Sequence record: OL615013
DNA: 64,000 nucleotides
Reading direction: 5' to 3' (one strand)
DNA from: Shigella phage ChubbyThor
In this document: positions 1 to 64,000 of the stretch, piece after piece
Numbering within the stretch: position 1 is the stretch's first letter
Layout: every line of letters starts with the position of its first letter
Position numbers and translations under genes: made by a program
Notes under the pieces: generated by a model
Told to the model about the DNA's origin: nothing
What the model saw: the letters and a program-made list of their open reading frames with translations, nothing else
Database searches by the model: none

Positions 1-518
1 AAGATCTCAACCGCGAACGGGATCTTGGCCTCGTTGGAGTTCATATGGTCATACTGCTCTGCCGCCATCTCCCAATAGATGTGGCCGAGGTATGAATCAA
101 ACCGGATCGCCAGGGCTTCCTGCAACAGGGTCGGGATGTTGTTCATCTCGTCCTTGCGCTTCTCATCCCCATAGATGTTGACGGCGGTCTTGATTGCGTT
201 ATGTACAGCCTTTTGCCGCGCCCAGGTCTCTGTTTCCTTCGCCAGCCACTCTTCATTGAAGGTGTTGTCGTTGATGTTCTCCAGGGCAGATACTGCCTGG
301 TCAAACACATATTCGTTCAGCTTTGTCCGTTCAAGAATGATAGACAGTGCTTCGATGGACGGGCGGGCATTGTACTCTGCGGCATAACTGTCAATCAGGC
401 CAAAGATAACCTTTTCGCCTTCGTTGTCAAAATAATCGGCTTTCAGGTACGGCAGGATCTTTCTTTGATAATCTTCATTGTAAATCAACTGTGAAAGCAC
501 GACAGATTCGAGTAACAT
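1..518 (-). CDS. 41: DnaB-like replicative helicase gp41, N-terminal portion (rest of gene lies beyond window start)
   Basis: Minus-strand frame from ATG at ~518 reads MLLESVVLSQLIYNEDYQRKILPYL... and ...DSYLGHIYWEMAAEQ, collinear with T4 gp41 N-terminus; open to position 1; absent from ORF track only because truncated. Confidence 0.7.
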   Translation of the reverse strand, partial: MLLESVVLSQLIYNEDYQRKILPYLKADYFDNEGEKVIFGLIDSYAAEYNARPSIEALSIILERTKLNEYVFDQAVSALENINDNTFNEEWLAKETETWARQKAVHNAIKTAVNIYGDEKRKDEMNNIPTLLQEALAIRFDSYLGHIYWEMAAEQYDHMNSNEAKIPFAVEI

Positions 519-524
519 TGGCAA

Positions 525-905
525 CTACCCCACCAAAAATTTATTGTATTCCTGAGCATTACGCTGCATGAGGGTTACAAGGATATCCCCTGTCACCTCA
601 GTGAACAAGTCATTTTCTTTCAAATTCACAAACATCAGACGTAATGGTTTCTTCAATATATCGGTCACGAAAGACAGGCGGGGTTCGCCGTCCACTTCGT
701 TGATGGCAACCTTGCCGAACCGGAATTGAACGCCACGGAATTTGCCAGAAGTGATCTTGATGATCGCCAGCTGATCAGCACCAGGGTCGATGATTGTGTA
801 GTTATTGGGGGAGTTGCCTCCCCCTCCGTTGTCACTCGGATGTGTTGATAACATGGTCCATTTGCTCCAGCATGTTCGCAGGCATAACAGTACCGTTAGA
901 AACAC
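525..905 (-). CDS. hypothetical protein; start uncertain (internal Met at ~854 or later)
   Basis: ORF track 126 aa; 5' part overlaps uvsX 3' end and contains a GC hairpin; no recognisable motif. Confidence 0.3.
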   Translation of the reverse strand: MFLTVLLCLRTCWSKWTMLSTHPSDNGGGGNSPNNYTIIDPGADQLAIIKITSGKFRGVQFRFGKVAINEVDGEPRLSFVTDILKKPLRLMFVNLKENDLFTEVTGDILVTLMQRNAQEYNKFLVG

Positions 906-1917
906 CGAACATCTTCTTCACGTCATCGGCGAAGTCGACATTCTCCAGCAGCGGATACCAGAAATCATCATCCATCTGACGCTTCTGATATTTCTTTTCC
1001 TTCTCAGGATCGAAGCCGCCCTTGGCTGTACGCACATACCAGCCGGAAGACGGCATATCAACGTAACCCAGAGCACGAGCGATCTCAAGCAGGCCGCTCC
1101 AGCGGTCAATACCACCGTCGTACAGCACCGTCACAGGGAGCTTGGCTTTCTCTTTGACATGGCGACCTTTCATGATGCCGATGTTGAAGTTCCAGCCCAG
1201 CAGATCTTTGTCTTCCTTCACCTGAGAACGGGTGATGAACCAGATCAGGTTAGACGACAGGAAGCCCTGCTTGCCGCCTTTGATGTTAGGCTCGGCATAG
1301 ACGTTGCCGATCTCGTCATAGTAGGAGTTGATCCACACCAGAACGAGTTCTTTGCTGTTGATTTCGGGAGTAATGACACGCCAGAAGCTGTTGAGGGCAC
1401 GGGCACGGGTCATATCCTGTGTATCTTTACCAGCGATAGCGTCTTCAACTTCTTTGGTAGACGGCAACTGGCTGATTGAGTCGATGAACACGATGACCTT
1501 GTCACCCTTCTTGACTTCCTGAAGGATTTGCAACAGGCGGATCTTGGTCTGCTCAACGTTGTCAATCGGCACGTACAGGACGCGATCCATGTCAATACCC
1601 ATAGACGTCCAGTAATCGGCGTTGGCACCTTTCTCAGAGTCCGCGAAGATACACAGGGCATCAGGGAACTTGTCCATATACGCCTTGACATCTACCAGAC
1701 CGAACATCGTTTTGAAGGTACGGGAATCACCCACCATCATCTTGATACCGGAGATCAGGCCGCCGTCAATACGCCCGGACCAGGCGATGTCGATCAGGGG
1801 AATACCAGTAGAACAGATGATAGACGGTTCCAGAGCGTCTGATTGGGACAGCACTGAAGCCTGGTCGTCATGTTTCTTGGCAACCTTCAGCATGCGGTCC
1901 ATTAATGAACTGGCCAT
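832..1917 (-). CDS. uvsX: UvsX RecA-like recombinase
   Basis: 361 aa; RecA-fold ATPase core (GIPLIDIAWSGRIDGG..., VIVFIDSISQL, acidic C-tail) collinear with T4 UvsX. Confidence 0.9.
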   Translation of the reverse strand: MASSLMDRMLKVAKKHDDQASVLSQSDALEPSIICSTGIPLIDIAWSGRIDGGLISGIKMMVGDSRTFKTMFGLVDVKAYMDKFPDALCIFADSEKGANADYWTSMGIDMDRVLYVPIDNVEQTKIRLLQILQEVKKGDKVIVFIDSISQLPSTKEVEDAIAGKDTQDMTRARALNSFWRVITPEINSKELVLVWINSYYDEIGNVYAEPNIKGGKQGFLSSNLIWFITRSQVKEDKDLLGWNFNIGIMKGRHVKEKAKLPVTVLYDGGIDRWSGLLEIARALGYVDMPSSGWYVRTAKGGFDPEKEKKYQKRQMDDDFWYPLLENVDFADDVKKMFGVSNGTVMPANMLEQMDHVINTSE

Positions 1918-2444
1918 TTCACTTCCTCTTTATTGTTGATCGTCGTTAATAATTCTACACCCATAACCTTCTGGGACAAAATGTTAATCGCCTCTTGGAT
2001 GCTCTTCAGAGACATCATCTCAACAGGCGACGGTGCATCATTATGTCGGTCGGTTAGGTACATATTGCGCAGATTGTTGTAGTTCGTGCGGTTGATGCAC
2101 GCAGCGTTCAGCGCAATATTCAGGATATACATCATCTGTTCAATGGTTACATCCTTCGGCATGGCGTGGATGTAATAGATCGAGCCTTCGAAGTAGACGT
2201 CCAGCAGTTCATCTGGTATCTCGACGCCACCACTGGCATACTCTTCGATCATCCTGAACAGAGACTCTGGTTGCTCGCTGGCGATCTTATGCGTGACAGT
2301 CGCCGAAAGACCATCACCCAGTTTAACAGGCCTGGTGTATTCAGTGATGAATACATTATGACCGCCGCCGATGATGTGCTCGGCGAAATTAGCGGATGCG
2401 TTCGCCGCGTTGTCTGCATGATATGAAACGACGACTGTAAACAT
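1902..2444 (-). CDS. hypothetical protein
   Basis: ORF track 180 aa; no recognisable motif; stop overlaps uvsX start. Confidence 0.45.
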   Translation of the reverse strand: MFTVVVSYHADNAANASANFAEHIIGGGHNVFITEYTRPVKLGDGLSATVTHKIASEQPESLFRMIEEYASGGVEIPDELLDVYFEGSIYYIHAMPKDVTIEQMMYILNIALNAACINRTNYNNLRNMYLTDRHNDAPSPVEMMSLKSIQEAINILSQKVMGVELLTTINNKEEVKWPVH

Positions 2445-2998
2445 TAGAACTCCAGGGTCAGAGGGGTTTCTGCGGACTTGTCGTAATCCGCGCCGCCAGC
2501 AGCACGCAGACGATTGCGATCGTTCTTGCGCTTGTGTGCCAGCATGTAAGTCTCAATATCGATCTCCATGTAAGAACACGCAGCCGACAGGAAGAACATG
2601 AGGGTCTCGACACAAGGTTCGTTCATGAACTGCCCAAGGCGATACGTCACACCGCGATGCCCAACAGCACCCAAAGCAGATGGGGTGAATTCGCGACCAC
2701 CGAGGATTTCGAATTCTTCTTCGATCTCGCCTTTGGTGCGGTCCATAAGGATGAAGCACAGCATGAAGTGTACCACGTCCACCAGTTCATAGACTGCGTT
2801 CGCATGGTCAAACCCGATGTCGTTGCCATAGACCTTCCAGTCGCGGCTGGTTTCGTCAAGGAACTCTGCCCATTCACGATAGATGGAGTTGATGACTGCG
2901 TTCTGACTCCATACATTCTTCCACTCTTCCCCAAAGTAGGCCACGTTGGTGGCCTTTTGGAGTTCGAGCAGGCTTTTGATATGCCCTGCTGTGATCAT
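2444..2998 (-). CDS. 56: dNTP pyrophosphatase, all-alpha NTP-PPase family (T4 gp56 dCTPase/dUTPase-like)
   Basis: 184 aa; ELVDVVHFMLCFIL matches the ELVDIFHFVLNMF core of T4 gp56; EEW/REWAEF acidic helices typical of MazG/dimeric-dUTPase fold; 4-nt overlap with next gene. Confidence 0.6.
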   Translation of the reverse strand: MITAGHIKSLLELQKATNVAYFGEEWKNVWSQNAVINSIYREWAEFLDETSRDWKVYGNDIGFDHANAVYELVDVVHFMLCFILMDRTKGEIEEEFEILGGREFTPSALGAVGHRGVTYRLGQFMNEPCVETLMFFLSAACSYMEIDIETYMLAHKRKNDRNRLRAAGGADYDKSAETPLTLEF

Positions 2999-3564
2999 TT
3001 ACGTTCTCCGTAGAATTTAACGAACGGTGCCCAACCATCAAATGGATTGAGGAATTCGTAGTCCACTTTCATCTCGTCAATGAAAGCCTCTATATCGTCC
3101 TCTATGATACCAGCGCGGTCGGCCTTTGAAATGCGGGTGATAGGACATTTCGTACTCAGCGCCCATTCATATTCCTGAGGGGTGCGCAGATCGCTCACGA
3201 TATAATGTACATGAGGGTTCTGCTCCACCAAAGGAAGCTGGAAGCGCTTGAAGAATGCCAGGAACAGATCGGGCTGCACGTAACGCAAGCCCGTATCGCT
3301 GCCGAGATGGAGCCAGATCTGCCTTGGGGTTAAGCCCTTGGGGTTATCAGGGTGGACGTAAGGAACGTCCTTCACGGCATCCTCTACCTCCGCTGGCAGC
3401 CACGGGTAGATGTAATTGGCAACCCGGCGCAGTTCGTCTGAGAACGAAAGGCGCTGGATATCCATATCACCCTGTAGATGGTGATAGCTGATGAGGGACT
3501 CCAAACAGAAGTCCTTACCGGAGCGCTTGCGCCCCGTAAAGAATTCAAGGTTCGGGTACATCAT
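2995..3564 (-). CDS. 1: deoxynucleoside monophosphate kinase (T4 gp1-like)
   Basis: 189 aa; N-terminal FFTGRKRSGKDF is the GxKRSGKD P-loop of T4 dNMP kinase. Confidence 0.7.
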   Translation of the reverse strand: MMYPNLEFFTGRKRSGKDFCLESLISYHHLQGDMDIQRLSFSDELRRVANYIYPWLPAEVEDAVKDVPYVHPDNPKGLTPRQIWLHLGSDTGLRYVQPDLFLAFFKRFQLPLVEQNPHVHYIVSDLRTPQEYEWALSTKCPITRISKADRAGIIEDDIEAFIDEMKVDYEFLNPFDGWAPFVKFYGERK

Positions 3565-4610
3565 ACCACACCTTCCAGGAACTTAGGATCAACGATCTTG
3601 CGGTCAACTGGAGAATGGGTGAGCGCAATGTTCAAACCATGATCCTGAATCCGGTTCATGTTGATGAGCTTATCGTTCAGTTTGCAGTACAGGCAGTATG
3701 CCATTTGCATGATCAAGCCACGATCAGCATCATATTCCTTCAGGTGGGCGACCACAGTTTCCCACGGGCTACCGATATCACAGTGATGAAGCACACCAGT
3801 GAACAGATTGCGGATATGGTTCTGGTTGGTCACGTTCTTGAAGTGAATCATGGAGTTGATGAACCCAGCTTCTACTTTGGTGTCCTTCGTGATCTTGCCC
3901 AGCTGCTTCTGGCTGACTTCATTGTTATAGTAATGAAGATTGTTAGAGAAGAGCTTGTACTGGCCGACATCAACATCCAGCACCTGAGCAATCACTTCCT
4001 GAAGAATAGAGAACTCAATGAAGTTGATTGAACTCATACCCCACAGAACATCCTGTGAGCGGTTGATGACCGTCAGGTTCAGACGACCTTCAACGATGGC
4101 GAACAACAGAGCCAGGTTACACACCATGTCTTTAGTCTTCGCTTCGCCGCTCTCGCTGAACTTCGCCAGACCAGCATCTGAATCTAGAGCCGGATCATAG
4201 ATGGTGAGGTACGCCTGACGGGTGTTTGGGTTCTTGCGCAGACGGTTGATGACGCTATCCAGCTGGCCATGGGCGTACAGACGCGGACCATAAGCGGCTC
4301 GCCATGTGTGGCCGTTGTCGGAAAAGTTGGCGGCGCGGGGCAACACGCGGGACAGGAAGCGAACGTCATCGCGCCCGGACAGAACCCAGAAGGTCTCGCC
4401 GATGGCAGCGATAGCCGATGAGTTACGGCCTTCAACGGAAAGCCAGCGGTCACGGATGTCACTGACGGTGATAGTCACACCATCAAGGAATCGGGTGCCG
4501 TCCGTGTTGATCTCCGCATTACCAGGATCAGATTCAATTCCGTATTCGCGGATAGCCAAGACAGCCTGCTTCAGCATGTCATTGTTGTTAATTGCTTTGA
4601 TTTCCATCAA
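3561..4610 (-). CDS. thymidylate-synthase-family deoxypyrimidylate C5-hydroxymethylase/methylase (dUMP- or dCMP-modifying)
   Basis: 349 aa; TS core blocks recognisable: RQAYLTIYDP (cf. RRIIVSAWNV), DMVCNLALLF (catalytic Cys region), RSQDVLWGMSSINF (cf. RSCDVFLGLPFNIA), NNLHYY (cf. GDTHLY); ~100-aa N-terminal extension. Confidence 0.75.
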   Translation of the reverse strand: MMEIKAINNNDMLKQAVLAIREYGIESDPGNAEINTDGTRFLDGVTITVSDIRDRWLSVEGRNSSAIAAIGETFWVLSGRDDVRFLSRVLPRAANFSDNGHTWRAAYGPRLYAHGQLDSVINRLRKNPNTRQAYLTIYDPALDSDAGLAKFSESGEAKTKDMVCNLALLFAIVEGRLNLTVINRSQDVLWGMSSINFIEFSILQEVIAQVLDVDVGQYKLFSNNLHYYNNEVSQKQLGKITKDTKVEAGFINSMIHFKNVTNQNHIRNLFTGVLHHCDIGSPWETVVAHLKEYDADRGLIMQMAYCLYCKLNDKLINMNRIQDHGLNIALTHSPVDRKIVDPKFLEGVV

Positions 4611-5281
4611 TCAATACTCCCAAAATCACGACAGAGGAATGCCATTACAGCCTGGTCTACTGTTAGACCGTGAGACTTCATCATACCTGCGGCCACCGTA
4701 GGGAACAAGCCTTTATGGCGCTGGCGATGGTCTTGAACACGCTCCCACTTCTCTACCACGAGGCTCTCATTGAAGTCCGCACCGCCGTTACGTGATTTAA
4801 CACGGGCTATGCAGGTTTCAAGAGGGGTGTCCATGAAGAGAACAACCAGTTCGCGCGGTGGGCGCGTCAGGCGGGGGATCCAGGAACTCAGTAGAGTTGA
4901 AGGGATGATGCCTTCGAAGATCACATCGTATACCTGATATTCAGGTAGATCAGCGATGCTCAGGGCGAATAGCATTTGTTCGGTATCCTTCAGGGAATCA
5001 ACCCCCTTGGACTTTGACTTGTCATATTTGCCGATACACACCACGTTGAATGACGGGCAGACCGTCAACATAATCTTGCCATCATGCGTCACAACATACG
5101 CCTGAGGATCCCTCTCCGCCAGCTGAGACGGTACGGTGGATTTGCCGCTACCATTGGATCCTTTGACGTAATAGAGTTGCCCTCGTGCTGGGTAGATCCC
5201 CTTTACGACAGGCGGTTTAATGAATGTGTGGACGGGGCGCTTGAGCAACCCCTTGAGGGAGTAGGACATAGACTGCTCCAA
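4607..5281 (-). CDS. P-loop kinase, polynucleotide-kinase-like; candidate modified-base (5-hmdU) DNA kinase
   Basis: 224 aa; Walker A YYVKGSNGSGKST resembles T4 PseT kinase domain P-loop; basic lid region ARVKSRNGG; overlaps TS-family gene by 4 nt. Confidence 0.5.
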   Translation of the reverse strand: MEQSMSYSLKGLLKRPVHTFIKPPVVKGIYPARGQLYYVKGSNGSGKSTVPSQLAERDPQAYVVTHDGKIMLTVCPSFNVVCIGKYDKSKSKGVDSLKDTEQMLFALSIADLPEYQVYDVIFEGIIPSTLLSSWIPRLTRPPRELVVLFMDTPLETCIARVKSRNGGADFNESLVVEKWERVQDHRQRHKGLFPTVAAGMMKSHGLTVDQAVMAFLCRDFGSID

Positions 5282-5287
5282 TAAACA

Positions 5288-5318
5288 AAAGGAGCTGCTA
5301 TTATAGCAGCCCCTTCAT
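5288..5318 (-). terminator. intrinsic terminator hairpin (GCUGCUAUAAUAGCAGC) followed by U-run on minus-strand RNA
   Basis: Perfect 7-bp palindrome gctgcta-tta-tagcagc between stop of 5344..6210 gene and kinase start; U-tract on minus strand. Confidence 0.55.
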
Positions 5319-5343
5319 CTATTGAACAGCTTCTGAACTTAAA

Positions 5344-6210
5344 TTACGCGGCAGCTTTCGCTTCGGCCAGCGCCTGAGGCAACCAGGCGTTGATTGCTTT
5401 GACCAGAGACTCGGCATCGGCCTCTTTGATCTTCTGGCGTTTGGTGAAGGACTTGCCGTTCACGTACAGACTGAAGCCCCAGCCACCGGAAACGATAGGC
5501 GCGACGTCAACGTATGTGTTGGTGCGGGCATGCAGGTTTTCAGGGTTGGCCAGTTCGGTGACCGGGAACTGGAACCAGCGCATGTCTGGGTTCACGTAGC
5601 TCAGGAACACACCTGGGACAACTCCTGCTTCAATCGCAGCCAAGACCGGACCGTGGTTAGAAGCGCGAGCCGCGTCAACCATTTCTTCACGTTTGGTATG
5701 ACGGCGTTTACGCTCTTCCAGCGCCGCCTGCGGGGTCAGGGTCTTACCCTTCGCCGCTTCTTTCAGCATAGAAGACGCCAGGGAACCCACTTTCGCGTCG
5801 GACGGCTGATTACCTTCTTCCAGCGCTGCGTTGACTGCGTCTTTAACCGCGTCTACCGGGGCGTCGGACACTGGGGCTTCACCTGCGTCGGCGTTACCAG
5901 CACCAGCGGTTGCGTCGGCGGAGATCGGCGCTTCAGCAACAACGGTTTCAGCGTCTTTCAGGGATACTTCAGCGTGGGCTTGCTCTTGGGCTTGCGCCAG
6001 AGCCTGCTGAGTTTCTTCCTTCTCTTCAGCGCTCAGACCTTCAATCAGTTCGAATCCGTTGGCGGACTGAAGAACGCCTTCCACCATACGGCGCAGGGTA
6101 ACGTTGCCGATCATCAGGCCTGCTTCTTTGATTTCAGCCTGGATAGCCGTAACGTCTTTGCCTTCAATTTCAATTTTGGTTCCAGAATCTACATGAAGAA
6201 TATATGACAT
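5344..6210 (-). CDS. Ala/Glu-rich low-complexity protein, function unknown
   Basis: ORF track 5344..6312; likely true start MSYILHVDSG at ~6210 (upstream codons are leader); own promoter and terminator. Confidence 0.5.
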   Translation of the reverse strand: MSYILHVDSGTKIEIEGKDVTAIQAEIKEAGLMIGNVTLRRMVEGVLQSANGFELIEGLSAEEKEETQQALAQAQEQAHAEVSLKDAETVVAEAPISADATAGAGNADAGEAPVSDAPVDAVKDAVNAALEEGNQPSDAKVGSLASSMLKEAAKGKTLTPQAALEERKRRHTKREEMVDAARASNHGPVLAAIEAGVVPGVFLSYVNPDMRWFQFPVTELANPENLHARTNTYVDVAPIVSGGWGFSLYVNGKSFTKRQKIKEADAESLVKAINAWLPQALAEAKAAA

Positions 6211-6280
6211 AATAAAAACCCTTTCGTTATTAAGACCGTCTTCGCGGCATATTGCTGTTCTGACCGTGTAGTGAGAACAT

Positions 6281-6309
6281 AATATACTGCATTTTTCATA
6301 AATGTAAAC
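6281..6309 (-). promoter_or_regulatory. T4-type early (sigma70) promoter: GTTTAC-17 nt-TATATT
   Basis: Minus-strand reading GTTTACatttatgaaaaatgcagTATATT with A/T-rich UP-like tract upstream; ~70 nt 5' of the 6210 start. Confidence 0.55.
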
Positions 6310-6422
6310 CACTTTTTATTGAAAAGAAGTTTACACCTTAGTGTTAAACCGCGCCCAGCCAAGCGGAGCGCGAACTTGCGTGAATATTAACTTTCAACGT
6401 CAGTATTGAAAACAAGTTTCAG

Positions 6423-7166
6423 TCACTTGTTCAGCAAGTAGAAGTTGGGGATGTCTTCTGAATATTCAGCTGGCGTGAACTCCAGTTTCACTTTGGCTTC
6501 GACGTTTTCCCGAACTTTGCGAATAACTTCTTCCCTTTGTTCAGTGGCCATGACTTCTTCAATCGCGCCGTACAGAGTTTCAACAATCACGCTGATGTAA
6601 TTGTGAATCGCCCGACAGGTGTTCTGGTCATATTCCATGTCTGGGTCAATCTTCAGTTCAACCTGATCACGCCCAACCAGCAAATGCCCGTTAGACACAT
6701 TCACGGTGTGCTTGAACACATCACTCGCTTTCATGGACACGCCATCAGCCTGCGCCAGGTAAAACTCAGTCTTGGAGAACTGCTCCAGAACATCGGCAGG
6801 GAAATCGATTTGAATATCACTACGGTGGCGGCCAAGGTAATACAAGCAATGTGAAAGTCTGAGACACGCTTCTTGTGCCATCTTCACATGGGATTTTGCG
6901 TGTTCGTATCCAGCCAAGACATCACGCAAAAAGTCTGCGATTTCCTGGCTCCCATACTTGACCTGATCTTCTAAATCCAAGGCAGTAGGGCTATCCCACT
7001 CAACGCCCAAGACATCCAAGATGTTTTGTTCACGGACAGATTTACCCTGACGATTAAACCCCAGAGTGCACCCCACTTCAAACCCGGTTGGTTCAAAGGT
7101 GGTCAGTTTCACATCAAGACGAGCTGGAGTGAAATCTAGCCCGAACAGACGATAAATTTGTGACAT
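6423..7166 (-). CDS. hypothetical protein
   Basis: ORF track 247 aa; no recognisable motif. Confidence 0.45.
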   Translation of the reverse strand: MSQIYRLFGLDFTPARLDVKLTTFEPTGFEVGCTLGFNRQGKSVREQNILDVLGVEWDSPTALDLEDQVKYGSQEIADFLRDVLAGYEHAKSHVKMAQEACLRLSHCLYYLGRHRSDIQIDFPADVLEQFSKTEFYLAQADGVSMKASDVFKHTVNVSNGHLLVGRDQVELKIDPDMEYDQNTCRAIHNYISVIVETLYGAIEEVMATEQREEVIRKVRENVEAKVKLEFTPAEYSEDIPNFYLLNK

Positions 7167-7228
7167 GTTATAGCCTCATTGTTTAGGATTACCCGTTCAT
7201 GAATTATCCCTCGGAACGGGTTATAGAA

Positions 7229-7933
7229 CTATTTCTTCTTATGCATCCGACGCGCATCTTTCCAAACAGACATCTGACTCTGTTTCTGGAAGCGAGCGGT
7301 GCGCATGAAGAGGACGATCTCCCAGTACTGTGGCTCGATCTCATAGAGCTGAGTGCGGAAGCGGTCGGCGCGGTACAGCTTCACACAGTGATTGTACAGC
7401 GGGTGGTTGGCAAACCGCTTCAGAGCATCCCAAGTGAGCTTCAGACGCGTCTTTGAGCGGTACGCCCGTTCGTTGCGCAACTTGATGAGATCTTCGAACA
7501 CTAACAGCCTGAGCTTCGGTGGGAGGTAATGCATGTTCAGTCCCCAGAGGTATGTCACGCCCTTCTCTCCAAAGGTGATTCCATCACCCTTGGCAAAGTT
7601 GAAGAAGAACACCAGAGGATACATATCCCAGTACGGCAGTTCGTCCTTCGTCAGAGCATCGTATTTGAAATAGAACATGCGCCCGACCATATACCGCACA
7701 CCCTGTACGGGACGCTTGTGATCAGCGAACGCCTGTTTCATATGGTTGGGAGTCAGGTTGGCGTCCTTAGACACACGCTCCATGAACCACACATGCGAAC
7801 GGCGGATGTTGCGCTTCGCCTCTGGACCGAAGTGTTGGCGGTACTTTCGGATGTATCGCTTGACGAGTTCAGGGGCGTCCATCTCGGCCGGAAACAGCAA
7901 CGGATCTTCTTCGCCAGCTGCATTCTTTGCCAT
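7229..7933 (-). CDS. hypothetical basic protein
   Basis: ORF track 234 aa; Lys/Arg-rich C-terminus; no recognisable motif. Confidence 0.45.
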   Translation of the reverse strand: MAKNAAGEEDPLLFPAEMDAPELVKRYIRKYRQHFGPEAKRNIRRSHVWFMERVSKDANLTPNHMKQAFADHKRPVQGVRYMVGRMFYFKYDALTKDELPYWDMYPLVFFFNFAKGDGITFGEKGVTYLWGLNMHYLPPKLRLLVFEDLIKLRNERAYRSKTRLKLTWDALKRFANHPLYNHCVKLYRADRFRTQLYEIEPQYWEIVLFMRTARFQKQSQMSVWKDARRMHKKK

Positions 7934-7944
7934 TTGTCAACTCC

Positions 7945-7952
7945 TATAAATA
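7945..7952 (+). promoter_or_regulatory. T4-type late promoter TATAAATA
   Basis: Exact TATAAATA ~35 nt upstream of the GTG start at 7987; the window encodes gp55. Confidence 0.6.
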
Positions 7953-7986
7953 ACAACAGTTATCTTATTTAAGTGGAGTCCTCACC

Positions 7987-8931
7987 GTGGAAGACTATCG
8001 CAATTTTATCACACAGATGTTACAGCGGGGCTTGTCACGCAAGAACCGCTTCAGAGTGACCATCCCTCTGCCACCAGGGATCTTTGACTCCAATGCCACT
8101 CTGGCTAATGACGGAAAGGCGTACAGCACCAATTCATCTTTCGGTGACTTGTTTAAGCAGTCAGCCCGTATTGTAAACGCTTTCTTTGGAGGGACAAACC
8201 AGACTTCCCGTTCCCTTCAGATGATGTGTATGGTTGCCTCATTGCCGGGGGTTGGTATTGACACCACCCCAATGACGAACAACGGCAACCACATCAAGAT
8301 GCCGAACAACAAGTCCAACGTCGACCTCGACCTGTCATTCTTGTTGGCTAATGACTATTACGAGAAGTCTGTGATGGACAAGTGGAAGAGTCTGATCTTT
8401 GATCCATACACTACCAAGATGGGCTATTACGAAGACTTCGTCACCGACATCTGCATTGAGCAACTTGATACTGAAGATCAGGTGGTCCACCGCGTCTACA
8501 TCGTCGAGGCTCATCCGATCAACTTCAGTTCCATCGAGTTGGACAAAGGTGCTACAGATCAGTTCAACCAATACAACATCTCTTTCTCTTACAACAAAGT
8601 GCTATCGGAGACAGAATATGAAACACGCAGCCTTTCCAGCGATTTTCTTCCTCTCGGTATTGCTGACGCTCTTACCAGTGGTGACTGGGAAACTGCGGCC
8701 TCAAAAGCCGGACAGCTTTATCGGAAAGTCAAAGAAGGAAACTTCACAGGAGAGGCTCTCCTGGCTTACAAACAGCTTGACCAACTTGTAAACAACCTGG
8801 CTGGGATCAGCCTACAGGACTTCGAGCGCATCTCGGTGGGTATCTCTCGTGACATCATGGGCAACGATAACCTGACGGCGGCGGAGAAGACAAGCCTGTT
8901 GGGGATATTGCAAGATGTGATGGGCAAATAA
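7987..8931 (+). CDS. virion structural protein, tail-tube-family baseplate protein (gp48/gp54-like), late gene
   Basis: 314 aa; N-terminal NRFRVTIPLPPG resembles the opening beta-strand motif of T4 tail-tube family; late promoter upstream; plus-strand island. Confidence 0.4.
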   Translation: MEDYRNFITQMLQRGLSRKNRFRVTIPLPPGIFDSNATLANDGKAYSTNSSFGDLFKQSARIVNAFFGGTNQTSRSLQMMCMVASLPGVGIDTTPMTNNGNHIKMPNNKSNVDLDLSFLLANDYYEKSVMDKWKSLIFDPYTTKMGYYEDFVTDICIEQLDTEDQVVHRVYIVEAHPINFSSIELDKGATDQFNQYNISFSYNKVLSETEYETRSLSSDFLPLGIADALTSGDWETAASKAGQLYRKVKEGNFTGEALLAYKQLDQLVNNLAGISLQDFERISVGISRDIMGNDNLTAAEKTSLLGILQDVMGK

Positions 8932-8955
8932 AAAGCCCTCCGAAGAGGGCTTTTT
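8932..8955. terminator. bidirectional intrinsic terminator (aaaAGCCCTCcgaaGAGGGCTttttt)
   Basis: 9-bp GC stem with A-run 5' and T-run 3', between convergent genes ending at 8931 (+) and 8958 (-). Confidence 0.75.
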
Positions 8956-8957
8956 CA

Positions 8958-10004
8958 TTAGTTAGACTTGAGATACTGCTCGAAGTCGTCAATGGAAGCC
9001 GTGTTCTTGGCATCCGGTGTAGACTGAGACTGAATTTGAGTCTGAGTCTGTGACGGCGCGGCCTGCTGTTGTTTCAGGCTGTCTTGAGCAGTTGGCTGCT
9101 GGTTGACGGGCTGCTGGTGAGCAGTCTGGGTGTTAGGGGCATGTGCCATCGTGGCCGCACCACCTTCAACCAGAGGCTGGCCATCAGGGATTGCCAGAAC
9201 TTTACGCAGACGCTTTTCCAGAGAGTCGTAGTCTTTGAAGTTAGCCGGATTGAAGAATTCAAACAGGCTGTGTTCACGAGACCACACGTCTTCCATGTAG
9301 GCTTCGTCGTCGCTCAGTGGAGCCGGAGCAGCCCAACTGACGTTGGAGAAGTTGGCCACCAGACCTTCCCAGTTCCCAAACTTCTTCTGCTCACCAAAGA
9401 GCTTCAGGTTCAGGTTGGCACCTTCCCACAGATCGAACGGATCGAATTTAGGGTCGGTTGGGAATTTCGGGTTCTGCGCCTGATCCAGGATTTTCTTGAT
9501 GGCGTTACCAAACTCCAGCAGGAAGACCTTGCCGTTGTTTTCCGGTACGTTGGCATCGTTGATCACCAGGATGTTGGCGTAGTATTTGGTGTCAGGCAGA
9601 CGTTTCTTCAGGATGTCCTTCAGCTTTTCGTCGTTCGTTTCTTTCTGCTGCGCCCACAGCGGACGGTCATGGTCGCGCACCGGATCGTCGTTGCCGAACG
9701 TCTGAGGTGAGTTCTCAATGTACCAACCACCAGGTCCCTGGAACTGATGCTTCATGATCATGGCGCAAGGGGTCAGGATCTGATCTTTATCGATCGTTCC
9801 TTCTTCCTGTGCCTTGATGTCTACCAGTGGGACTGGCAGGAAGCGGATGGTGTTCTCGGAGATGCCATCTTTGTTCCAAGTCCATTTCCAGATGCGAGGA
9901 TCCTTCTGGAAGCCGGACTTCTGGCCTTGCTGTGCAAGACGCGCCTGCATTGCGTCAGCTTGCTGACCACGGGACGCTTTCAGACGATCGAATAAATTAC
10001 CCAT
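8958..10004 (-). CDS. 32: single-stranded DNA-binding protein gp32
   Basis: 348 aa; IRFLP, YYANILV, PENNGKVF, LWEGANLNLK blocks collinear with T4 gp32 (IRFLP, YWANILV, PENEGKVF, CPWEGANF); acidic Gln/Ser-rich C-tail. Confidence 0.85.
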   Translation of the reverse strand: MGNLFDRLKASRGQQADAMQARLAQQGQKSGFQKDPRIWKWTWNKDGISENTIRFLPVPLVDIKAQEEGTIDKDQILTPCAMIMKHQFQGPGGWYIENSPQTFGNDDPVRDHDRPLWAQQKETNDEKLKDILKKRLPDTKYYANILVINDANVPENNGKVFLLEFGNAIKKILDQAQNPKFPTDPKFDPFDLWEGANLNLKLFGEQKKFGNWEGLVANFSNVSWAAPAPLSDDEAYMEDVWSREHSLFEFFNPANFKDYDSLEKRLRKVLAIPDGQPLVEGGAATMAHAPNTQTAHQQPVNQQPTAQDSLKQQQAAPSQTQTQIQSQSTPDAKNTASIDDFEQYLKSN

Positions 10005-10071
10005 TTCTTAATTCCTCTGTTTCCGCCCCTCAGGGCTATTCTGTTACATGTATTTTCAGTTTGCTACAAAG

Positions 10072-10089
10072 CGGGGTAATTATACCCCG
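10072..10089 (-). repeat. palindromic stem-loop element, family A copy 1 (CGGGGTAAT-TATACCCCG) in gp32 5' leader
   Basis: 7-bp stem cggggta/taccccg; same element recurs at ~45764 and ~46325. Confidence 0.6.
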
Positions 10090-10102
10090 ATACTACATTG
10101 AT

Positions 10103-10342
10103 TTAACCTTTAAGCACTTGATTTGCTGGGTCAATTTCAATAATGTCGAACACGTCCGAAAACGTCTTCTTGCCTTCCTCGTGGGTATGGTACTCAACGA
10201 CATATGAGCGACCATCAGGGGTAACGTAACGAATACGATCCGTCTGGTCGGCATGCTCGTTCAGGCTACCCACTCGCCAGCGCATTGCGCCAGGAAGAAA
10301 CTCGGCAGCTTTCATTGCGCTGTAAATTGATTCTTTGCTCAT
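10103..10342 (-). CDS. hypothetical protein
   Basis: ORF track 79 aa. Confidence 0.4.
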   Translation of the reverse strand: MSKESIYSAMKAAEFLPGAMRWRVGSLNEHADQTDRIRYVTPDGRSYVVEYHTHEEGKKTFSDVFDIIEIDPANQVLKG

Positions 10343-10349
10343 AATAAAC

Positions 10350-10595
10350 CTACACTAATTTCTTGGACTTCAGCGTGTCTTTGATCAGGCGCGCATCGGA
10401 GCACTCAGCTGTCAGTCGCGACAACAATGGTGCTGTAATCATCTTTCTGACTTTGGTTTCGTCTATGTCGTTCTCTTCACAGACAGCAGCCAGAGTCTCA
10501 AGGATACTATCCTTGGTTTGGGCGGCGCGCAGTAGGACAATTTCAGAAAATGATTCTGGTGTCATTACAAGCGCTGGTAGTTTTTCGTCAGACAT
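10350..10595 (-). CDS. hypothetical protein
   Basis: ORF track 81 aa. Confidence 0.4.
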   Translation of the reverse strand: MSDEKLPALVMTPESFSEIVLLRAAQTKDSILETLAAVCEENDIDETKVRKMITAPLLSRLTAECSDARLIKDTLKSKKLV

Positions 10596-10833
10596 CGATC
10601 GTGTTCCCCTTGCCCGAACCCTTCTTTATCGTGCGCAAGACGTCCTTGAAGCCGTCTGGAGCCGATTGTGGTCCCTTCACCCCAGAGACAATCTTGGGAG
10701 CACCCACCACCATTTTAATCTCCCCTCCGCACTCAGTGCAGGGGTTGGATTCAGGCTCATGGCGATCTGCAATAGATTTACGCAGTGTCAACGCGTTACC
10801 ACAGCCCTTGCATTGATAATCATACAGCGGCAT
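10588..10833 (-). CDS. FmdB-type zinc-ribbon protein
   Basis: 81 aa; MPLYDYQCKGCG ... CTECGG two CxxC pairs typical of FmdB zinc ribbon. Confidence 0.5.
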   Translation of the reverse strand: MPLYDYQCKGCGNALTLRKSIADRHEPESNPCTECGGEIKMVVGAPKIVSGVKGPQSAPDGFKDVLRTIKKGSGKGNTIDV

Positions 10834-11131
10834 GGAACACCCCCACAGTTGTCAGCACAAAACGAACCATAATGATAACCAGCAGCAACACTGTAGAAAA
10901 CACAATGCGCTTAATCATTTTGTCACGGATCTGAATGAACTGATATGAGAGGATAGCCTCGGCCTGTTGATCGGCACGAACGTTCGTGTCACGATGTGGT
11001 GACAGTGTGTAGAAGTTGATCTGGTACACATACGCATGAACCAGAGTGAAGAACGACTTCACCCAGACCAAGACAACCACTAACAACAAAGCGAACGTCA
11101 GGAAGTTCGCCAACAACCAGTAATCGACCAT
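10820..11131 (-). CDS. small membrane protein (two predicted TM helices)
   Basis: 103 aa; hydrophobic stretches LLANFLTFALLLVVVLVWV and IVFSTVLLLVIIMV. Confidence 0.45.
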   Translation of the reverse strand: MVDYWLLANFLTFALLLVVVLVWVKSFFTLVHAYVYQINFYTLSPHRDTNVRADQQAEAILSYQFIQIRDKMIKRIVFSTVLLLVIIMVRFVLTTVGVFHAAV

Positions 11132-11721
11132 TATACACCTCTGTTGAAGTCTGGATTATTCTCAATGAAGTAAGAGCCACAAGCCATTATCGCAAACGAA
11201 TCCACGAGGTCATCGATTGGCTTGGGATCCTTAACTTCCAACATGTCCATTATACCGCGCATATTAACATTGAACAGCGACTCGAAGTGAGCGATCATGG
11301 CGTGTTTATCCGCGTTGCCCTTGTCGGTGAACATCTTCTTCACATGGGATGGCGTCACGATCTGGAAGTCGAAATTGTTACGGCGCAGGGCTTGCTTCAA
11401 CAGAGAGGTATTCTCTGCGGTCTGGCAGATGTTGTTGGAGTTCTTAGAGTTGCCCATGGCATACCCTTCAAGAGTGATCGCATCCGGCTTCTCGGTCAAC
11501 AGGACAGCCTCAGCCCATTTACAGATGTTATAGAAGCGCTCTTCTGGGGTCTCCCACTTCGGCTGCTTCATGATGAGGATGTTCTGGCGAATCTGAGTGC
11601 AGTACTTCTCCACAGTATAATATGCGTAGAAGCGCAGATGATCAAAATCAAGAGGGTCCTTGTCATCCCAGAAGCACAGGGATGGGCAACCATAGGAGTA
11701 GTCGATTCCGCAATATTTCAT
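11131..11721 (-). CDS. RuvC-like Holliday junction resolvase (RNase H fold)
   Basis: 196 aa; MKYCGIDYSYG (first catalytic Asp), ITLEGY (Glu), ...DDLVDSFAIMA (C-terminal acidic pair) in RuvC order. Confidence 0.5.
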   Translation of the reverse strand: MKYCGIDYSYGCPSLCFWDDKDPLDFDHLRFYAYYTVEKYCTQIRQNILIMKQPKWETPEERFYNICKWAEAVLLTEKPDAITLEGYAMGNSKNSNNICQTAENTSLLKQALRRNNFDFQIVTPSHVKKMFTDKGNADKHAMIAHFESLFNVNMRGIMDMLEVKDPKPIDDLVDSFAIMACGSYFIENNPDFNRGV

Positions 11722-11772
11722 GTAAATAGCCCATAACGAAGTTTCATTGGTGTATGGGCTATTTACGCCGGG

Positions 11773-12264
11773 TTAACGGGTGATGATTTTACCTTCAGGT
11801 AGAATCAGACCAGGGTGGTCCAGGTTCTTCTGCATCTGTTGGATACTCTGCAGGATCACGGTAGTGTCGATGTGGCGTTTCACTTTGCGAGCCTCATCAC
11901 CATAAGAGATCTGCCCCTGAGGATCGATATAATGAGCCGACACAACCTGCAGGTCATACCCGCATTTCATCAGGTACTTGGCGATGTTGCTGACTTCCAG
12001 CGACAGGGATTCACCGTCAACGCCGATGTTGGCTGAGTAGACGATAGCGCCGTTTTCTGCTGCTGTCGGGTCAAACAACACCATACCAGCGATCGTCTGG
12101 ATCAAAGGAACTCCCTCGGTATCGAAAGCCACCTGATCGAACGCACCGATGAACTCATCCGGCACTTTACCTTCGGCATCAGAAACTGTGTGTTTCATCA
12201 GGTCCAGGACGTGTTGTTGTACTTCCTCAATCGGAGCACGTTCAACGGGTTTTTCGTTTTGCAT
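11773..12264 (-). CDS. hypothetical protein (start chosen to avoid overlap with upstream ORF)
   Basis: ORF track 11773..12375; internal Met at ~12264 follows stop of 12242..12772. Confidence 0.4.
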   Translation of the reverse strand: MQNEKPVERAPIEEVQQHVLDLMKHTVSDAEGKVPDEFIGAFDQVAFDTEGVPLIQTIAGMVLFDPTAAENGAIVYSANIGVDGESLSLEVSNIAKYLMKCGYDLQVVSAHYIDPQGQISYGDEARKVKRHIDTTVILQSIQQMQKNLDHPGLILPEGKIITR

Positions 12265-12772
12265 TACTTTTCTCCAGTTCATAATCGCGCTCCACAACAT
12301 ATTGGTAGACACGCATCTTAATATAGTCGGCACCACCTGCTGAAGACAGCACCCTCCATCCACTACTGAGGGCATTCATCTTATATTGACCAACCCCCTC
12401 TTGAAAATAACTTTTAATCTGTTCCAGCTTTCGCCCACGATGATAATAAGAGATGAGTTCACCGATAACAATACAATCGGGATAATTTTTGTCAAGGGTG
12501 TCAATATTGCGGTGGACATAGACAGGCAACACTTCTTCATCGTCGATAGGGCTGTAGCACGGGTCTACGATGACCACCTGTAGGCCATACGACAATAAAT
12601 CCTTGACGCCCAGACGACAGAACTTATAATCTTCGTGCTTCATTGCCACCTGGAGAATATTCTCTTTCTTGGCATAATCGGACAGGAAGATAAAGAAGTC
12701 TGTGTTGGGATCGGGATATTGTATAGACAATTCTTTGCCTATTTCACTAAAACAAAATCCGCGCATTTTCAT
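12242..12772 (-). CDS. hypothetical protein
   Basis: ORF track 176 aa. Confidence 0.45.
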   Translation of the reverse strand: MKMRGFCFSEIGKELSIQYPDPNTDFFIFLSDYAKKENILQVAMKHEDYKFCRLGVKDLLSYGLQVVIVDPCYSPIDDEEVLPVYVHRNIDTLDKNYPDCIVIGELISYYHRGRKLEQIKSYFQEGVGQYKMNALSSGWRVLSSAGGADYIKMRVYQYVVERDYELEKSNAKRKTR

Positions 12773-12815
12773 TCCTCGTTATAATTACTCTTACAATATA
12801 CCGTGGAGATACATT

Positions 12816-13622
12816 ATGAATTTGCCATCATTGCCCAGAACAGAAAAGACATATAAAAGCGACTTTTGGCCTACTGTGATCAAATATCGCGCCTTTACTG
12901 CGGGGCAACAAACTTTATTACTTCAGGTGTCAGATCCGCAAACGCCGATTGAAGAACGCGCGGCCATGATGGAGAGCCTCTTCAGCGAATGTGTAAATGC
13001 AGGTGCGCCATTCAGCAAACTACCAATCGGTGTTGTCGAAGAAGTGTTCATCCGTATGCGCATGATCGCCATCGGCGAATTGATGAAGATTCGCTACAAG
13101 TGCAATAATCAGGTTGAAGAAACGATCGATCTGGGAGATGGCCAAGAAAAGCGCCAGATGGTTCCCTGTGAGCAGGAACTGACTCTGCCTATCCCGCTGA
13201 ACAATGTAAAATGCATTGCTCAGGACGGCTTCCAGGAGACGTTTGACCTGCCGGGTGGCTATCACCTCAAGATGCGCCAACCTTCCTTCTCGGACGCCAC
13301 GGCGCTGTCTGATGCTGTAAGTGTTGAGATGATGCTGGCCACCTTTATCGACTGCCTGTACGATGATGACGGTCAGGTGTGGAAGGTTGAGAATCCTGAA
13401 GAAATCGGGATCACTCCGGAAGAGGCTACCGAGCGCCGCCGTGTGAAAGAAGCGTTTGTTGAGTGGGTGAAGGATAACATCGAATCAGATGTCATCGACA
13501 GCATTACGAAGAACTTCTTCCACAAAATACCGCGCATCCACTACAAGAGTTCAATCAAGTGTCCGAAGTGTGGTAAGGAACACAAGATCGAATTCAATAG
13601 CATTAATGAAATTTTCATCTAA
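12816..13622 (+). CDS. hypothetical protein with C-terminal zinc ribbon (CPKCG)
   Basis: ORF track 12702..13622; likely ATG at 12816 (MNLPSLPRTEK); plus-strand island upstream of gp5. Confidence 0.45.
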   Translation: MNLPSLPRTEKTYKSDFWPTVIKYRAFTAGQQTLLLQVSDPQTPIEERAAMMESLFSECVNAGAPFSKLPIGVVEEVFIRMRMIAIGELMKIRYKCNNQVEETIDLGDGQEKRQMVPCEQELTLPIPLNNVKCIAQDGFQETFDLPGGYHLKMRQPSFSDATALSDAVSVEMMLATFIDCLYDDDGQVWKVENPEEIGITPEEATERRRVKEAFVEWVKDNIESDVIDSITKNFFHKIPRIHYKSSIKCPKCGKEHKIEFNSINEIFI

Positions 13623-13771
13623 TGTTTGAAACTGATTTACTATCCTACTTCGTGATGTGTGATGAATTGAAGTTACACGGCTATAGCATATTTGAAATCA
13701 ACGAGTCGATGCCGTGGCATCTTGACTTGTTAACCGAAGCCCTCAAGGTCAGGTTGTCTAAGAAACAGTAA
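13622..13771 (+). CDS. small ORF (49 aa), start overlapping upstream stop (TAATG)
   Basis: MFETDLLSYFVMCDELKLHGYSIFEINESMPWHLDLLTEALKVRLSKKQ; below ORF-track size cut-off; followed immediately by terminator. Confidence 0.3.
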   Translation: MFETDLLSYFVMCDELKLHGYSIFEINESMPWHLDLLTEALKVRLSKKQ

Positions 13772-13795
13772 TCCCGCTTCGGCGGGATTTTTATT
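13771..13795 (+). terminator. intrinsic terminator (ATCCCGCttcgGCGGGATTTTT)
   Basis: 7-bp GC stem, UUCG loop, T-run. Confidence 0.7.
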
Positions 13796-14090
13796 GGCTT
13801 AACTGTAAAACAGGTTAACGCGTGCTCTCTTTACCTGAAATTGTTATAATGGGCTTGTTCCTGAGTCATTTGTTGGGGATCGTCTATTTTGAATCAGATT
13901 GTCAGTAAAATACCATTTTTCAAGGAGTGTTCTGAGGTGTACAGTTATTGCCTCGCTCTTATGCCTCCATGGCATTGGAATGGTGCTGCCTGCATAAGGC
14001 GGTGTGATGAGCGAAGCGAATAGGATCGAATAACAAATAAAATGAACGGAAGCAGAGCTTCCTATAGTATATAAGGCAAAATCCGCTGCG

Positions 14091-14098
14091 CATAAATA
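14091..14098 (+). promoter_or_regulatory. late-promoter-like CATAAATA upstream of gp5
   Basis: 7/8 match to TATAAATA ~35 nt upstream of the 14133 start. Confidence 0.4.
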
Positions 14099-14132
14099 CC
14101 TTCAAATCCTTGTTTGACAACCGGAACTCAAT

Positions 14133-15743
14133 ATGTTAGACAATATGAGATGGTTTTATGGCACCGTTGAAGATGTCAACGATCCAGACCAAAACGGGCG
14201 CGTCGCCGTCCGCATCTATGGCGTCCACACTGATGACACCGTCCTCCTGCCTACGGACAAACTCCCATGGGCGAAGGTGCTGATGCCTGCTTCAAACGCC
14301 TCCTCTGCTGGTTTAGGTTGGTCTCCAACGGGTATCATTCCTGGCACTGAGGTCATGGGGTTCGCCCTTGACGAAGCATACCAGAACTTACGCATCACCT
14401 GGACTTGGCCTGGGGCAAATCCCACTGATGGAGCTGACACGAATCCGCTGGCTCTCGGACAGGTCGTTCAATCTGTAGAACGTCAGGCGTACAACGCTGT
14501 CACTGACGTTCCTGTGAAACAAGAAGACGAACCACAACCAGATCCACAACCACCTGTTGGCGGGTATGATCCTGAAAAATGGATGACCATCGCTCGTGGC
14601 GAGCTGGGTGTCAAGGAGTACGCCGGAAAGTTCAACAACAACCCGCGCATTATAGAATATCACAAGACAACCTCCCTTGGCGCTTCTGAAGATGAAGTGT
14701 CGTGGTGTGCGGCGTTCGTGGGCTGGGTTATGTTGCAGGCTGGATACACGTCTACGCGCTCCGCTCTTGCCCGATCTTACCTTACATGGGGTAGTGCACT
14801 GTCAGCACCACAATATGGTGCTATCGTAGTCTTCCGGCGCGGTAACAACCCTACATTTGGACACGTGGCGTTTGTACAGAAGTTCGACGCAAACTATGTC
14901 TGGTGTATCGGTGGCAACCAATCCGATTCAGTGAAGGTCAGCCGCTTCAGCCGTTCGTCAGTCCTGGGCTACCGCTGGCCTGGTCCGGCGAATACAGCTT
15001 CAGCCGCCCCAGCGCAACAGAACGGGAAATGGTCTGAGCCTATCCCTGATCGTACCCCAAAAGAGCAGGCAACTCCGGCTCCTACAGGGCGCGTACAGGA
15101 TATTGATAACACGGGCGAAACTATGGTTCCGGCAGCGGGTGGCTCCAAGTACCCGTACAACAACGTCATGGCATCCCGAGCAGGTCACATAATGGAGGTG
15201 GACGACACTCCTGGTGGTGAGCGTCTTCATTGGATGCACATGTCCGGTTCCTACAAACAGATGCTCCCGAACGGCGACGTCGTCAACAAGTCAGTGAAGG
15301 ATCATTATGACCTGACCATGTTTGACAAGCGCTATTATGTCGGCGGGGACCACAACCTGACGGTCAAAGGAACTGAAGTGCAGCGCAAGACTGGCGAGGT
15401 CTATCACCTTCACTCCAACAACTACTCCAACGTGGTTGCGGGTACAGCGCTGATGAAATTCAGTGACCTGGCTGAGTTGCAAGCACAGAATATTCTGCGC
15501 ATCATCTGCGAGACTCTGGAGGTCGGCGGGACGTTGAAGGTTCCTAAGATTCTGGCAACAGAGATCATCGCCGACAAACTGACGGTTGCTCAGACGATTA
15601 ATGGTAACATCATATATGCCGAAGGTGCTGGTCGCGCTTCTTCTCTGTCAGGTGCAACCCCTGCATCCCCTACGGGACCAGGTGAGATTGATATCAAGGC
15701 AGAATTAAAAGACAATGGTGGTAATTTCGGCACCGAAGAGTAA
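14133..15743 (+). CDS. 5: baseplate hub / tail-associated cell-puncturing protein gp5-like with Cys-His peptidase (CHAP/NlpC-P60-like) domain
   Basis: 536 aa; N-terminal WFYGTVEDVNDPDQNGRVAVRIYGVHTDD matches T4 gp5 OB-fold opening (WFVGVVEDVMDP...RVRVFGLHTDD); central SWCAAFVGWVM ... GHVAFV Cys/His pair instead of T4 lysozyme domain. Confidence 0.75.
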   Translation: MLDNMRWFYGTVEDVNDPDQNGRVAVRIYGVHTDDTVLLPTDKLPWAKVLMPASNASSAGLGWSPTGIIPGTEVMGFALDEAYQNLRITWTWPGANPTDGADTNPLALGQVVQSVERQAYNAVTDVPVKQEDEPQPDPQPPVGGYDPEKWMTIARGELGVKEYAGKFNNNPRIIEYHKTTSLGASEDEVSWCAAFVGWVMLQAGYTSTRSALARSYLTWGSALSAPQYGAIVVFRRGNNPTFGHVAFVQKFDANYVWCIGGNQSDSVKVSRFSRSSVLGYRWPGPANTASAAPAQQNGKWSEPIPDRTPKEQATPAPTGRVQDIDNTGETMVPAAGGSKYPYNNVMASRAGHIMEVDDTPGGERLHWMHMSGSYKQMLPNGDVVNKSVKDHYDLTMFDKRYYVGGDHNLTVKGTEVQRKTGEVYHLHSNNYSNVVAGTALMKFSDLAELQAQNILRIICETLEVGGTLKVPKILATEIIADKLTVAQTINGNIIYAEGAGRASSLSGATPASPTGPGEIDIKAELKDNGGNFGTEE

Positions 15744-15816
15744 GTTGGTATAAGTTTAGTGGCAGAGGGGCAGCATGCCTCTCTGCTCCTTATAGGCATC
15801 CTGAGAGGATCGCGAA

Positions 15817-16197
15817 ATGAAAGAGTACAAAGATGTCGATCTGAAGTTCGGCATGCACCCGGTGACCAAAGATGTCACCATGAAATCAGGCGTATACGCT
15901 GTCTTGCAATCTGTGCGGAATATTGTCATGTCTTCAGCCGGTGACTGGCCCACTTATCCTGGGATCGGCGCGGGGCTTTATGGGCTGCTGGGTGAAAACA
16001 CGACACCGACTATCCAGGTAGATGTGAAGAACAAAGTAGAGGACGCCATCGCCCTGTATGAACCCAGGGCAGAGGTAGAAGAAGTCACGGTGAGTCTGTC
16101 AGAGGATTACCACTCTCTGGGCGTGACCATCACATTCTATGTGGTCAACAATCCAGATCCAATAACAGACACCGTGTGGTTGAAAAGGACGAATTAG
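15817..16197 (+). CDS. 25: baseplate wedge protein gp25-like (GPW/gp25 family)
   Basis: 126 aa; RNIVMSSAGDWPTYPGIGAGLYGLL matches GPW/gp25 signature. Confidence 0.7.
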   Translation: MKEYKDVDLKFGMHPVTKDVTMKSGVYAVLQSVRNIVMSSAGDWPTYPGIGAGLYGLLGENTTPTIQVDVKNKVEDAIALYEPRAEVEEVTVSLSEDYHSLGVTITFYVVNNPDPITDTVWLKRTN

Positions 16198-16544
16198 AAT
16201 TTCGTCCTGAATGCCGGAGCCACGACTAACATGAAGTGGCTCAATAACCTGAACATCTCCTTACCGTTGAAGTGGTAGAGGATAATTATCGGTCTGACAC
16301 CAACTACCGAACCATCCAGCTTCTTGTTCAACACAAATCTGGAATCGACACTGACCTTCCCACTCTCTTCTTCTCCTTGTTTGTCGTAGACCACGCAACT
16401 TGTGACATAACCGATCTGAGATCCATCCTCAGACTGCAATGGTAGCATGTGCCCTTCAGACAACAGATGATGCAGGTTCTGGTATAAACCTTTGTCTGGT
16501 ATGGGGACTGCCAGCTGCATGCTCAGCTCTTTGTAATCTTGCAT
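16194..16544 (-). CDS. hypothetical protein
   Basis: ORF track 116 aa. Confidence 0.4.
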   Translation of the reverse strand: MQDYKELSMQLAVPIPDKGLYQNLHHLLSEGHMLPLQSEDGSQIGYVTSCVVYDKQGEEESGKVSVDSRFVLNKKLDGSVVGVRPIIILYHFNGKEMFRLLSHFMLVVAPAFRTKF

Positions 16545-16549
16545 GAGGA

Positions 16550-17011
16550 CTACTCCGCCAGGGTGATCACAACCATATTTAAGACTGTGTCGATAGCTCG
16601 GCCTGTTTCCTCTTCATGGAGGGTTTCGGCGCGGAGGTGTACGTCGGTGATGAAATTGTCGATGTGCATTGACGTCAGGTACGGGCGGTGCTGGCTGACC
16701 GGACGGTTGATCAGTACATAGTTGCGCAGTGTGTTGAAGTCCTGCTGAGAGCACCCTGTGGTGTCGATACGAAGGAAGCGTTCATTGTGGCTTGTCTTCA
16801 GTTCAGTTACTTTGCCGAGGTAGACCAGAGGTCCATTGCGACCGATACGGAACATAACATCAACAACAGACTTGAAGATTTCGCGTTCAATCAGTGCGGT
16901 GGGTGACCAGCAGATCTCTTCTTTGTCGTCGGCGTACAGGGTGTCGATCACCAGAGGGAGTTGAATGTAACCGAAGTTGTGCAGTGGATTGGTGAGTACT
17001 TTGTTTGTCAT
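16550..17011 (-). CDS. hypothetical protein
   Basis: ORF track 153 aa; preceded by conserved leader TTGAAAGCGGGAACTATATC-ATG. Confidence 0.5.
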   Translation of the reverse strand: MTNKVLTNPLHNFGYIQLPLVIDTLYADDKEEICWSPTALIEREIFKSVVDVMFRIGRNGPLVYLGKVTELKTSHNERFLRIDTTGCSQQDFNTLRNYVLINRPVSQHRPYLTSMHIDNFITDVHLRAETLHEEETGRAIDTVLNMVVITLAE

Positions 17012-17087
17012 GATATAGTTCCCGCTTTCAATTTGTGGCGAATGCCAATGAATTACTGGGAAGTATAAGCGCAGGGATTATAGAAGT

Positions 17088-17110
17088 AAAGCCCCTCATT
17101 GAGGGGCTTT
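17088..17110 (-). terminator. stem-loop (AAAGCCCCTCattGAGGGGCTTT), probable terminator of nrdH transcript
   Basis: 10-bp perfect stem between nrdH stop and next gene. Confidence 0.5.
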
Positions 17111-17116
17111 GACAGA

Positions 17117-17341
17117 TCAGCGTTTGAGGCTGGCGGCGAGTCCACTAACGTCGGTCACGGTCTGGTCAGCGAGGACGATTACAGGCATAGACATGCGTGG
17201 CTTACCCGTCAACTTCTGAAGTTCTTCCAGCTGGTAGTCTTTGTCCAGCTTGAGGATCTTGTGTTCCAGCCCTTTCATCTTGCACAGATTTTCAGCTGTA
17301 ACACACTGAGCGCAACCTTGTTTGGAATAGATCGTAATCAT
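17117..17341 (-). CDS. nrdH: glutaredoxin-like redoxin NrdH/NrdC
   Basis: 74 aa; MITIYSKQGCAQC CxxC active site at N-terminus; adjacent to nrdB. Confidence 0.65.
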   Translation of the reverse strand: MITIYSKQGCAQCVTAENLCKMKGLEHKILKLDKDYQLEELQKLTGKPRMSMPVIVLADQTVTDVSGLAASLKR

Positions 17342-17350
17342 TTCTCACCT

Positions 17351-18454
17351 TTAAGCGAATTTGAGGCCGTCGGATACTGAACCAGTCAGTACACCCATCA
17401 GATAATCAGGAGCTTCAGCTTCCTGCAATGCGTATTGCATTGTTTTATTATCTAGCCAGTCGTTAATCCATGGGACTGGGTTCTCCTTGCGAGGTTCACC
17501 AGGATATGGGTGTCCGATAGCCCCCATTCGATGGGTTGCCAGCCAGTCTACCATCTGATGAAGGATCTTGGCGTTCAGCCCCAGGATGGAACCGTCTTTG
17601 AACAGGTAGTTCGCCCACTCCTTCTCTTGATGAACCACGTCCAGGAACATCTGGGTCATCTCACCACGCAGTTCCTCACGGATGATTGCAAAGTCGGGGT
17701 CCATGCCAGGCAGGCGGTTTAGCAGCGTCTGGGTCAGGATCAGGTGATCTTGCTCATCACGGGCGATCTGGCGGATAATTTTAGCGTTACCCTCCATCTT
17801 CTGCTGGAACTGCATGAACGCCCAAGAACATGCAAAGGACACGTAGAAGCGGATACCTTCCAGTGTGTTGGCAGCAAACAGAGCACGCCAGAATGCACGT
17901 TTGGCATTCATCAGATCTTCTTGGGTGAAGACGCGCCCAGCCATGCGCATGCCGCTGTAACGAACCATGTCGTCGTAGTACACGCTGATCTGGTGGGCAC
18001 AGTCTACGATCTCTGCAACGTCCAGCACGTGGTCAAACACGATACCAGGATCGTTCACAGTATTGCGCAGGATGTGGGTGTAAGACAGAGAGTGGATGGC
18101 TTCCTGGCGCGTCCATTCAAGGACAGCGAACTGCATTTCAGGGGTGGAAGCCCATGGGCCAAACGCCTCGAACGGAGCCGCACCCTGAATAGAATCCAGC
18201 ATGGTCTGGCGCTTCAGGTTGCTGAAGTAGACGTGCTTCTCTGCTTCATTCAGAGTAGCAAAGTCGGCCTTGTCCTTGGTGATGTCTACCTCTTCAGGGC
18301 GCCAGAACTGGCTGAGGCCTTTTTCATACCACTTCTGTACGAATGGCCAGGCCACGACGTCGTAGCGCTGGATGCTCACTGGGTCACCGAAGAACGGCAG
18401 ACCAGTGTTGTTCGAGCTTGGGTCGAATACGGAGAATTGTTTCTGTTCGCTCAT
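17351..18454 (-). CDS. nrdB: ribonucleotide reductase class Ia beta subunit NrdB
   Basis: 367 aa; di-iron ligand helices (EAIHSLSYTHI etc.); directly downstream of nrdA. Confidence 0.85.
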   Translation of the reverse strand: MSEQKQFSVFDPSSNNTGLPFFGDPVSIQRYDVVAWPFVQKWYEKGLSQFWRPEEVDITKDKADFATLNEAEKHVYFSNLKRQTMLDSIQGAAPFEAFGPWASTPEMQFAVLEWTRQEAIHSLSYTHILRNTVNDPGIVFDHVLDVAEIVDCAHQISVYYDDMVRYSGMRMAGRVFTQEDLMNAKRAFWRALFAANTLEGIRFYVSFACSWAFMQFQQKMEGNAKIIRQIARDEQDHLILTQTLLNRLPGMDPDFAIIREELRGEMTQMFLDVVHQEKEWANYLFKDGSILGLNAKILHQMVDWLATHRMGAIGHPYPGEPRKENPVPWINDWLDNKTMQYALQEAEAPDYLMGVLTGSVSDGLKFA

Positions 18455-18472
18455 GTTTCTTTCCTGATTAAT

Positions 18473-18492
18473 AGGGGTGATCTCTCACCCCT
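18473..18492 (-). repeat. intercistronic stem-loop between nrdA and nrdB (AGGGGTGAtctcTCACCCCT)
   Basis: 8-bp stem, no U-tract. Confidence 0.45.
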
Positions 18493-18523
18493 GATGATAT
18501 AACGGCAGCAGATTTAGACCAAT

Positions 18524-20812
18524 TTATACAACACAGCTATCGCACTGAGTTTCCTCAGCCTGCTTCAGCTCTTCGTCTTCCTTGGCGTCCTTGTTTGTGT
18601 TGTAATACAGAGTCTTGCCACCCCACATATAGAACGACAGGATATCCTGCATCATCTTGGCGCGAGGGATCTTGCCATCTGGGTACTTCTCTGGGTCATA
18701 CCACGTGTTGGTACTGATGGACTGGTCAACCCAGCGCTGGATGACAGCAGCGGTCTTCAGGTACTCAATGCAGTCCAGGTCCCACTTGAGGTCATACAGC
18801 GGTCCAAGGGTCTCTACATCCGGAACAACCTGCTTGTATGCTCCGTCCTTGCTTCCTTTGACGCTCACCAAGCCCTTCGGTGGCTCAATGCCGTTCGTTG
18901 CGTTGAGGACTTGTGAGGAGCTTTCGGTAGGGGCTACCGCCAACAGAGTGGCATTGCGGATACCATAGGTCTTCAGGTCATCCTTCAGCTCATCCCAATC
19001 CAGCCCGTATGCCAGCCCTTCCGGCTTCTTACCATTTGGCAGGATGTCGAGTGGAAGCGGCTGAAGATCGGCGGTGACCTGCCCATTATTGTGGATGGTT
19101 CCGCGTTTACAAGCCCCGAACTTCATAGCCAGACGGTTGGATGCTTTGACCAGATAGAAGTGAAGGTGTGCCATCCACGCATCCAGCATCTCGAGGCCAG
19201 CTGGTGAACCGTAGCCCGTGAAGTTCTTGGCCAGGAAGTGAGCCACGTTCACGATACCAACACCCAGAGGACGATAGTCTTCAACAGCTTTACGAGCCTG
19301 AATCGCTGGATAGTCCTGATATTCCAACAGCATGTCCAGCGCAGACACCAACACGAACGCCACGTCTTCCATTTCCGTAGGATCTTCGAACGCCGTCAGG
19401 TTAAAGGAAGCCAGGGTACACAGAGCCACGCGTCCGTTTTCATCGTTGTACTGCTCGAACTCACGGGTCGGCAGGGTGATTTCAAGACACAGGTTGGAGC
19501 TGTAGATGGTGTCGAGGTTGAATGGGCTGTATTCATTCATGTGATCGACAAATGCGATGTAGATGCGGCCTGTGTCTGAACGCTGGTCTAACAGCATCTG
19601 GAACACTTCTTCGGCCTGCAGCTTCTTAGAACGAACCAGGCCTGCATCGGCGGCCTTGATCATGTTCTCATACAGAGTACGGAACTTGTCAACGTCGGCG
19701 AAGTATGCTTCGTACATTTCGCGGTTGTCTTTCGGGTCGAACAGATACAGAGGCTGCTTGGCAACCAGGCGCTCAAACATCACGCGGTTGATCTGAATAC
19801 CGTAGTCGATACGGCGTTCGCGGTTTTCTTCAGTGCCACGGTTATTCTTCAGTACAACGACGTCATCGAACTGGTAATGCCACAGAGGGATGTACGCTGT
19901 CGCCGCACCACCACGAATGCCGCCCTGGGAGCACGACTTGAGCGCCCCAGTGAGATACTTGATGAATGGGATCAGGCCTGTGTGAACCATCTCTCCACCG
20001 CGAATAGGACTGCCAATCCCACGGATAGCCCCGACGTCAAAGCCGATACCCGCACGTTTGGACACATAGTCAACGATGGTCTTGGCCGTTGCGTTGATAG
20101 AGTCCAGGGTGTCACCAGTTTTGATCAGGACACAGGAACTGAACTGACGGGTAGGAGTACGAACACCTGCCATAATCGGGGTGGGAAGACTGAACTTGCC
20201 TGTGCTGGCATATTCATAGAACTTCTTCACCATCTCCAGGCGGCTGTCTTTGTCCCAGTTAGAGAACAACGCCATGGCGATGCCCATGTACATGACCTGT
20301 GGGGTTTCGTAGAAGATCTTGCTGTCTTTCTTGGAACGGTCGCGCAGCAGATACTTCTCTGTCAGCTGGCCCATGGCCGCCCACGTGAAGTTCTTATCGC
20401 GTTTGTGGTTAATGACATCGTTCAGCTCGTTGAACTCTTCGGTCGTGTAGAGATCAAGGAACTCACGATCATACACGCGCTGTTTGATGTTCTTGACGAA
20501 GATATCCAGCAGGTGAGGCGGCTTGTACTGGCCATAGACAGCCTTGCGCAGATCATATGACTTCAGACGAGCAGCCACATACTGGTAATTGGGTTTGTCT
20601 ACAGAGATCAGTGAAGCCGCAGCCTGGATGAGGATATCCTGAATGCGATCTGTTCTCATGTTGTCGGTGAACTGAATCTTCGATGCAGCGATTACCTCTG
20701 ACATTGATACACCAGTCAGGCCGTCACATGCGCGGTCTACGACTGCGTGTAGTTTCTCAATATCAAAGGGGACAGAAGATCCGTCACGTTTAATAACGTT
20801 AATTTCGCTCAT
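18524..20812 (-). CDS. nrdA: ribonucleotide reductase class Ia alpha subunit NrdA
   Basis: 762 aa; ATP-cone N-terminus, SNLCLEITLPT active-site loop, C-terminal CxxC...C tail. Confidence 0.9.
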   Translation of the reverse strand: MSEINVIKRDGSSVPFDIEKLHAVVDRACDGLTGVSMSEVIAASKIQFTDNMRTDRIQDILIQAAASLISVDKPNYQYVAARLKSYDLRKAVYGQYKPPHLLDIFVKNIKQRVYDREFLDLYTTEEFNELNDVINHKRDKNFTWAAMGQLTEKYLLRDRSKKDSKIFYETPQVMYMGIAMALFSNWDKDSRLEMVKKFYEYASTGKFSLPTPIMAGVRTPTRQFSSCVLIKTGDTLDSINATAKTIVDYVSKRAGIGFDVGAIRGIGSPIRGGEMVHTGLIPFIKYLTGALKSCSQGGIRGGAATAYIPLWHYQFDDVVVLKNNRGTEENRERRIDYGIQINRVMFERLVAKQPLYLFDPKDNREMYEAYFADVDKFRTLYENMIKAADAGLVRSKKLQAEEVFQMLLDQRSDTGRIYIAFVDHMNEYSPFNLDTIYSSNLCLEITLPTREFEQYNDENGRVALCTLASFNLTAFEDPTEMEDVAFVLVSALDMLLEYQDYPAIQARKAVEDYRPLGVGIVNVAHFLAKNFTGYGSPAGLEMLDAWMAHLHFYLVKASNRLAMKFGACKRGTIHNNGQVTADLQPLPLDILPNGKKPEGLAYGLDWDELKDDLKTYGIRNATLLAVAPTESSSQVLNATNGIEPPKGLVSVKGSKDGAYKQVVPDVETLGPLYDLKWDLDCIEYLKTAAVIQRWVDQSISTNTWYDPEKYPDGKIPRAKMMQDILSFYMWGGKTLYYNTNKDAKEDEELKQAEETQCDSCVV

Positions 20813-20871
20813 TTATATTTCCTGGATTTATTGGTGAATGAACTCCACCCCAATAATAAACTCTTCGGGGC

Positions 20872-21531
20872 TTATTGACTTACAAACTCTAACCACTCTG
20901 GGTCGGCTTTGGGATTCCACCCAGATTTAAATTTATTAATCATTGTGAAATGCGGAGTCGTCTTGTTTTTGAACCCAAACGCTTTCGCCATGAACGTGCA
21001 ACCTTTTTGGTTGCACAACCACCAATCATAATATTCGTCGGCGCGTTTCCATATATCCAAAGACTCTTTGGTGGCATGGTTACTTTCCCAAGGTTGTTTT
21101 ATCACGCAGATATTGTTTTCCTTCAAACGTTTAGACTGTATTTCCCGCAAATGAGGATACTTTACATGTGTCTGTTTCATTTGATCGGAACGAATTTTCC
21201 TCAAATTAGGGTTGTCTTTGTACATCTGTTTATTGGAATGAGAAAGTTTTCTCCGCAACCAACCGAATAATTTGTTACAAGATCTACCGGAGAATTCATT
21301 GTTTACGCACATAGCATTAGCTGCAAATGCTAATTTGAAATTTTTGGGATATATTTTGACTAACAATTGATGTGCCAAATAATGTTCTTCTGGTGTCAAC
21401 TCCACCAGATTATGTTTGTCATCTTTCCCTCCCATACATCTAGGGATAATATGGTGGGTTTCAGAATAACCAACCAATGAACGGGTCTTGGCTCTTTGTA
21501 TCAGAGAGTCATAGATATTTTGATAATTCAT
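20872..21531 (-). mobile_element. free-standing HNH homing endonuclease gene
   Basis: 219 aa; ETHHIIPRCMGG...HN...EEHYLAH HNH motif; AT-richer than flanks; sits between nrdA and phoH. Confidence 0.7.
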
Positions 21532-21600
21532 GATTAGTCTCGGAACATATTATACGCCGCCCTCGTAGATTGAAGGCGGCGGGGAGTGTTGGTGAGTTAC

Positions 21601-22443
21601 TTAAATGTCGTACAGATCGTTGACTTCCAGCATCAGGCGGGTGAAGTCACCACGCCCGTTGCGGTCGGACTTGTCGAATTCGATGATACTGAACGGCTGG
21701 ACCCATTCAGGGTACTCATCACCGACACCAACACCATCGATCTTCAGAGTTCCGGCCTCCAGCTTGGCGTTGAAGTCGCGGAAGGAACCGACGTACCTTT
21801 CCAGGGCGCTATCACGCAGGCGCTTGTTGGACTGTTTGATGTCACCGTTGACAAAGATGTAGGTTGAATCAGATGCGCGGGTCAGCAGGTTCTTCAGCTG
21901 CTCCATATCGCATTCTTGGGCTTCTTCGATGATCAAGAAGGTGTCGTCAAAGGTCATCCCCTTGATGGTCTCCAGATCCTGGATCTCGATGATCCGCTTC
22001 TCCCACAGGTAGTTGAAGAAACCGTCGCTGCCAGTATCGGTCTTCAGCACCTTCTTCAACGTCTGAATCAGGGGCATCAGGTATGGCATGAGCTTTTCGT
22101 ACGTGTCGCCAGGACGGAAGCCTGCTGTCTGACCTGTTGGCAGCGGAGAGCGCGTGATGACGATCTTGCTGACAACTTTATCGATCAGTAGCTTGGCGGC
22201 GGCTGAGGCACCACAGTACGATTTACCTGTACCAGCAGGACCGATCGCGATGGTGAGGTTTTCTTCAAGAGCAGATTGATATGCGAGGTTCTGATTCTCT
22301 GAGAGGCCATTGAACGGAGCGATTCTAAAGTCACCTTTGGAGAACTTCATCCAGTCATCTTCTTTCTGAACAGTCTCCTTCTTACGTGCTGACTTGGTCT
22401 TGCCCGCTGGCTTCATACTTACAACTTTGGTGGCAGATTGCAT
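21601..22443 (-). CDS. phoH: PhoH-like ATPase
   Basis: Walker A IAIGPAGTGKSY and PhoH-type C-terminal blocks; start taken at internal Met (~22443). Confidence 0.8.
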   Translation of the reverse strand: MQSATKVVSMKPAGKTKSARKKETVQKEDDWMKFSKGDFRIAPFNGLSENQNLAYQSALEENLTIAIGPAGTGKSYCGASAAAKLLIDKVVSKIVITRSPLPTGQTAGFRPGDTYEKLMPYLMPLIQTLKKVLKTDTGSDGFFNYLWEKRIIEIQDLETIKGMTFDDTFLIIEEAQECDMEQLKNLLTRASDSTYIFVNGDIKQSNKRLRDSALERYVGSFRDFNAKLEAGTLKIDGVGVGDEYPEWVQPFSIIEFDKSDRNGRGDFTRLMLEVNDLYDI

Positions 22444-22522
22444 GGGAACCTTCCTATATCTCAGGGGTGTCATCAACCTTAATTAAGGCGACACACCCAG
22501 CATACCCGAGGGGTGGATAAAG

Positions 22523-22544
22523 AAAAAGGCCGTTTCCGGCCTTT
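22523..22544 (-). terminator. intrinsic terminator (GGCCGgaaaCGGCC + U-run on minus RNA)
   Basis: Between endolysin stop and phoH start. Confidence 0.6.
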
Positions 22545-22547
22545 GAG

Positions 22548-23360
22548 TTAACTGAAACTCTTGTATGCAGCAGCGAGCTTCGTGTCGTACTGGTTCTTGG
22601 CATACGCCGGACCATTATAGCGCCGCGCAAACTCAGCCCAGTTCTTGTCCTTCAGAGCCTGCCAGAGCTTGGCGTCGGCCTTGATGAACTTCACGAATGC
22701 CATCAGATGAGCACGTTCGCCCGTCAAGAAGTCATTGAACATCTCCTTGGCGTTGGCGTACCCACAGACCTGGCAGTTGAAGCCCATGATCTGGAAGAGG
22801 CCGTAAGAGGCGCTCTCGTACGCACAATCCTCGTCGATGTTAATGGCTGCATGGAGTCGATCCAACTCCGCGTCGCCGCCCGTGTACCCGCCTGCCACTG
22901 GACTGACAAGGGTTGGATACATTTGACCAGCCGCGTTCGCCCGAGCCTGCCCGAACTTCGCCATCATCTTCTTGTACATGATGTGACGCTCAAACAACGT
23001 CTTGATCTTACCAGACTTGGTGAAGCCAGTGCCACGGGATTCAACCTGATTGACTGCCTTCACAGAGGCGAGGTCAACTCCCAGCTGGTTGGCTGCGTCG
23101 ATAAGGTCAGCCTCAGTCAGGTGATCCTGATGGGCGTCTCCGGCGTTGCGAATAGCATAGGAGGTCTTTGGACCCACAATACCATCAATGACAAGCCCCG
23201 CACCCGCCTGAACAGTCTTGACAGCGTTCTCTGTTGCCTTACCAAAGATGCCGTCAGCGACGAGGGTGAAGCCGATTTTGTTGAGGCTCTGCTGAAGTGA
23301 TTTGACTTCAGTGCCACGGTTGCCAAGTTTTAGAATGGCCATAAGAAAATACCTCCGCAA
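22548..23360 (-). CDS. endolysin: two N-terminal peptidoglycan-binding repeats plus C-terminal N-acetylmuramidase-like domain
   Basis: 270 aa; repeats GFTLVADGIFGKATENAVKTVQ / GLVIDGIVGPKTSYAIRNAG; catalytic region GLFQIMGFN. Confidence 0.75.
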   Translation of the reverse strand: MRRYFLMAILKLGNRGTEVKSLQQSLNKIGFTLVADGIFGKATENAVKTVQAGAGLVIDGIVGPKTSYAIRNAGDAHQDHLTEADLIDAANQLGVDLASVKAVNQVESRGTGFTKSGKIKTLFERHIMYKKMMAKFGQARANAAGQMYPTLVSPVAGGYTGGDAELDRLHAAINIDEDCAYESASYGLFQIMGFNCQVCGYANAKEMFNDFLTGERAHLMAFVKFIKADAKLWQALKDKNWAEFARRYNGPAYAKNQYDTKLAAAYKSFS

Positions 23361-23411
23361 TGAATGCGAAGGTATTTAAAGTGAAAGTGAACTACTTGAG
23401 GAACTGCTGCA

Positions 23412-23711
23412 CTACATCGATTCGAGCATGGAGTTATATTTGGCTATCTTTCGACCAAAGCCTTGCTTCATGCCATTATAAGCACCGACCGCAGTGTCAT
23501 ACCCCTTTGTGGACATGTACTGATTTATGTCGTCGGTGCGCGCTAACCAATGACCTTCCTGCTGCCTGTAAATCAGAGTCAGGATAGAAGACTCGGACGT
23601 TACCATGATTCTGCCCGTAATCCTGATTACGGATGATACCCAGACTTTGCCCGTCACTTCTTTAAGGTGGGCGCAAGAGGCTTCGGCCAATTGCTCAAGA
23701 GTCATTTTCAT
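23412..23711 (-). CDS. hypothetical protein
   Basis: ORF track 99 aa. Confidence 0.4.
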   Translation of the reverse strand: MKMTLEQLAEASCAHLKEVTGKVWVSSVIRITGRIMVTSESSILTLIYRQQEGHWLARTDDINQYMSTKGYDTAVGAYNGMKQGFGRKIAKYNSMLESM

Positions 23712-23893
23712 CTTGCCACCACAGGCATGACTTCGTTGAAGGACGTACGAACTTCAGTGTCGTACCCGTATTTTTCCAGGACTGCTAACATCGCCTGCTC
23801 GAGTTCCTCTTGGAACTGAGGGAAGACTTTGTTCGGAATGCGGTCAGCAACCCAGAGAGCGCCTGAAGAGGCTTGAATGACAGCGCGGGGCAT
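23708..23893 (-). CDS. hypothetical protein
   Basis: ORF track 61 aa. Confidence 0.35.
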   Translation of the reverse strand: MPRAVIQASSGALWVADRIPNKVFPQFQEELEQAMLAVLEKYGYDTEVRTSFNEVMPVVAR

Positions 23894-23922
23894 GGTAATC
23901 TCCTACCAAAAATCTGAATGAG

Positions 23923-23940
23923 AGGGGAGTTGCCTCCCCT
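23923..23940 (-). repeat. stem-loop element family B copy (AGGGGAG-GCAA-CUCCCCU on minus RNA, GNRA tetraloop)
   Basis: Identical 18-mer also at ~49833; near-identical at ~807. Confidence 0.6.
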
Positions 23941-23954
23941 GTTATGCGTCTGGC

Positions 23955-24443
23955 TTAGGCCAGTTTGCTCACCAGAGCTTCAACTGCGTCGGCGCTCAGT
24001 TTACCCATTTTGACGTACTGGGTTTTGGCTTCGCCGCCTGCTGCTTTCACGATGTCTTCGTTTGCGTAGCCTTTCTTAGGGAAGACCATCACAGAGAAGG
24101 AACCGTTGTTCAGCGGGTTCAGCTGGATGCGACCTTTACCAACTACGATGGTGCCGTAAGTTTCGGTGTTCGCTTCGACGACGTGGATGTCGTGACCCAG
24201 GTCTTTCAGCATGCCAACTTTGTCGGCGGTCTTAGCAACCACAGCTTTGTCAACCACAACCTGCTCTACCAGGGTGAAGCCGTTAGTCGCTTTCACTTTG
24301 CCGTTCAGCAGGTTCATGAAGGAAGTTTTACCACCAGTGAAGCCAGCTGCCTGAGCGATGCGGAACATTTCAACTTTAGCAACTTCGGTGTTCAGTTCGA
24401 AAGAGATGGTGCCGTTGGTGATCAGAGTTTTGGTAGTAGCCAT
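23955..24443 (-). CDS. hypothetical protein, probably highly expressed early product
   Basis: ORF track 23955..24479; start at MATTKT (~24443); strong promoter and leader upstream. Confidence 0.5.
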   Translation of the reverse strand: MATTKTLITNGTISFELNTEVAKVEMFRIAQAAGFTGGKTSFMNLLNGKVKATNGFTLVEQVVVDKAVVAKTADKVGMLKDLGHDIHVVEANTETYGTIVVGKGRIQLNPLNNGSFSVMVFPKKGYANEDIVKAAGGEAKTQYVKMGKLSADAVEALVSKLA

Positions 24444-24516
24444 GATGTAATTCCTCATAATGTAGTTGGTTCGTTTCACTTTTCATTCGGCGGTGTGTTG
24501 CCGCCCTATGTGAACT

Positions 24517-24546
24517 ATAATAGTGCATCATTATTGAAGAGTAAAG
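24517..24546 (-). promoter_or_regulatory. sigma70/T4-early-type promoter (TTTACT-17 nt-TATTAT) with AT-rich UP-like tract
   Basis: Minus-strand motif ~80 nt upstream of the 24443 start. Confidence 0.5.
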
Positions 24547-24582
24547 TCTTTTTCAATAAATTTTTAAAATAATTTTGAAGTA

Positions 24583-24610
24583 TTTTAAAAGGCCTCATTC
24601 GACGAGGCCT
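24583..24610 (-). terminator. intrinsic terminator (AGGCCUCgucgaauGAGGCCU + UUUU)
   Basis: Follows stop of 24639..24845 gene. Confidence 0.55.
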
Positions 24611-24638
24611 GGAGGGAGGTGATGTGAAGTAAAAAGTT

Positions 24639-24845
24639 TTAGCTCGGGCGAACTCTTACAAACTCTCTGGCCAATTCGGCCTGCTCAGCGCTGATAGGAA
24701 CCCCATGGAAGTCCACCTGGCCATTCTTCCAGCCGTGGATGAAACTCGGGGACTCTTCCCCAGATAGGACATACCCCTCACGAGATTTCAAGTATCCCCG
24801 CACGATCTCCCCGTCGTCCAGTTTGTTCAGTTCTTCTAACGTCAT
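24639..24845 (-). CDS. hypothetical protein
   Basis: ORF track 68 aa. Confidence 0.4.
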   Translation of the reverse strand: MTLEELNKLDDGEIVRGYLKSREGYVLSGEESPSFIHGWKNGQVDFHGVPISAEQAELAREFVRVRPS

Positions 24846-25900
24846 TTCACTTTCCTCAGTTCAGCGAATTGTAATGAAGCGGCCATACCCTGGTAGACGT
24901 TCTTGGCGATCAGCTTCAGGAGGTCTTGTATCGGCATGTTGCCCTTTGATGGCATGACCATGTCGTTGATATCCTTCCACGGAACGTCCGGTGGGAACAG
25001 CACGACCTTGACACCTTTATCTATCATCTTCTGAATACCATCACAGACCTGCGGGTTCCGGTACTGGTTGTCAGGGATATAGATGTCGCCCTTCACGCTC
25101 AACAAGTCGGCATCTGCTGACGCCATACAATTCGGCAGGAAGAGGCTATCAATCGGACCTTCCACCACCAGCTTGGTCTTGTGAATGTTCACCCGGTCTT
25201 CCCCATAGACTTTGGTGTCCTCGTCCTTGGGCTTGACTGTCGCGTATCGCAGGGTCGCGTTCTTGTCGAATGCACGCCCCTGAACGACCTTCATCCGCCC
25301 GTCTTGCGTCCAGAATGGAATCACCAGCCGTTCGTCATCAGGGATCTTCAGTTGCTTTTCGGGGTCTGTTTCAAACAGCTTCAGGTCTTCACGAAAGCGC
25401 TGTGTGTAGTACAGTAAGGACCAAGTGCTCTCCGGCAGCCCTCGCCACTGTACGTACTGTCGAGCCTTATGGTCAGGCGGTAGTAGATCAAGCCGGAGCA
25501 TATTGCCGAGGAGGCTTTCGTCGCGTTTTGCCGCCACTGAGCCAATACGGGCGGTCTGTGTCAGCTTTGGCAACGGCTTCAGGGAAGGAAGTGGTCTGCC
25601 TGACGTATCACCCAGCAGGCGGAACTTCTCCATGTTGTACTCTGTTGAGAGGCGTTCGTCGAACTTCTTCAGCCAGAACTCAAATGACCAGCCATTCATC
25701 TGGTTGCAGTTGTGGCACTTGAACCGGAAGCAGTCATGATCCCGATCATAGAAGAAGTATCCACGGCGCTTGTTAGCAGACTTCGTGGAGTCACCACACA
25801 GGGGACAACGGAAGTTTGCGACAGTACCAACGCGCTCCCACTTGAACTTGTCAAGGCGGGGCGACACGTTGTTGATAAATTGCTCGTCAAGAAATTTCAT
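24842..25900 (-). CDS. 61: DNA primase gp61
   Basis: Cys4 zinc ribbon CPLCGDS...CHNCN followed by TOPRIM VEGPIDSLFLPN; start at MKFLDEQ (~25900). Confidence 0.75.
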   Translation of the reverse strand: MKFLDEQFINNVSPRLDKFKWERVGTVANFRCPLCGDSTKSANKRRGYFFYDRDHDCFRFKCHNCNQMNGWSFEFWLKKFDERLSTEYNMEKFRLLGDTSGRPLPSLKPLPKLTQTARIGSVAAKRDESLLGNMLRLDLLPPDHKARQYVQWRGLPESTWSLLYYTQRFREDLKLFETDPEKQLKIPDDERLVIPFWTQDGRMKVVQGRAFDKNATLRYATVKPKDEDTKVYGEDRVNIHKTKLVVEGPIDSLFLPNCMASADADLLSVKGDIYIPDNQYRNPQVCDGIQKMIDKGVKVVLFPPDVPWKDINDMVMPSKGNMPIQDLLKLIAKNVYQGMAASLQFAELRKVK

Positions 25901-26511
25901 TAGATCTTCGGCCTCTGGAACACTTCGGTCACAGTATAGTCTACACCACGACTTTGAGCTATACACAGTTGGCGCCAAGCCCCATACAGGATATTCTGCT
26001 CCCCAGCCGTGTTGCGCTCAAAGTGGGCGAAGCCGTCGAGGAGTTCCATGTAGCTGCGCATATGTCGGGTAACGGTTCTTCCTCTCTTGATCTGTTCATC
26101 AAGATACTTCTGATAATGCTCTGGTGATGACAATGAAGAGTACTGCATGTCTGGCACATGAACTGGCATCAGGGACTTGCGGGGTGTGAAGTAGAACAAC
26201 CCCCACTTTGGTGGCAGGTCTTCAACCCTGATCACATCCTGAGGGCAGACATAAAAGCGGTATGCGCCCATCCCTGTTGTGGGGTCCATCCGATGGGGCT
26301 TCTTCTTGTCAGTGAGGAAGTCGGCGCGGGACACCTTCACTTCCATCAGGACAGAGCACCCGCCTGAACGAAACCCGATGGCATCAGGTGATTCTTTGTT
26401 GTCAAACGAATTTGGCTCGATGAAGACAGCGCCGCAGTTCATGCGACCGCGCAGGTAGTTGGCCGCGATCTCACATCCTTCACGATGTGTCGGGGTAAAG
26501 ATTTTGCTCAT
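25900..26511 (-). CDS. putative PD-(D/E)xK-family nuclease
   Basis: PDAIGF...SVLMEVKVSRADF (D...E-x-K arrangement); start at MSKIFTPT (~26511). Confidence 0.35.
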   Translation of the reverse strand: MSKIFTPTHREGCEIAANYLRGRMNCGAVFIEPNSFDNKESPDAIGFRSGGCSVLMEVKVSRADFLTDKKKPHRMDPTTGMGAYRFYVCPQDVIRVEDLPPKWGLFYFTPRKSLMPVHVPDMQYSSLSSPEHYQKYLDEQIKRGRTVTRHMRSYMELLDGFAHFERNTAGEQNILYGAWRQLCIAQSRGVDYTVTEVFQRPKI

Positions 26512-26568
26512 TGTCCTTTCCTTTCGGTGAATAATGAGCAAAATTATATGCCTTTATTTCGTATTGAC

Positions 26569-26922
26569 TTACGACAGCTGCTTCAGTTTGTAGATCGTCT
26601 GATAGCACAGCGTCTTGATTTCATCAAGCGTGTTCTGAAGGTGGGAGTCACACTGCCTGTAGATGCCATCGACGTCTATCACCACGCTGTTGACATAGGA
26701 GATAGGGTCTGGGTTATAGAGCTTGATGTTCTCAAACGACGGAACGTACTGGCCACCCGCACCGATGTATGCTTCGGTAAACGTGTCCAGCAAGTCCTCC
26801 AGTTCCCCGTAGAACTCCCCGAGTGCCTTGTGCTTGGCGTAGGACGTTGTAACGAAGTGCAGGGCATGAGAGTGGGCTATAGCAAGCAGTCCACGGTTGA
26901 TGAAAATACTCGCGTTAACCAT
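26569..26922 (-). CDS. hypothetical protein
   Basis: ORF track 117 aa. Confidence 0.4.
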   Translation of the reverse strand: MVNASIFINRGLLAIAHSHALHFVTTSYAKHKALGEFYGELEDLLDTFTEAYIGAGGQYVPSFENIKLYNPDPISYVNSVVIDVDGIYRQCDSHLQNTLDEIKTLCYQTIYKLKQLS

Positions 26923-26971
26923 GATGTTGTCCTCAGAAAAAGAAATCCCCCTGTATTTAGGGGGATTGTCA

Positions 26972-27211
26972 TCACGGCTTGACCAGAGTCATCTTGACGG
27001 TTTCACCCGTGTCGGTGTCTGTCAGGGTCATGACGTCTTGTGCGTTCACAGACTTCACTTTCCCTTGTCTCTTGTCGCCGTTGCGATTGTAGTAGTCGAT
27101 CAGTTCGCCTTTGGTTGGGCGGCCAACATCGGTGATGTCATACTGTCCACGCTTGCCCAGCGCCCGGTGGTCGACCTTTGCCTCTGTCAGGAAGTCTTTA
27201 AACCCTTTCAT
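26972..27211 (-). CDS. hypothetical protein
   Basis: ORF track 79 aa. Confidence 0.4.
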   Translation of the reverse strand: MKGFKDFLTEAKVDHRALGKRGQYDITDVGRPTKGELIDYYNRNGDKRQGKVKSVNAQDVMTLTDTDTGETVKMTLVKP

Positions 27212-27220
27212 ACAACCTCC

Positions 27221-27790
27221 TTAGACAGGCTTGACGCCGAGGAACTTGGCGATATCAGCAGCCAGGTTTTTACCCTTGCTGATGTCGTGTTCTTTACCGC
27301 CGACAGTAACGATCACATATGGGTCGTCTTCACCGCCGAAGTTCACAGACACAGCCTTACCATGGCCGGGGATGCCAGAGTATTCGAACTCAGTGCGACC
27401 ACTCTTGCGAGACTTGCCAACACCCAGTGCTTTACCGATCATCTTGTCCATGTTCGCCAGTTCCTGAGCATAGGCTTCGGTCACCTGGCCTTTGTCAGCA
27501 GACTTGCCAAAGAAGAATTCGAAGCCGTCATGGACAGCAACGACTTCCTGACCTTGGGAGATACCGTGAGTCTGGTCTGGGGTCAGCTTCACCTTGATGG
27601 TATTGCCGTTGGTTAACTCCAGGTTGTAGACATCCGCCTGATTGTCAGGAGTGATCTGGGTCACGGTAGCACCGGAGCACCACTGAGTGCCGTCAGCTTG
27701 CTTGGTGATGGATACGCTTTTGCCCTGGACACCAGCATGGGTCTGAGGCTGAGCAGCTTGTTCTTTAAAGTATTGAAGGAACGGTTTCAT
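27221..27790 (-). CDS. hypothetical protein, probable late (virion-associated?) product
   Basis: 189 aa; minus-strand TATAAATA ~26 nt upstream of start. Confidence 0.45.
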   Translation of the reverse strand: MKPFLQYFKEQAAQPQTHAGVQGKSVSITKQADGTQWCSGATVTQITPDNQADVYNLELTNGNTIKVKLTPDQTHGISQGQEVVAVHDGFEFFFGKSADKGQVTEAYAQELANMDKMIGKALGVGKSRKSGRTEFEYSGIPGHGKAVSVNFGGEDDPYVIVTVGGKEHDISKGKNLAADIAKFLGVKPV

Positions 27791-27815
27791 CTCGAATCTC
27801 CTCGGGGATTTCAGT

Positions 27816-27823
27816 TATTTATA
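27816..27823 (-). promoter_or_regulatory. T4-type late promoter TATAAATA (minus strand), overlapping a GC hairpin
   Basis: Plus-strand tatttata; hairpin AAGCCCCcgaaGGGGCTT immediately 3' on plus. Confidence 0.5.
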
Positions 27824-27865
27824 AGCCCCCGAAGGGGCTTTATTCTGTTCAAGTCCAGCTAGTTT

Positions 27866-29917
27866 TCACCAAACATTCAGAAATAGTGCATGACCCATAC
27901 CACCGTTTGACTGAAGAGACCATTTTCCTGTTTCTCTTCCCAGGCGTTCTATGTTGTTGAGTTGGTTTATCGACAATTCAGAAGAGTCAAATAATACCAC
28001 ATCACGTTTTTTGGGTTCTCTCAAATAAGGTCCGAGATCAATATCAATCATCCGGTTTATAAATTCTACTACTTCGGCTTGTTTCTTTGGTAATGTGATA
28101 TCCGGATTGTTTGTCACTTTCTCCAAGCGTTTATTTTCTGCGCTTATCATGGATAGCATAATTTGTGTAACTTTGCCGTCAGACAAGTTGTAATCGTTCC
28201 AAATCACTTCACCTTTATCCGTGATGGTTATATCATTCAAGAAAACCTGGTTTGGGTTGTATGTCTGACTTTTCAACTGTTGGAGGTTTCTGGAAAGATA
28301 TTCCATTTTTGATGAGATTTCATTAATCACACTCTGGACCAAATCTTTGTTCAAAGGAAGTTCATATGTCTTCGGATTGTTCAGGGTACGCCCTTTCTGA
28401 GAGACAATTGGGGTGAATGCAACTTTGCCTTTGTCATGATAATAGGTTACGTTGGTTATCATAGAAGTACCGGCATATTTTCCCGTTTCGGGGAAATTGA
28501 TTCCAGACCAAGTGATGGACATGCCGTTCTCTGTTTCCCCGAACACTGATGCGTTTTTCGGGATTCGCAGGTCTTTGGAACTGATAGTTGGGCCAGAAGA
28601 ATACTTCTTATACAGGTCGTGGAACTGGGCGACAATCGCCTGCGCCGCACTTTTGAAGTCGCGGTATTTCAGATCTGCTGCTTTATCTACCAGTTTACCA
28701 TCTTTATAAACCAGGTAATCTGATTTGATGGTGGTGTCAGAAGGTTCCCAAGCAGCGCCAGTAGCACTGATCAAAATCTCACTGAACTTGGAAGACAGGA
28801 CGAAAACATGATCGTCTTTGCGGCGTATATTAGAATCAAGTTTGTTGATCTCAGCCCAAACTTTGTCCGCCTTCGCTTTCGCCACATAGTTGTTACGGGC
28901 TGTGGTAGAAAGACCTGGAGGAGGGATAATGTCATCACCCTGGATACTGGTTGCCCCCACCCCAAATTCGACGTATGCGATGATCTTACCACCAGACTTC
29001 AGTTCCCAACCCATACCCTGACGGTCAGACGCTGCCATCAGTTTGCGGTCCACTTCACCACGACCAACATACTCTTTGTTGAACACAGTTACCTGGGCGA
29101 TGGTTTGGGTGCGGGCAATCTTCGCCATTGCGCCGTCTTTGACCATGATGGCCAGATCATTGGAACTCAGAGTCACGTCGTTGGCACCGACTACCTTCAC
29201 AACAGAACTGAAGATACCGTTGGATTTTGCCATGACGGAGATGTTCCAGTCGGGGTTGTTTGACGAAGTCCCCACATCAGGGGTGTTGTTCTGAACCGGA
29301 ACGTCACCGACCTTGTCCGGGTCATCCCAGGTGATACCCTGCATCTTCGGACCGTCGAATACCTGAGCCGGATCTTTACCCTTACGAACGAGCCACACAT
29401 AACCACGGTCAGGGACAGGCGCGTAGGTCAGGTCCATCACGTTCAGCTTCTGCTTCAGGCCGGACTGGCGGATGATCTTAGGAATCAGGGTCATCCCGCG
29501 TTCCAGCGCTTTCTTAGAGAAGTTGACAGCATAACCATCGATGGTCTTGCCCAGAGGGGTCGCCAGGAACTGCTTGGTCGCTTCGATCATGGAGGCGATG
29601 ACGCGCATTGGGTTCTTGAAGCGAGCGATGGCATCAGGATAAACAGAGCCGCGCTTCTGGCCGATGAAGACCTGACGAACGTTCTTGCCCAGCCCCTGAG
29701 GGGTATAGAACTGAATGCGGTATTCCTTTTCATCTTCGTCGATGAAGGTGAAGAACACATCGCCTGCGTTCTTCTTGCCCATGGTCAGCTCATACGGAGC
29801 AGAGTTGAACGCTTCGTCCAACTGATCCTTTTCCTGCATGAACTGAAGGAAATTTGGCTTTGACATTTTGTATCTCCTGATGGAATTATGGCGGTTTCTT
29901 CTAATTAGCGAAACCAA
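27866..29917 (-). CDS. large hypothetical protein (about 666 aa from internal start MSKPNFLQF)
   Basis: ORF track 683 aa; no recognisable catalytic motif. Confidence 0.5.
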   Translation of the reverse strand: MVSLIRRNRHNSIRRYKMSKPNFLQFMQEKDQLDEAFNSAPYELTMGKKNAGDVFFTFIDEDEKEYRIQFYTPQGLGKNVRQVFIGQKRGSVYPDAIARFKNPMRVIASMIEATKQFLATPLGKTIDGYAVNFSKKALERGMTLIPKIIRQSGLKQKLNVMDLTYAPVPDRGYVWLVRKGKDPAQVFDGPKMQGITWDDPDKVGDVPVQNNTPDVGTSSNNPDWNISVMAKSNGIFSSVVKVVGANDVTLSSNDLAIMVKDGAMAKIARTQTIAQVTVFNKEYVGRGEVDRKLMAASDRQGMGWELKSGGKIIAYVEFGVGATSIQGDDIIPPPGLSTTARNNYVAKAKADKVWAEINKLDSNIRRKDDHVFVLSSKFSEILISATGAAWEPSDTTIKSDYLVYKDGKLVDKAADLKYRDFKSAAQAIVAQFHDLYKKYSSGPTISSKDLRIPKNASVFGETENGMSITWSGINFPETGKYAGTSMITNVTYYHDKGKVAFTPIVSQKGRTLNNPKTYELPLNKDLVQSVINEISSKMEYLSRNLQQLKSQTYNPNQVFLNDITITDKGEVIWNDYNLSDGKVTQIMLSMISAENKRLEKVTNNPDITLPKKQAEVVEFINRMIDIDLGPYLREPKKRDVVLFDSSELSINQLNNIERLGRETGKWSLQSNGGMGHALFLNVW

Positions 29918-29943
29918 AAGAGAGCCGAAGCTCTCTTGTCAGA

Positions 29944-30315
29944 TCATGCCCAGGTGGATTTACTTACGGAAAGGTAGTGATCTTTAGACTCGATCAGTTC
30001 TTTACCGGATTTGACGATGGCGTCCATGGAGTAGAATCCAATCTGGAACCCATCTTTCAGGAAGATCGTGTGGTGCATGTGGTCAACTGGCAAACCATTC
30101 ACTGGGGAATTTTTGAAATTCCAACCTTCAGCCAGGAATTTTGCGTGGACCGCTTTCATCGTAGCGTCGCGATCACCGTTTGTCATGATACCCATTTCAA
30201 CGTTGTCTGCCAAACCACGGTCAACAATCTGACCTTCGAGGGTTACAACGCCGAAGCCAAGGGATTCAAGGATAGACATTTCTGGTTTGGTGAAATCTGT
30301 TTTGATCGCGTTCAT
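29944..30315 (-). CDS. hypothetical protein
   Basis: ORF track 29944..30336; first 7 codons are the conserved leader (TTGAAACGAAGGAACTATATC), true start ATG ~30315. Confidence 0.5.
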   Translation of the reverse strand: MNAIKTDFTKPEMSILESLGFGVVTLEGQIVDRGLADNVEMGIMTNGDRDATMKAVHAKFLAEGWNFKNSPVNGLPVDHMHHTIFLKDGFQIGFYSMDAIVKSGKELIESKDHYLSVSKSTWA

Positions 30316-30389
30316 GATATAGTTCCTTCGTTTCAAGTTGGTGTCGTACTGCTTATGGAATGAAGTATAGGGAAGGATATTGAAGAAGT

Positions 30390-30410
30390 AAAGGGGCGAA
30401 AGCCCCTTTT
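30390..30410 (-). terminator. intercistronic hairpin/terminator (AGGGGCgaaaGCCCCT with flanking A/T runs)
   Basis: Between stop at 30423 and conserved leader of next gene. Confidence 0.5.
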
Positions 30411-30422
30411 ATTGAATTATTT

Positions 30423-31061
30423 TTACGGCGTTGGGTTCACCACAGGAATATGGAATCTGATCCCGGCGATGATATCCTTCAGCTGAGGCTTCCAACCATC
30501 CACCAAACGGGGGAGAGCGATAGCACCAGGCTGAACTAAAATGATGTCGCTGCCTGTGATATTGTGCTGAGGGAACTGGGCAAGGTACTGCTCCATGGTG
30601 ACACCCTCATCAATCAGAACCGCACCGACGTCAGACGATGCGTAGGTTGCACCCAGACCGTCAACGCCCCACGCCAAGATGCCCCAGTCAGGGATGTTGG
30701 CTTCAGATGTGATGGTGAATCCAAACACGGTGTTCAGGGAGGTGAAGGAATAGACATCGTGAGTTATGTCATACACCAGATACCCCTTGGCCAGCATATC
30801 GGCAAAGATCGCGTCCGTATCTCCCGCCGCCGGAGTTGGCACAGAAAACAACAGCTCGCCCTCAGGAGGGGCAGGATACGTGCCGAGGGCATAGAGGCAC
30901 CATGCATCAATGCACTTCTTAATGAATGCCTCGGGTGCGACGTAATCGGCAAGGCGCACAGTCCCCGAGTACTCGGATACGATGATGCCTTCCTTCGCGC
31001 CCTGTAGAGCGATGAAGACCAAGATATGTTCATATCCGGTCTGAGATGGAGTGATGTTCAT
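30423..31061 (-). CDS. hypothetical protein
   Basis: ORF track 30423..31157; start at MNITPSQ (~31061) abutting upstream stop. Confidence 0.45.
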   Translation of the reverse strand: MNITPSQTGYEHILVFIALQGAKEGIIVSEYSGTVRLADYVAPEAFIKKCIDAWCLYALGTYPAPPEGELLFSVPTPAAGDTDAIFADMLAKGYLVYDITHDVYSFTSLNTVFGFTITSEANIPDWGILAWGVDGLGATYASSDVGAVLIDEGVTMEQYLAQFPQHNITGSDIILVQPGAIALPRLVDGWKPQLKDIIAGIRFHIPVVNPTP

Positions 31062-31675
31062 TATCTTGTCCTCTTCAGTTTCTCTATCGTGCGCTTGTTC
31101 ATGGCGATCACCCGAGGATCTACCTCGGAGATGGTCCGGCCTTTGAAGGACACACATTTCTGAAGATATTTAGCTTTCTTCACGACGTCAGCGGCATAAG
31201 CGTTCGATGCGGGATTACGGGCGAAGCCAGCATTGTAAGAGGAGAGGGATTTGCGTACATTCTGCTTGTGATATGTCAGCCAGAACTGCATCTCATCGAG
31301 GGCGGCTTGCGCGGCATATTCTTGGTCGGTCAACAACTTGATGGCGACATTGGCATAGCACTTGCGATTCTTACAACCTTCGCGATCACCAACTGTCTTC
31401 ACCTTGTTCTGAAAGGCTCCCATGTTGGCCGCCTTGAGACCGTAGCGCATTGACACTACATCTTCACCAGCACGGCTCTCTCGCCAAGATATGGCAGCCA
31501 GGGTGTAACCAAGATCTTGTGTCTTGCCTATGTGATAGGCAGTTGCCAGCGTATTAAGTTGTTGCTCGGAGAAATCATAAACACATTGACTTGTATTTTG
31601 GGAAGCGTGCACATTCCCGCTGGCAATGGTAAAGGTCACGGACAAGGCCATGGCCTTCAACGTTGTCATCGTCAT
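31061..31675 (-). CDS. secreted soluble lytic transglycosylase-like protein
   Basis: 204 aa; signal peptide MTMTTLKAMALSVTFTIASGNVHA; SLT motifs ISWRESRAG and SSYNAGFARN. Confidence 0.65.
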   Translation of the reverse strand: MTMTTLKAMALSVTFTIASGNVHASQNTSQCVYDFSEQQLNTLATAYHIGKTQDLGYTLAAISWRESRAGEDVVSMRYGLKAANMGAFQNKVKTVGDREGCKNRKCYANVAIKLLTDQEYAAQAALDEMQFWLTYHKQNVRKSLSSYNAGFARNPASNAYAADVVKKAKYLQKCVSFKGRTISEVDPRVIAMNKRTIEKLKRTR

Positions 31676-31774
31676 GATGGCGTTCCTTATGTGGATTGTC
31701 GACTTGCAGCTCGCTTGAGCCTCCTGACAGGGGTTAAAAGATAAAGGGCACGTGGTATTTAGTGCCCTTTGGCC

Positions 31775-32053
31775 TCATTCATAGATGAGGTGGTAGGATT
31801 CTTCGATGCACTCCAGCCAGCCGTAGACGAACTGTAGAGGGTCATCCCAGTCACACGCCTTGCCGATCGTGAACTGACCGTCTAGACAATCCCCGCGCTC
31901 GTAGAAGTTCACGGTGCCATCAATCGTGATAACGTTTCCAGTCTGCATCACTGTTTTGACACCAACCGCAACCTTGTGGTGTTTATGTTTCGCATTCCAG
32001 GTATCAGCAGCAATCTGGCCTGCCGAAAACAGTTCAACGTTGTCTTCTTTCAT
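31775..32053 (-). CDS. hypothetical protein
   Basis: ORF track 92 aa. Confidence 0.4.
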   Translation of the reverse strand: MKEDNVELFSAGQIAADTWNAKHKHHKVAVGVKTVMQTGNVITIDGTVNFYERGDCLDGQFTIGKACDWDDPLQFVYGWLECIEESYHLIYE

Positions 32054-32429
32054 ACGTTTGTCTCAGGTGTTCAGTAAAGGATTTACCCAGCTTGCGGAAT
32101 AGTTTAATACGACCAATGACTTTGACGTAAACATCTCCGTGGCAGGGGCGTGGCTTACACCAGCACCCCAATACCTTCCCGTCAAGCTCAAGGAGTTCAT
32201 CCTCGGTGATATCCCCTTCAATCAGGCGCACATACAGGTCTTCTTCAAACAGTTCGATGCAGACGCCTCGTCCATGGTCTTTGACCTCGAACGGGTTCCC
32301 CCATTTACCAGGCCGACCAATGTAGACGTCATATGGCTCCTTCTTGAAGTGGACGACTTTCATTTGAAGATCTCTACAGCGAACCCAATCGCGAAGTAGA
32401 GGGCGGCCACGCCGATAAGAGAGCAGCAC
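32034..32429 (-). CDS. conserved small protein with GKWGNPF and CWCxPxPCH motifs, function unknown (likely starts at internal MKVVHF)
   Basis: ORF track 131 aa; motif pattern typical of a widespread uncharacterised phage/bacterial domain. Confidence 0.4.
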   Translation of the reverse strand: MLLSYRRGRPLLRDWVRCRDLQMKVVHFKKEPYDVYIGRPGKWGNPFEVKDHGRGVCIELFEEDLYVRLIEGDITEDELLELDGKVLGCWCKPRPCHGDVYVKVIGRIKLFRKLGKSFTEHLRQTYERRQR

Positions 32430-32529
32430 ACCATCTCCCTGACTTTGGACTCCCTGCTCATCTCGTATACCCCCAGTAACGCGTCAAAGAACATGAAGAC
32501 ACTAATGGCCAACAACAGATGATCCCAGT

Positions 32530-32844
32530 TCATGACATATCCTCATGGTTAGACAGACTGATCAAGAAGGACAGATTCCGGTCATGTATGAGGTCAATGG
32601 CCTTGCGGCTGCCCACGGCATCACATGTCCAACAACTGTAATTCCCCGCGATCTTCAATGCTAATCTGACGACATGGCGTCTCATATTGTACTGAGCCAA
32701 CTGATATCGGGCACGTGTCTTCTTGCGCCAGCACTGATTCTCAGCAATGTATTTGTAGAGAATCATCAACCGGACGGCTTTGTACAGGCGCTTTTCAGCG
32801 CCCTTGGATTTCTTTGAAACACGGATCAGACTACCCATGATCAA
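32530..32844 (-). CDS. hypothetical basic protein
   Basis: ORF track 104 aa. Confidence 0.4.
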   Translation of the reverse strand: MIMGSLIRVSKKSKGAEKRLYKAVRLMILYKYIAENQCWRKKTRARYQLAQYNMRRHVVRLALKIAGNYSCWTCDAVGSRKAIDLIHDRNLSFLISLSNHEDMS

Positions 32845-35177
32845 TCCTTCTTGATAACTTCGGTCAGGCCGTTGCGCAGGCCATAGCGGATGTTGTGAGG
32901 GAAGTACTCTTGGAACTCCTGCTCACGCTGACTGATGACAAACAGGTTGTTCCCGCCGAACTTATGCTTCAGCATCTCAACCGATTCCTGCACCCCGCGC
33001 TCGCTCATGTTCTCAAGGATTTCGTCCAGGACAAACAGGTTACATTGCACCGATGCCTTGAGGTTAGCCACGTCACGCAGAGCTAATGTCACAGCCAGGT
33101 TCAGGCGGCTGCGCTGGCCAGTAGACAGGGAGAAGATGCTCTGTCCCTTGCGGCCTGCTGCGCTCATGGTGATCTCAAAGGTATCGTCAACAACGATGTC
33201 CAGGAACATGTTGAGGGCTTCAAGATACTCGTTGATCTTGCTATTGAGGAATGGCAAGTACAGGGCGATGATACGCGCCTTGGTCTGGTCATCCTTCAGG
33301 AAGAATAACAGGTGCTGTAGATCCTGGAGTTCCTCATCTGCATCTTCACGTAGTTCATACAGAGCCTCCAGTTCACCTTCCAACGCAGCGATAGAGTTCT
33401 CCAGGTCGGCGGTAGGCGTCGGCTGTACAGCCAATTTACGCTCCAGATCGGCAATGGACGCCACGAGAGGAGCACGACGGGCTTTCAGCTCGGCGATCTT
33501 ATCATCGACGGCTTTAATCCCGCTGACGGCATTCTCTCGCGTCTGTTGCAGCGACGCAGTGATATCTTCAAAACGAACGTTCAGCGCCTTGCGGATGTCA
33601 AGAATCTTCTGTTGGCATTCACGGTTCAGCGAATTACACTCAATCGTGGCCGCTTCATGGAAGCCCTGAATGTCACGGTGCAGCTGCTTGATGTTGTCAA
33701 CGATTTCGTCGGCCTGCTTGCGCATTGCATCCAGTTCGGCATCCAACACAGCAATGTCAGCAACCAGCTTGTCGTCCTGAGCCTTGTGACCATCAATCAG
33801 GGTTGTGACATCGGCAGTGACCTTATCCAGCTGATCCAACTTCGCCTGCAGTTCCTGTATCTGAGGGCTGTACTCGCTCTCAATGCGCGCTTTGGTATCG
33901 TCGGACACCAGCTGGGTGCATGTTGGGCAAGTCCCCATATCGTGGAAGCGCTTGATGGCCGCTTGATGACCATCCATTTCTGTTTGGAAACGGATACGGA
34001 AGTTCTCACCCTGTTGGCGGCGCTGGATAGCAGCGTTCAGGGTGTCCAGGTTGGCGTTGCGTTCGGTGAGCAGGGTGTTCTTGCTTTCGGCCACTGTAAA
34101 GGCACGGTCACGCAAGACCTGAAGATCATGCTCCGCAGTAGACACTTCGATGCGCTCATAATCATCGGCCTTTTCCTGAGCGGCATCCTTCACCGCCTGG
34201 ATCTTGGCTTCAAAGTCTTTCTTGACAGCCTCGATCTCCACCATGGATTCGTCATGAAGGCGGCTTTCCACCGTCTTCATTTCCTGAGTGGCTTCGAATT
34301 CCACGGCAGTGAGACGGGTTCGTTCTTCATTCTGGGCAGCGATGTCTGCATCCAGGGAATTCAGGGCTTCCTGTTGCTGTACAAGGATATCGGCCGACTG
34401 CTGTTGGATAAGGGCATTGGATTGCTCTATCTGCTGCAGCTGCGTCTTCTTGTTGGTGTGGTCAACAACCTTCAACGCACATTCATTCGCGATCGTGTCC
34501 AGCTTTTCGTTCGCTTTCTTGATGGATGCCTTGACATCTTCGTTCATCAGGCTGAAGAAGCCCAAGTCCCAGATAGTCTCCACCATGGCGCGGCGGTCGG
34601 CTGTGTACATCTCCGTGAACGGAATGAACTTCTCTTTGCCCAGCACCAGAGAGTTCTCAAACATCTTCTGGTCCACGCCGATGAGGTTCACGATGTACTT
34701 GTTCATGTCGGCTTTGGCTGCTTCGTTATCGATCTGCAACCACTTGCCGTCCACCATCTGGTAGACTTCAACAAAGTCAGGTTTAATGCCACGGCGAACC
34801 TTCCATTCGCTACCACGGCAGGCAAACTCCACCTCACCCACACATTCCTTGCGGCTCTGTGAGTTTACCAGGCCTGCCTTCTTCTCCTTCTTGCTGTACG
34901 TGTCGTTGTACAGTACGAAGAATAGCAACCACACCAGCATCGTGGATTTACCCGCGCCGTTATCGTCAGACGTGACGAGGGTAGCCGGGTTGCGCTGGTA
35001 ATCAATCTCCATGAACTGATTACCGATGGAGCGGAAGTTCTTTGCGCGGCCTTTGCGGAAGGTCAGTTTGTGCGTAATGTTGTCACGCACTTCAAATGGG
35101 ACTTCGACCTCAACCGGAGTGTCGGCTTCCTTCAAAAGATTGCCAAATTTGGCCAGGATATCTGTGCTCTGAGTCAT
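32841..35177 (-). CDS. 46: recombination endonuclease subunit gp46 (Rad50/SbcC-like ATPase)
   Basis: 778 aa; Walker A SDDNGAGKST, long coiled coil, zinc hook CPTC, C-terminal LSTGQRSRLNLAV...LFVLDEIL signature/Walker B. Confidence 0.85.
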   Translation of the reverse strand: MTQSTDILAKFGNLLKEADTPVEVEVPFEVRDNITHKLTFRKGRAKNFRSIGNQFMEIDYQRNPATLVTSDDNGAGKSTMLVWLLFFVLYNDTYSKKEKKAGLVNSQSRKECVGEVEFACRGSEWKVRRGIKPDFVEVYQMVDGKWLQIDNEAAKADMNKYIVNLIGVDQKMFENSLVLGKEKFIPFTEMYTADRRAMVETIWDLGFFSLMNEDVKASIKKANEKLDTIANECALKVVDHTNKKTQLQQIEQSNALIQQQSADILVQQQEALNSLDADIAAQNEERTRLTAVEFEATQEMKTVESRLHDESMVEIEAVKKDFEAKIQAVKDAAQEKADDYERIEVSTAEHDLQVLRDRAFTVAESKNTLLTERNANLDTLNAAIQRRQQGENFRIRFQTEMDGHQAAIKRFHDMGTCPTCTQLVSDDTKARIESEYSPQIQELQAKLDQLDKVTADVTTLIDGHKAQDDKLVADIAVLDAELDAMRKQADEIVDNIKQLHRDIQGFHEAATIECNSLNRECQQKILDIRKALNVRFEDITASLQQTRENAVSGIKAVDDKIAELKARRAPLVASIADLERKLAVQPTPTADLENSIAALEGELEALYELREDADEELQDLQHLLFFLKDDQTKARIIALYLPFLNSKINEYLEALNMFLDIVVDDTFEITMSAAGRKGQSIFSLSTGQRSRLNLAVTLALRDVANLKASVQCNLFVLDEILENMSERGVQESVEMLKHKFGGNNLFVISQREQEFQEYFPHNIRYGLRNGLTEVIKKD

Positions 35178-35178
35178 G

Positions 35179-36294
35179 TTATGCGTCCAGTTTGTTCAGG
35201 CGTTGTTGGGCAGCATTGTAGAAGTGCTCTGCCAGTTTACAGACGTTGTCAGGGCGCTGGATGTTGTTCCCGGCGCGGATATCCTTCTTCAGGACTTCCA
35301 CTGCATCGGTTGCCACCATCTCTTCGGTGACCTCAACCTTCTCAGCCGCCACGGTGATAGTCCGGTCGATGAAGTTGTAGTCAATGCACTTGCAGCGCTT
35401 CATGGCATCACAGAACTTTTCATAATGCTTAGCATTGTCGCGGTTCTGTACGATAACCTTAACGATCTGTCCTTCAATACCCAAGCCTGTGTTCAGCCAT
35501 TCCGGGTCGATCCAGTTACCCTCATCGTCTGAGGACAACTTGGTGTAGTCATACTCCACATAGCGGAACAACGTCTGGTGCTCGCTGTTGGGGATGAATA
35601 CCTCGCCGCCGCGCATATCGTCTACATAGAAACCACGGTTGGTGCCGTCTTTGTAGTCTTCCCAGTTCAGGTGATACGGAGTCCCAATATATTGAATGTT
35701 ACCTTCCATCGAACGGGTATGGAAATGTCCCGTGTCGACCCTGGTAAACTTGGAAAGCAGAGCAACGTCGATCTGACCGTGATCACAAGTAGAAGACTGG
35801 TACATTTTGAACCCTGCCAGCTCCAGATGCGCAAAACAGTACTCGGCGTCTGTATCTTGTATCGCTTTAATAGACGCATCATAGTTCTCCTTGTTGATCC
35901 AAGGCAGCAGCAGAGTCTTGACACCCTCGATCATCACTTCGGTCGGTTCGCTGTAGTAGCAGTACACATCTGGGTCGAGTTCGTTCAGGTAGGATGGCCA
36001 GTTGATGCGGTTGGACTCTTCCAGGGTGATGTCGTGGTTGCCAACAATGCCATTCCACTTGATGTCAGCCGCTTTCAGCGCTGGAGTTAATTCATCCTTC
36101 AGCCAGTCTTTGTCGCGCCCGTACATGAATTTTCGGACGTCAAACGTGTCACCCAATTGCCAGACCTCATGGATGTCCGAGTCGACAAGCTCGGGGATGA
36201 AATAGTTGATGAGGTAGTTCTTGATGAAGTCGCGAACGTAACGGGAACCATTACGGCTCCCGATATGCAGATCGCCTATTTTAGCAATCGCCAT
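35179..36294 (-). CDS. 47: recombination endonuclease subunit gp47 (Mre11/SbcD-like phosphoesterase)
   Basis: 371 aa; IGDLHIG, GDTFDV, GNHD metallophosphatase motifs. Confidence 0.85.
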   Translation of the reverse strand: MAIAKIGDLHIGSRNGSRYVRDFIKNYLINYFIPELVDSDIHEVWQLGDTFDVRKFMYGRDKDWLKDELTPALKAADIKWNGIVGNHDITLEESNRINWPSYLNELDPDVYCYYSEPTEVMIEGVKTLLLPWINKENYDASIKAIQDTDAEYCFAHLELAGFKMYQSSTCDHGQIDVALLSKFTRVDTGHFHTRSMEGNIQYIGTPYHLNWEDYKDGTNRGFYVDDMRGGEVFIPNSEHQTLFRYVEYDYTKLSSDDEGNWIDPEWLNTGLGIEGQIVKVIVQNRDNAKHYEKFCDAMKRCKCIDYNFIDRTITVAAEKVEVTEEMVATDAVEVLKKDIRAGNNIQRPDNVCKLAEHFYNAAQQRLNKLDA

Positions 36295-37022
36295 TATTCT
36301 GTTTCTCCTTCGGTTTCGTCCAAATCGAATTGGGTTTTGCCAAAGTCCTGATCTGAATTGTCTTCGGCCTGCGCTGTTACCGTATTCTTAGCCTGCGCCA
36401 TGTATTGAAGTATGCCTTTCGCAATCTTTTTATTCGATTCTGCGAGACGAGCCGCCTCCACCTTCTCTCGCTCCTTCTGCCTTTGAGCGTCCTTTTTGTT
36501 CTCAAAGTTACCGATACGTTCACGGAAGTCCATGCCAATCCCTGTCGCGTCAACAAAGATCTCTTGTTGGAAGTCGGGATCGTCTGCCAGGCCTGCGAAC
36601 CCACCCGCCTCTTCAAATGAGCGCAATTTGATGTACGTGTGTTCTTCTTCGATGTTCAGTTTACGAGCAAATGAGCGATCCGCACACATGGTCACCCAAG
36701 AGAAGAAGTTGATCTTCCCTTTCTTTCCAATGTGGTCGACGTCAAAGGTGTGGAGGTAACGCAGGATGTTGACGATTGCTTCAGAGACCATGTCTTCACG
36801 GAAGGGATAGTCGCGATAGTTGTAGCGGGTGCTCATCTTGGTGATGATGCGCTGGACCTGTAGAGCAACATAGTTGGGGATCTTTGGAAGCCTGGTGCCT
36901 TCAGCCAGAGCCTTCTTACGAGCAGGGATCCAATCACGAAGGATACTGATGACACGCTCGTTATCTTCGTCCGTGAAATATTTGACGACATTCTCGCCAC
37001 GATCAACATAATTCATACCCAT
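36294..37022 (-). CDS. 55: late transcription sigma factor gp55
   Basis: 242 aa; blocks VISILRDW, PNYVALQVQRIITKMSTRYNYRDY, NFFSWVTMCADRSFARK collinear with T4 gp55; acidic C-terminal extension. Confidence 0.7.
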   Translation of the reverse strand: MGMNYVDRGENVVKYFTDEDNERVISILRDWIPARKKALAEGTRLPKIPNYVALQVQRIITKMSTRYNYRDYPFREDMVSEAIVNILRYLHTFDVDHIGKKGKINFFSWVTMCADRSFARKLNIEEEHTYIKLRSFEEAGGFAGLADDPDFQQEIFVDATGIGMDFRERIGNFENKKDAQRQKEREKVEAARLAESNKKIAKGILQYMAQAKNTVTAQAEDNSDQDFGKTQFDLDETEGETE

Positions 37023-37033
37023 TGTGGGAACCC

Positions 37034-37561
37034 TCAGATACCGATAAATTCATCAAAAGATCCAACAACCTTCTTCACTGAGATCTTGTCATTCTCAATC
37101 AGGAAGTTGCTGTCGTTTTTGGCTGCTGTGGCCCAGTCATCGGCAAGTTCGTTACCTTCGTGCCCCGCATGACCCTTAACCCATTTTAGTTCAACTTCAC
37201 AAATTGAACAAACGAGATCATAGATTCTGAACAGATCTTTGATGAGTTCAACGTTCTTGTCTGGGAAGCCCTGATACTCCCACTTCGCTCGCCATTCGGT
37301 GACGCTCTTGATGGTGTATTGACTGTCAGACCAAATTGTTGCCTTTGGTATTCTGCGCTCACCCTTTCCTGAGAATGCCCACAGCAGCTTCAATGCGTTG
37401 GTCACACCCAACAACTCGGCGATGTTGTTGGTGGACGGGGGAGGTAGGTGACCGAAGAACACCTTCCATTGCATACCCGATATTGGCCTGATGACAAATG
37501 CCCATCCTGCGGCCTGGTTGGTCTTCGGGTTAGAACCCCCGTCAGAATAAATTTCTATCAT
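37034..37561 (-). CDS. rnh: RNase HI-type ribonuclease H
   Basis: ORF track 37034..37657; start MIEIYSDGG; catalytic blocks YSDGGS, NNIAEL, WSDSQY, KWVKGHAGHEGNELADDWA. Confidence 0.8.
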   Translation of the reverse strand: MIEIYSDGGSNPKTNQAAGWAFVIRPISGMQWKVFFGHLPPPSTNNIAELLGVTNALKLLWAFSGKGERRIPKATIWSDSQYTIKSVTEWRAKWEYQGFPDKNVELIKDLFRIYDLVCSICEVELKWVKGHAGHEGNELADDWATAAKNDSNFLIENDKISVKKVVGSFDEFIGI

Positions 37562-37563
37562 GA

Positions 37564-37571
37564 TATAAATA
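37564..37571 (+). promoter_or_regulatory. T4-type late promoter TATAAATA
   Basis: Exact octamer ~36 nt upstream of ATG 37607; lies in the divergent region next to the rnh start. Confidence 0.45.
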
Positions 37572-37606
37572 TCCCAAACTGGTTTTATAGAAAGAGGAAT
37601 GAAACT

Positions 37607-38374
37607 ATGGCACCCCGCGCATATCGTTTCAGTCTCACCGCCCCGCAGATTGAGCAATTGCTCCTTTCTATCAATGATGCTATCAAGTCAGAAGATATCA
37701 TCTATGATTATGCTGCAGGTGGGACTGTTGGGCAAGTCGCAGCAGCGTCTGCCGTCAAGAACATGTGGTTGAAGCTCAACGAGATGGTAACAGGCCAAGG
37801 CCTCAAAGATGCCATCAACGCTGCAGAAGACAGCAACGTGTTCACCGACTATTATAAGTCTTTACTGGATCGCGAAGGCTGGAAATTTATTGGGTCTCCG
37901 GCAGATGAACTTGAGCGAGGCGACATCGACACCGCGAACTTCACGGGTGGTGAGGTCATTCTACTTCAGAAGAACGCTTCAGGCAACCCCGAATTCCAAT
38001 ACTGGAAGCGTACCCCGGTTGCTGGGGGTGATCCGACCTTCGCCTGGGCTTCGGTCTATGAAGGGAACTCCAACGACTCCAGCATCGAAATCCCGGTGAT
38101 TGGCACCAGCGTCCTCAAAGACATTCCCAAGGCTCTCTTCCATATGGTGGAGTTCCGGGTTCATGTCTATGATGAAACGCTGGGGCACTGGCAAGATACA
38201 GATGGCAAGGTGGGGTATCGTGGCGAGGATCTGTTCTACAGCACGTATAACCATGTGCAGACCAAACCGCTCGCCACCATTGACTTCAGTCAAGACACAG
38301 ATAGCATGACAGTCTCTGTGACTTCCCTGGAGCCGAATGTCAAATGCCATCTGTCGTTTATCGCTGGTTACTAA
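37607..38374 (+). CDS. hypothetical protein, probable late/structural product
   Basis: ORF track 37448..38374; ATG at 37607 with RBS aaagaggaa; plus-strand island. Confidence 0.5.
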   Translation: MAPRAYRFSLTAPQIEQLLLSINDAIKSEDIIYDYAAGGTVGQVAAASAVKNMWLKLNEMVTGQGLKDAINAAEDSNVFTDYYKSLLDREGWKFIGSPADELERGDIDTANFTGGEVILLQKNASGNPEFQYWKRTPVAGGDPTFAWASVYEGNSNDSSIEIPVIGTSVLKDIPKALFHMVEFRVHVYDETLGHWQDTDGKVGYRGEDLFYSTYNHVQTKPLATIDFSQDTDSMTVSVTSLEPNVKCHLSFIAGY

Positions 38375-40089
38375 ACCTCAAACACGGCATCAGTAAACCA
38401 AGCGGGGAAGAACTCTGGGTTGCGCATCATCAGTGATTCAAAAGAAGAATCAAGGATGTATGTCGCAGCCCAGTCATTCACGCCCCTGACCGAACGCCCG
38501 CACATCTGAACGATACGCAGTACCGCCATCCTGAAGTACGCCGATGGGTCTACACTGTTGACGTGAGCCACCAGAGGATCACCAAGGTAATCGTATGGAA
38601 CCTTGATCAAGATCTGAAATCGGCTGTAATCGCCTTTGAAGTCATACCCCTCTTCCATAGCCGGACTGGCGATGACACAAGGCGTCTTCGTCCGGAACGC
38701 GTGTTCCATGATGTCCATCAGAGCCTTACGAGTACGAGGAACGTGAATCATATTCCGGTACTTGCTAAACTTCTGTAGAGCCAGGGCGCGGTCATAGCTG
38801 ACGGTGTGGATGATACCAGACTGACCGGGGTGGAATGCGATGATCTCGTCCACGTATTCAGCCAGCTTCTTCATCTCATAGTCACCCATGTTGGACGACA
38901 TCTTCATGACGGGCATGTAGTTGACTTTGCGGTTCTCAATCGGGATAGGGTTGCCGATCTGAATCTTGTGGTACTCACCATCACGGATACCCAGTGACCG
39001 AGCGTACGAGTCAATCCCACAAATGGTCGCCGACATGTGAACATGATAGTCACCCTTGCGGAACAGGCCGAACTGAGACACATCAGAGGCAATGACAGGC
39101 TTGAACTGGATCATGCCCTTGTCCTTCTCCTGCACGATGAAGGTGCTGGCGTTGGTCTGCCCCATGATACCACAGTAGTCACTGAGGTTGTGAAGGGTGT
39201 CAATGATGTCAGACAACTTCATCACCTGGGCTTCAGTCAGGCGCTCGTCCTCTACCAGTTCCTCAAGGGTTTCTAAGAGGGCTTCAACCTTGTCATGCAG
39301 GTCGTCAAAGATCGCATGCATCTCACCTGTCAGTGAGTACAGCTTACCCAACTCGTAATTCTCTGTGCGTCTGACGATATCCGTGATGATCTCCACGATA
39401 GGCACCCCCTCGGGGATTGTCAGCAACCCCCTTACAGCATTTATGCTGTATTCCATGATCGTGTGCTCTAGGAGCGTAGAGGGCATTTTATGGCACTCGT
39501 CAAGGATCAGCATATCGGCGCGGTTTTCCGGCTTCATACAGATCGTCGTGCACATCTCCACCATCATGGCGGCGTTGGTGCAGCGCAGAGAAGAGATGTC
39601 CGTCCAAAGACGACGAGCCTGAACATATGGGCAACGATTTTTATTACAGTGGCCATCTCGGCATGCCATACGGCACTGGATAGCGTTGTAATACAGGTCA
39701 GGACTGATATGACAACGATAGTTCTTCTTGCCCTTCAGGATGTCTATCGCCACGGCTTTCTCCGCCGCATACTGATCTTGTAACCCTTTGGTCGGCGTCG
39801 TGATAGACGTGCGGAACTGACCATACGGATTGCGCTCAAGAACCAGATGGCGAAGCACGTTATGGATGGTAGTGCCAATGAGGGATTTGCCCACACCAGT
39901 CGGAGCCTCGATGATCACGTGTTTGAATTTCTTATTCACAAGGGCATCAACGGCTTCAACGATGCACTCCATCTGGCCGGGGTTGGCGGTGTCGTATGGG
40001 AAGGACTCAGTGGCAAGAGACTTGATGCGGTCTATGCTAACTGGTCCGACGCCATCAAGCGCCTTGGTATATTGGTTGAATGCTGTCAC
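38371..40089 (-). CDS. DinG/Rad3(XPD)-like Fe-S ATP-dependent DNA helicase
   Basis: 572 aa; Walker A EAPTGVGKS, DECH box, Cys cluster CRMACRDGHCNKNRCP (Fe-S domain), C-terminal helicase motifs (QMCGRSVRG). Confidence 0.6.
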   Translation of the reverse strand: MTAFNQYTKALDGVGPVSIDRIKSLATESFPYDTANPGQMECIVEAVDALVNKKFKHVIIEAPTGVGKSLIGTTIHNVLRHLVLERNPYGQFRTSITTPTKGLQDQYAAEKAVAIDILKGKKNYRCHISPDLYYNAIQCRMACRDGHCNKNRCPYVQARRLWTDISSLRCTNAAMMVEMCTTICMKPENRADMLILDECHKMPSTLLEHTIMEYSINAVRGLLTIPEGVPIVEIITDIVRRTENYELGKLYSLTGEMHAIFDDLHDKVEALLETLEELVEDERLTEAQVMKLSDIIDTLHNLSDYCGIMGQTNASTFIVQEKDKGMIQFKPVIASDVSQFGLFRKGDYHVHMSATICGIDSYARSLGIRDGEYHKIQIGNPIPIENRKVNYMPVMKMSSNMGDYEMKKLAEYVDEIIAFHPGQSGIIHTVSYDRALALQKFSKYRNMIHVPRTRKALMDIMEHAFRTKTPCVIASPAMEEGYDFKGDYSRFQILIKVPYDYLGDPLVAHVNSVDPSAYFRMAVLRIVQMCGRSVRGVNDWAATYILDSSFESLMMRNPEFFPAWFTDAVFEV

Positions 40090-40138
40090 TTTCTTCCTCC
40101 TATGGGATTCGCCTTTAGTTTAACCGATTCCCAGGAAC

Positions 40139-40175
40139 GAAAAAGCCGGAGTACAATGCTCCGGCTTTCTCTTTT
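40139..40175 (-). terminator. intrinsic terminator (AGCCGGAGcauuguaCUCCGGCU + U-run), symmetric
   Basis: Between HU stop and helicase start; A-run and T-run on both sides. Confidence 0.7.
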
Positions 40176-40218
40176 GTCACGCCCCCGCGTTGCAGAGGCC
40201 GGACCGAACCAGGTTGAA

Positions 40219-40497
40219 TTACTTGCCGTTGGCAGCGTTCTTCAGACCTTCGCCCACTTTAAATTTCACAACGTTTTTCGCTTCGATCTGAATGGTCTGA
40301 CCGTTCAGAGGGTTACGACCTTCACGAGCTTCCTGGTGCTTCACTTCGAACGCGCCGAAGCCGACCAGCTGTACAGATGCGCCTGCAGCAACTGCAGTTT
40401 TAACGCCGTCGATAAAGGATGCCACTACTTTCTCCGCTTCGCCTTTGGTGATGTTCTGGGTCGAAGCAATGTGGGCAACAAATTCAGTACGATTCAT
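40219..40497 (-). CDS. HU/IHF-family histone-like DNA-binding protein
   Basis: 92 aa; NRTEFVAHIA...GFGAFEVKHQEAREGRNPLNGQTIQI HU signature. Confidence 0.8.
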   Translation of the reverse strand: MNRTEFVAHIASTQNITKGEAEKVVASFIDGVKTAVAAGASVQLVGFGAFEVKHQEAREGRNPLNGQTIQIEAKNVVKFKVGEGLKNAANGK

Positions 40498-40587
40498 CTG
40501 GATTTCTCCGTTGGGTTAATGTTTACTTTCATGTTCACTACAAGAGGACTACAGTTTAACTAACAAATTTTATTGAATAAAGCGGAA

Positions 40588-40872
40588 TTATTGGGTGTTT
40601 CCTTTGGAGATGAATGATTCCATGTCTTCCCGAGAAATAATCGTTTCCACACGATCTTCATCGATCAACATTTCGTTCAGAAGGTCATAGCCCAGGACTT
40701 TCACACCACGCACGCCCCAAGACTTTTCCCTCAGCTCTGACTCAATACTGAGAACTCTCTGAACCGTCAGGCCACCAGAAGAGAATGGGACCGGAAAGAA
40801 AGCAGAACACACTTGGGCGCACCCATTTACACTGTAACGAACCAGCAAGACATCACACCATACGCCAGCCAT
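40588..40872 (-). CDS. hypothetical protein
   Basis: ORF track 94 aa. Confidence 0.35.
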   Translation of the reverse strand: MAGVWCDVLLVRYSVNGCAQVCSAFFPVPFSSGGLTVQRVLSIESELREKSWGVRGVKVLGYDLLNEMLIDEDRVETIISREDMESFISKGNTQ

Positions 40873-40873
40873 G

Positions 40874-41557
40874 TTACACCTCCACCGCGTGAGACTTCAG
40901 GAGTTCATCAATCGCTTTCTGACCCATGTAGGAGAATGGGGTGCGCTGGTAGAATGCCCACAGAACCAACTGAACTACAGCGCGGGAACGGGTTTCGGCT
41001 CGCATCACCAGGTCGCTGAAATGAGGAGACTCAGCCGTCCATTGGATCTCTTCGCCCAGGTCTTGATTACAGGTCACAGAGATGCGGAACTTGTTGCACA
41101 GATTGTCGACTTCTTTGTACGCATCGGTAGACACCCGAAGTTGGTCTGCATGCGCCCATGGTGTCGTGACGATTCTTTCTCCCATCACTTTATCAGAGAT
41201 AAACCAATCAATGGATTCAACAAACTTGCCGAAATGGTCGATGCGATAAATGCAGTCTCCCCCTTCCATAGAACGCATGGCATGATAGCGAGCGTCGATT
41301 TCGTTGTTGTGCATCGCGTTGAAGTCGATGAACACGCGACGCGCCAACACAACATCTTCCGGCTCCAGAGGGATGTATTCCCCTTCGTTGCTAGACCTCC
41401 GGATGTTCGGATAATGTAGAATGCCGCTTAAATGCCCAGTGCAATATACATAACGAGGTCCAACACCCCCGACACGAGCATGAGCGACATAGGATGGTTC
41501 TGTGAATCGCAAGTGGCCTTGATCGGCACCGACGATAATAGAATAAAGGTTTTCCAT
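40874..41557 (-). CDS. hypothetical protein
   Basis: ORF track 227 aa; preceded by conserved leader ...TTTGAGAGAACTATATC-ATG. Confidence 0.5.
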   Translation of the reverse strand: MENLYSIIVGADQGHLRFTEPSYVAHARVGGVGPRYVYCTGHLSGILHYPNIRRSSNEGEYIPLEPEDVVLARRVFIDFNAMHNNEIDARYHAMRSMEGGDCIYRIDHFGKFVESIDWFISDKVMGERIVTTPWAHADQLRVSTDAYKEVDNLCNKFRISVTCNQDLGEEIQWTAESPHFSDLVMRAETRSRAVVQLVLWAFYQRTPFSYMGQKAIDELLKSHAVEV

Positions 41558-41614
41558 GATATAGTTCTCTCAAATGAAAGGGCGACCTTATGATAAGCCG
41601 CCCTGGATTATTGA

Positions 41615-42523
41615 TTATTGGAAATCGCCGACATACATGTTCAGCTTGTCATCCCAGTTCAGAACGATGCGGATCGTTCCGGAATCTTCAGGGAATGACA
41701 GCTTAGAGCACATGGCGCGATTGACATAAGTCCCGCTCTGGTTGACGTTGTAGTCCTTGCCTTGCATAATACCGAAGCGCTTGAAGTCGCGAGTGACCAT
41801 CATGTTCAACGTGGTCCACGGAATGATGTCACGCAAGGCTTTACACAGGATGATCTTGCCATCCGACCTGAACGACACAAACAGCTCGTTGGCGATACGA
41901 CGGCGAGCAGGCGGCTCGAGTTCGCGCAGGGAGATAAATTCAGAGGGATCGTCCAATGCACCCAGGGTGATCATGTCTTCGCGAACTTTATTGACAATTT
42001 CAGTTACTGCTGACACGACTTCAACTGCCGGATTCGTCTTAAATGGCTCAACAGTCGTGGACATCTTGGATACAGACATCCCGTTGCCGTTGCGCTTCTC
42101 TGCATATTGCTCGACGGACTTGTCGCTCACCGGAGGCAGTTTGGTGGCAGGAGTTATGACCGGGCTTGCATCTGGTTTCGCCTTTGGGGTACTCCGAGCC
42201 GCACGCAGCTTTTCCTGGGCTTCCAGAATGCGCTCTTGACGAGAAAGTGGAGCCTTTGGGGTGATCTTCGTACTGAAATCTGAAACGCCGACCCAATCAC
42301 CCTGGTCATTACGCTTGGCGACCAGAGTCAGTTTGTGGATGATGCCCTGAAGTTTGCTCTCACGCAAGTTGTCGGCATACCAGAACTTCGCGCCCATCTC
42401 GAACTTCTCGGCGAAGATCACGCGAGCGTCTTCGTGTACCAACATAACTTTGGCTGTGTTGGGGGCAAAAGCCTTATTCTTTTCGATAATCGCCGCAGCG
42501 ATTGATTTGGTCAGGAGCATCAC
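41615..42523 (-). CDS. hypothetical two-domain protein with Ala/Pro/Lys-rich linker
   Basis: ORF track 302 aa. Confidence 0.45.
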   Translation of the reverse strand: MMLLTKSIAAAIIEKNKAFAPNTAKVMLVHEDARVIFAEKFEMGAKFWYADNLRESKLQGIIHKLTLVAKRNDQGDWVGVSDFSTKITPKAPLSRQERILEAQEKLRAARSTPKAKPDASPVITPATKLPPVSDKSVEQYAEKRNGNGMSVSKMSTTVEPFKTNPAVEVVSAVTEIVNKVREDMITLGALDDPSEFISLRELEPPARRRIANELFVSFRSDGKIILCKALRDIIPWTTLNMMVTRDFKRFGIMQGKDYNVNQSGTYVNRAMCSKLSFPEDSGTIRIVLNWDDKLNMYVGDFQ

Positions 42524-42571
42524 AGTGTATTCCTTCAGTTCACAATGTAGGGCTAAATTTTAACCCGAAAC

Positions 42572-42889
42572 TTATTTTTGAAATCCGACAAAGTCCTGGG
42601 CAATCCCCCGACAATACATCAAGTCTTTCTTCGTTTGTGGGCTGTTTTCGGCCGCAGACATCATCATTGGTAGGTCCAGCGCATTCTCTATCTGATCAAC
42701 ACTGAACAGATCAAGGCGCTTCAGCTCTCCCTCGAAGTCAGACAGGAGGATAGATGTATCTTTGTCGTCCGGATGGAATTGCTGGTACGTCTCCATCCAG
42801 GCGGCGCAGGTATTCAGTTTAGACGGTGGTGTGGCGTTTACACACCCGGCCATCAGTAACAGCAGGAGTAGGATTTTACCTTTCATCAC
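42572..42889 (-). CDS. lipoprotein, candidate o-spanin
   Basis: 105 aa; signal peptide with lipobox LLMAGC, Pro-rich mature N-terminus; start overlaps stop of upstream secreted-protein gene. Confidence 0.4.
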   Translation of the reverse strand: MMKGKILLLLLLMAGCVNATPPSKLNTCAAWMETYQQFHPDDKDTSILLSDFEGELKRLDLFSVDQIENALDLPMMMSAAENSPQTKKDLMYCRGIAQDFVGFQK

Positions 42890-43572
42890 TCGTTCTCCTT
42901 CATCATATTGTCGCAGTCAACACGAGTCTGCTGGAGTTCGCGCGACATGCGAGGATCATCAAGGTTCACGCTCAGATTCGTGGCCAAGTCTTTCAGACCG
43001 TTCTGAACACGATCCTCAAAATAATGGTCGTTCTCAACCAGCCAGGCTCTGAGGCCAAGAGCGCGAGTACGCCATTCCTTCTTCAGGACGCGATCAGAGG
43101 TCTGCGTAGCGCTGTATTCGAATACTTTGATGCACTGATTGCCATCGTTGATGAGGTTCAGGTGACGGCGGCCTATCTGCACACCCTTCTGTAATGCCGG
43201 AGAAGGGAGAGAACGGCACTGTCTGACTGTCATGCGGCCTTGGGTGCCCATTCGACCAGTCATGATAAGATCGCCAGCCTCCATGCCGCCTCGGTTAAAT
43301 TCGTCGTCATTGAGGTAGCCCTTGAGGTTATAGGCTCCCTGTTTGTATCGGTTGAACTCAATCCCGGCGTTAACAACAGCAGTGGAGACGTTGCCTGTGT
43401 TCCAGAGTTCAGCAAAGTTCTCTATGGAACCAGACTTGTCGATGGCGACTGCCTGGGAGAACCCAGCACAGTAGGAAAGATCAGACCACAGTTTGTCACC
43501 TGTGGAGTTCAGCTTGGCGGCGGCGGGTAATGCCAGACCAGCCAGCACGACCCCGAGGATTAAACGTTTCAT
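42886..43572 (-). CDS. secreted/periplasmic protein, candidate i-spanin partner
   Basis: ORF track 42886..43698; start at MKRLILGVVLAGLALPAAA signal/anchor; overlaps the lipoprotein gene in spanin-like arrangement. Confidence 0.3.
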   Translation of the reverse strand: MKRLILGVVLAGLALPAAAKLNSTGDKLWSDLSYCAGFSQAVAIDKSGSIENFAELWNTGNVSTAVVNAGIEFNRYKQGAYNLKGYLNDDEFNRGGMEAGDLIMTGRMGTQGRMTVRQCRSLPSPALQKGVQIGRRHLNLINDGNQCIKVFEYSATQTSDRVLKKEWRTRALGLRAWLVENDHYFEDRVQNGLKDLATNLSVNLDDPRMSRELQQTRVDCDNMMKENE

Positions 43573-43657
43573 GGTGATTCTCCTTATTTCATTGGATGAA
43601 ATGATAGGCGGCTCACCATGTTGAGTAAAGGGTTTCAATAAACTATCGTATTCAGAA

Positions 43658-44488
43658 TCATTGGAATTCAACTCCATACCTTTCAAGCCATTTATCACAA
43701 GTTAAAGGATCCCAACCATTATCTAACCTTCGAATAATCGGATTCACTTTAGCCCAGATCCCAGAAGAATTGGAACCGAATACTTCTTTAATGGCTTCTC
43801 CCTTGGTCTTACCTTTCAATATATGGTAATGTATGTGGGCTGCCCAACACCACCAATTATCCCTATCCGGAGTCCATCTTGGCTTCTCCCAAGGCATTTG
43901 CTCTCTGGAGGTTCTGGTAAAAGCCTCAACACGTTTCCTTTCTTGGTCCGATGTCAATTTATTGGTTAGGCTCTTTCCATAACAGTGATGGTGCTCTCCT
44001 CTCTTGACACCTGCATTTCTCTTCGCAAAGAATTGTTTCAGTTCAGGGTCTTCCTTGCGCTTGTCTTCATAGAATTTCAGCAGTGAATCTGAAGTTGCAT
44101 CTTTGGCTGCCTGAGACTTCTTTTTACCATACATCGGGTTGTTAGCCCCTCTGTTCTCTTCGGACAATCTCGCGGCGTATTTCTTACGCATTTTGGCGAA
44201 GAGATGTGAATTAACTCTGTGGCCATTCCTTCTCAGGATCATCAGCGCCTTTACCATACACGTATCCGGCAGCGCCAGAGCGAGACACACGTGAGCAATA
44301 TAGTGGACGCGGTGTGGTAATTTGATTAAATTGTTCTTATCTTTCTTGAATTGAGGAAATAGGGCGGCTGGAAGGATGTGGTGAAATTCTCCTTCCCCGT
44401 TGTAATCTGAATAGGCTGAAAGCAATTTCACATATTTGCCTACAAAGTGCGGTTTGCCACCTATTGTTAAAAGATATTCTCTTTTCAT
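43658..44488 (-). mobile_element. free-standing HNH homing endonuclease gene
   Basis: 276 aa; EFHHILPAALFP...HRVHYIAH HNH motif plus basic repeat region. Confidence 0.65.
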
Positions 44489-44946
44489 TTGTAGTGACTA
44501 TCACTGACCGTCCGGTACTTCACACCCTTGAACTGCTTGGCGACCTTGACGAACTCCATCGCTGGCATGCCCACTTTGTAGACCTTGATGCGCTGGCGGT
44601 CATCCATGTTCAGGGCGGCGACATAGCGGTGTGAGCCGTCGACCACATAGTTATCAGAAGACACCCAAACCCGACCCATGGGCTTCTTGTTTCTGATGTT
44701 CTTCATGATCTTCCAGACCTTCATCTTGTTGATTTCGTTCTGGGTGAGACGGAGCGATTTGATAGGAACCTGACCAGCGTCGATGGTGATGCCAAGTTCC
44801 TCCAAGTAGTCATGGAACGCCTGCTGCTTGTCATCGTCGATCTGTGGCATAGAAGAACGAGAAAGCCCGAGGTTTCCAACAGGAATCCTCAGGCCGTTGA
44901 TAATGTTCAACCAGTCTATGAAGGAAGACATGAACATGAGATTCAC
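44485..44946 (-). CDS. ParB/sulfiredoxin-fold nuclease-domain protein
   Basis: 153 aa; LRLTQNEINK and VVDGSHRYVAA (DGxHR-type motif). Confidence 0.4.
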   Translation of the reverse strand: MNLMFMSSFIDWLNIINGLRIPVGNLGLSRSSMPQIDDDKQQAFHDYLEELGITIDAGQVPIKSLRLTQNEINKMKVWKIMKNIRNKKPMGRVWVSSDNYVVDGSHRYVAALNMDDRQRIKVYKVGMPAMEFVKVAKQFKGVKYRTVSDSHYK

Positions 44947-44970
44947 CTCGGGATATGGATTATCCCTTAG

Positions 44971-45081
44971 TTAGGCGTGAAAAGTCTTACACAGGACGGC
45001 TCCGAGATATTCACACAACAAAACGATCACGACGCCCAATGAACACCCAATAAGCCAACCCCAAAATTCAATACTCACCAT
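44971..45081 (-). CDS. small hydrophobic peptide (~36 aa), translationally coupled (TGATG) to upstream gene
   Basis: MVSIEFWGWLIGCSLGVVIVLLCEYLGAVLCKTFHA; below ORF-track cut-off. Confidence 0.3.
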   Translation of the reverse strand: MVSIEFWGWLIGCSLGVVIVLLCEYLGAVLCKTFHA

Positions 45082-45368
45082 CACACCTCGTCTTCTTCAG
45101 GTCCACCATCAATCAGGATACGAGCGGTGTCGAAACCTTCCCCGCCTGTGTTCAACAGCTTGGTCAGATCATCAAGGGTATCGACAGGACCAAGATCAGC
45201 CTTGCGCAGAATGAACTCGAGAAGGCCGTAGAGCGCTGTTTTGTACCGTTCACCGTCGATATCGTTTTTGACTTTCATTAAGTCAATAATCGCGTCTGTC
45301 TCCCTGAAACCTGTTTCAACTTCACTGCGCACCATAGAGAATAGAGCGAGTTCTTCGTCCCTTTTCAT
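45081..45368 (-). CDS. hypothetical acidic protein
   Basis: ORF track 95 aa. Confidence 0.4.
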   Translation of the reverse strand: MKRDEELALFSMVRSEVETGFRETDAIIDLMKVKNDIDGERYKTALYGLLEFILRKADLGPVDTLDDLTKLLNTGGEGFDTARILIDGGPEEDEV

Positions 45369-45739
45369 AACGTACCCCCAACAGAGATCATGAACTCTTC
45401 TTCAATGGTCGTGACAGGGCGGCGGTTGCGGGTTTCGATCATGAAGCCCCAGCCGCCGTCGGCGACGTTGCCAAAGGTCTTGACGCCAAAGGTCTTCTTC
45501 CCGTTGGAGCAGGCATAGAAGTCCAAGATGAACGGACTGCCCTGATTGTCGATCCCACGGTTTACACCATCCGCTACACAGCGCTCAATCATCTTCCCGT
45601 TCTTATACAGAACGAGGTCTTGACCATATGCCTTGAAAGCATAAACGCCGTTGGTAGACACTCCGGTGATGACAGGAGGAGCGGAAACAGCAGAGAAGGA
45701 AGCGCCCAGCAGGGCAACGGCGAGGATTAACTTTTTCAT
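45365..45739 (-). CDS. secreted protein (signal peptide), function unknown
   Basis: ORF track 45365..45931; start at MKKLILAVALLGASFSAVSA (~45739); conserved leader upstream. Confidence 0.5.
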   Translation of the reverse strand: MKKLILAVALLGASFSAVSAPPVITGVSTNGVYAFKAYGQDLVLYKNGKMIERCVADGVNRGIDNQGSPFILDFYACSNGKKTFGVKTFGNVADGGWGFMIETRNRRPVTTIEEEFMISVGGTL

Positions 45740-45763
45740 GATATAGTCTCTTGGTTTCAAATG
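45740..45763 (-). promoter_or_regulatory. conserved translation-initiation leader (TTTGAAACCAAGAGACTATATC-ATG)
   Basis: Member of a recurrent leader family seen also at ~17012, 30316, 41558, 46299, 46598. Confidence 0.55.
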
Positions 45764-45785
45764 GGCGGGGTAATCATACCCCGCC
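45764..45785 (-). repeat. palindromic stem-loop element family A copy 2 (GGCGGGGTAAT-CA-TACCCCGCC)
   Basis: 9-bp stem; near-identical to copies at ~10072 and ~46325. Confidence 0.65.
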
Positions 45786-45791
45786 GTGGGT

Positions 45792-46298
45792 TTATAGGGT
45801 AACAAGTGATACGGTAAAAACCATCGTCCCGTCTGTTGCCATTTTTCTTGAAACTGGTATGACGCGAGGCTGGCAGAATATCCATTCTTTCTCCATGGAC
45901 GCCAAGTCCAGCATATCCATTTCTGATTCATCGCCTTTGTTCACAAATTTTTCTAGAGAACCATAGACATTAAGCCCCTCCGGGAGTCCGTTTCGATGTT
46001 TGTAACAAATGCGGGCAACAGCTTTGGTTCCGTACGATTTAGAAAATTGTTTGGCCACATGCTTCAGTTCACTGAAGCTAAGACAAGAATCCCATGTCTG
46101 GAACATGTCGCCTCGTTCAAACAACATCTCTAAACGCGCAACGTCCTCCTTAGGCAGCCCGCGATAAAGTGTGGTCGTCTGTGGCTCGCGTAATTCTTGC
46201 ACCAGATCACGGACGGCAGGGGAAACAGTACCGGGGCGCATGATGTGGGACTTATCATGGGCGAGGTAAAATAAATCTTGAATTTGTTGATCGGTCAT
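45792..46298 (-). CDS. candidate mono-ADP-ribosyltransferase (R-S-E type), low confidence
   Basis: 169 aa (start MTDQQIQ); ordered motifs TTLYRG (aromatic-Arg), WDSCLSFS (STS-like), GDESEMD/MEKEWIF (ExE candidates). Confidence 0.3.
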   Translation of the reverse strand: MTDQQIQDLFYLAHDKSHIMRPGTVSPAVRDLVQELREPQTTTLYRGLPKEDVARLEMLFERGDMFQTWDSCLSFSELKHVAKQFSKSYGTKAVARICYKHRNGLPEGLNVYGSLEKFVNKGDESEMDMLDLASMEKEWIFCQPRVIPVSRKMATDGTMVFTVSLVTL

Positions 46299-46322
46299 GA
46301 TATAGTTCCTGCATTTCAAATA
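46299..46322 (-). promoter_or_regulatory. conserved translation-initiation leader (TTTGAAATGCAGGAACTATATC-ATG)
   Basis: Same leader family. Confidence 0.55.
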
Positions 46323-46324
46323 GA

Positions 46325-46342
46325 CGGGGTAATCATACCCCG
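46325..46342 (-). repeat. palindromic stem-loop element family A copy 3 (CGGGGTAAT-CA-TACCCCG)
   Basis: Identical core to copy 2. Confidence 0.65.
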
Positions 46343-46357
46343 CCCAAAGTTATAGAA

Positions 46358-46597
46358 TTAACTGATGTGCTTCAGAAGAGCGAAGAGGATCGCGGCCTTG
46401 GCTTTCACCTTGCCGACGACGCCTGTCTCAACATCGACTTCTTCAGCAACCCACTCTTTGCCCTTCTTGCTGATGATAACGTCACGGCGCTGGGCATATA
46501 CCTCTTTGGTCGCATACACACGACGGAACCCTTTAGCGCGGAGCAAGCCCCAATTGCGATCAATCTCTACTGAAGTTTCGACCATTTTGTTCTTCAT
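46358..46597 (-). CDS. hypothetical basic protein
   Basis: ORF track 79 aa; leader variant GTTGAAAGGTAAGATTATATC-ATG. Confidence 0.45.
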   Translation of the reverse strand: MKNKMVETSVEIDRNWGLLRAKGFRRVYATKEVYAQRRDVIISKKGKEWVAEEVDVETGVVGKVKAKAAILFALLKHIS

Positions 46598-46720
46598 GAT
46601 ATAATCTTACCTTTCAACCTGGTGAACCCCATCGTTCGCCAGTTATTGAATAATAGGATATTCCTTAGAGGAAGTAAACCCCTAAAAGTAAAAATCCCCA
46701 ACAAACGTTGGGGACTTCTG

Positions 46721-47047
46721 TTATTTGCGCAGGGCAACCACGAGTTCAGCGAGTTCGCCCATGGTAGGGTCATCGCCTTTACTACCCAGCCAGCCGTCGT
46801 CGATTTCGACCTGAAACTCTTCTTCGAGGTCCATTACAATTTCGATAGCGTCCAGTTCGTCGCCGCCGAGATCCTTCTTGGTGCGGAGACCAGCCAGCTT
46901 GTCCAGGGCATCGTTGATTACCACTTCGGCATCGACGATCCCTTTGATGCTACTCTTGTCCTCATCACTGACTTCCAGATTCAGATTGTCAGTGGCGTAC
47001 TGAGCCAGATGACGCATGACTTCAACATATGTTGGTTTACTGCTCAT
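46721..47047 (-). CDS. acyl-carrier-protein homolog lacking the phosphopantetheine-attachment Ser (GGDELD instead of GADSLD)
   Basis: 108 aa; ACP helix II signature KDLGGDELDAIEIVMDLEEEFQVEI; acidic. Confidence 0.6.
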   Translation of the reverse strand: MSSKPTYVEVMRHLAQYATDNLNLEVSDEDKSSIKGIVDAEVVINDALDKLAGLRTKKDLGGDELDAIEIVMDLEEEFQVEIDDGWLGSKGDDPTMGELAELVVALRK

Positions 47048-47089
47048 GCTACTTCTCCCAAAGAAAGGCGGGTTGCCCCGCCCGTTGGA

Positions 47090-49294
47090 TTAGATTTTGA
47101 TCTCTTTCTCTGCCAGTTCGGCAGTGACCTTGTACTTCACGCCATCCACTTCAACTTCCATGGTTGACTCTTCCAGGTCGAGGTCGGTGAACCAGCCGTG
47201 GCCAGCAACGATACCATACACCACTTTAGACAGCGTCTTGTTCAAGGCGCGGACTTCAGTGATGGCCGCCTTGGCAGCAGCGTCGATCCAGTTTTCGATC
47301 AGCTGTTTCTGTACGGCTTCAGGCACGGCAGTGATCGCAGGAGACTTCACGAATGCTTCGTATTCCTTCAGAGCATTGGCGATGAACAAGTCACCCGCAT
47401 TGAGTTTCTTGTTCTCGGCAATCTTCTTCTGTACTGCCGCGATGCTAGGCAGAGAAGACGCTCCAGCGATCTTAACGTTCAGCTCACGGCTCATGTAGAC
47501 ATCCGTGGAGTCCTTCAGTTCGGTCTTCGGTGAGAAGCCGTAATCGCGGATGCCGTAGGAGGACAGGAACTCTGCCGCCTCAGCGCCGTACTGTACTGCC
47601 AGGCCTTTGGCGTTACCTTTGCCAACCAGTTCATCACGGAAGAACTTCAGCACCTTCTGCTTGCCTTTCAGGGCTTCCAGACGGACATTATCCGCAAAGA
47701 ACTGAGCAGCACTGATGTTCTTGACCATGGCGCGGTTGACCAGCGGTACGCTTTCCAGGTTCAGGACAAACACTTCCGGACCACCGAACACATGGACGCC
47801 CATCTGGCACAGATTGGTTACAACTTCAACATCAGCCCTGAACGGCAGAGTCTTCACGTTGATGATGCCGTCTTTGACGATGGTGTAGTTGCGCCACTGG
47901 AAAGTATCCAGTTCTTCAGGCAGACCGAACTTCTTCTGCACGAACTCCGGAATCGCCACAGTGCCGTGCTGGACAGTGCGTACACTGATATTAGGGCGTT
48001 CGGAGTTATAGACCAAATCGCTGATTGGCACAACACCCAGATCGTTGTTAGGTTCGAACGTCGGGTTCCACTCTTCGTGCTCGGCCAGCTTGAGAGCCAG
48101 GGCTTTGCGCTCTTCTTTGGACTCGGCGTTCGCGATCTGTTCTGCCAGCTTGTCTTCGGTATCGTCCAGTTTCTGAGCCGTACCGCGACCGATGCTCTTG
48201 TAGGAGAACATAGGATGTTTGGTAGCAACACACACGCCAGCTTCAGCCAGATACGTCAGCACGTCAACGACGGTCGTCGCATCTTCAGCTGGAACCAGGT
48301 CATAATCAATACCGTCAACGCCGCGCAGCTGGTCATCAACGATGGCCTGGGTCAGATCAACTTTGATGTTGGAGTAGTCCTGCTTGGTGAAGCAGTTGCT
48401 GTACTGTTTGATGAAGCGAACGTCACCCGTTTTCTTCAGGGCAGCCCACACCAGGTCTGCGTCCATGATGTGTACGCCGTAGAACGCCAGCACGTATGCC
48501 GCCTGGATGTCCGCCAGCGCATCAAGCTGGTCGATCATGTTAGGATTGACGACCCACAGCTTCGTGACGCTCTCAGGGATGCTCACGTGGCCGATAGGAT
48601 GGTCTTCATCCGGCTGTACCGCCAGCACAGTTGCTACGCCGTTTTCAACGTAGATGGCATGATCATACAGCAACGGAACATCAACAACCACTTTCGGCAC
48701 CGAGGACTTCAGTACGTTTTCCAGCTCGGTCTGATATTCGGTCTGGCCTTCGGCGAACACGTGAGTCGCGCCGGAACGTTCAGACATCAGAGCCAGCAGT
48801 TCGCGGTTACAGTACCAGCCGTATTCGATGAATGTGACGTTGTCGAAAGCGGAAGGAAGTTTTTCGGCGGTCTCCAGGATCTCATTGGAGCGCCAGCAGT
48901 TGTCATAACCATCGGTCATGAACGCCAGGTTGTTGACGTAGCCGGGTTTCTTCAGGTCACGCGCAGTATCCATCGCCAGTTTCAATGGTTCAACAAAACC
49001 AGTACAGCCGGATGGTTGTAGGAAGCGGTCGATCAGTTTGTTCAGCTCGCTCAGGTCAGATGCTGCACTAACCTGACGGCCAGCGAACACAGTACCAAAG
49101 TCGCCACGGGATGAGAAATACAGAACACTCACAGTATCTTCCGGTTTCACCAGAGAAGGCAGGTTCTCCTTCAGATGCTTACGGACTTCAGGGAGCGCAC
49201 GGTACATCGAATAAGAGATGTCCACAACGATTACATGGTTGGACGGGGCAGCAGTCGCAACCGCATTCTTAAATTCTAATGATTCAATCATCGT
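47090..49294 (-). CDS. von Willebrand factor A (vWA) domain protein, large
   Basis: ORF track 47090..49375; start MIESLEF; MIDAS motif VVDISYSM (DxSxS) near N-terminus; rest unassigned. Confidence 0.55.
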   Translation of the reverse strand, partial: TMIESLEFKNAVATAAPSNHVIVVDISYSMYRALPEVRKHLKENLPSLVKPEDTVSVLYFSSRGDFGTVFAGRQVSAASDLSELNKLIDRFLQPSGCTGFVEPLKLAMDTARDLKKPGYVNNLAFMTDGYDNCWRSNEILETAEKLPSAFDNVTFIEYGWYCNRELLALMSERSGATHVFAEGQTEYQTELENVLKSSVPKVVVDVPLLYDHAIYVENGVATVLAVQPDEDHPIGHVSIPESVTKLWVVNPNMIDQLDALADIQAAYVLAFYGVHIMDADLVWAALKKTGDVRFIKQYSNCFTKQDYSNIKVDLTQAIVDDQLRGVDGIDYDLVPAEDATTVVDVLTYLAEAGVCVATKHPMFSYKSIGRGTAQKLDDTEDKLAEQIANAESKEERKALALKLAEHEEWNPTFEPNNDLGVVPISDLVYNSERPNISVRTVQHGTVAIPEFVQKKFGLPEELDTFQWRNYTIVKDGIINVKTLPFRADVEVVTNLCQMGVHVFGGPEVFVLNLESVPLVNRAMVKNISAAQFFADNVRLEALKGKQKVLKFFRDELVGKGNAKGLAVQYGAEAAEFLSSYGIRDYGFSPKTELKDSTDVYMSRELNVKIAGASSLPSIAAVQKKIAENKKLNAGDLFIANALKEYEAFVKSPAITAVPEAVQKQLIENWIDAAAKAAITEVRALNKTLSKVVYGIVAGHGWFTDLDLEESTMEVEVDGVKYKVTAELAEKEIKI

Positions 49295-49511
49295 TATTGC
49301 CTTCTTCAGGGTTGTCTTCGGCCTCACCTTCCGGCTTGACCAGCATATGTTCAAGGAAATCGCGATTGAGTTCAATCTGACTCATCAGCGTTTCCGATGG
49401 GCTAAAGCGGCGGTCGAGGTTGTCGACGCCCGCACGTTCAAATGGTTTGGCCATATCAGCCGCCCTTGACTTCAGTAACGCCAGGGATCGACCGCAGGGC
49501 TTGGCGAACAT
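49284..49511 (-). CDS. small acidic protein (start uncertain)
   Basis: ORF track 75 aa; overlaps vWA gene start. Confidence 0.3.
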   Translation of the reverse strand: MFAKPCGRSLALLKSRAADMAKPFERAGVDNLDRRFSPSETLMSQIELNRDFLEHMLVKPEGEAEDNPEEGNNDD

Positions 49512-49815
49512 CGGCGACCTTGTCCTTCTCCACAGTCACCACAATGAACGAGAAGTTCCTTTGTTTACGCCATTTCTTGAAGTGTGAGACAAGCTGTACT
49601 TCGTTTTCTTCTGCGCCGCTTCCCCCTTCTACAGGGACGTAAACGACACCAGATTCAATAACTACATCGGCGTCATCGGGGATATCTGCGTCTACATCTT
49701 CGCGATATTCACCATTGACTTTGATGCAATGATCGTCGTGCCAAGCGCCGTTCACCCAATATTCATCATCGTGGTAGTACGCATTGAACTCGACACCTTT
49801 CATCTTCACAGACAT
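49456..49815 (-). CDS. hypothetical acidic protein
   Basis: ORF track 119 aa. Confidence 0.45.
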   Translation of the reverse strand: MSVKMKGVEFNAYYHDDEYWVNGAWHDDHCIKVNGEYREDVDADIPDDADVVIESGVVYVPVEGGSGAEENEVQLVSHFKKWRKQRNFSFIVVTVEKDKVADVRQALRSIPGVTEVKGG

Positions 49816-49832
49816 CAGGATTCCCTCGAAAC

Positions 49833-49850
49833 AGGGGAGTTGCCTCCCCT
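49833..49850 (-). repeat. stem-loop element family B copy (AGGGGAG-GCAA-CUCCCCU)
   Basis: Identical 18-mer to ~23923. Confidence 0.6.
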
Positions 49851-49857
49851 TCGGTTA

Positions 49858-51522
49858 TCAGATTTGTGATGCCAGTTCTACTACGAGAGGAGCGGCACGG
49901 ACACGCGCATCTTCCAGAGTTTGAGTGTTGAAGAACTTGCCGTCACGATACACCAGCTGGTGCTGGTTGTCGGCGTCTTGCACCTGATCAAAGGTGATAC
50001 CGTCAACCAACACTAGTTTACCCTGAGAGTCTTTAATGACTTTAAGGAAACCACGCGCAGACTTTTTAGTCCCGCCTTTGTCGGTCTTCGGCTCTTTGAA
50101 GATCTCACGGAATTCGCCGTTCACCTTACCAGCCGTTGCTTTCACCGCCGTGCCAGTACTGTCACGGGTGTTCATCTGGTAGGTGTAGGAACCGATACCG
50201 AACACCACGTTGATGGAAGCGAAGTTCCGGCCAGCCAGACGACTAAAGATCTGGTCTTCACGTGCCAGGGTGATGGAGTCACCGTAGATCAGACCGATGT
50301 GTTCGTCCAACAGGAAGTGGCCAGTTTCAGTTTGAGTACCGCCAAAGATCTCCCACAGGCGCTGGATAGAGCCGACTGCTTCAGAACGGCTGATGATATT
50401 ACGGTCGTCTGCCATCAGAGAGTTGATCGTGCCTTCGCCTGTGATCAGGTGATAGGTGTTCGTCTCTTCGATGTGAATGACTTCAGTGCTGCTAGACACG
50501 CCGCTGATGTTCAGCGTGGCGCGGTCTTTGAACCCCTCAATGCGGTAGCCGCCGACGATATGAACTGGGTCGCCCGAGTCAGGGCGGATCACGACTTTAC
50601 CGTTACGCGCCATGATAATGTCTTTCAGGCGAGGGAGATAGTCGTCGATGACCTGCCAGTAATCCCACGCATCAGACACGATGCTGACGATGCCATCAGG
50701 ATACACGTCCTGCACCAGGCGGCGGAAGGTTTCGAATTCGCCATCCTTCGTACCCATACACATCACGGCGTGTTCGGTAGCCGCAACAGAACCAGCAACG
50801 ACATAGTCTTCGTCGATGTCTGCGCCATAATACTCTTCTACGAAGTCCAGGGCAGGGTTGGTATCGGTGCCTTTGAAGAACACCAGATGACCGGAACCGG
50901 AAGACGCCGCGTCATGCCATCCACTCATGCCACGGAAGGAGAAGTCGTGGCCTTGGTAGTCGATGAACCAATGGTCCGGCGACACGCCTGTAGCGAGGGC
51001 AGCTTTCACCATCAGTGCCTTGTAATGCAGGGCGATGGTGGCGTTCGTCATCGGCTTCCAGATCTCAGAGCTGAACACAGTCTCCAGATAGTTGGTCAGC
51101 CAGTAGAACTCCGGCAGGGTGTTGAACATCACATACACCGGAACGCCATATGGGCACATGGTGCCTTCAGGCAGAGCACGGACTTCGATAGGCAGGTAGC
51201 CGAGGTCATGCAGGGCTTCAATATGCTCTGTGCCGACGCGGCCTGGACCCAGGACTTTGTTCATGCGACGGGCATACTTCTTCAACACCTTGGCCTTTGG
51301 GCGCTGGAAGAATGCTTCGTCAAACAGTTCGTGGAACCAGGTCATGAAGCCCTGGATGCCCCAGACCACCACGCCGTTCTTCGGCAGGTGAGAGTTGAAC
51401 AGTTTGTTGGAGCGCGGAGTTCCGTTGGAGAACACCAGCTCGCTGCCTTCAGGGAACTGATAGATGTGCCCTGATTTGTAGAAGTCGATTGCATGGATTG
51501 GGTCTAAGTGGCGCATGCTCAT
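49858..51522 (-). CDS. nicotinamide phosphoribosyltransferase-family enzyme (NadV/Nampt-like; candidate nicotinamide ADP-ribose transferase of an NAD+ reconstitution pathway)
   Basis: 554 aa; Nampt blocks HDFSFRGMSG, GTDTNPALD, VVIRPDSGDP; 4-nt overlap with upstream Prs-like gene. Confidence 0.8.
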   Translation of the reverse strand: MSMRHLDPIHAIDFYKSGHIYQFPEGSELVFSNGTPRSNKLFNSHLPKNGVVVWGIQGFMTWFHELFDEAFFQRPKAKVLKKYARRMNKVLGPGRVGTEHIEALHDLGYLPIEVRALPEGTMCPYGVPVYVMFNTLPEFYWLTNYLETVFSSEIWKPMTNATIALHYKALMVKAALATGVSPDHWFIDYQGHDFSFRGMSGWHDAASSGSGHLVFFKGTDTNPALDFVEEYYGADIDEDYVVAGSVAATEHAVMCMGTKDGEFETFRRLVQDVYPDGIVSIVSDAWDYWQVIDDYLPRLKDIIMARNGKVVIRPDSGDPVHIVGGYRIEGFKDRATLNISGVSSSTEVIHIEETNTYHLITGEGTINSLMADDRNIISRSEAVGSIQRLWEIFGGTQTETGHFLLDEHIGLIYGDSITLAREDQIFSRLAGRNFASINVVFGIGSYTYQMNTRDSTGTAVKATAGKVNGEFREIFKEPKTDKGGTKKSARGFLKVIKDSQGKLVLVDGITFDQVQDADNQHQLVYRDGKFFNTQTLEDARVRAAPLVVELASQI

Positions 51523-52373
51523 TTTACACGTCCTGTATTTTCAGTTTTGAAAGGAAGACCGTCGGCGGTGATATTCTCCCACCAGACAGTGTCGGCATAC
51601 ACAGCATCGTAAATCCCGTCGAAAACAGAGAGACCTTTGCTGAAGATGCCATGGGTAACGAAGAGCGTCATGTGTTTGGGCTTGTGCTTCTGAAGCTCTT
51701 TGCCTAACTCAACGAACGTGCGCCCACCGTCGCAGATATCATCAACCACAACCAGATAGCGGTCTTTGATCAGTTCAGGGTTTGTAATGCTCACCCCAAT
51801 GATCTCACCAGTCTTGGTGTCACGGTTCTTGTGTCCGTAGACAACAGGAACACCATCCAGAGACAGGCTGAGGGCTTCGGTCTTCTTCGCCGCGCCACCG
51901 TCAGGGGCTACCAACACAGCATTGTTCCCACGGATGAACCAGCCCAGATACTGACGCACGATGTAATCTTGCGGGACAACATGGACGTTGTTGATCAGAG
52001 AAGTCACAACATGGCTGTGAGGGTCTTTGATCGCCACGCGGTCAAAGTTCATGCTATTGATGAACTCAGCCGCCCACTTCACAGACAGAGGCTCGCCGAA
52101 GTCGCAATGGCGGTCCTGGCGAGCATACGGGAAGTAAGGGATATACGCATGGAATGTCGTCAGACGATCCACGTTGCCCAGGCCACGCACGGCGTTTACC
52201 AGAAGCGCCAGCTCAATGAAGTCGGCTGATGATTTGATGTGAGCATCAATCACCACGTTCTGGACGTGACCGACAGGGATGCCAGCCTTTTGGATCTTGA
52301 TATGTTCCTCACCACCTGGGAAGGTGAAGTGCTTGTAGAACACATCTTGGTCGTTCAATTTCAAACGAAACAT
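51519..52373 (-). CDS. ribose-phosphate pyrophosphokinase-family enzyme (Prs-like; candidate ADP-ribose pyrophosphokinase)
   Basis: 284 aa; IPYFPYARQDRH (cf. IPYFGYARQDRR) and PRPP-binding loop VVVDDICDGGRT. Confidence 0.8.
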   Translation of the reverse strand: MFRLKLNDQDVFYKHFTFPGGEEHIKIQKAGIPVGHVQNVVIDAHIKSSADFIELALLVNAVRGLGNVDRLTTFHAYIPYFPYARQDRHCDFGEPLSVKWAAEFINSMNFDRVAIKDPHSHVVTSLINNVHVVPQDYIVRQYLGWFIRGNNAVLVAPDGGAAKKTEALSLSLDGVPVVYGHKNRDTKTGEIIGVSITNPELIKDRYLVVVDDICDGGRTFVELGKELQKHKPKHMTLFVTHGIFSKGLSVFDGIYDAVYADTVWWENITADGLPFKTENTGRVK

Positions 52374-52483
52374 AATGTAGCCTCATGGTGTATTGTACAG
52401 CCGTATTATACTGTGATGCACAAATTGAAACACCCAGCAAATATACTGGGCGTCATTGATATTGAAGGAGTTTGATAATTCAG

Positions 52484-53278
52484 TTATTTGTAGGAATCGA
52501 CGATGGCCTTGAACAGCGCGTCCTTCTGGTCGGTTGGGATATAATCCGCCGGAGCCAGCAAGAGCCGCCTGATGTCTTCACAGCAGCCTTTCTGCTCTTC
52601 GGCGCTCATCTTATCCCAAGTGGTGGCATTAAAGTAGATCCCACCCTTGTAAGCCGCCGTGCAAGTCTTGGCCAGGCGAACAACGAGTTCTGAATACAGT
52701 TCATCAGGCCGCATGTGTGAACGCAAATATGTTTCCACTCTGGCCTGGACTTTGCTGTTGTGTTGGTCATTGTGAAGTTCGTTGTCGGTATGAATAAATT
52801 CAGCACCGAATCCGCGACTTGGGTCTCGTGGATGATGGAACACGAAAGACTGGCTATGACCTTTCAAGAATTCCATCCCAGCCATATGATTTATCTTCCC
52901 CCTTTCGGAGATGTACTGCAAGATATCTATCTTCGCATCGGCGGTGGCCGCCTCCAACATCTGCTTCTCCACGACGGCGCGGTAGGCTTCCAGTTCCCAC
53001 AACTGGGAGAAAGTCTTGTCATAGGCCAGCTTCTTACCCAACTCTTCATCAAAGTTGGCAGGGTCGATGGAAGTAGAGCTATTCTTGCCCCAGACGACAA
53101 AGCCGTTGTCCATCTTGAAATGGCAGGTGATGACACGATGACCGCCGACTTCACGGTCTTCATAGATGACTTCAGCAATGTGGGACTTCAGGAGGTCTGG
53201 AGACAGCTTCAGACCTTCGCGAACAGATTTACCCTTCAGCTCAACACCTTTGGGTTCATTACGATTGATGGTTGCCAT
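52484..53278 (-). CDS. hypothetical protein
   Basis: ORF track 52484..53311; start MATINRNEPK. Confidence 0.45.
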   Translation of the reverse strand: MATINRNEPKGVELKGKSVREGLKLSPDLLKSHIAEVIYEDREVGGHRVITCHFKMDNGFVVWGKNSSTSIDPANFDEELGKKLAYDKTFSQLWELEAYRAVVEKQMLEAATADAKIDILQYISERGKINHMAGMEFLKGHSQSFVFHHPRDPSRGFGAEFIHTDNELHNDQHNSKVQARVETYLRSHMRPDELYSELVVRLAKTCTAAYKGGIYFNATTWDKMSAEEQKGCCEDIRRLLLAPADYIPTDQKDALFKAIVDSYK

Positions 53279-53660
53279 TCTGTGTTTCCCGTAATTGGTT
53301 GCATACAACAACTACTTTACGGCACATGTCGATATCGAACAAGCCGATATGGCAATCACGCTTCTTGATCCCCAGCTTATGCGCCAGCCAACTGTAAGCG
53401 TCGCTCCTGCTCCTCTCTCCGCTTTTCCACAATGGGTCAAACGATCTATGGGCTTTTCGCTTCTCGGCACGGAGAGCGGCATTCGCCATCCTTCCCAGAG
53501 GTTGTCTGCCGTCGCCATGGGCATGGCAACCGACACGAGCGTCACATGGAGTGCATACCCAGAACTTCAGATTGCGGAGGTCAGGGCGATGAGGGTGGAG
53601 GACGTCACCACCGACGAATTCGGCTGGGTGGCCGCAGTAATCACAGATGACAGGTTTCAT
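53259..53660 (-). CDS. zinc-ribbon protein
   Basis: ORF track 53259..53687; MKPVICDYCGHP ... WVCTPCDARVGCHAH Cys/His cluster. Confidence 0.4.
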   Translation of the reverse strand: MKPVICDYCGHPAEFVGGDVLHPHRPDLRNLKFWVCTPCDARVGCHAHGDGRQPLGRMANAALRAEKRKAHRSFDPLWKSGERSRSDAYSWLAHKLGIKKRDCHIGLFDIDMCRKVVVVCNQLRETQNGNHQS

Positions 53661-53720
53661 ATTCTTTGTCCAAAAGAAACCCCGCACATGGCGGGGTTGC
53701 TCAGGCCGAGGCCAACAGGG

Positions 53721-54092
53721 TTATTTCAGCAGCGCTTCCAGTTCTTCAACAGATTTGCCTTCCAGCTCCTGCTGTTTCTTACGCTGGATCAGCTCCAGGA
53801 TAACCTGGTTGTTCGCCTTACGCTCTGCCGCGTCTTTGCTGTCGTCACGCTCTTTCAGCTTAACGCCGATGATGTGCTTGACAACGTCGAAGCGCAGCTG
53901 CAGTTCGGAGTCAACGTTGCTTTTGGTGCCGATGAAATCTTCTTCATCGGTTTCCGCTGCCTTCACCTGACGGCTCAGACCTTTGGCCATTTCGTTCAGG
54001 GCGGTCAGGCTAAGGTCCCAGACCTGCTCAACAGACAGCAGACCTTTGTTGGATTCGAAGCGCAGTTTCAGACGGGTTGCTTTATCAAACAT
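53721..54092 (-). CDS. hypothetical coiled-coil protein
   Basis: ORF track 123 aa. Confidence 0.45.
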   Translation of the reverse strand: MFDKATRLKLRFESNKGLLSVEQVWDLSLTALNEMAKGLSRQVKAAETDEEDFIGTKSNVDSELQLRFDVVKHIIGVKLKERDDSKDAAERKANNQVILELIQRKKQQELEGKSVEELEALLK

Positions 54093-54136
54093 TTTACTAT
54101 CCTCAATGATGAATGGGTTACAATTTCAAATCAGGT

Positions 54137-56155
54137 TTAGAACACAACTTTCACAGTGCGGTTGAACGAGCCGCTCACCTTCACGAACACGTGGTTGCGT
54201 TGGGTGGTAGAGAAGCCCAGACCGGACAGCTGCTCAGTGCTTGGCTGTACTTTAATCTTACCACCTAACATTTCAAAAACCTTGCGGTGTTTATCAAGTT
54301 CCGGCTTCAGATATTCGTTGTAGAAGCCACGGGTGCCGACAGGGTTAGCACAACCTTCCAGGATGAAGAACACGTGCTTGTTGCCCGTCTGCTCGCCGTC
54401 CCAATGGTTTGGTGAGTTCAGAACCAGCTGTACCTTCTGGAAGACGGAGGTCTTGATGCCCCAGATTTCCTGAGAGCGAGCGTCGTCTTTCAGGGTAGAA
54501 CTGATGTCGACCACCTGACCAGCGCGTACCTGAACCACAACAGCCAACGTGCGGTCTTTGTTTCCCAGACCAGGATGCGAGAAGCGCTTGGTCTGGCCTT
54601 TGTATTCAACTTCGATTTCGAAGCCCACATCGCAGGTTTCGCGCTTGCTGTAGTTGGTGACATAGAACTCATAGTTCCCGTCACGCAGCTTGCATTCATC
54701 GCTGAAGAAGATGTTCTCCACCGGACGGCGGTTCGGGTCAATACCGTCCATACCGTTCATGTCGATGTCCAGGGTTGCACCAGTTGCCGAACGACGGTTG
54801 TTGAAATACACGTGGTTGTGAAGAGGATCGTTCAGGCTCAGATCCAGGTCGTCGTTGTTATGCCAAGCCAGCGACACACGGAGGAAGCTGTCGACGTTGC
54901 CGCCTGCGGTCTTCACGCGCTCTTTGATGGAGTCGGCCACTTCACCGTTGTATGACCAGCTGAAGCCGTTGTTCCACTTGAACAGGTTAGGAGCACCTGC
55001 CGTAGCCGGAGCGATCAGGGACATCAGGTTGCCAGTGTGAGAGTTTTCAACCAGCACTTCCAGGGAATGCGCCTTTGGCAACACGTTGGTCAGGAAGTCG
55101 TCGATGGTGATCTCTTCAACCTTGTCCAGGGACTTGGTCGGAGTCTTCACTTCAGACGCCAGCTGAGCAAACGGGTCCATCTTCTTCTGCGCTGCCAGGT
55201 CGGCGAACAGAACGTTGTTGATGGTCAGATCGTCATACACGGCATAACGGCGACCCAGTGAATCGGTCAGACCCAGCGCTTCGACTTCTTTCTGCGCGTT
55301 TTCAATCATGGACTTCGTGACCAGCGCGGTTGGGCGCTTGTAGTTCGTCGGAGCGACTTTGGCTTCAAAGGACTTCACGGCGGTTTCCAGATCCCGACCT
55401 TCATTGAGGTCTACCAACAGAGAGCCAATCACGGTATTGCGGATGCCGTGAGGGGTGTGTCCGTTTGCACGGTAGCCAGTACGCCAAGCCCACAGAGCGC
55501 GTTTCTCTTCTGCAGTTTGTTCGTACAGGGTCTTGCTCGTCACGAACGCCTGTACTGCTGCTTTGTGCTCTTCACCACGATACAGAGAATTCTGATCAAT
55601 CAGTTCCAGAACGATTTCGGCCGATTCCAGAGACAGTTCACGCAGGCCGCGCTCAAACACTTCAATCGCCTGGCGGATTTCACCCTTCTTAGAAGCGATG
55701 ACATCAGCCCGCAGAACATAGCTGGGCAGCAGGTCGGTGTGGAAGTGGTTGTAGGTGCGGACATTACCGTCTTTCATTTCGTGATTCGACTCAACACCGA
55801 CTTTCTTGGTATCGTTGAAGTACACGTCGACGATTGCGTGTTGCTTGACATACGCAGACAGCGCCGCGGCGACAACGTCGTATTCGTTACCCAGCTGAAT
55901 GTTATCCCAGATAGAGATCACGTTCAGGTCGGCGTCGATGGTCACCACACCGCCGATGTTACGGATGAATTGTTTACAGCAGGTGCAGTCGTGCTCGGTG
56001 CGCTCACGGTAGAGCGGGTTGGTGCCAGCAGGGAAAGAAGACAGATACAGATCCCACAGAGCATCTTTATCGATGTTGGTCATGAACAGACCAGTTGCTG
56101 ACATGGCCAGCACATTATTGTTTACAGCTACTGCGAAGGGCTTAAATTCTGACAT
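54137..56155 (-). CDS. large hypothetical protein (672 aa)
   Basis: ORF track; no motif recognised by eye. Confidence 0.55.
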   Translation of the reverse strand: MSEFKPFAVAVNNNVLAMSATGLFMTNIDKDALWDLYLSSFPAGTNPLYRERTEHDCTCCKQFIRNIGGVVTIDADLNVISIWDNIQLGNEYDVVAAALSAYVKQHAIVDVYFNDTKKVGVESNHEMKDGNVRTYNHFHTDLLPSYVLRADVIASKKGEIRQAIEVFERGLRELSLESAEIVLELIDQNSLYRGEEHKAAVQAFVTSKTLYEQTAEEKRALWAWRTGYRANGHTPHGIRNTVIGSLLVDLNEGRDLETAVKSFEAKVAPTNYKRPTALVTKSMIENAQKEVEALGLTDSLGRRYAVYDDLTINNVLFADLAAQKKMDPFAQLASEVKTPTKSLDKVEEITIDDFLTNVLPKAHSLEVLVENSHTGNLMSLIAPATAGAPNLFKWNNGFSWSYNGEVADSIKERVKTAGGNVDSFLRVSLAWHNNDDLDLSLNDPLHNHVYFNNRRSATGATLDIDMNGMDGIDPNRRPVENIFFSDECKLRDGNYEFYVTNYSKRETCDVGFEIEVEYKGQTKRFSHPGLGNKDRTLAVVVQVRAGQVVDISSTLKDDARSQEIWGIKTSVFQKVQLVLNSPNHWDGEQTGNKHVFFILEGCANPVGTRGFYNEYLKPELDKHRKVFEMLGGKIKVQPSTEQLSGLGFSTTQRNHVFVKVSGSFNRTVKVVF

Positions 56156-56270
56156 GATGTAGTCTTCCTGTTTCAGTTCAAATGTGCGCCCCGTTTGCCA
56201 GGGCGCTTCGTTTAAGTGAGGTCAATAATACGTTGAAAAAAGTTATTGAAGAATGAAGTAAAGGGAATCT

Positions 56271-57494
56271 TTATTCAGGTTTCTTCAAACGGTCCAGCAA
56301 ATTGACGGAACCACGTTTGAGCACGACTTCATCACAGCGCTTTTTGTATTCCCCACCGCCGTCATAGCTGACCTTGCCCCGAGGTTTTTCACCGCGCCCA
56401 ACCGCCTCAACACAGCGAGTGTACTTGCTCAGTTCACAGAACATGTTCTCCAGCTGCATGACGTTCATGCATTGGTCTACAGGCTCTTCGGCCGACCAGA
56501 ATTGCTCGCGAACATACCCATATTGGGAGTATACCGCGTCCTGATTATCCCGTAGCCAGAATATGCATTCTTCGTGAGTCATGCCGTCCTTGTTCAGGAA
56601 CAGCAGATCAATACCTGCGCGACAGCCCGGTCCGGCGATCGTGAAGTGATTCTCGCTGAACGGATAACCAGGCATGTACGTGAAATCAACCCAGATCTGA
56701 TAGGCCAGGAATGGACCAAGCCCTTCAATGTCGTCGTACATGCGCTGGTATACTTCCAGAGGAGTATCAAGACGCAGCAGGTCATGGAAGTAATTTGGGT
56801 GCTTGTTGACGAATGCCTTCAGGGAACGGATAACACGCATCGGCATGTATGGTTCCCATCCCTCGATGGTATATTCACCAGGATTCTCTTCGACCAGCTT
56901 CTTGGCGACCTTGTAGTCCATCTCGTCCACAATACCCTGGCCAACGCGATACACTTTCACCATCATCCCACCGAAGCGCTGCTCCTTGTGGTTGACAACC
57001 AGCTCAGGGAAAGCCAGGCATTGCTTCAGGCCGCCTGTGTTGAAGGCATTGGTGAACACCTTGCCGCCGTCGGCCTCGAACTTCTGAAGTCGTTCGCGGG
57101 TTGCGTCAAGGTTGATCTTGGCGAAGTCTTTGATCGTCATCGCGCCGCCGATAGCCTGGATCGGATCCCAGAGGTTGAACATGCGGAACAGAACGCAGTT
57201 GAACATCTTGTCTGCCATGCCCAGAGCATCGTTCTTGACGATGTTATTGATCAGGTTGAGAGACTGCCTGTCGTGCTCTCTCCGGACGTTACAGAACTTG
57301 ACCTGCCGTAGTATAGGATTATTGGTCCAAGGGGCAGGAAGACGCTGGACGTCCTTCTTGACGTGGATCTTATAGCGCTCGCTCATCCATTCGTAAGACA
57401 GGCGGGTATGGGTCGGACTGAGAACCGGTTTGGCCGACTTTATCTTTTCTTCACGGACACCGCAGTACGGGACGTCCAGGGCTTTATCTTTCAT
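56271..57494 (-). CDS. hypothetical protein (407 aa)
   Basis: ORF track; no motif recognised by eye. Confidence 0.55.
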   Translation of the reverse strand: MKDKALDVPYCGVREEKIKSAKPVLSPTHTRLSYEWMSERYKIHVKKDVQRLPAPWTNNPILRQVKFCNVRREHDRQSLNLINNIVKNDALGMADKMFNCVLFRMFNLWDPIQAIGGAMTIKDFAKINLDATRERLQKFEADGGKVFTNAFNTGGLKQCLAFPELVVNHKEQRFGGMMVKVYRVGQGIVDEMDYKVAKKLVEENPGEYTIEGWEPYMPMRVIRSLKAFVNKHPNYFHDLLRLDTPLEVYQRMYDDIEGLGPFLAYQIWVDFTYMPGYPFSENHFTIAGPGCRAGIDLLFLNKDGMTHEECIFWLRDNQDAVYSQYGYVREQFWSAEEPVDQCMNVMQLENMFCELSKYTRCVEAVGRGEKPRGKVSYDGGGEYKKRCDEVVLKRGSVNLLDRLKKPE

Positions 57495-57510
57495 GGTATC
57501 CTCTTAGAAT

Positions 57511-57540
57511 ACGAAAAACAGAGGCCATTATAGCCTCTGT
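57511..57540 (-). terminator. intrinsic terminator (ACAGAGGCuauaaugGCCUCUGU + UUUUU)
   Basis: Between stop at 57564 and start at 57494. Confidence 0.65.
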
Positions 57541-57563
57541 TGTTTAGTGAATAACTGTATATC

Positions 57564-58445
57564 TTAATCGATACGGGTCAGCTGGGTGATAGATGATTGC
57601 ACTGGGCTGGCCACATAGATACGGACGTTGGCTTTCCATTCACCCCAGATCAACGGCAGAGTTGGGAAGTTGTCTTCATTGAAAACAAACACGGGAATAT
57701 AACTCTCGACTGTTTCACCAGAGAACGCCTGGAAGCCCATCTTGGCGTACCCCATAATCTCGTCAACAAAGTCGAACGGAGCGAAGGCAACACCAGCGTG
57801 TTCGTTGCATCCGAGTCGACCTGGGGTAGCCGTGCCCGTCAGAATGATTTCGGTTATCTGGCGCTTAGGCTCGGTGGTCAACATATCAGAGAAGTCCGGC
57901 TCTTTGAATGCTGCCATGTTCTTCAGGAACTTGCCAGCCGGGTACTCTTTGCCGTCGACGGTGATGGTGTCTACCACTTTGATGCACGCCTGGGGGAATT
58001 CCCCTTCGATGCGTAGACTTTCGCGTGGGAAGCCTTTGTTGTAGTAGTAATCCAGTGCAGGCACAACTTCACCTTCATTACGAATGAACTTGCTCATGTT
58101 GGAAGCATAAACGCGCTGTAGGCACTCATCGCCGTCGAAACCAGCAATGTGAGCCACGCCGTCATTGACGGTGGTGATATCACCCTGGGCGTCCATGATC
58201 TTTTTCATGGCATTGATACGAGCTTCCGGATCAGCATAAACCGGGTTATCGCTCGGCTTGGGGGTGACAGACAGAGTCAATGCCACGTCATGGTCAAAGA
58301 ATGCCGCTTCCATCAGTTCGCGGGTTTCTTCCAGCACCAGTTTCGCCTGATTGCGGATCTTACCAAAGTCGGGCGATGTGACGTCGCCCTTTGCATTACC
58401 GAAAGCCAGATTCAGATTCACGTTCTTAGAAAATGTAGTTGTCAT
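57564..58445 (-). CDS. hypothetical protein (293 aa)
   Basis: ORF track. Confidence 0.5.
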   Translation of the reverse strand: MTTTFSKNVNLNLAFGNAKGDVTSPDFGKIRNQAKLVLEETRELMEAAFFDHDVALTLSVTPKPSDNPVYADPEARINAMKKIMDAQGDITTVNDGVAHIAGFDGDECLQRVYASNMSKFIRNEGEVVPALDYYYNKGFPRESLRIEGEFPQACIKVVDTITVDGKEYPAGKFLKNMAAFKEPDFSDMLTTEPKRQITEIILTGTATPGRLGCNEHAGVAFAPFDFVDEIMGYAKMGFQAFSGETVESYIPVFVFNEDNFPTLPLIWGEWKANVRIYVASPVQSSITQLTRID

Positions 58446-58461
58446 GATTTAGCGACTCCAG

Positions 58462-58857
58462 TTATTCGCTTTTGGCCTTTGTAGGCCGGATAATGTATTT
58501 TGGAACCAGCTTCCATTCAGGAACCTGATCGTGTTTAACCACTTTAATGCGTGACATATCGGCGGCTTCGGTGACCTGCTCGGGATGAATGACCTTCACC
58601 ATGTTCCACTGCTCAAGCAGCTTGATGATGCGGTTCATCCTCAGGACATCTTCGCGGTTAAACCCGTTGTAATGCCCGTCCAGCATAAACAGATGCTTGA
58701 AGTGGACGATATAATACTTGCCATACTTATGAAGAATATGACAAGTCTGATACAGAGTATTCGGCTCTTGGCGCGTGTTTACCCCAATTCGGCTCAGTGT
58801 TTCCTTGATCCCCAGGAATATTCCTGGCCGATCTTGGTTCAATTGAACTTCAACCAT
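58462..58857 (-). CDS. regA: RegA translational repressor
   Basis: LYQTCHILHKYGKYYIVHFKHLFMLDG and PEWKLVPKYIIRP match T4 RegA (LYQSCHILQKKGLYYIVHFKEMLRMDG, HEWKLVPKYTIG); start at internal Met (track 58462..58926). Confidence 0.8.
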   Translation of the reverse strand: MVEVQLNQDRPGIFLGIKETLSRIGVNTRQEPNTLYQTCHILHKYGKYYIVHFKHLFMLDGHYNGFNREDVLRMNRIIKLLEQWNMVKVIHPEQVTEAADMSRIKVVKHDQVPEWKLVPKYIIRPTKAKSE

Positions 58858-58955
58858 ACAATCAACGATGCTGGCCTCATCGTTGACGGCTGAAATGTTC
58901 AATATGTCTAGCGTATTGCGCGCCATGACTCATTCCCCTTTTACAATAGTTTGAA

Positions 58956-59378
58956 CTACTTAGCCTTGCGCGGTTTCGCTTTGGCGTTCAGCTCAGTACG
59001 TCCCATCTTCTCGCGTATCTCGGCCAGGACTTCCTTCGGCAAGAAACGGACGTACTCGGATGCCTTCTCCATGCTGATGTAGAAGTACTCGGAGAGTAAC
59101 TTCACGTCAGGATCAATCGGACCTTTCTTAGACCATTTGTCGTAGCGTTTCCGCGCCGGAATGGTGTGAAAGGCATATGACCATTGCATCCATGGAGTGA
59201 CAGCATGCAGCTTGTTCATCTGCTGTGCAGTCACCAGAGTGTCTTTGCTCTGAGCTAAACCACGCCGCGTCATAAACGGGTCGAATCCTTTCAACACTTC
59301 TGGGTCATCAGACTGCAGAAGGTTTTCTTTGCTGCTGTTCAGAGCAGCCAGGTAATCGAACAATCCAGGGGCGGCCAT
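58956..59378 (-). CDS. 62: clamp-loader small subunit gp62-like
   Basis: 140 aa; RKRYDKWSKKG (cf. T4 RGKRYGKWAKL); position between gp44 and regA as in T4. Confidence 0.5.
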   Translation of the reverse strand: MAAPGLFDYLAALNSSKENLLQSDDPEVLKGFDPFMTRRGLAQSKDTLVTAQQMNKLHAVTPWMQWSYAFHTIPARKRYDKWSKKGPIDPDVKLLSEYFYISMEKASEYVRFLPKEVLAEIREKMGRTELNAKAKPRKAK

Positions 59379-59382
59379 AGTA

Positions 59383-60372
59383 TCACTTCCACTTGATGTT
59401 GAGCATGACGTTTGTCAGGAAAAACACAGCATGCAGCCAGACATCGCCGACCTGACGGTGTTCAATCTGAGACTGACCACATACGCATACCAGATCAGGG
59501 ATAGACTCATTCTGAACCAGCATCGGCTTCTCTTTATCCTGTGGTACACAGAACTGGAAGAAGCGGGAATAGAAGTCTTCGGTGATGTAGTTCTGGTTGT
59601 CAGTCACCCACTGCTTCATGCCAGCCCAGTCATTGGCTTTCAACATAGCAACCAGCGTACCGAGGTCAGCCGCTTTCAATACAGCCAGAGCGCGTTCGTC
59701 GATCTTGCCATAGGTGGTGACGTTGTCCTGTAGGGCACCCATGATGCGGCGGTTGTCAGGGAAGTTGCGCTTGACGATGGCGGCCAACACCTGAGGAACG
59801 AACTCAACACCTTCGGCGCGAAGGATTTCAACGCAACGGAGGCAGAACTTGTTCTGAACTTCCAGTGCTTCCTGCTCGTTCCAGATAAAGTCGATCTCAC
59901 GGCAACGGGAGCGCAGAGGTTCGTTGACACGCTGCTTGGCGTTGGTGGTCAGAATGAACGAGCAGTTCTTGGAGACCTTCTCTACGATACCCTTCAGAGA
60001 CTCCTGCGCCGCCATAGACAGGCGCTCCACTTCGTCGAGGATAACGACTTTGCGACCACCGAAGACACTCACGCCAGTAGAGTACTGAATCACGCGATCA
60101 CGGATAACATCAATGCTGTTGTCCAGGGATGCGTTGATCAACAGAGGTTGCTTACAGCCGATTTCGTTACACACGGCCAGAGCAGAGGTGGTCTTGCCAG
60201 TACCAGGTCCAGGGGAGTAGAACAGCATCGAAGGGATGTTGCCGTTGCCACTTGTGATATAACCGTGGATTTTAGCGCGGACGTCCTGGGGGATGATGAT
60301 CTCATCCAGGTTGTCTGGACGATATTTGTTTTCCCATGCGTACTGGTCGGAAACGATAGTGATATTAGACAT
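59383..60372 (-). CDS. 44: clamp-loader ATPase gp44 (AAA+)
   Basis: Walker A SPGPGTGKTT, DEVERL Walker B, SRC motif (LRSRCREI); start MSNITIV (track 59383..60426). Confidence 0.85.
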   Translation of the reverse strand: MSNITIVSDQYAWENKYRPDNLDEIIIPQDVRAKIHGYITSGNGNIPSMLFYSPGPGTGKTTSALAVCNEIGCKQPLLINASLDNSIDVIRDRVIQYSTGVSVFGGRKVVILDEVERLSMAAQESLKGIVEKVSKNCSFILTTNAKQRVNEPLRSRCREIDFIWNEQEALEVQNKFCLRCVEILRAEGVEFVPQVLAAIVKRNFPDNRRIMGALQDNVTTYGKIDERALAVLKAADLGTLVAMLKANDWAGMKQWVTDNQNYITEDFYSRFFQFCVPQDKEKPMLVQNESIPDLVCVCGQSQIEHRQVGDVWLHAVFFLTNVMLNIKWK

Positions 60373-60451
60373 TTCAGCCTCTTGTAGAAGAATCATTTCA
60401 AACGGGCGGGAAAGCCCCGCCCACACATTATAGCATCAGGCTGGAGATTGA

Positions 60452-61120
60452 TTACTCAATCTGTGCGCCGACGAAGTAATTGATCGTCGCATCGGAGGAC
60501 TGGAAGTTCACCATCTGCAGTTCGGCACAGGCGCGCAGAGTGTAGTTGCCTTCGATCATCTTCAGGTTGGCAACGTCCAGCGGCATTACGAAGTCCGGCA
60601 ACGCGGTTTCACCCAGCTCAACAGTGTAGTTGTTGGAGTTATCCAGGGTAGTGGTGGTCGCAACCAGACGAGTTTTGCCGCCCTGAGCAACCAGACGCAC
60701 TGTCTTGTGACCGAGGGTAGAACAGGCGCGGGTCAGTTCTTTCATCTTCTCTGGAGTGATGATCGCTTCAAAGTCGACAGACGGCAGTTCAATGGTGTCA
60801 GCCGGAACGACAGTGAGTTCTTTAGCAGAACGCCAGAATTGCAGCTGAGAGCTTTCGCCTTTCAACAGGATGTAGTCCTGATGGAATTCGGCTTTACCGC
60901 CTTTGAAGGAAGGCAGGCGCTGGATGGCCAGAAGTTTGGTCAGGTCCAGGATAGGGAACTCAAACGGGAAGTCTTCTTCGATCTGTGCCACGGCGATAAC
61001 AGTAGACGAATCGTTGATGCTGCGCAGCATCTTACCCGGTGTCAGAACGATAGATGGGTTGATGGTCTCAAAGTTGGCCAGCAACTGGAGTGTACGTTCG
61101 GAGAGAGTGATCTCTTGCAT
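60452..61120 (-). CDS. 45: sliding clamp gp45
   Basis: 222 aa; N-terminus TLQLLANFETINPSIVL (cf. T4 TALLKNFATINSGIML); upstream of gp44 as in T4. Confidence 0.7.
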   Translation of the reverse strand: MQEITLSERTLQLLANFETINPSIVLTPGKMLRSINDSSTVIAVAQIEEDFPFEFPILDLTKLLAIQRLPSFKGGKAEFHQDYILLKGESSQLQFWRSAKELTVVPADTIELPSVDFEAIITPEKMKELTRACSTLGHKTVRLVAQGGKTRLVATTTTLDNSNNYTVELGETALPDFVMPLDVANLKMIEGNYTLRACAELQMVNFQSSDATINYFVGAQIE

Positions 61121-61226
61121 TTATGTATCCTCAAAATATAGTGGGGTTCAAGTCATGTTTGACGCAATCTAGTATCGCTGTGTTGTGCTTATAGAACAAG
61201 TGGCAAATTGCGCTACGCGTTATTAA

Positions 61227-61246
61227 TAAATGCCTTCGGCATTTAT
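61227..61246. repeat. UUCG-tetraloop hairpin (TAAATGCCttcgGGCATTTA) within AT-rich control region
   Basis: 8-bp stem in the 320-bp noncoding gap between gp45 and the 61461 gene. Confidence 0.45.
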
Positions 61247-61310
61247 GGACTTTATTAAAGATAATAACCTTTATTAATCCTATTCGCTTCGCTCATAAAA
61301 CAAATACTCG

Positions 61311-61426
61311 TTGTTCGTTAACACTCACAACTCGTATAATACCACGCCATTTGTTCAACAGGAAAGCAATTTTTATTCAACAGCAAAATTAATTTATTTG
61401 GTCTAAACATGCACGCGAAATAATAT
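61311..61426 (+). promoter_or_regulatory. two tandem sigma70-like promoters (TTGTTC-18-TATAAT; TTGGTC-17-TAATAT)
   Basis: Read directly; upstream of the plus-strand gene starting at 61461. Confidence 0.45.
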
Positions 61427-61460
61427 GTATGTCATGTTAACCAACACACGAGAGTAATAT

Positions 61461-61838
61461 ATGAAACAGTTCGTAGGATTATATGCGGTCGGATGCAGTA
61501 AGCCAGACGCCATCCTCACCGCAGGGCAATTTGTCACAGGCACCCCAGTTTATCTGGCGCAGCTGGCGTCAGACAAGAACTTACCATCGGAGCCGCGATT
61601 TGTCCCTCTGGGTTTGATGACAGGCCTGAAAGTTGGTCTGTATGTCGGTGTGGTGACGTTTGAAAACGGCGTCGAAGCGAAAGTTCTGCCATTCAAATTG
61701 GGCAGCGAACAAATGCTGAAGGATACGATCAGTGAACACCTGAACACACAATGTCTGGCTTCTCTGGACAAATTGTTCGGCGCAGTATCTGATGAAGGCG
61801 AGGCCACCCCCGCCTATGTGAATCAAGATCAGTCGTGA
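61461..61838 (+). CDS. hypothetical protein
   Basis: ORF track 125 aa; RBS gagag upstream. Confidence 0.5.
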   Translation: MKQFVGLYAVGCSKPDAILTAGQFVTGTPVYLAQLASDKNLPSEPRFVPLGLMTGLKVGLYVGVVTFENGVEAKVLPFKLGSEQMLKDTISEHLNTQCLASLDKLFGAVSDEGEATPAYVNQDQS

Positions 61839-63334
61839 TTACCCAGCGCCACCTTCATGAACTCCACAGGGTGGCGCTCTGTCAGGTAGAACTTGTAACG
61901 CTCATGAGAGTGCCTGATAGCGTGGTTCGTGCTGGCGTTGTACGACACATCATCCACTAAGTCCCATATCCACGCGACGTCCTTGGAGGAGTGCTGACGC
62001 ATCAGACGACCCAATGTCTGTATGACGCGGATATATGACTTGCTCGGGTGCGCCAGTACAAGGTGGTGTAGCTTCTTGATTGACACACCCTGTTGCATTG
62101 TCCCGTATGAAGCCAACAACGTGATATCCTCTCCATCCTCCATCGCTTTCTGTATGCGGCGGCGGTCTTCGATCTTCACTTCCCCGTTGATGACAAACAC
62201 GTTGGGCTTGACTGCGCTCAGCATATCGTACACAACCATCATGTGGGCGTCAATACGCTCGAACATGATGGCCACGTTCCCTTTCAGATTCAGTGCCATC
62301 TTGGCGATCAGTTCGTTGCGGGACTGGTGTGTAATAAGGTATTCTATTTCCTTGGTATAATCCCCGTCCAGACCAACAGCATCCGCCGGAGTGTGCTTCA
62401 ACTGAATCATCTTCACTTTGATGTCAGTGGCGTACCCGAGATTGATAAGGTCGCGAGCCGTGATGATCTTATGGTACGCCCCGAAGTGAGCCACCACCTG
62501 AAGCCCGGCAACTTTGGTGTTCGACAGCGTACCTGTAACCCCCAGGCGCTGGTCGGCGTAGATGCAGTTGTTGAGGATGTAGGACAGTTTCTCAGACTTG
62601 GAGGTATGCACTTCATCCACCACGATGTCGCCGAACTGGTGGAACCATTCTTTCGGCTGGTCTTGAATGCCCTGCCATGTACTGATGACGATTGGTTTGC
62701 TGATTTCCTTTGTCGCGCCCTCAAAGATCAACTGAGTGTTGGCAACGGGCTTCCAATCGCTGCCGTGTGCGTACTCTTCAAAGTTGTCGTACAGCTGAGT
62801 GACCAGGTGAATCGACGGCACCACGATAAGCGTCTTCAGAGGACTTTCGAGAGCTTCTCTGCGCTGCCTGTAGTACCGCGCCATGACATACAGAATAAAG
62901 GACTTACCAGCACTCGTAGCCAGTTCACAGACGCATCTGGTTTGACGCATAGCCTTGGCGATGGTGTCGTACTGATAGTCGCGGGTCTCAGCATCGATGT
63001 ATTCGTGATTTTCGGTGCGGATCTTTGGATGGAGACTGTCGATGAAGTCATGGATTTCTTGATCTGGGATGTCCTGAATGTACTTCAGAGCCGGATCCAG
63101 TTCAATGGTGTATTTGTTGTTCTTGCAGAACTTGAACACCTCAAACAGTAGGCCGATATCAATCAGACCGGATGACTTGGTGAACAAGCGAACAACCCCG
63201 TCCCATTTAGAGAAGGGGTTGGGAACGAAGTTCGGGTCTTCGAATTTGAAGTAGTCATTCAGCTCTTCCCTGATAGAAAGATCTGCGATGCAACGCATGC
63301 GGACTTCGTTAACCTTAACAATCTGAATGTCTGC
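61829..63334 (-). CDS. uvsW: UvsW-like SF2 DNA helicase
   Basis: Walker A ELATSAGKS, DEVH box, C-terminal helicase motifs (QTLGRLMR); start MADIQIV (track 61829..63430). Confidence 0.75.
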   Translation of the reverse strand, partial: ADIQIVKVNEVRMRCIADLSIREELNDYFKFEDPNFVPNPFSKWDGVVRLFTKSSGLIDIGLLFEVFKFCKNNKYTIELDPALKYIQDIPDQEIHDFIDSLHPKIRTENHEYIDAETRDYQYDTIAKAMRQTRCVCELATSAGKSFILYVMARYYRQRREALESPLKTLIVVPSIHLVTQLYDNFEEYAHGSDWKPVANTQLIFEGATKEISKPIVISTWQGIQDQPKEWFHQFGDIVVDEVHTSKSEKLSYILNNCIYADQRLGVTGTLSNTKVAGLQVVAHFGAYHKIITARDLINLGYATDIKVKMIQLKHTPADAVGLDGDYTKEIEYLITHQSRNELIAKMALNLKGNVAIMFERIDAHMMVVYDMLSAVKPNVFVINGEVKIEDRRRIQKAMEDGEDITLLASYGTMQQGVSIKKLHHLVLAHPSKSYIRVIQTLGRLMRQHSSKDVAWIWDLVDDVSYNASTNHAIRHSHERYKFYLTERHPVEFMKVALGNHD

Positions 63335-63365
63335 CATACAAAATCTCCCAAGGAATATGGGGTAT

Positions 63366-63989
63366 TTAGCGATCCGGCCAGACTCCGTTCTGTTCTTTAT
63401 CCATGCGATGGTACAGACGAACACGCTCAAACATCTTTGTCAGGATGTCATCGCGGTTGAACTCTATGATGGTTGGCGTCAACGATGACTCGTTGGCAAT
63501 CACATTGATGAGGCGGGTGATCTTGACACCGAACATCTGCTGGAACATAACAGAGTACAAGCACAGCTGGATACTGTAGTCCTCGATCATTCCCCGCGTC
63601 TTCATGGTGTTCGATGTCTTGAAGTCGATGATAGCAGGCTTACCCTCATAAACCCCGATAAGGTCCACTCGACCTGCGAGACCAAGCACCTCGCTATATA
63701 ACGGGATCTCCTGAGCATAGATCTTTGTCATCTTGTTCAGATAGGGGAACAGCTGCTTGAACATGAACATGTATTCGCCAGCCGCTTCCAACACTTCTTT
63801 CATTGGGCGGTTCTTCAAATACAGTTCACATGCAAGGTGCAGCTTCTCCCCTCGGTCAGCGCAACGCATGGTCTCAAGGTCGGCGGCCTCTGCACCCAGC
63901 TTCTCCCTCCAAGCCTCAAGCCATTCATGATCACCAGTACGCCCCAGCATCGTCGTGACAGACGTCAGCTTGACACCAGTTGGTGACAC
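63366..63989 (-). CDS. putative PD-(D/E)xK nuclease (RecB/Cas4-like exonuclease fold); may extend beyond window end
   Basis: 207 aa; GRVDLIGVYEGKPAIIDFKTS (D...D/E-x-K); ORF start within 11 nt of window end. Confidence 0.35.
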   Translation of the reverse strand: MSPTGVKLTSVTTMLGRTGDHEWLEAWREKLGAEAADLETMRCADRGEKLHLACELYLKNRPMKEVLEAAGEYMFMFKQLFPYLNKMTKIYAQEIPLYSEVLGLAGRVDLIGVYEGKPAIIDFKTSNTMKTRGMIEDYSIQLCLYSVMFQQMFGVKITRLINVIANESSLTPTIIEFNRDDILTKMFERVRLYHRMDKEQNGVWPDR

Positions 63990-64000
63990 ATAATGACGAC

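Follow-up and report, generated by a model that had tools for sequence, protein, structure and literature searches.

The genes for an HU-family DNA-binding protein and an XPD/Rad3/DinG-family helicase lie on the same strand of the phage DNA, and the spacer between them carries a symmetric terminator hairpin (Table 1). The helicase stop codon overlaps the stop of a convergent gene by 4 nt. A late promoter box precedes the convergent gene, and an RNase HI gene lies in the same region. A gene for a RuvC-like resolvase is found elsewhere in the window, by which we mean the whole 64-kb stretch of DNA analysed here.

Table 1. Features of the window considered in this study, in order of position
Feature	Position	Strand	Remarks
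RuvC-like Holliday-junction resolvase	11131..11721	-	196 aa; invariant D7, E85, D171, D174; GKGNAxK motif
Cellular-type RNase HI (PF00075)	37034..37657	-	start codon uncertain
Exact T4-type late promoter box TATAAATA (predicted)	37564..37571	+	35 nt upstream of convergent gene
Convergent late gene, phrog_3833	37607..38374	+	'virion structural protein' in some relatives
XPD/Rad3/DinG-family SF2 helicase	38371..40089	-	572 aa; profile, structure and homology searches
Compact putative 4Fe-4S module C126-x12-C139-x8-C148-x4-C153	39631..39714	-	inserted between helicase motifs Ia and II
Conserved box GG(K)TAAACTA (TACAAT or TAGAAT in two genera)	40117..40124	-	five-spacer alignment; about 30 nt upstream of helicase start
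Bidirectional (symmetric) intrinsic terminator hairpin AGAAAGCCGGAG-cauugua-CUCCGGCUUUUU	40139..40171	.	between HU and helicase
HU-family DNA-binding protein	40219..40497	-	92 aa; 100% identical to Ag3 orf00127

In a megablast search, the window was ~96-97% nucleotide-identical to and collinear with the Agtrevirus phages Ag3, P46FS4 and SKML-39. It matched the 33.3-96.6 kb region of Ag3 in collinear blocks of 95-99.7% identity, and positions 1-24000 were 97.2% identical to P46FS4 and 97.1% to SKML-39. Taxonomy records agree with this high identity and collinearity with type members. The nucleotide comparison assigns the window to a ViI-like genome of the genus Agtrevirus in the family Ackermannviridae (order Pantevenvirales, T4-core phages). 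The preliminary description had guessed at ViI/CBA120-type Ackermannviridae and called for a genome comparison; the comparison of the 64-kb window bears out that guess, and the placement is in Agtrevirus and not in Tevenvirinae. The phage has many genes of the T4 core (gp32, gp33, gp55, gp46/47, UvsX, gp61-like primase and NrdAB), which could suggest a Tevenvirinae/Straboviridae genome that recently imported the helicase, HU and RuvC-like genes by horizontal transfer. This explanation has virtually no chance of being right and is already refuted by the identity of the window to Agtrevirus genomes and its collinearity with them. The helicase, HU and RuvC-like genes are all conserved across genera of Ackermannviridae, and the base composition of the HU gene is typical of the phage. 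Because of the identity to Agtrevirus genomes, placement outside Ackermannviridae is effectively excluded.

The helicase gene starts with GTG, preceded by an AGGAGG Shine-Dalgarno sequence. Its product has the Walker A motif APTGVGKS (aa 62-69), motif II DECH (aa 197-200), motif III SATICG (aa 353-358) and motif VI QMCGRSVRG (aa 528-536). APTGVGKS, DECH and QxxGRxxR (528-535) are invariant in an alignment of 23 family members, down to 36% identity. The C-terminal part matched Pfam Helicase_C_2 (PF13307; 4.8e-12, 46.7 bits, cut-off 25.3), and the protein was also matched by NCBIfam and PHROG profiles, with phrog_2488 as its phage-specific family. A family profile searched against PDB found DinG at 4.9e-19. 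The AlphaFold2 model (pLDDT 88.3, pTM 0.87) has long helices at aa 226-311, between motifs II and III, and the model and the Foldseek search together recovered the four-domain architecture of HD1, FeS, Arch and HD2. The top PDB matches were DinG, XPD and CasDinG, all over the full length (E 1e-26 to 1e-14, TM 0.5-0.67), with E. coli DinG at E 1e-26 and XPD at 1.6e-24. In common with E. coli DinG (PDB 6fwr/6fws) and archaeal XPD (PDB 4a15, 2vsf, 3crv), the phage helicase has a DExH SF2 core, a module of four Cys placed between motifs Ia and II, an inserted arch and the Helicase_C_2 domain, but the identity is only 12-16% and its motif II reads DECH. On its SF2 core, Walker A motif, DExH motif II and Helicase_C_2 domain, the protein is a member of the XPD/Rad3/DinG family, but it is an orthologue of none of DinG, YoaA and Rad3. 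Its scores are far below the NCBIfam equivalog cut-offs (DinG 64 vs 598 bits; YoaA 57 vs 680; rad3 24 vs 247), and therefore the substrate preferences of these enzymes are not transferable to it. The 572-aa DinG/XPD-like SF2 helicase of the preliminary description thus stands on Pfam, model and motif evidence, with its reading frame placed exactly.

The helicase gene is grouped with RNase HI, gp55, gp47 and gp46 in a module for replication and recombination, which Vibrio phage K476 has conserved. RNase HI remains near the helicase in distant relatives. For its start codon, a 207-aa TTG reading agrees with the Gloob annotation; the Ag3 annotation gives 146 aa. In Rhizobium phage TM30 the helicase is located among ligase, primase and polymerase genes. 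Members of phrog_2488 are found in Ackermannviridae, in Delftia phage PhiW-14 and in viruses of Vibrio, Rhizobium, Acinetobacter and haloarchaea. Two hypermodifiers, Delftia phage PhiW-14 and the ViI-type phages, both carry the helicase family, which gave rise to the idea that the helicase is linked to thymidine hypermodification as a general rule. There was no strict association. Homologues of the Ag3 protein matching ViI 'Kinase2' (5-hmdU DNA kinase family) were found only in Ackermannviridae, related ~157-kb Vibrio phages and a few Aeromonas/Erwinia phages. The rule was rejected because the helicase is also found beyond the Kinase2 range, in Rhizobium, Halorubrum, Haloarcula and Prevotella viruses.

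Four cysteines of helicase domain 1, located between motifs Ia and II, are conserved in the family. C126, C139, C148 and C153 are invariant in the 23 homologues, and in a comparison of the family profile with PDB C148/C153 fell on C199/C205 of E. coli DinG and on the 'C..CPY' ligands of Rad3. The preliminary description had named a 16-residue four-Cys Fe-S segment, CRMACRDGHCNKNRCP, which corresponds to helicase residues 139-154 (nt 39628-39675). The module is indeed in the canonical position with four invariant Cys, but the ligand set has to be corrected. The segment contains three of the invariant Cys (C139, C148, C153) together with C143, which falls within the module and is not conserved among the homologues, and C126 lies upstream of it. 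The likely cluster ligands are therefore C126, C139, C148 and C153, as their invariance indicates. The module is much shorter than in the solved XPD and DinG structures, with 27 residues from first to last Cys compared with about 85 in E. coli DinG. This unusual compactness, and a pLDDT of only 77-81 across the module in the AlphaFold2 model, could mean that the four Cys are zinc ligands, or that the module is purely structural or vestigial like that of CasDinG, which is among the structural matches, and holds no 4Fe-4S cluster. The FeS domain of CasDinG is described as vestigial (PMC10450177). We consider such a module quite improbable here, for all four Cys are kept down to 36% identity, unlike in a vestigial domain, the last two align with cluster ligands of DinG and Rad3 (CPY(F)), and the module is in its canonical place. 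A putative 4Fe-4S cluster, whose occupancy we infer, remains the preferred reading.

The hairpin in the HU-helicase spacer has a 13-bp stem (dG -21.6 kcal/mol, z -3.0 vs shuffles) and is flanked by runs of A and of T on opposite sides, in keeping with the symmetric terminator described earlier after the HU gene. A terminator is present at the same place in five Ackermannviridae genera, where the stems covary and the gene order HU, terminator, helicase is conserved, and the record of Klebsiella phage Magnus annotates the corresponding hairpin as a terminator. RNAalifold counted too few pairs on the MAFFT alignment of the spacers, owing to misregistration of the 3' arm in two sequences, a problem that disappeared when the spacers were folded one by one. 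The conserved box in the spacer, GG(K)TAAACTA, is a possible -10 element for a promoter of the helicase itself. The idea that GTTAAACT, found upstream of HU as well as of the helicase, is an enriched promoter word was rejected, as it was not significant window-wide (3 matches vs 1.1 expected; 13/100 shuffles equal it). It was retained solely for its conservation in the spacer between the two genes.

The HU-family protein noted in the preliminary description, placed there at its exact coordinates, matched Pfam PF00216 (Bac_DNA_binding) over profile positions 1-90 of 90 (5.9e-30, 103.8 bits, cut-off 22.4). It belongs to the phage family phrog_379. The best PDB matches were HU/IHF proteins at 1e-18 to 1e-22. 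The GFGxF core (G46, F47, G48, F50), the arm arginines R58 and R61 and the intercalating arm-tip proline P63 are present, and length and fold family are likewise common to the phage protein and bacterial HU/IHF (B. stearothermophilus HU, PDB 1huu; E. coli HU alpha/beta). With a full-length match at about 90 aa and these residues, the 92-aa protein is, by its sequence features, a canonical HU. For each of four NCBIfam equivalogs the score fell short of the cut-off, with 68 of 157 bits for HU-beta, 65 of 162 for HU-alpha, 73 of 111 for IHF-alpha and 69 of 115 for IHF-beta. Recent capture from the host was rejected because the protein scores no closer to enterobacterial than to Gram-positive HUs (E. 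coli HU no closer than Bacillus HU); GC and GC3 of the gene are also typical of the phage (z -0.13 and -1.5).

In Ackermannviridae DNA, 5-NeOmdU replaces about 40% of thymidine (PMC11721090; PMC5889632). The HU could then be a specialist similar to TF1 of phage SPO1, preferring the hmU-derived hypermodified DNA of the phage and regulating transcription or replication, and not a generic architectural protein. SPO1 TF1 (PDB 1exe/1wtu) is likewise a phage-encoded HU homologue, from a phage whose hmU route replaces thymine in the DNA, and it is detectably related to the HU (PDB 1exe, 2.1e-10). The HU gene is conserved in every genus sampled, and some depositors label the protein 'transcription factor 1'. 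The similarity to TF1 is nevertheless weaker than that to cellular HU (43-44 bits vs 68-82 bits for ordinary bacterial HU/IHF), and the protein has 92 aa compared with 99 residues in the TF1 chains. SPbeta and Ralstonia phages are also among the many phages that carry an HU homologue and have no known modification, and a binding preference is not readable from sequence. We consider a TF1-like specialist unlikely. An architectural HU would act as a homodimer that bends DNA with its beta-arms. It would be made from its own short transcription unit, closed by the strong bidirectional terminator, and would most likely be an abundant factor for replication, recombination or packaging of phage DNA.

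The late promoter box occurs as 3 exact matches in the window, compared with 0.46 expected. It is found at the same position in Vi01 (TATAAGTA) and Bue1 (TATAAATA) and is conserved in Kuttervirus and Nezavisimistyvirus. This conserved promoter drives a gene convergent on the helicase gene, and late transcripts are therefore probably antisense across the helicase gene, with the predicted antisense region reaching up to the bidirectional terminator. The late promoter and the predicted antisense transcription are one modest new detail of this study. The block of HU, terminator, helicase and convergent late gene might even work as a temporal switch, in which late transcripts from the promoter would pass through the convergent gene, run antisense over the whole helicase gene and stop at the plus-strand face of the terminator, so that the helicase would be silenced late in infection. 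We regard such a switch as unlikely. A looser and speculative variant is that HU and the helicase may be tuned to 5-NeOmdU-modified DNA.

The RuvC-like protein matched PF02075 at 23.3 bits, marginally above the cut-off of 22.2, and phrog_159 at 1.8e-53. E. coli RuvC has an acidic catalytic tetrad of D7, E66, D138 and D141. The corresponding D7, E85, D171 and D174 of the phage protein do not vary among 14 homologues, and neither does the GKGNAxK motif. In an alignment with P. aeruginosa RuvC, D171/D174 fall on its DxxD and E85 on the region of the catalytic Glu. A model with pLDDT 88.3 has an RNase H-like fold closest to RuvC. The top 12 Foldseek matches were all bacterial RuvC (best 1.5e-8), followed by Ydc2, MOC1, phage bIL67 RuvC and fowlpox resolvase. 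In the profile and catalytic-residue check suggested for it, the RuvC-fold resolvase proposed earlier for this gene is upheld by the Pfam score, phrog_159, the fold matches and the DEDD tetrad. The RNase H-like fold, the DEDD tetrad and a GxGxAxK motif are shared with bacterial RuvC (PDB 1hjr, 4ld0, 6lw3, 7xhj) and Lactococcus phage bIL67 RuvC (PDB 4ktw), but the identity is 13-18%, and the phage protein exceeds them in length by about 30 residues and has a disordered loop at 88-103. It scored 31 bits against the bacterial RuvC NCBIfam equivalog cut-off of 163. Single-sequence phmmer against PDB gave no meaningful match, and the call needed the family profile and the fold search. The bare Pfam margin, this phmmer result, the low-confidence loop (residues 88-103) and IS621 recombinase RuvC-like domains among the weaker fold matches would fit some other nuclease of the RNase H fold, for example one for host DNA degradation or one related to transposases, and not a junction resolvase. 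Such an identity is very improbable given that bona fide resolvases follow bacterial RuvC in the fold search and that the tetrad and GKGNAxK are invariant. The protein is also the sole candidate resolvase in a genome with UvsX, UvsY, UvsW and gp46/47 and without endonuclease VII. No RuvA/RuvB partners are annotated in Ag3. We take the protein as a RuvC-like resolvase, which would be a metal-dependent dimeric nuclease resolving Holliday junctions and branched DNA prior to packaging.

In T4, junction resolution is assigned to endonuclease VII, and the accessory clearing of DNA to Dda. A search for endonuclease VII (gp49) with a validated query gave no homologue, either in the window or across the complete Ag3 genome (best tblastn E = 2), in line with the earlier suggestion that a RuvC-fold protein is used where T4 would use endonuclease VII. 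A Dda homologue was likewise absent from the window and from Ag3. Both searches combined tblastn with annotation, which a very divergent analogue could escape. T4 endonuclease VII has a fold (His-Cys box/HNH superfamily) unrelated to that of the RuvC-like protein, which presumably has its role of debranching replicative and recombinant DNA before packaging. T4 Dda, an SF1B 5'-3' accessory helicase, belongs to an unrelated superfamily. We propose that the phage helicase could do the work of Dda, as a non-replicative accessory helicase within T4-core replication and recombination machinery. It would be an ATP-driven translocase, for which we infer 5'-to-3' polarity, with ssDNA threaded between the four-Cys Fe-S module and the helical arch domain. 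Its most likely task would be to assist replication and recombination as an accessory helicase that removes D-loops, R-loops or protein blocks. Our main reading, with a probability of about 0.88, is that the window comes from an Agtrevirus genome and that the helicase, HU and RuvC-like protein are three accessories typical of the family and absent in T4, in the roles proposed here.

The Ag3 RefSeq record already annotates all three genes, and the three-gene finding is confirmed but already known from annotated published relatives. In the papers searched we found no biochemical, functional or genetic studies of the three Ackermannviridae proteins. The result matters little except for correct annotation and for placing the window in Agtrevirus. 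The phrog_2488 helicase family, with its very compact four-Cys module, appears to be biochemically unstudied and could be a minimal model of an Fe-S helicase, which is an opportunity and not a discovery. Our analysis confirms that ViI-type phages combine a T4-like replication/recombination core with an XPD/DinG-type helicase, HU, an RNase HI of cellular type and a resolvase of RuvC type, where T4 has Dda and endonuclease VII.

Genome comparison placed this phage among the Agtrevirus phages and not in Tevenvirinae. In megablast, window positions 36000-42600 matched Shigella phage Gloob at 96.2% identity with 100% query cover and Shigella phage Ag3 at 96.0%. Positions 1-24000 matched Salmonella phage P46FS4 at 97.2%, SKML-39 at 97.1% and Ag3 at 96.9%. 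Local blastn showed that Ag3 33,323-96,619 is collinear with the entire window at 95-99.7% identity, interrupted by a few indels. These relatives belong to genus Agtrevirus, subfamily Aglimvirinae, family Ackermannviridae (order Pantevenvirales in the current taxonomy). Because of this collinearity, the 96-97% identity and the taxonomy, the suggestion of a ViI/CBA120-type member of Ackermannviridae in the preliminary description was correct. The T4 core that it saw beside the accessory genes is annotated in the matching stretch of Ag3, and includes UvsX, gp32, gp33, gp55, gp46/47, primase, NrdAB, gp44/62/45, UvsW and UvsY. The helicase, HU and RuvC-like genes had also been positioned exactly (see the table below).

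Features of the accessory loci (window coordinates)
Feature	Position	Strand	Remarks
RuvC-like ORF	11131..11721	-	196 aa
HNH-like ORF	20872..21531	-	219 aa; 'HHIIPR...HN...H' motif; between NrdA and PhoH
RNase HI	37034..37657	-	PF00075, 4.6e-25; cellular-type
T4 late-promoter box TATAAATA, exact	37564-37571	+	35 nt 5' of ATG of convergent gene
Convergent gene	37607..38374	+	phrog_3833; 'virion structural protein' in some records
Helicase ORF	38371..40089	-	572 aa; GTG start with AGGAGG upstream
Terminator hairpin AGAAAGCCGGAG-cauugua-CUCCGGCUUUUU	40139-40171		between HU and helicase
HU ORF	40219..40497	-	92 aa
DUF7425 protein	40588..40872	-	94 aa; phrog_5397; upstream of HU
NAMPT/NAPRTase-like gene	49858..51522	-	554 aa; PF04095
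Ribose-phosphate-pyrophosphokinase-like (Prs-like) gene	51519..52373	-	284 aa; PF13793 + PF00156

Profile searches and a structural model support the reading of the 572-aa protein as a DinG/XPD-like helicase with a putative Fe-S cluster. It matches Helicase_C_2 (4.8e-12), ResIII and DEAD in Pfam and phrog_2488, 'DNA helicase', in PHROGs (2.5e-260), and scores below the NCBIfam cut-offs for DinG (64 vs 598 bits), YoaA (57 vs 680) and rad3 (24 vs 247). A database search found 281 relatives in all Ackermannviridae genera, Vibrio phages of ~157 kb, Delftia phage PhiW-14 and Acinetobacter phage SH-Ab 15599, and tblastn found further ones in Rhizobium, Sinorhizobium and haloarchaeal viruses. Across 23 aligned sequences, down to 36% identity, the motifs APTGxGK, DECH, SATxCG and QxxGRxxRG are invariant, as are exactly four cysteines between motifs Ia and II (C126, C139, C148 and C153). 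Against PDB sequences, the family profile matched E. coli DinG at 4.9e-19. The AlphaFold2 model built on the alignment has a pLDDT of 88.3 (77-81 in the cysteine region) and a pTM of 0.87, and its best PDB matches, all full-length, are DinG (1e-26), Thermoplasma XPD, Finegoldia DinG, CasDinG and human XPD.

The four invariant cysteines are the likely cluster ligands predicted from the alignment. Their spacing, C-x12-C-x8-C-x4-C, is unusually compact. In the family-profile alignment, C148 and C153 fall opposite two cluster ligands of DinG (C199 and C205) and opposite the ligands in the 'C...CPYF' stretch of yeast Rad3. The preliminary description had assigned a four-Cys cluster to the segment CRMACRDGHCNKNRCP (residues 139-154). 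A cysteine module does lie between motifs Ia and II, but C143 in that segment is variable in the alignment and C126 lies outside it.

The protein would best be understood as a 5'-to-3' accessory helicase that may aid recombination-dependent replication, or may remove R-loops, D-loops or protein blocks. In T4, this niche is filled by Dda. A tblastn search with the Dda sequence from the T4 record detected no homologue, either in the window or in whole Ag3 (best E 0.9, a P-loop match in PhoH), and the only helicases annotated in Ag3 are gp41, UvsW and the counterpart of the 572-aa protein (PMC3121705). The proposed role would also resemble that of E. coli DinG, for which one report describes action at transcription-replication conflicts (PMC2770101).

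The order of the locus is HU, helicase, convergent gene, RNase HI, gp55, gp47 and gp46. The stretch from helicase to gp46 is also kept in Vibrio phage K476 (helicase identity 47%), and in Rhizobium phage TM30 the homologue lies among genes for ligase, primase, a Cas4-type exonuclease and DNA polymerase. The lasting closeness to a cellular-type RNase HI would suit helicase work on RNA:DNA hybrids. The T4 rnh product, in contrast, is a FEN-type nuclease, and RNase HI is another accessory without an obvious match to it. The start of RNase HI is ambiguous: the 207-aa TTG reading, as annotated in Gloob, overlaps the start and late promoter of the convergent gene, and 146 aa are annotated in Ag3.

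The HU protein aligns with PF00216 over its full length (5.9e-30) and also matches phrog_379; the GFGxF core, R58, R61 and P63 at the arm tip are all present. Among solved structures, IHF and HU proteins score highest (82-68 bits); E. coli HU alpha scores 58, HU beta 57 and SPO1 TF1 44, and the protein is under every NCBIfam equivalog cut-off. Ag3 orf00127 has the identical sequence (100%), and homologues with 52-99% identity occur throughout Ackermannviridae. Recent acquisition from the host was rejected because the GC content of the gene does not stand out from that of the window (z -0.13), which indicates a long-resident gene. Its Leu, Arg and Gly codons are major ones only, in a small sample, and this is consistent with an abundant protein. 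It is possible that HU, like TF1, prefers the hypermodified DNA of the phage; in ViI and CBA120, ~40% of thymidine is 5-NeOmdU (PMC11721090; PMC5889632). The 'thymidylate synthase' gp059 of Ag3, at window ~3560-4610 (-) by collinearity, may be a dUMP hydroxymethyltransferase, in which case it would feed the hypermodification pathway from 5-hmdU to 5-NeOmdU described for ViI-type phages (PMC5889632). Outside the window, Ag3 has besides HU a longer 'histone family DNA-binding' protein of 170 aa, gp008 (NC_013693 6634..7146), so the family has two HU-superfamily genes. At the position of the DUF7425 gene, Ag3 has two small annotated ORFs, gp114 and gp115, with an indel of ~260 bp at window 40592-40603; Vi01, Magnus and Bue1 have genes labelled 'superinfection exclusion' upstream of HU instead.

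HU is a short transcription unit with its own terminator. The hairpin between HU and the helicase has a folding energy of -21.6 kcal/mol (z = -3.0), equalled by only 1 of 200 shuffles. It is flanked by an A-rich run and, on the opposite side, by a T-run, which makes 'symmetric', as the terminator had been called, a fair term. HU precedes the helicase in Agtrevirus, Kuttervirus (Vi01), Taipeivirus (Magnus), Miltonvirus (phiMAM1) and Nezavisimistyvirus (Bue1), and in each of these five genera the spacer contains a hairpin with a folding energy between -21 and -25 kcal/mol; the Magnus record labels it a terminator. The stems show compensatory changes (GCCGGAG/CUCCGGC, GCCGAGG/CCUCGGC, GCCGGGG/CCCCGGC, ACCCCGG/CCGGGGU and ACCCCGC/GCGGGGU). 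This conserved, covarying hairpin and the Magnus annotation are the basis for regarding HU as separately terminated. Another strong hairpin of terminator type (10 bp, 6 of them G-C) was found at 41579-41604 (-), just 3' of a 302-aa gene at 41615..42523 (-), in keeping with the many terminators described between genes of Ag3 (PMC3121705).

The convergent gene is the only plus-strand gene of the locus, and its stop overlaps that of the helicase by 4 nt. A matching late box occupies the same position in Vi01 (TATAAGTA) and Bue1 (TATAAATA). The window has 3 exact boxes vs 0.46 expected, and the phage encodes gp55 and gp33. From 38374 to the hairpin, a terminator scan found a sole, weak plus-strand candidate of 5 base pairs. 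Given the late box, gp55/gp33 and this single weak candidate, late transcripts likely cross the helicase gene antisense and end where the bidirectional terminator acts on the plus strand, which may be a reason for its symmetry. The other exact boxes are at 7945-7952 (+) and 27816-27823 (-). By the offset of the collinear block, the former lies near the start of the plus-strand gp54-like tail-tube initiator gene of Ag3, which fits a late promoter.

The claim that a RuvC-fold resolvase stands where T4 uses endonuclease VII (gp49) is supported, within the sensitivity of tblastn, by RuvC matches and by the lack of a gp49 homologue or annotation. The 196-aa protein is barely over the Pfam RuvC cut-off (23.3 vs 22.2 bits), under the NCBIfam RuvC equivalog cut-off (1.5e-7), and matches phrog_159 ('RuvC-like Holliday junction resolvase') at 1.8e-53. 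D7, E85, D171, D174 and a GKGNAxK motif are kept in 14 homologues, down to 32% identity. The family profile matches RuvC of Deinococcus, Pseudomonas and Thermus, with D171/D174 aligned to the RuvC DxxD. For the AlphaFold2 model (pLDDT 88.3; single disordered loop, residues 88-103), the twelve best PDB matches are all bacterial RuvC; Ydc2, MOC1, Lactococcus phage bIL67 RuvC and fowlpox resolvase come next. A tblastn search with a T4 gp49 query, checked to contain Endonuclease_7 and the T4 dimerisation domain, detected no homologue in either the window or complete Ag3 (best E 2.0), and Ag3 has no endonuclease VII annotation.

Other differences from Ag3 were observed. Positions 27842-29262 and 43657-44517 do not align to Ag3 at blastn level; the first is the position of the Ag3 hypothetical gene gp096. 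Close relatives carry homing endonucleases at differing sites. The 219-aa HNH-like ORF has no Pfam match at 1e-3 and is absent from Ag3, and the Ag3 homing endonuclease gp085, between PhoH and endolysin, is missing in the window (site 22474-22480). The NAMPT-like and Prs-like genes overlap by 4 nt; as a pair they may be akin to NARP1 (Adps and Namat), a phage pathway of NAD+ reconstitution that counters NAD-depleting defences. A deletion of ~865 bp in Ag3 merges them into a 547-aa ORF (Prs-like residues 1-222 and NAMPT-like 227-554, each >99% identical). Because of this fusion, Ag3 probably lacks an intact pair, or its record is misassembled.

Ackermannviridae is a recognised family, and the three genes, correctly identified here, were already known at annotation level. 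Ag3 RefSeq labels them 'DNA helicase', 'DNA binding protein' (noted as HU-similar) and 'RuvC-like Holliday junction resolvase', and the names 'ATP-dependent DNA helicase DinG' and 'DNA-binding protein HU-beta' occur in other records. The 2011 Ag3 paper has orf125 among the helicases (PMC3121705). A literature search found no functional study of the helicase, HU or RuvC-like protein, and neither a 2024 review on the family nor one from 2026 on Fe-S proteins in nucleic-acid metabolism mentions them. To this our analysis makes minor additions: a refined set of predicted cluster ligands, a covarying bidirectional terminator and a convergent late promoter.

Follow-up and report, generated by a model that had tools for sequence, protein, structure and literature searches.

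Three near-identical palindromic hairpins, here referred to as Family A, were found between genes of Shigella phage ChubbyThor (sequence record OL615013) in the stretch of 64,000 nt that was analyzed (the window). The feature itself is real and conserved, and its function can be proposed from sequence. The explanation that we favor overall, with confidence slightly better than even, is that these are leaky terminator or RNA-end-protecting stem-loops placed in mobile junction cassettes resembling PeSL, the promoter-early stem-loop mobile regulatory cassettes of T4-type phages (Arbiol et al. 2010, PMC2839356; Comeau et al. 2014, PMC4122927), with a probable -10 hexamer in the copy upstream of gp32.

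Under this explanation, the GC-rich intercistronic stem-loops in early and replication-gene operons of Ackermannviridae would fall into several sequence families, and Family A would be one of these. The proposed cassette layout on the minus strand is a stop codon, a box (T)TC(A/T)ATAA, a hairpin of 7-11 bp, an AU-rich AUUUGAAA, a Shine-Dalgarno AGGA and the AUG. In the transcript, a short U run, part of an AT-rich hybrid, would come after a very stable hairpin (~-17 to -19 kcal/mol), and this hairpin would most likely act as a leaky intrinsic terminator or attenuator as well as a barrier to 3' exonucleases. Neighboring cistrons would be insulated, with partial read-through into the next gene. 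At the DNA level, comparison of relatives shows that the ~60-bp cassette provides the homology for swaps of the ADP-ribosyltransferase-like gene, the repair gene denV and small ORFs. The gp32-upstream copy would form the same kind of hairpin around a conserved TATAAT, which in this arrangement would probably be the -10 of the gp32 promoter.

Identification of the hairpins in an Agtrevirus-like phage

A megablast search with positions 44000-49000 of the window matched 275 phage records, and the top ones were all Ackermannviridae. The nearest relative was Shigella phage MK-13 (Agtrevirus), with 95.8% identity across 85% of the query and 98.4% identity in the immediate region; judged from these matches, the window phage is an Agtrevirus-like, Vi1-like member of the Ackermannviridae. 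Because nearly all genes of the window are carried on the minus strand, this strand is the mRNA-sense strand for all three elements.

Exactly three exact sites of GGGGTA-N4-TACCCC are present in the window (Table 1). Searched as the pattern GGGGTAATNNTACCCC, these correspond to six matches when both strands are counted; the shuffle expectation, which allows up to 2 mismatches, was 0.16, and none of 100 shuffles reached six matches. The original prediction of a repeated intercistronic family of three near-identical palindromes was thus borne out, as were the proposed stems of 7-9 bp with a 4-nt loop. The perfect stems are 9, 7 and 7 bp long in copies 1, 2 and 3, respectively, and copy 2 extends to 11 pairs with G·U. 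On the plus strand, copy 1 reads GGCGGGGTA-ATCA-TACCCCGCC, and the sense RNA of copy 2 is (UGGG)CGGGGUA-UGAU-UACCCCG(UCUA). All three copies are located shortly after a stop codon, namely 6 nt past that of the 168-aa gene (copy 1), 15 nt past that of the 79-aa gene (copy 2) and 13 nt past that of another 79-aa ORF (copy 3), and the distances from the end of the hairpin to the next ATG are 24, 26 and 67 nt, the last being the distance to the gp32 ATG.

The stem-loop of copy 1 folds with a predicted -18.1 kcal/mol alone and -19.2 kcal/mol with a few flanking bases; in a 76-nt context the value is -19.6 kcal/mol (z = -3.2 compared to shuffles). Copy 2 in a 77-nt context folds with -22.3 kcal/mol (z = -3.4; 0/200 shuffles were as good) and the sense RNA of copy 3 in a 76-77-nt context with -15.8 kcal/mol. 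A covariance-model search of both regions against Rfam 15 returned sub-threshold chance matches alone and no curated RNA family.

The palindrome was also looked up in related phages, as had been proposed originally. MK-13, the complete genome of which has 158,755 bp, carries exact copies at the three orthologous places and nowhere else, and the hairpins are kept in more distant relatives. Copy 2 was retained in 14/14 IMG/VR orthologues and in two Taipeivirus genomes. Looser relatives of the palindrome, for example GGCGGTATCATTACCGCC, are also present in MK-13.

Table 1. Positions of hairpins, cassettes, genes and the candidate promoter in the window, and genes found downstream of the shared hairpin and leader
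Feature	Position	Strand	Details
Family A copy 1	45764..45785	-	sense RNA GGCGGGGUA-UGAU-UACCCCGCC, 9-bp stem; orthologues in MK-13, CBA120, Mutine, IMG/VR genomes
Family A copy 2	46321..46346	-	7-bp perfect core 46325-46342; 11 pairs on sense RNA via G·U
Family A copy 3	10072..10089	-	CGGGGUA-UAAU-UACCCCG; 7 bp, loop ATTA on plus strand; Ag3 "Torf075"
Junction cassette 1	45737..45797	-	CTATAA box 45792-45797 (includes stop codon), hairpin, leader CATTTGAAACCAAGAGACTATATC 45740-45763, ATG 45737-45739
Junction cassette 2	46296..46357	-	TTCTATAA box 46350-46357, hairpin, leader TCTATTTGAAATGCAGGAACTATATC 46299-46324, ATG 46296-46298
124-aa gene	45365..45739	-	PHROG 5474; downstream of cassette 1
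168-aa ADP-ribosyltransferase-like accessory gene	45792..46298	-	PHROG 832 "RNA polymerase ADP-ribosylase", E = 7.8e-15
Conserved 79-aa gene	46358..46597	-	PHROG 804; hairpin cassette always at its 3' end
gp32 single-stranded-DNA-binding protein gene	8958..10004	-	Pfam PF08804, E = 1.4e-56; downstream of copy 3
Candidate sigma-70-type promoter over copy 3	10079..10106	-	TTAAAT 10101-10106, 16-nt spacer, TATAAT 10079-10084 (loop and adjacent stem bases)
Downstream module: 124-aa gene			product starts MKKLIL
Downstream module: ADP-ribosyltransferase-like gene			product starts MTDQQIQ
Downstream module: denV			product starts MTRINVIP
Downstream module: 92-aa gene			product starts MTDQRSIA

Conservation of the fold

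Twenty-two distinct cassette sequences, together with variants of the gp32 site, yielded 20 distinct hairpin cores, and 96.7% of the cells in their alignment are paired. A double change from G-C to A-U was found at one pair, in Ag3, and the remaining one-sided stem changes are all G·U or U·G on the sense strand; by hand count, ~8 independent transitions are pairing in sense RNA only, compared to 1 that breaks pairing. Double changes affect 2/9 stem pairs, covariation being thin because the orthologues are closely related. Of 15 distinct variants at the two cassette sites, 14 fold with -16.8 to -19.3 kcal/mol on the sense strand, and antisense folds of the variants go down to -9.0 kcal/mol. When four variants of the gp32 site are added, 13 of the 19 have a sense fold that gains 2 kcal/mol or more over the antisense fold, and 3 have the poorer fold on the sense strand. 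These data indicate that selection acts on the fold of the sense-strand RNA, which argues for a role at the RNA level; the evidence is modest, given how closely related the genomes are.

The loop at the copy-1 site is not conserved: it is TGAT in the window, CBA120 and Mutine have TCTT, and two genomes carry the exact inversion, ATCA. At this site, it is thus the fold that matters, and the loop sequence is dispensable. Moreover, the exact inversion of the loop shows that the stem arms occasionally interact in DNA.

Overall, four genera (Agtrevirus, Limestonevirus, Kuttervirus and Taipeivirus) maintain hairpins at the orthologous sites, with changes that preserve pairing. Chance palindromes without function, which could be considered because GGGG/CCCC stems are common in this genome, are refuted by this conservation across four genera and by the shuffles described above, and their probability is practically nil. 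The frequency of such stems does, however, make the resemblance of the gp32 copy to copies 1 and 2 somewhat less improbable than the shuffle test implies.

Junction cassettes and exchange of accessory genes

Copies 1 and 2 are located within a ~60-nt direct repeat, 50 nt of which show 86% identity between cassettes 1 and 2. The order of elements in the repeat is a box (T)CTATAA, the hairpin, a ATTTGAAA leader, a Shine-Dalgarno site and the ATG, so that the repeat spans from the CTATAA/TTCTATAA box by the upstream stop, through the hairpin and the AU-rich (C/U)AUUUGAAA, to AGGAAC/AGAGAC-UAUAUC-AUG. Alignment of the cassettes revealed shared blocks, with conserved AU-rich stretches on both sides of the stem and variable spacers between them. 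The leader motif TTGAAA-N4-GGAACTATATCATG has 4 matches, compared to 0.02 expected, and also precedes two further genes that have no Family A hairpin. The TTGAAA of the leader was considered as a -35 and rejected by inspection, as no -10 is found at a usable distance ahead of the ATG.

The 168-aa ADP-ribosyltransferase-like gene is bracketed by cassettes 1 and 2 both here and in MK-13, and it is absent from Ag3; RefSeq annotation of MK-13 and CBA120 agrees with RNA polymerase ADP-ribosylase for this gene. A Pfam search with the three small flanking proteins gave no family, and PHROGs supplied names only. The N-terminus of the 124-aa protein, MKKLILAVALLGA, looks by eye like a signal peptide. 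That copies 1 and 2 form the ends of a swappable gene cassette had been overlooked in the original prediction.

Orthologous regions were compared in MK-13, Ag3, CBA120, Mutine, LIMEstone1, two Klebsiella Taipeiviruses and ~15 IMG/VR genomes. The 79-aa gene and the hairpin plus leader that follow it were present in all genomes compared, and the gene beyond the ATG varies. Four different full-length genes were found after the shared hairpin and leader (Table 1), the 124-aa gene thus being one of at least four alternative modules, and one additional genome has just a short remnant ORF at this place. These arrangements are mixed within genera rather than genus-specific. In Ag3, a single hybrid copy of the hairpin was found, the left flank of which matches cassette 2 and the right flank cassette 1 of the window, as would be expected for the leftover of recombination between the two direct repeats. 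Comparison of relatives thus shows the repeated ~60-bp cassette to be the homology patch for insertion, loss and exchange of accessory genes. No description of such an exchange-junction role for these hairpins in Ackermannviridae was found in the papers searched.

An IMG/VR scan for the exact palindrome returned 96 stretches, mostly on unrelated contigs, and the ~150-160 kb Ackermannviridae contigs alone were informative. In a metagenome scan, the conserved end of the 79-aa gene matched 34 stretches, 1 of them a true orthologue, and no diversity was added.

Taking into consideration that the hairpin coincides with the cassette boundaries, it could alternatively act as a DNA-level element. The palindrome would then be extruded as a cruciform or hairpin and be recognized by a structure-specific protein of recombination or replication, its main role being an attC-like exchange of gene cassettes. 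The Ag3 hybrid copy and the exact loop inversions, which show that contact between the arms does take place in DNA from time to time, are consistent with this possibility, and the PeSL authors speculated likewise on GGGG...CCCC stems (PMC2839356). However, G·U is tolerated on the sense strand only, and the resulting A·C mismatches on the other strand would be disfavored in a symmetrical cruciform. In addition, no dedicated recombinase is evident beside the cassettes, and the recombination system of the phage itself would need no more than ~50-60 bp of ordinary homology; in T4, patches under 50 bp suffice (PMC2839356). We consider such an element improbable. A broader version of the idea would be an integron-like system of accessory-gene exchange in Ackermannviridae, and perhaps in T4-like phages generally, in which the hairpin in single-stranded or cruciform DNA would be the recombination site, the -10 in the loop would allow inserts to be self-expressed only when unfolded, and the loop inversions and the Ag3 hybrid would represent footprints of the process; this proposal appears highly improbable.

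Evidence for and against transcription termination

The hairpins are already in the literature as predicted terminators, and their kind is known. In Table S2 of the paper on Shigella phage Ag3 (PMC3121705), the copy-3 orthologue is listed as Torf075 and the hybrid copy of Ag3 as Torf138, both as rho-independent terminators, and in the record of Dickeya phage LIMEstone1 the orthologue of cassette 2 (75717..75743) is annotated as a putative factor-independent terminator. Family A shares with these entries orthologous sequences, a GC-rich hairpin that follows a stop codon and is co-oriented with transcription, and a short T run; the annotations themselves are predictions (Mfold, TransTerm, WebGeSTer) and not experiments. 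In view of these published orthologues, the original claim that the elements look like processing, stability or protein-binding elements rather than simple terminators is unsupported. This claim is also weakened by the upstream box, as the same box (TTCAATAA/TTCTATAA) is found ahead of canonical terminators at other places in the genome. The Family A box is a one-base variant of TTCAATAA, which precedes several canonical T-tailed hairpins in MK-13.

The original description of the hairpins as having no convincing U-tract was fair, and the elements resemble a textbook intrinsic terminator poorly. The sense-strand tails of the three copies (CAUUUGAAA, UCUAUUUGAAA and CUUUGUAGC) contain 3-5 T within the first 8 nt. 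When 18 intergenic hairpins of the window were scored (19 rows, with copy 2 in two stem versions), the Family A tails were at the weak end with scores of -2.2, -2.9 and -3.3 to -3.6, compared to -4.0 to -5.4 for canonical terminators of the window, and a terminator scan that required at least 5 T in 8 called none of the three copies. By comparison, none of the 18 hairpins has a stronger stem than copies 1 and 2 in their full length (~-18 kcal/mol), with -11.4 kcal/mol for copy 3; as expected for an intrinsic terminator, all three are stable GC-rich stem-loops co-oriented after a stop codon (-11.4 to -18.1 kcal/mol alone). We conclude that Family A probably represents the weak-tail end of this phage's class of terminator hairpins.

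In contrast to the annotated terminators, the ribosome-binding site of the next gene follows directly after the Family A tail, with no intervening promoter. A promoter scan found none downstream of copies 1 and 2 (24-26 nt from stem to ATG), and since an efficient terminator at these positions would shut off the genes that follow, no more than partial termination fits the arrangement. Given the weak T tails, termination at Family A may even be negligible. A literature search for transcriptomes or transcript-end maps of Ackermannviridae or Kuttervirus found nothing usable.

Similar hairpins with a strong stem and a weak tail are also found directly after a -10 hexamer, at 60404-60422 of the window, in Ag3 (Porf138/Torf139) and in Magnus (ACP-gp133). 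Such hairpins would sit at the 5' ends of mRNAs, which points to a role in stability and not in termination. A pure RNA stability or processing element without termination, as originally predicted, would mark or protect ends that are cut endonucleolytically in the flanking AU-rich UUCUAUAA and AUUUGAAA; in variants of this model, the hairpin would leave the following cistron with an unstructured ribosome-binding site or be bound by a phage protein. This model is consistent with the pairing of very strong stems with weak T tails, with AU-rich blocks conserved on either side of the stem among variable spacers, with the equivalent hairpins at predicted 5' ends of promoter-proximal transcripts and with the apparent selection on the sense-RNA fold. 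On the other hand, the search found no cleavage or binding motif at the elements, the flanks match the preference of RNase E (RN|WUU) only loosely, and stems of 7-11 bp are too short for a classical RNase III processing site, which needs ~20 bp or more of double-stranded RNA; no Rfam family was matched either. A leaky terminator requires the same fold, which makes the two inseparable on sequence alone. We regard a role in stability or processing that excludes termination as somewhat unlikely.

The gp32-upstream copy and possible promoters

The hairpin upstream of gp32 encloses a conserved TATAAT that survives in Kuttervirus despite decay of the stem, an observation that had been overlooked in the original prediction. 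When the non-coding stretch ahead of gp32 was compared across nine diverged genomes, conservation was highest at GGTTAA and GTATAAT, with GGTTAA and GTATAA invariant. The hairpin around the TATAAT is retained in Agtrevirus, Limestonevirus and a Taipeivirus-like lineage, in one case with a G·U pair, and at the Kuttervirus site TTAACT-16-TATAAT is kept and the stem has decayed to -2.8 kcal/mol. Conservation of the hexamer without the stem fits a sigma-70-type -10 in the loop, and thus a gp32 promoter overlapped by a terminator-like hairpin. The hexamers of copy 3 are TTAAAT-16-TATAAT (3/6 and 6/6 matches), and the generic promoter scan misses this candidate because its -35 matches only 3/6. Location of the -10 of a putative gp32 promoter in the loop of copy 3 is a tentative assignment, to which we give a little less than even weight.

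If this arrangement applied to the family as a whole, each hairpin would contain a promoter, with TATAAT or TATGAT in the loop as a sigma-70-type -10 and a weak -35 (TTAAAT, TTAATT, TTACCC) overlapping the upstream stop. The stem arms would fill the spacer and the discriminator, and transcripts starting from ~7 nt downstream would be without the left arm and escape termination by the element itself. The conservation at the gp32 site could be explained in this way, and TTAATTCTATAA at the copy-2 site of the window resembles TTAATTCAATAT at the gp32 site of other genomes. Moreover, the Ag3 elements Porf067 and Porf237 are family hairpins with the loop TATAAT plus a usable -35 or TG motif. However, the -35 hexamers match at 3/6 only, and their conservation is partly forced by the stop codon of the preceding ORF, which is contained in GGTTAA upstream of gp32. 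Copies 1 and 2 have an 18-nt spacer (TTACCC-18-TATGAT in copy 1; TTAATT-18-TATGAT, with 3/6 and 5/6 matches, in copy 2), none of the three copies was called by the generic scan, and the near-invariant TTTACT of the phage's own early promoters is missing from Family A. At the copy-1 site, the hexamer is destroyed by the loop inversion in two genomes (TAATCA) or changed to TATCTT (CBA120 and Mutine), and the stem is retained. A promoter in the hairpin is therefore unlikely as a general explanation, and a promoter -10 in the loops of copies 1 and 2 in particular is very doubtful.

Two other promoter assignments were evaluated. A promoter ahead of the hairpin with the TATAA box as its -10 was unsupported, as orthologues have C, A or T at the final base of the box and copies 1 and 2 have different -35 candidates. 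A late promoter (gp55-dependent T4-type; CTAAATAcccc in this group) was rejected with a position weight matrix built from 15 upstream sites of MK-13 late genes, on which those sites score 9.9-17.9, compared to 3.7 for copy 3 and -1.3 for copies 1 and 2 of Family A.

Relation to known systems and significance

Stabilizing stem-loops between cistrons include the REP elements of E. coli and the CUUCGG hairpins in intercistronic regions of T4. Family A is similar to these in that a stable hairpin is found between cistrons, that selection appears to act on the sense-RNA fold and that the hairpins form sequence families. In contrast, its loop is not a special tetraloop (UUCG, GNRA), it is a single hairpin inside a longer conserved cassette, and a stabilizing role is only suggested.

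The junction cassettes are closer in layout to PeSL, sharing with them a repeated intergenic unit that contains a GGGG...CCCC stem-loop and ends with a Shine-Dalgarno site and ATG. Both are located in variable regions, where the flanked genes are present, absent or replaced between close relatives, and in both a crossover can be placed within the stem-loop region, as in the Ag3 hybrid copy. PeSL of RB49 have stem-loops described as "generally GGGG...CCCC", which stop transcription in reporter assays and undergo recombination inside the loop (PMC2839356; PMC4122927). Termination by PeSL was thus shown experimentally, whereas that by Family A is proposed, with weaker T tails. Unlike Family A copies 1 and 2, in which 24-26 nt leave no room for one, PeSL carry a strong sigma-70 promoter immediately after the stem-loop; at best, a -10-like hexamer is found in the loop of Family A, and the copy-3 candidate overlaps the stem rather than following it. 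PeSL were described in T4-type phages (RB49/phi1, T4/PST, KVP40/nt-1), and Family A is found in Ackermannviridae. As no promoter is found downstream of the stem-loop, the cassette would work like a promoter-less or promoter-overlapping PeSL and not be a member of that group.

The favored explanation of Family A as leaky terminator or end-protecting stem-loops in exchangeable cassettes could account for the recurrent "putative terminator" annotation in a widely used group of biocontrol and therapy phages (Vi1, CBA120 and LIMEstone relatives), and the comparison of relatives identifies the hairpin-plus-leader cassette as the place of gain and loss of accessory genes, including the ADP-ribosyltransferase-like gene and the repair gene denV. 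This extends the PeSL idea of modular shuffling from T4-type phages to Ackermannviridae, and it provides a defined ~60-bp landing pad that could be used for engineering these phages; nothing established is overturned by these findings. Canonical PeSL-like composites, consisting of a hairpin, TTTACT, N17 and TATACT, are present elsewhere in the window, at ~17060-17110 and 30362-30409.

Loop inversion and a gp32 leader hairpin

In two genomes (IMGVR_UViG_3300045988_142553 and IMGVR_UViG_2974515140), the orthologue of the Family A stem-loop at window 45764-45785 carries the exact reverse complement of the 4-nt loop (ATCA in place of TGAT), with no change in the stem or flanks. The loop change is a palindrome flip.

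The gp32 leader also contains a small hairpin, AGCCC-N4-GGGGC, located 25-40 nt 5' of the gp32 ATG. A comparison of nine diverged genomes shows this hairpin to be kept in most of them. By analogy with T4, it could be an operator through which gp32 regulates its own expression.

Associated sequence elements

A conserved translation-initiation leader, TTGAAA-N4-GGAACTATATC-ATG, is common to unrelated genes, with 4 matches in the window as compared to 0.02 expected. This leader could be a site that early genes share for ribosome loading or for a repressor. A hairpin is found in front of it in some cases and not in others.

A recurrent 8-nt box, TTCAATAA, immediately follows stop codons and directly precedes many GC-rich hairpins; the Family A version of this box is TTCTATAA. 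The box is also contained in the early-promoter spacers of the phage (TTTACT-tc-TTCAATAA-N-TATACT), and a spacer motif conserved in early promoters is an unusual feature.

An unusually large share of the intergenic hairpins carry a TATNAT hexamer (TATAAT, TATGAT or TATCAT) in or across the loop. At two of these hairpins, an early promoter has been called in Shigella phage Ag3 with the loop hexamer as the -10 (PMC3121705). A second hairpin family, which reads (A/G)GGGGAGGCAACTCCCC(T/C) in the sense orientation, has three copies in the window, and its orthologues are listed among the terminators of Ag3 (PMC3121705); T tails are weak in this family too. Canonical composites resembling the PeSL (promoter-early stem-loop) cassettes of T4-type phages consist of a terminator hairpin, AAAGCCCC...GGGGCTTT, whose T run also serves as the early-promoter -35 (TTTACT), with TATACT 17 nt beyond it.

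Late promoters read CTAAATAcccc in this phage group, as compared to TATAAATA in T4. For several late genes, the promoter core lies in an inverted repeat and makes up one of its arms; the second arm, GGGGTATTT, adjoins the Shine-Dalgarno site and the ATG.

A NUMOD3 motif is present in a 276-aa ORF that probably encodes a free-standing homing endonuclease. This ORF is missing from the closest relative, Shigella phage MK-13, and from most other relatives, in which matches to the window start just downstream of it.

Positions of the sequence features in the window and in the MK-13 record
Feature	Record	Position	Strand
276-aa NUMOD3 ORF	window	43658-44488	minus
8-nt box	window	46350-46357	minus
8-nt box	MK-13	many intergenic sites	
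Leader, full copies	window	genes starting 17011, 30315, 45739, 46298	minus
Leader, looser copies	window	genes starting 41557, 46597, 56155	minus
gp32 leader hairpin	window	about 10026-10040	minus
Loop-hexamer hairpins	window	5294-5310, 57517-57541, 10072-10089, 45764-45785, 46325-46342	
Loop-hexamer hairpin	window	about 41580, upstream of gene starting at 41557	
Loop-hexamer hairpins	MK-13	about 50089, about 28222	
Second hairpin family	window	807-824, 23923-23940, 49833-49850	
PeSL-like composites	window	about 17060-17110, 30362-30409	minus
Late-promoter sites	MK-13	upstream of genes at 68361, 73517, 84843, 100688	
Late-promoter site	window	upstream of 63337

Follow-up and report, generated by a model that had tools for sequence, protein, structure and literature searches.

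The minus-strand open reading frame (ORF) described here almost certainly encodes an ADP-ribosyltransferase (ART) of the phage Mod family, to which T4 ModA and ModB belong, with an intact active site. It lies within a 64,000-nucleotide stretch of DNA from Shigella phage ChubbyThor (record OL615013), the whole of which was analysed and is referred to as the window. The original prediction had called the product a small ART of the R-S-E type, and this call is now supported by a match to PHROG 832, by hhalign alignments with ModA and ModB, by the predicted fold and by residue conservation. We further consider it probable that the product is an active protein ART that would serve the phage in host takeover.

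The ORF and its source phage

With its 507 nt, the ORF holds 168 codons and a stop codon, and its coding strand is the minus strand, with the ATG at 46298 and the stop at 45792–45794. The boundaries of the ORF as first proposed were retained, while the length of the product was corrected from 169 to 168 aa, the former figure having counted the stop. An AGGA is located 8 nt 5′ of the ATG. A 175-aa reading from an alternative TTG start at 46319 was regarded as unsupported because the homologues all begin at the methionine of M-T-D-Q-Q. In the AlphaFold2 model the 168-aa product forms a single domain, with neither a MuF or portal fusion nor a capsid-targeting or packaging domain. The features of the gene and its surroundings are listed in Table 1.

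Table 1. Features of the ART gene and its flanks (window positions). Conservation counts refer to 62 stand-alone family members, down to ~27% identity; 'model strand' refers to the predicted structure.
Feature	Position	Strand	Details
Mod-type ADP-ribosyltransferase CDS, 168 aa	45792..46298 (stop included)	minus	MK-13 identity, PHROG 832, ART fold (predicted)
H14-D-K16-S-H18, family-specific N-terminal motif	46245..46259	minus	H14 60/62, K16 61/62, H18 55/62
Y45-R46-G47, NAD-binding Arg motif (T-L-Y45-R46-G47)	46158..46166	minus	R46 61/62, G47 62/62; model strand 44-47
S74-F75-S76, S-x-S/T ('STS') motif (L-S74-F-S76)	46071..46079	minus	S74 60/62, S/T76 62/62; model strand 73-76
E136-K137-E138, catalytic ExE (E136-K-E138-W-I-F)	45885..45893	minus	E136 60/62, E138 61/62, W139 59/62; model strand 138-141
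Upstream intergenic cassette	46299..46357	minus	hairpin 46321-46346, -18.8 kcal/mol, z -3.4
Downstream intergenic cassette	45740..45791	minus	hairpin 45764-45785, -19.6 kcal/mol, z -4.5
Candidate sigma-70-type promoter, TTTACT-N17-TATTAT	46650..46678	minus	consensus scan; nearest upstream candidate

The region shares ~97% identity with Shigella phage MK-13 (Agtrevirus, Ackermannviridae), and 90–96% with other Ackermannviridae. The T4-type background presumed at the outset was thus replaced by that of an Agtrevirus. The ART protein itself is 100% identical to gp146 of MK-13 (YP_009882891.1), which is termed 'hypothetical' in GenBank and 'RNA polymerase ADP-ribosylase' in RefSeq (NC_049455.1). 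The latter is also the product name of ModA in the T4 record, and RefSeq often applies it to the Kuttervirus orthologues, which occur in many phages including CBA120, PhaxI and Det7 and share 79–98% identity with the ART. Because PHROG 832 also includes ModB, which does not target RNA polymerase, we read this name as a family label and not as a target call. The identification as such is already public, with the RefSeq name, PHROG 832 and Pfam PF26816 covering the ART or its close relatives, and the 'Mod family of the RSE clade' appears in a survey of viral NAD+/ADPr, where it ranks with the most common ARTs of phages (PMC9503650). The literature searched yielded no experimental work on the Ackermannviridae ART protein or any of its orthologues, and queries on Ackermannviridae, CBA120 or Kuttervirus ARTs, on temporal transcriptomes and on 'Mod_ADP_RT' returned nothing relevant. 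What the present analysis adds is confirmation together with corrections, namely the true ExE motif, the strand, the length, the phage family, the absence of a linkage to the NAD+ module and a name freed of its target.

Family assignment, predicted fold and catalytic motifs

PHROG 832 ('RNA polymerase ADP-ribosylase') matched the ART with an E-value of 7.8e-15, and both T4 ModA (E 1.7e-33) and ModB (E 1.1e-41) are members of the same group. Word-indexed searches retrieved 16 relatives, and an exhaustive profile search returned 57 clusters (50% identity, E ≤ 1e-3), consisting mostly of stand-alone proteins of 160–190 aa; 61 of the 71 family proteins have 230 aa or fewer. Profile alignment by hhalign connected this family to the T4 enzymes. 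A profile of 17 sequences aligned with ModA at a probability of 94.5% (E 7.8e-8) and with ModB at 95.4% (E 1.8e-8). The profile of 62 sequences gave 97.7% for ModA (E 1.5e-12, score 76, full length), 99.1% for ModB (E 1.1e-18, score 111, query 1–167 versus ModB 32–207) and 99.4% for a combined ModA and ModB profile (E 3e-21). An Alt-like identity was ruled out, as T4 Alt reached a probability of 0.4% with the 17-sequence profile (E 0.15). Judged by its sequence, the ORF represents a Mod-type core that lacks the first ~31 residues of the T4 enzymes, and is not of the Alt/VIP2 type.

General-purpose libraries were less informative. A Pfam-A search with the ART gave no match even at E ≤ 10, the Pfam copy used being older than PF26816, and the ART scored below the gathering thresholds of PF03496 (ADPrib_exo_Tox) and PF01129 (ART). 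Among its distant relatives compared with these two entries, P0013 scored 22.7 bits (cutoff 23.4) and P0041 passed the threshold. PF26816 'Mod_ADP_RT' has precomputed matches in the relatives P0003, P0006, P0013 and P0015, with one relative 79% identical to the ART. The NCBIfam search produced a chance match to a Tn3 transposase alone (E 0.25), phmmer against the PDB found no sequence-level relative (citrate synthase alone, E 1.1), and tblastn of the ART against plasmids gave no match. Within the window, an hmmsearch that covered every six-frame ORF of at least 60 aa detected no second ART paralogue.

The AlphaFold2 model, computed from the 17-sequence alignment, had a pLDDT of 88.5 and a pTM of 0.85. 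Foldseek against the PDB returned 43 matches at E ≤ 1e-3, all of them ARTs of the C3/iota/ExoS kind, with HopU1 as the best (E 2e-6), followed by C3 exoenzymes, ExoS/T, Tre1, iota toxin and Plx2a. Among the viral models of BFVD, the nearest neighbour after the ART's own orthologues was ModB of Serratia phage CBH8 (E 1.4e-10, TM 0.69), and a ModA model from Shigella phage Sf22 was likewise recovered (E 3.8e-10, TM 0.69). The ModB and ModA models are thus closer to the ART than any bacterial toxin (TM ~0.55). The comparison of folds proposed along with the original prediction therefore came out in favour of an ART-like fold and not of another one. Alongside the predicted fold, which in ARTs is a split beta-sandwich core with an NAD+ cleft, the ART displays the features that characterise the R-S-E clade, i.e. 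an aromatic-Arg-Gly motif on the first core strand, an S-x-S/T motif on the second, and an [EQ]-x-E motif where a further core strand begins.

The Arg (TTLYRG), STS-like and ExE motifs of the original prediction are all present and in the expected order, and their conservation in 60–62 of 62 family members argues against a chance occurrence. R46, S74 and E138 each fall on a strand of the model; 28 residues separate R46 from S74, and 62 residues separate S74 from E136. A further residue next to the STS-like motif, E77, is kept in 59/62 members. Two candidates had been put forward for the ExE motif, of which MEKEWIF was confirmed and GDESEMD discarded. The glutamates of D-E124-S-E126-M-D are poorly kept (E124 in 24/62, E126 in 15/62) and lie out of register with the ExE motifs of ModA and ModB; it follows that E136-K-E138 is the true ExE. 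In the model, the segment preceding it (residues 124–136), a possible equivalent of the target-recognition (ARTT) loop in ARTs of the C3 type, is a helix. The hhalign register places R46-G47 on 'LYRG' of ModB and 'LWRG' of ModA, S74-F-S76 on 'SFT' and 'SAS', and E136-K-E138-W on 'EQEW' and 'EQEV', respectively. R46 aligns with R73 of ModB, which is essential, as R73A is inactive, and a ModB R73A/G74A mutant showed neither ADP-ribosylation nor RNAylation (PMC10468400). In addition, the family has its own N-terminal H14-D-K16-x-H18 motif, of which K16 alone is matched in the two T4 enzymes according to the full-length hhalign alignment.

Genomic setting of the ART gene

The ART gene lies between two copies of a direct repeat of 50 nt (D1) that are 86% identical and stand 559 nt apart from start to start, one upstream of the ART at 46295–46344 and one downstream at 45736–45785. 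Both copies comprise a strong hairpin; ATTTGAAA comes next, ahead of a ribosome-binding site and ACTATATC-ATG. In the upstream cassette the order is accordingly hairpin, ATTTGAAA, AGGA, ACTATATC and the ATG of the ART, and the downstream cassette precedes a gene for a 124-aa protein at 45365–45739. The flanking hairpins were also considered as classical intrinsic terminators, but a terminator scan did not flag them because they lack a T-run. In phage Ag3 the genes that flank the ART lie side by side, separated by just one cassette whose left flank corresponds to the 5′ junction of the window and whose right flank corresponds to the 3′ junction. The Ag3 hairpin carries a compensatory change from G-C to A-T. 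Relative to Ag3, the ART plus one cassette is a clean 559-bp indel that contains no other gene, and the hairpin cassette seems to mediate gain or loss of the ART. Close relatives such as Ag3 can dispense with the gene, which is thus accessory; altogether, 77 records carry the ART versus 275 records that match the region.

The neighbours of the ART are small accessory genes, with no head genes among them. A toxin–immunity pair of the Tre1/Tri1 kind was considered and rejected: no immunity or ADP-ribosylhydrolase gene is co-inherited, the neighbouring genes fall into PHROGs that have no assigned function, and an indel with the ART as its sole gene also counts against such a pair. From the candidate promoter, the gene order is a 79-aa ORF (46358–46597) and then the ART. 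The motif TTTACT-N16-18-TATNMT occurs five times in the window, in all cases on the minus strand, versus 0.04 expected copies. As consensus matches, these promoter-like sequences suggest that the host RNA polymerase may transcribe the gene, i.e. a putative early type of expression. As the ART has no packaging or capsid-targeting domain and is located downstream of a candidate sigma-70-like promoter amid small accessory genes, it would most likely be made after infection from such host-RNA-polymerase ('early-type') transcripts. The same holds for ModA and ModB in T4, which are made post-infection from early transcripts of the host RNA polymerase.

The original prediction had also placed the ART near an NAD+ module. 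A pair of genes at 49858–51522 (NAPRTase family) and 51519–52373 (PRPS-like) indeed has the NARP1 architecture, Namat plus Adps, and the pair (49858–52373) lies ~3.6 kb from the ART. The two corresponding MK-13 proteins are listed as Adps and Adps-associated Namat in the supplementary tables of the NARP1 paper. The distance was thus correct, while the implied link was not borne out. In PhaxI the ART occupies the syntenic site and no Adps or Namat is present within 9 kb on either side, and in Ag3, which has no ART, a deletion-fusion of Adps (1–222) and Namat (227–554) persists as a NARP1 remnant. ART homologues from Erwinia jumbo phages and from metagenomic contigs are surrounded by replication and neck genes, and their vicinity contains no NAD genes. 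Since the ART and NARP1 vary independently, their proximity is no evidence of a functional link, and a functional or inherited coupling of the ART to the NAD+ module is unsupported.

Proposed function, alternatives and significance

On the preferred reading, the ORF would encode a single-domain mono-ADP-ribosyltransferase of the Mod family (T4 ModA/ModB type, R-S-ExE clade) with its catalytic residues intact. In line with what is established for the chemistry of R-S-E enzymes, we infer that NAD+ would bind in the cleft of R46 (strand 1) and S74 (strand 2). E138 would promote the departure of nicotinamide and stabilise the oxocarbenium (or oxocarbenium-like transition state), and E136, the first glutamate of the ExE motif, would direct the guanidinium group of a target arginine onto C1″, with arginine as the favoured acceptor. 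The presumed outcome is a host protein carrying Arg-ADP-ribose. By analogy with ModA and ModB, the most probable role of the ART would be to ADP-ribosylate arginines of host proteins early after infection and so to help reprogramme proteins of host transcription or translation.

T4 ModB is an Arg-specific mono-ART of 207 aa that targets rS1, EF-Tu and trigger factor and also RNAylates rS1 and rL2. The ART resembles it as a single-domain R-S-ExE enzyme of PHROG 832 without a capsid-targeting domain, with LYRG, SF[ST] and E-x-E-W in register, and with the full-length profile match (99.1%) and TM-score (0.69) given above. It differs from ModB in sequence (~18% identity), in being 39 residues shorter, lacking ModB residues 1–31, in its own conserved H-D-K-x-H and in its provenance from Ackermannviridae instead of the Straboviridae of ModB. 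T4 ModA, a 200-aa protein, ADP-ribosylates Arg265 of the alpha subunit of RNA polymerase. The ART shares its fold class, motifs and PHROG 832 and aligns with it (97.7%, E 1.5e-12), although the match is weaker than that to ModB and ModA has E-Q-E-V where the ART has E-x-E-W. Taken together, the identity of ~18–20% to ModA and ModB and the absence of the first ~31 residues imply that target recognition may differ, and we regard the alpha subunit of RNA polymerase as a possible but doubtful target. Unlike T4 Alt (682 aa, capsid-packaged), for which the profile E-value was 0.15, and unlike VIP2-type enzymes, the ART has no large N-terminal region; in the absence of both such a region and a head-packaging context, injection together with the DNA would be unlikely. 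Distances to C3-like exoenzymes, HopU1 and Tre1 are larger (TM ~0.5–0.57, identity 10–18%), and C3 has a QxE motif and is Asn-specific, whereas the ART has ExE. In contrast to secreted and T6SS-delivered ART toxins, it has neither a secretion signal nor a co-travelling immunity gene.

A more specific version of the preferred explanation holds that the ART is a ModB-like RNAylating enzyme with NAD-capped RNA as its main substrate, which it would transfer onto host ribosomal or translation proteins. RNAylation by ModB is established (PMC10468400), and the ModB model was the best named BFVD neighbour of the ART. ModB also surpassed ModA against the family profile (score 111 versus 76; E 1e-18 versus 1.5e-12), and the E-Q/K-E-W signature is common to the ART and ModB. 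However, the two proteins share ~18% identity, the first 31 residues of ModB have no equivalent in the ART, and PMC10468400 states that it is not known what allows ModB, but not ModA or Alt, to accept NAD-RNA, so that closeness in sequence to ModB has no predictive value here. A specific claim of RNAylation is thus not supported, and we consider this version unlikely. A chance motif match, or an inactive remnant of the ART fold with a structural or binding role, would agree with the lack of matches in NCBIfam and in a Pfam-A copy that predates PF26816 and with the dispensability of the gene in Ag3. Such an explanation is hardly credible in view of the strong profile and fold matches and of catalytic residues that are kept at ≥97% in 62 relatives diverged to as little as 27% identity, as inactive ART folds usually lose these residues.

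Other readings concern the substrate. T4 Alt has been reported to ADP-ribosylate MazF, and the ART could similarly be a counter-defence ART or NADase that modifies a host immunity or toxin protein or acts together with the NARP1 pair. Its presence as an accessory cassette in the same hyperplastic region as NARP1, the listing of the MK-13 pair as Adps and Adps-associated Namat in the tables of the NARP1 paper, and a patchy spread (77 versus 275 records) typical of arms-race genes would all fit. Against this stand the dissociation of ART and NARP1 in PhaxI and Ag3 and the lack of NAD genes near the Erwinia jumbo-phage and metagenomic homologues; furthermore, the ART would consume NAD+ without releasing free ADPR, the substrate of NARP1. 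A counter-defence role is accordingly judged improbable. An ART directed at nucleic acids, modifying DNA or RNA bases or ends instead of protein arginines, appears very improbable. We also entertained a bolder combination, to which we assign a low probability: a minimal Mod core of 168 aa, marked by a conserved H-D-K-x-H motif of its own and mobile as a 559-bp hairpin-bounded cassette, whose substrate would be other than those of ModA and ModB (NAD-capped RNA, a nucleic-acid end or an NAD+-depleting defence effector of the host) and which would cooperate with NARP1 where both are present.

The Mod-family protein ART thus remains the preferred reading. If active, it would be to Ackermannviridae what the ARTs of host takeover are to T4. 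Phages of the genera Kuttervirus and Agtrevirus find wide use against Salmonella, E. coli O157 and Shigella, both for biocontrol and in therapy, and knowledge of the host protein that is modified would therefore be useful. Moreover, the minimal Mod core of 168 aa could help to define what distinguishes RNAylation of the ModB type from plain ADP-ribosylation.

Repeat cassettes flanking the ART gene

The gene for the Mod-type ADP-ribosyltransferase (ART) of ChubbyThor is flanked by two copies of an intergenic 50-nt cassette, in which a strong hairpin is followed by ATTTGAAA, then by a ribosome-binding site and finally by ACTATATC-ATG. In Ag3, a relative, a single cassette was found (Ag3 stretch L003, 1774-1832) and the ART gene was absent; 'ART plus cassette' therefore represents a precise 559-bp indel. 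Furthermore, the hairpin of the Ag3 cassette carried a compensatory G-C to A-T change. The flanking cassettes resemble the promoter-stem-loop cassettes proposed as gene shufflers in T4-type phages. The hairpin core occurred a third time, with one mismatch (GGGGTAATTATACCCC), at 10073-10088, distant from the ART locus; the sequence around this copy does not correspond to the cassette.

Start-codon context and promoter-like motif

The ACTATATC-ATG context occurred seven times in the window, compared to 0.7 copies expected, with all seven on the minus strand, and most copies were preceded by a TTGAAA element about 15-20 nt upstream. This context marks a subset of genes and represents a conserved signature of their 5'-UTR or of translation initiation. 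A sigma-70-like motif, TTTACT-N16-18-TATNMT, was detected in five copies (0.04 expected), all of them on the coding strand. The three copies inspected (17062, 30364 and 46650) each exhibited a G-rich run or a G+C hairpin immediately upstream. Judging from the sequence, the five copies are probably the host-RNAP (early) promoters of ChubbyThor.

Features of the ART locus and the window
Feature	Coordinates	Strand	Remarks
Cassette copy	45736-45785		one side of ART gene; hairpin 45764-45785
Cassette copy	46295-46344		other side of ART gene; hairpin 46321-46346
ACTATATC-ATG copies	17009, 30313, 41555, 45737, 46296, 46595, 56153	minus	
Sigma-70-like motif copies	17062-17090, 24517-24545, 30364-30392, 43601-43629, 46650-46678	minus	
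Homing-endonuclease-like ORF, 276 aa	43658-44488	minus	NUMOD3; PHROG 655/HNH
153-aa protein near ART	44485-44946	minus	weak ParB-like match, PHROG 1033, E 2.6e-4
Phage acyl-carrier-protein homologue near ART	46721-47047	minus	
VWA-domain protein, 733 aa, near ART	47090-49291	minus	
NARP1 pair: Namat-like NAPRTase-family protein + Adps-like PRPS protein	49858-51522, 51519-52373	minus	

Neighbouring genes and the NAD+ module

By megablast, most of the endonuclease-like ORF (about 43898-44517) was unmatched in the closely related phage MK-13 and in all other phage records; the ORF probably represents a lineage-specific mobile endonuclease insertion. The NAD+ module consists of the NARP1 pair, whose MK-13 copy appears in the tables of the NARP1 paper. 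NARP1 is probably broken in Ag3, because a single CDS annotated as NAMPT (Ag3 stretch L006, 3362-5005) corresponds to a deletion-fusion of Adps(1-222) and Namat(227-554).

Conserved motif and domain architecture of ART relatives

An H-D-K-x-H motif at ART residues 14-18 (46245-46259) was conserved across the family to the same degree as the catalytic residues, whereas ModA/ModB have only its Lys in common. The representative search for relatives also yielded a 763-aa family member (P0019) in which residues 10-146, at the N-terminus, form a Mod-like ART domain that is fused to a type IB topoisomerase (PF01028, PF21338). Such an architecture is unusual and hints that some relatives may act in association with DNA.
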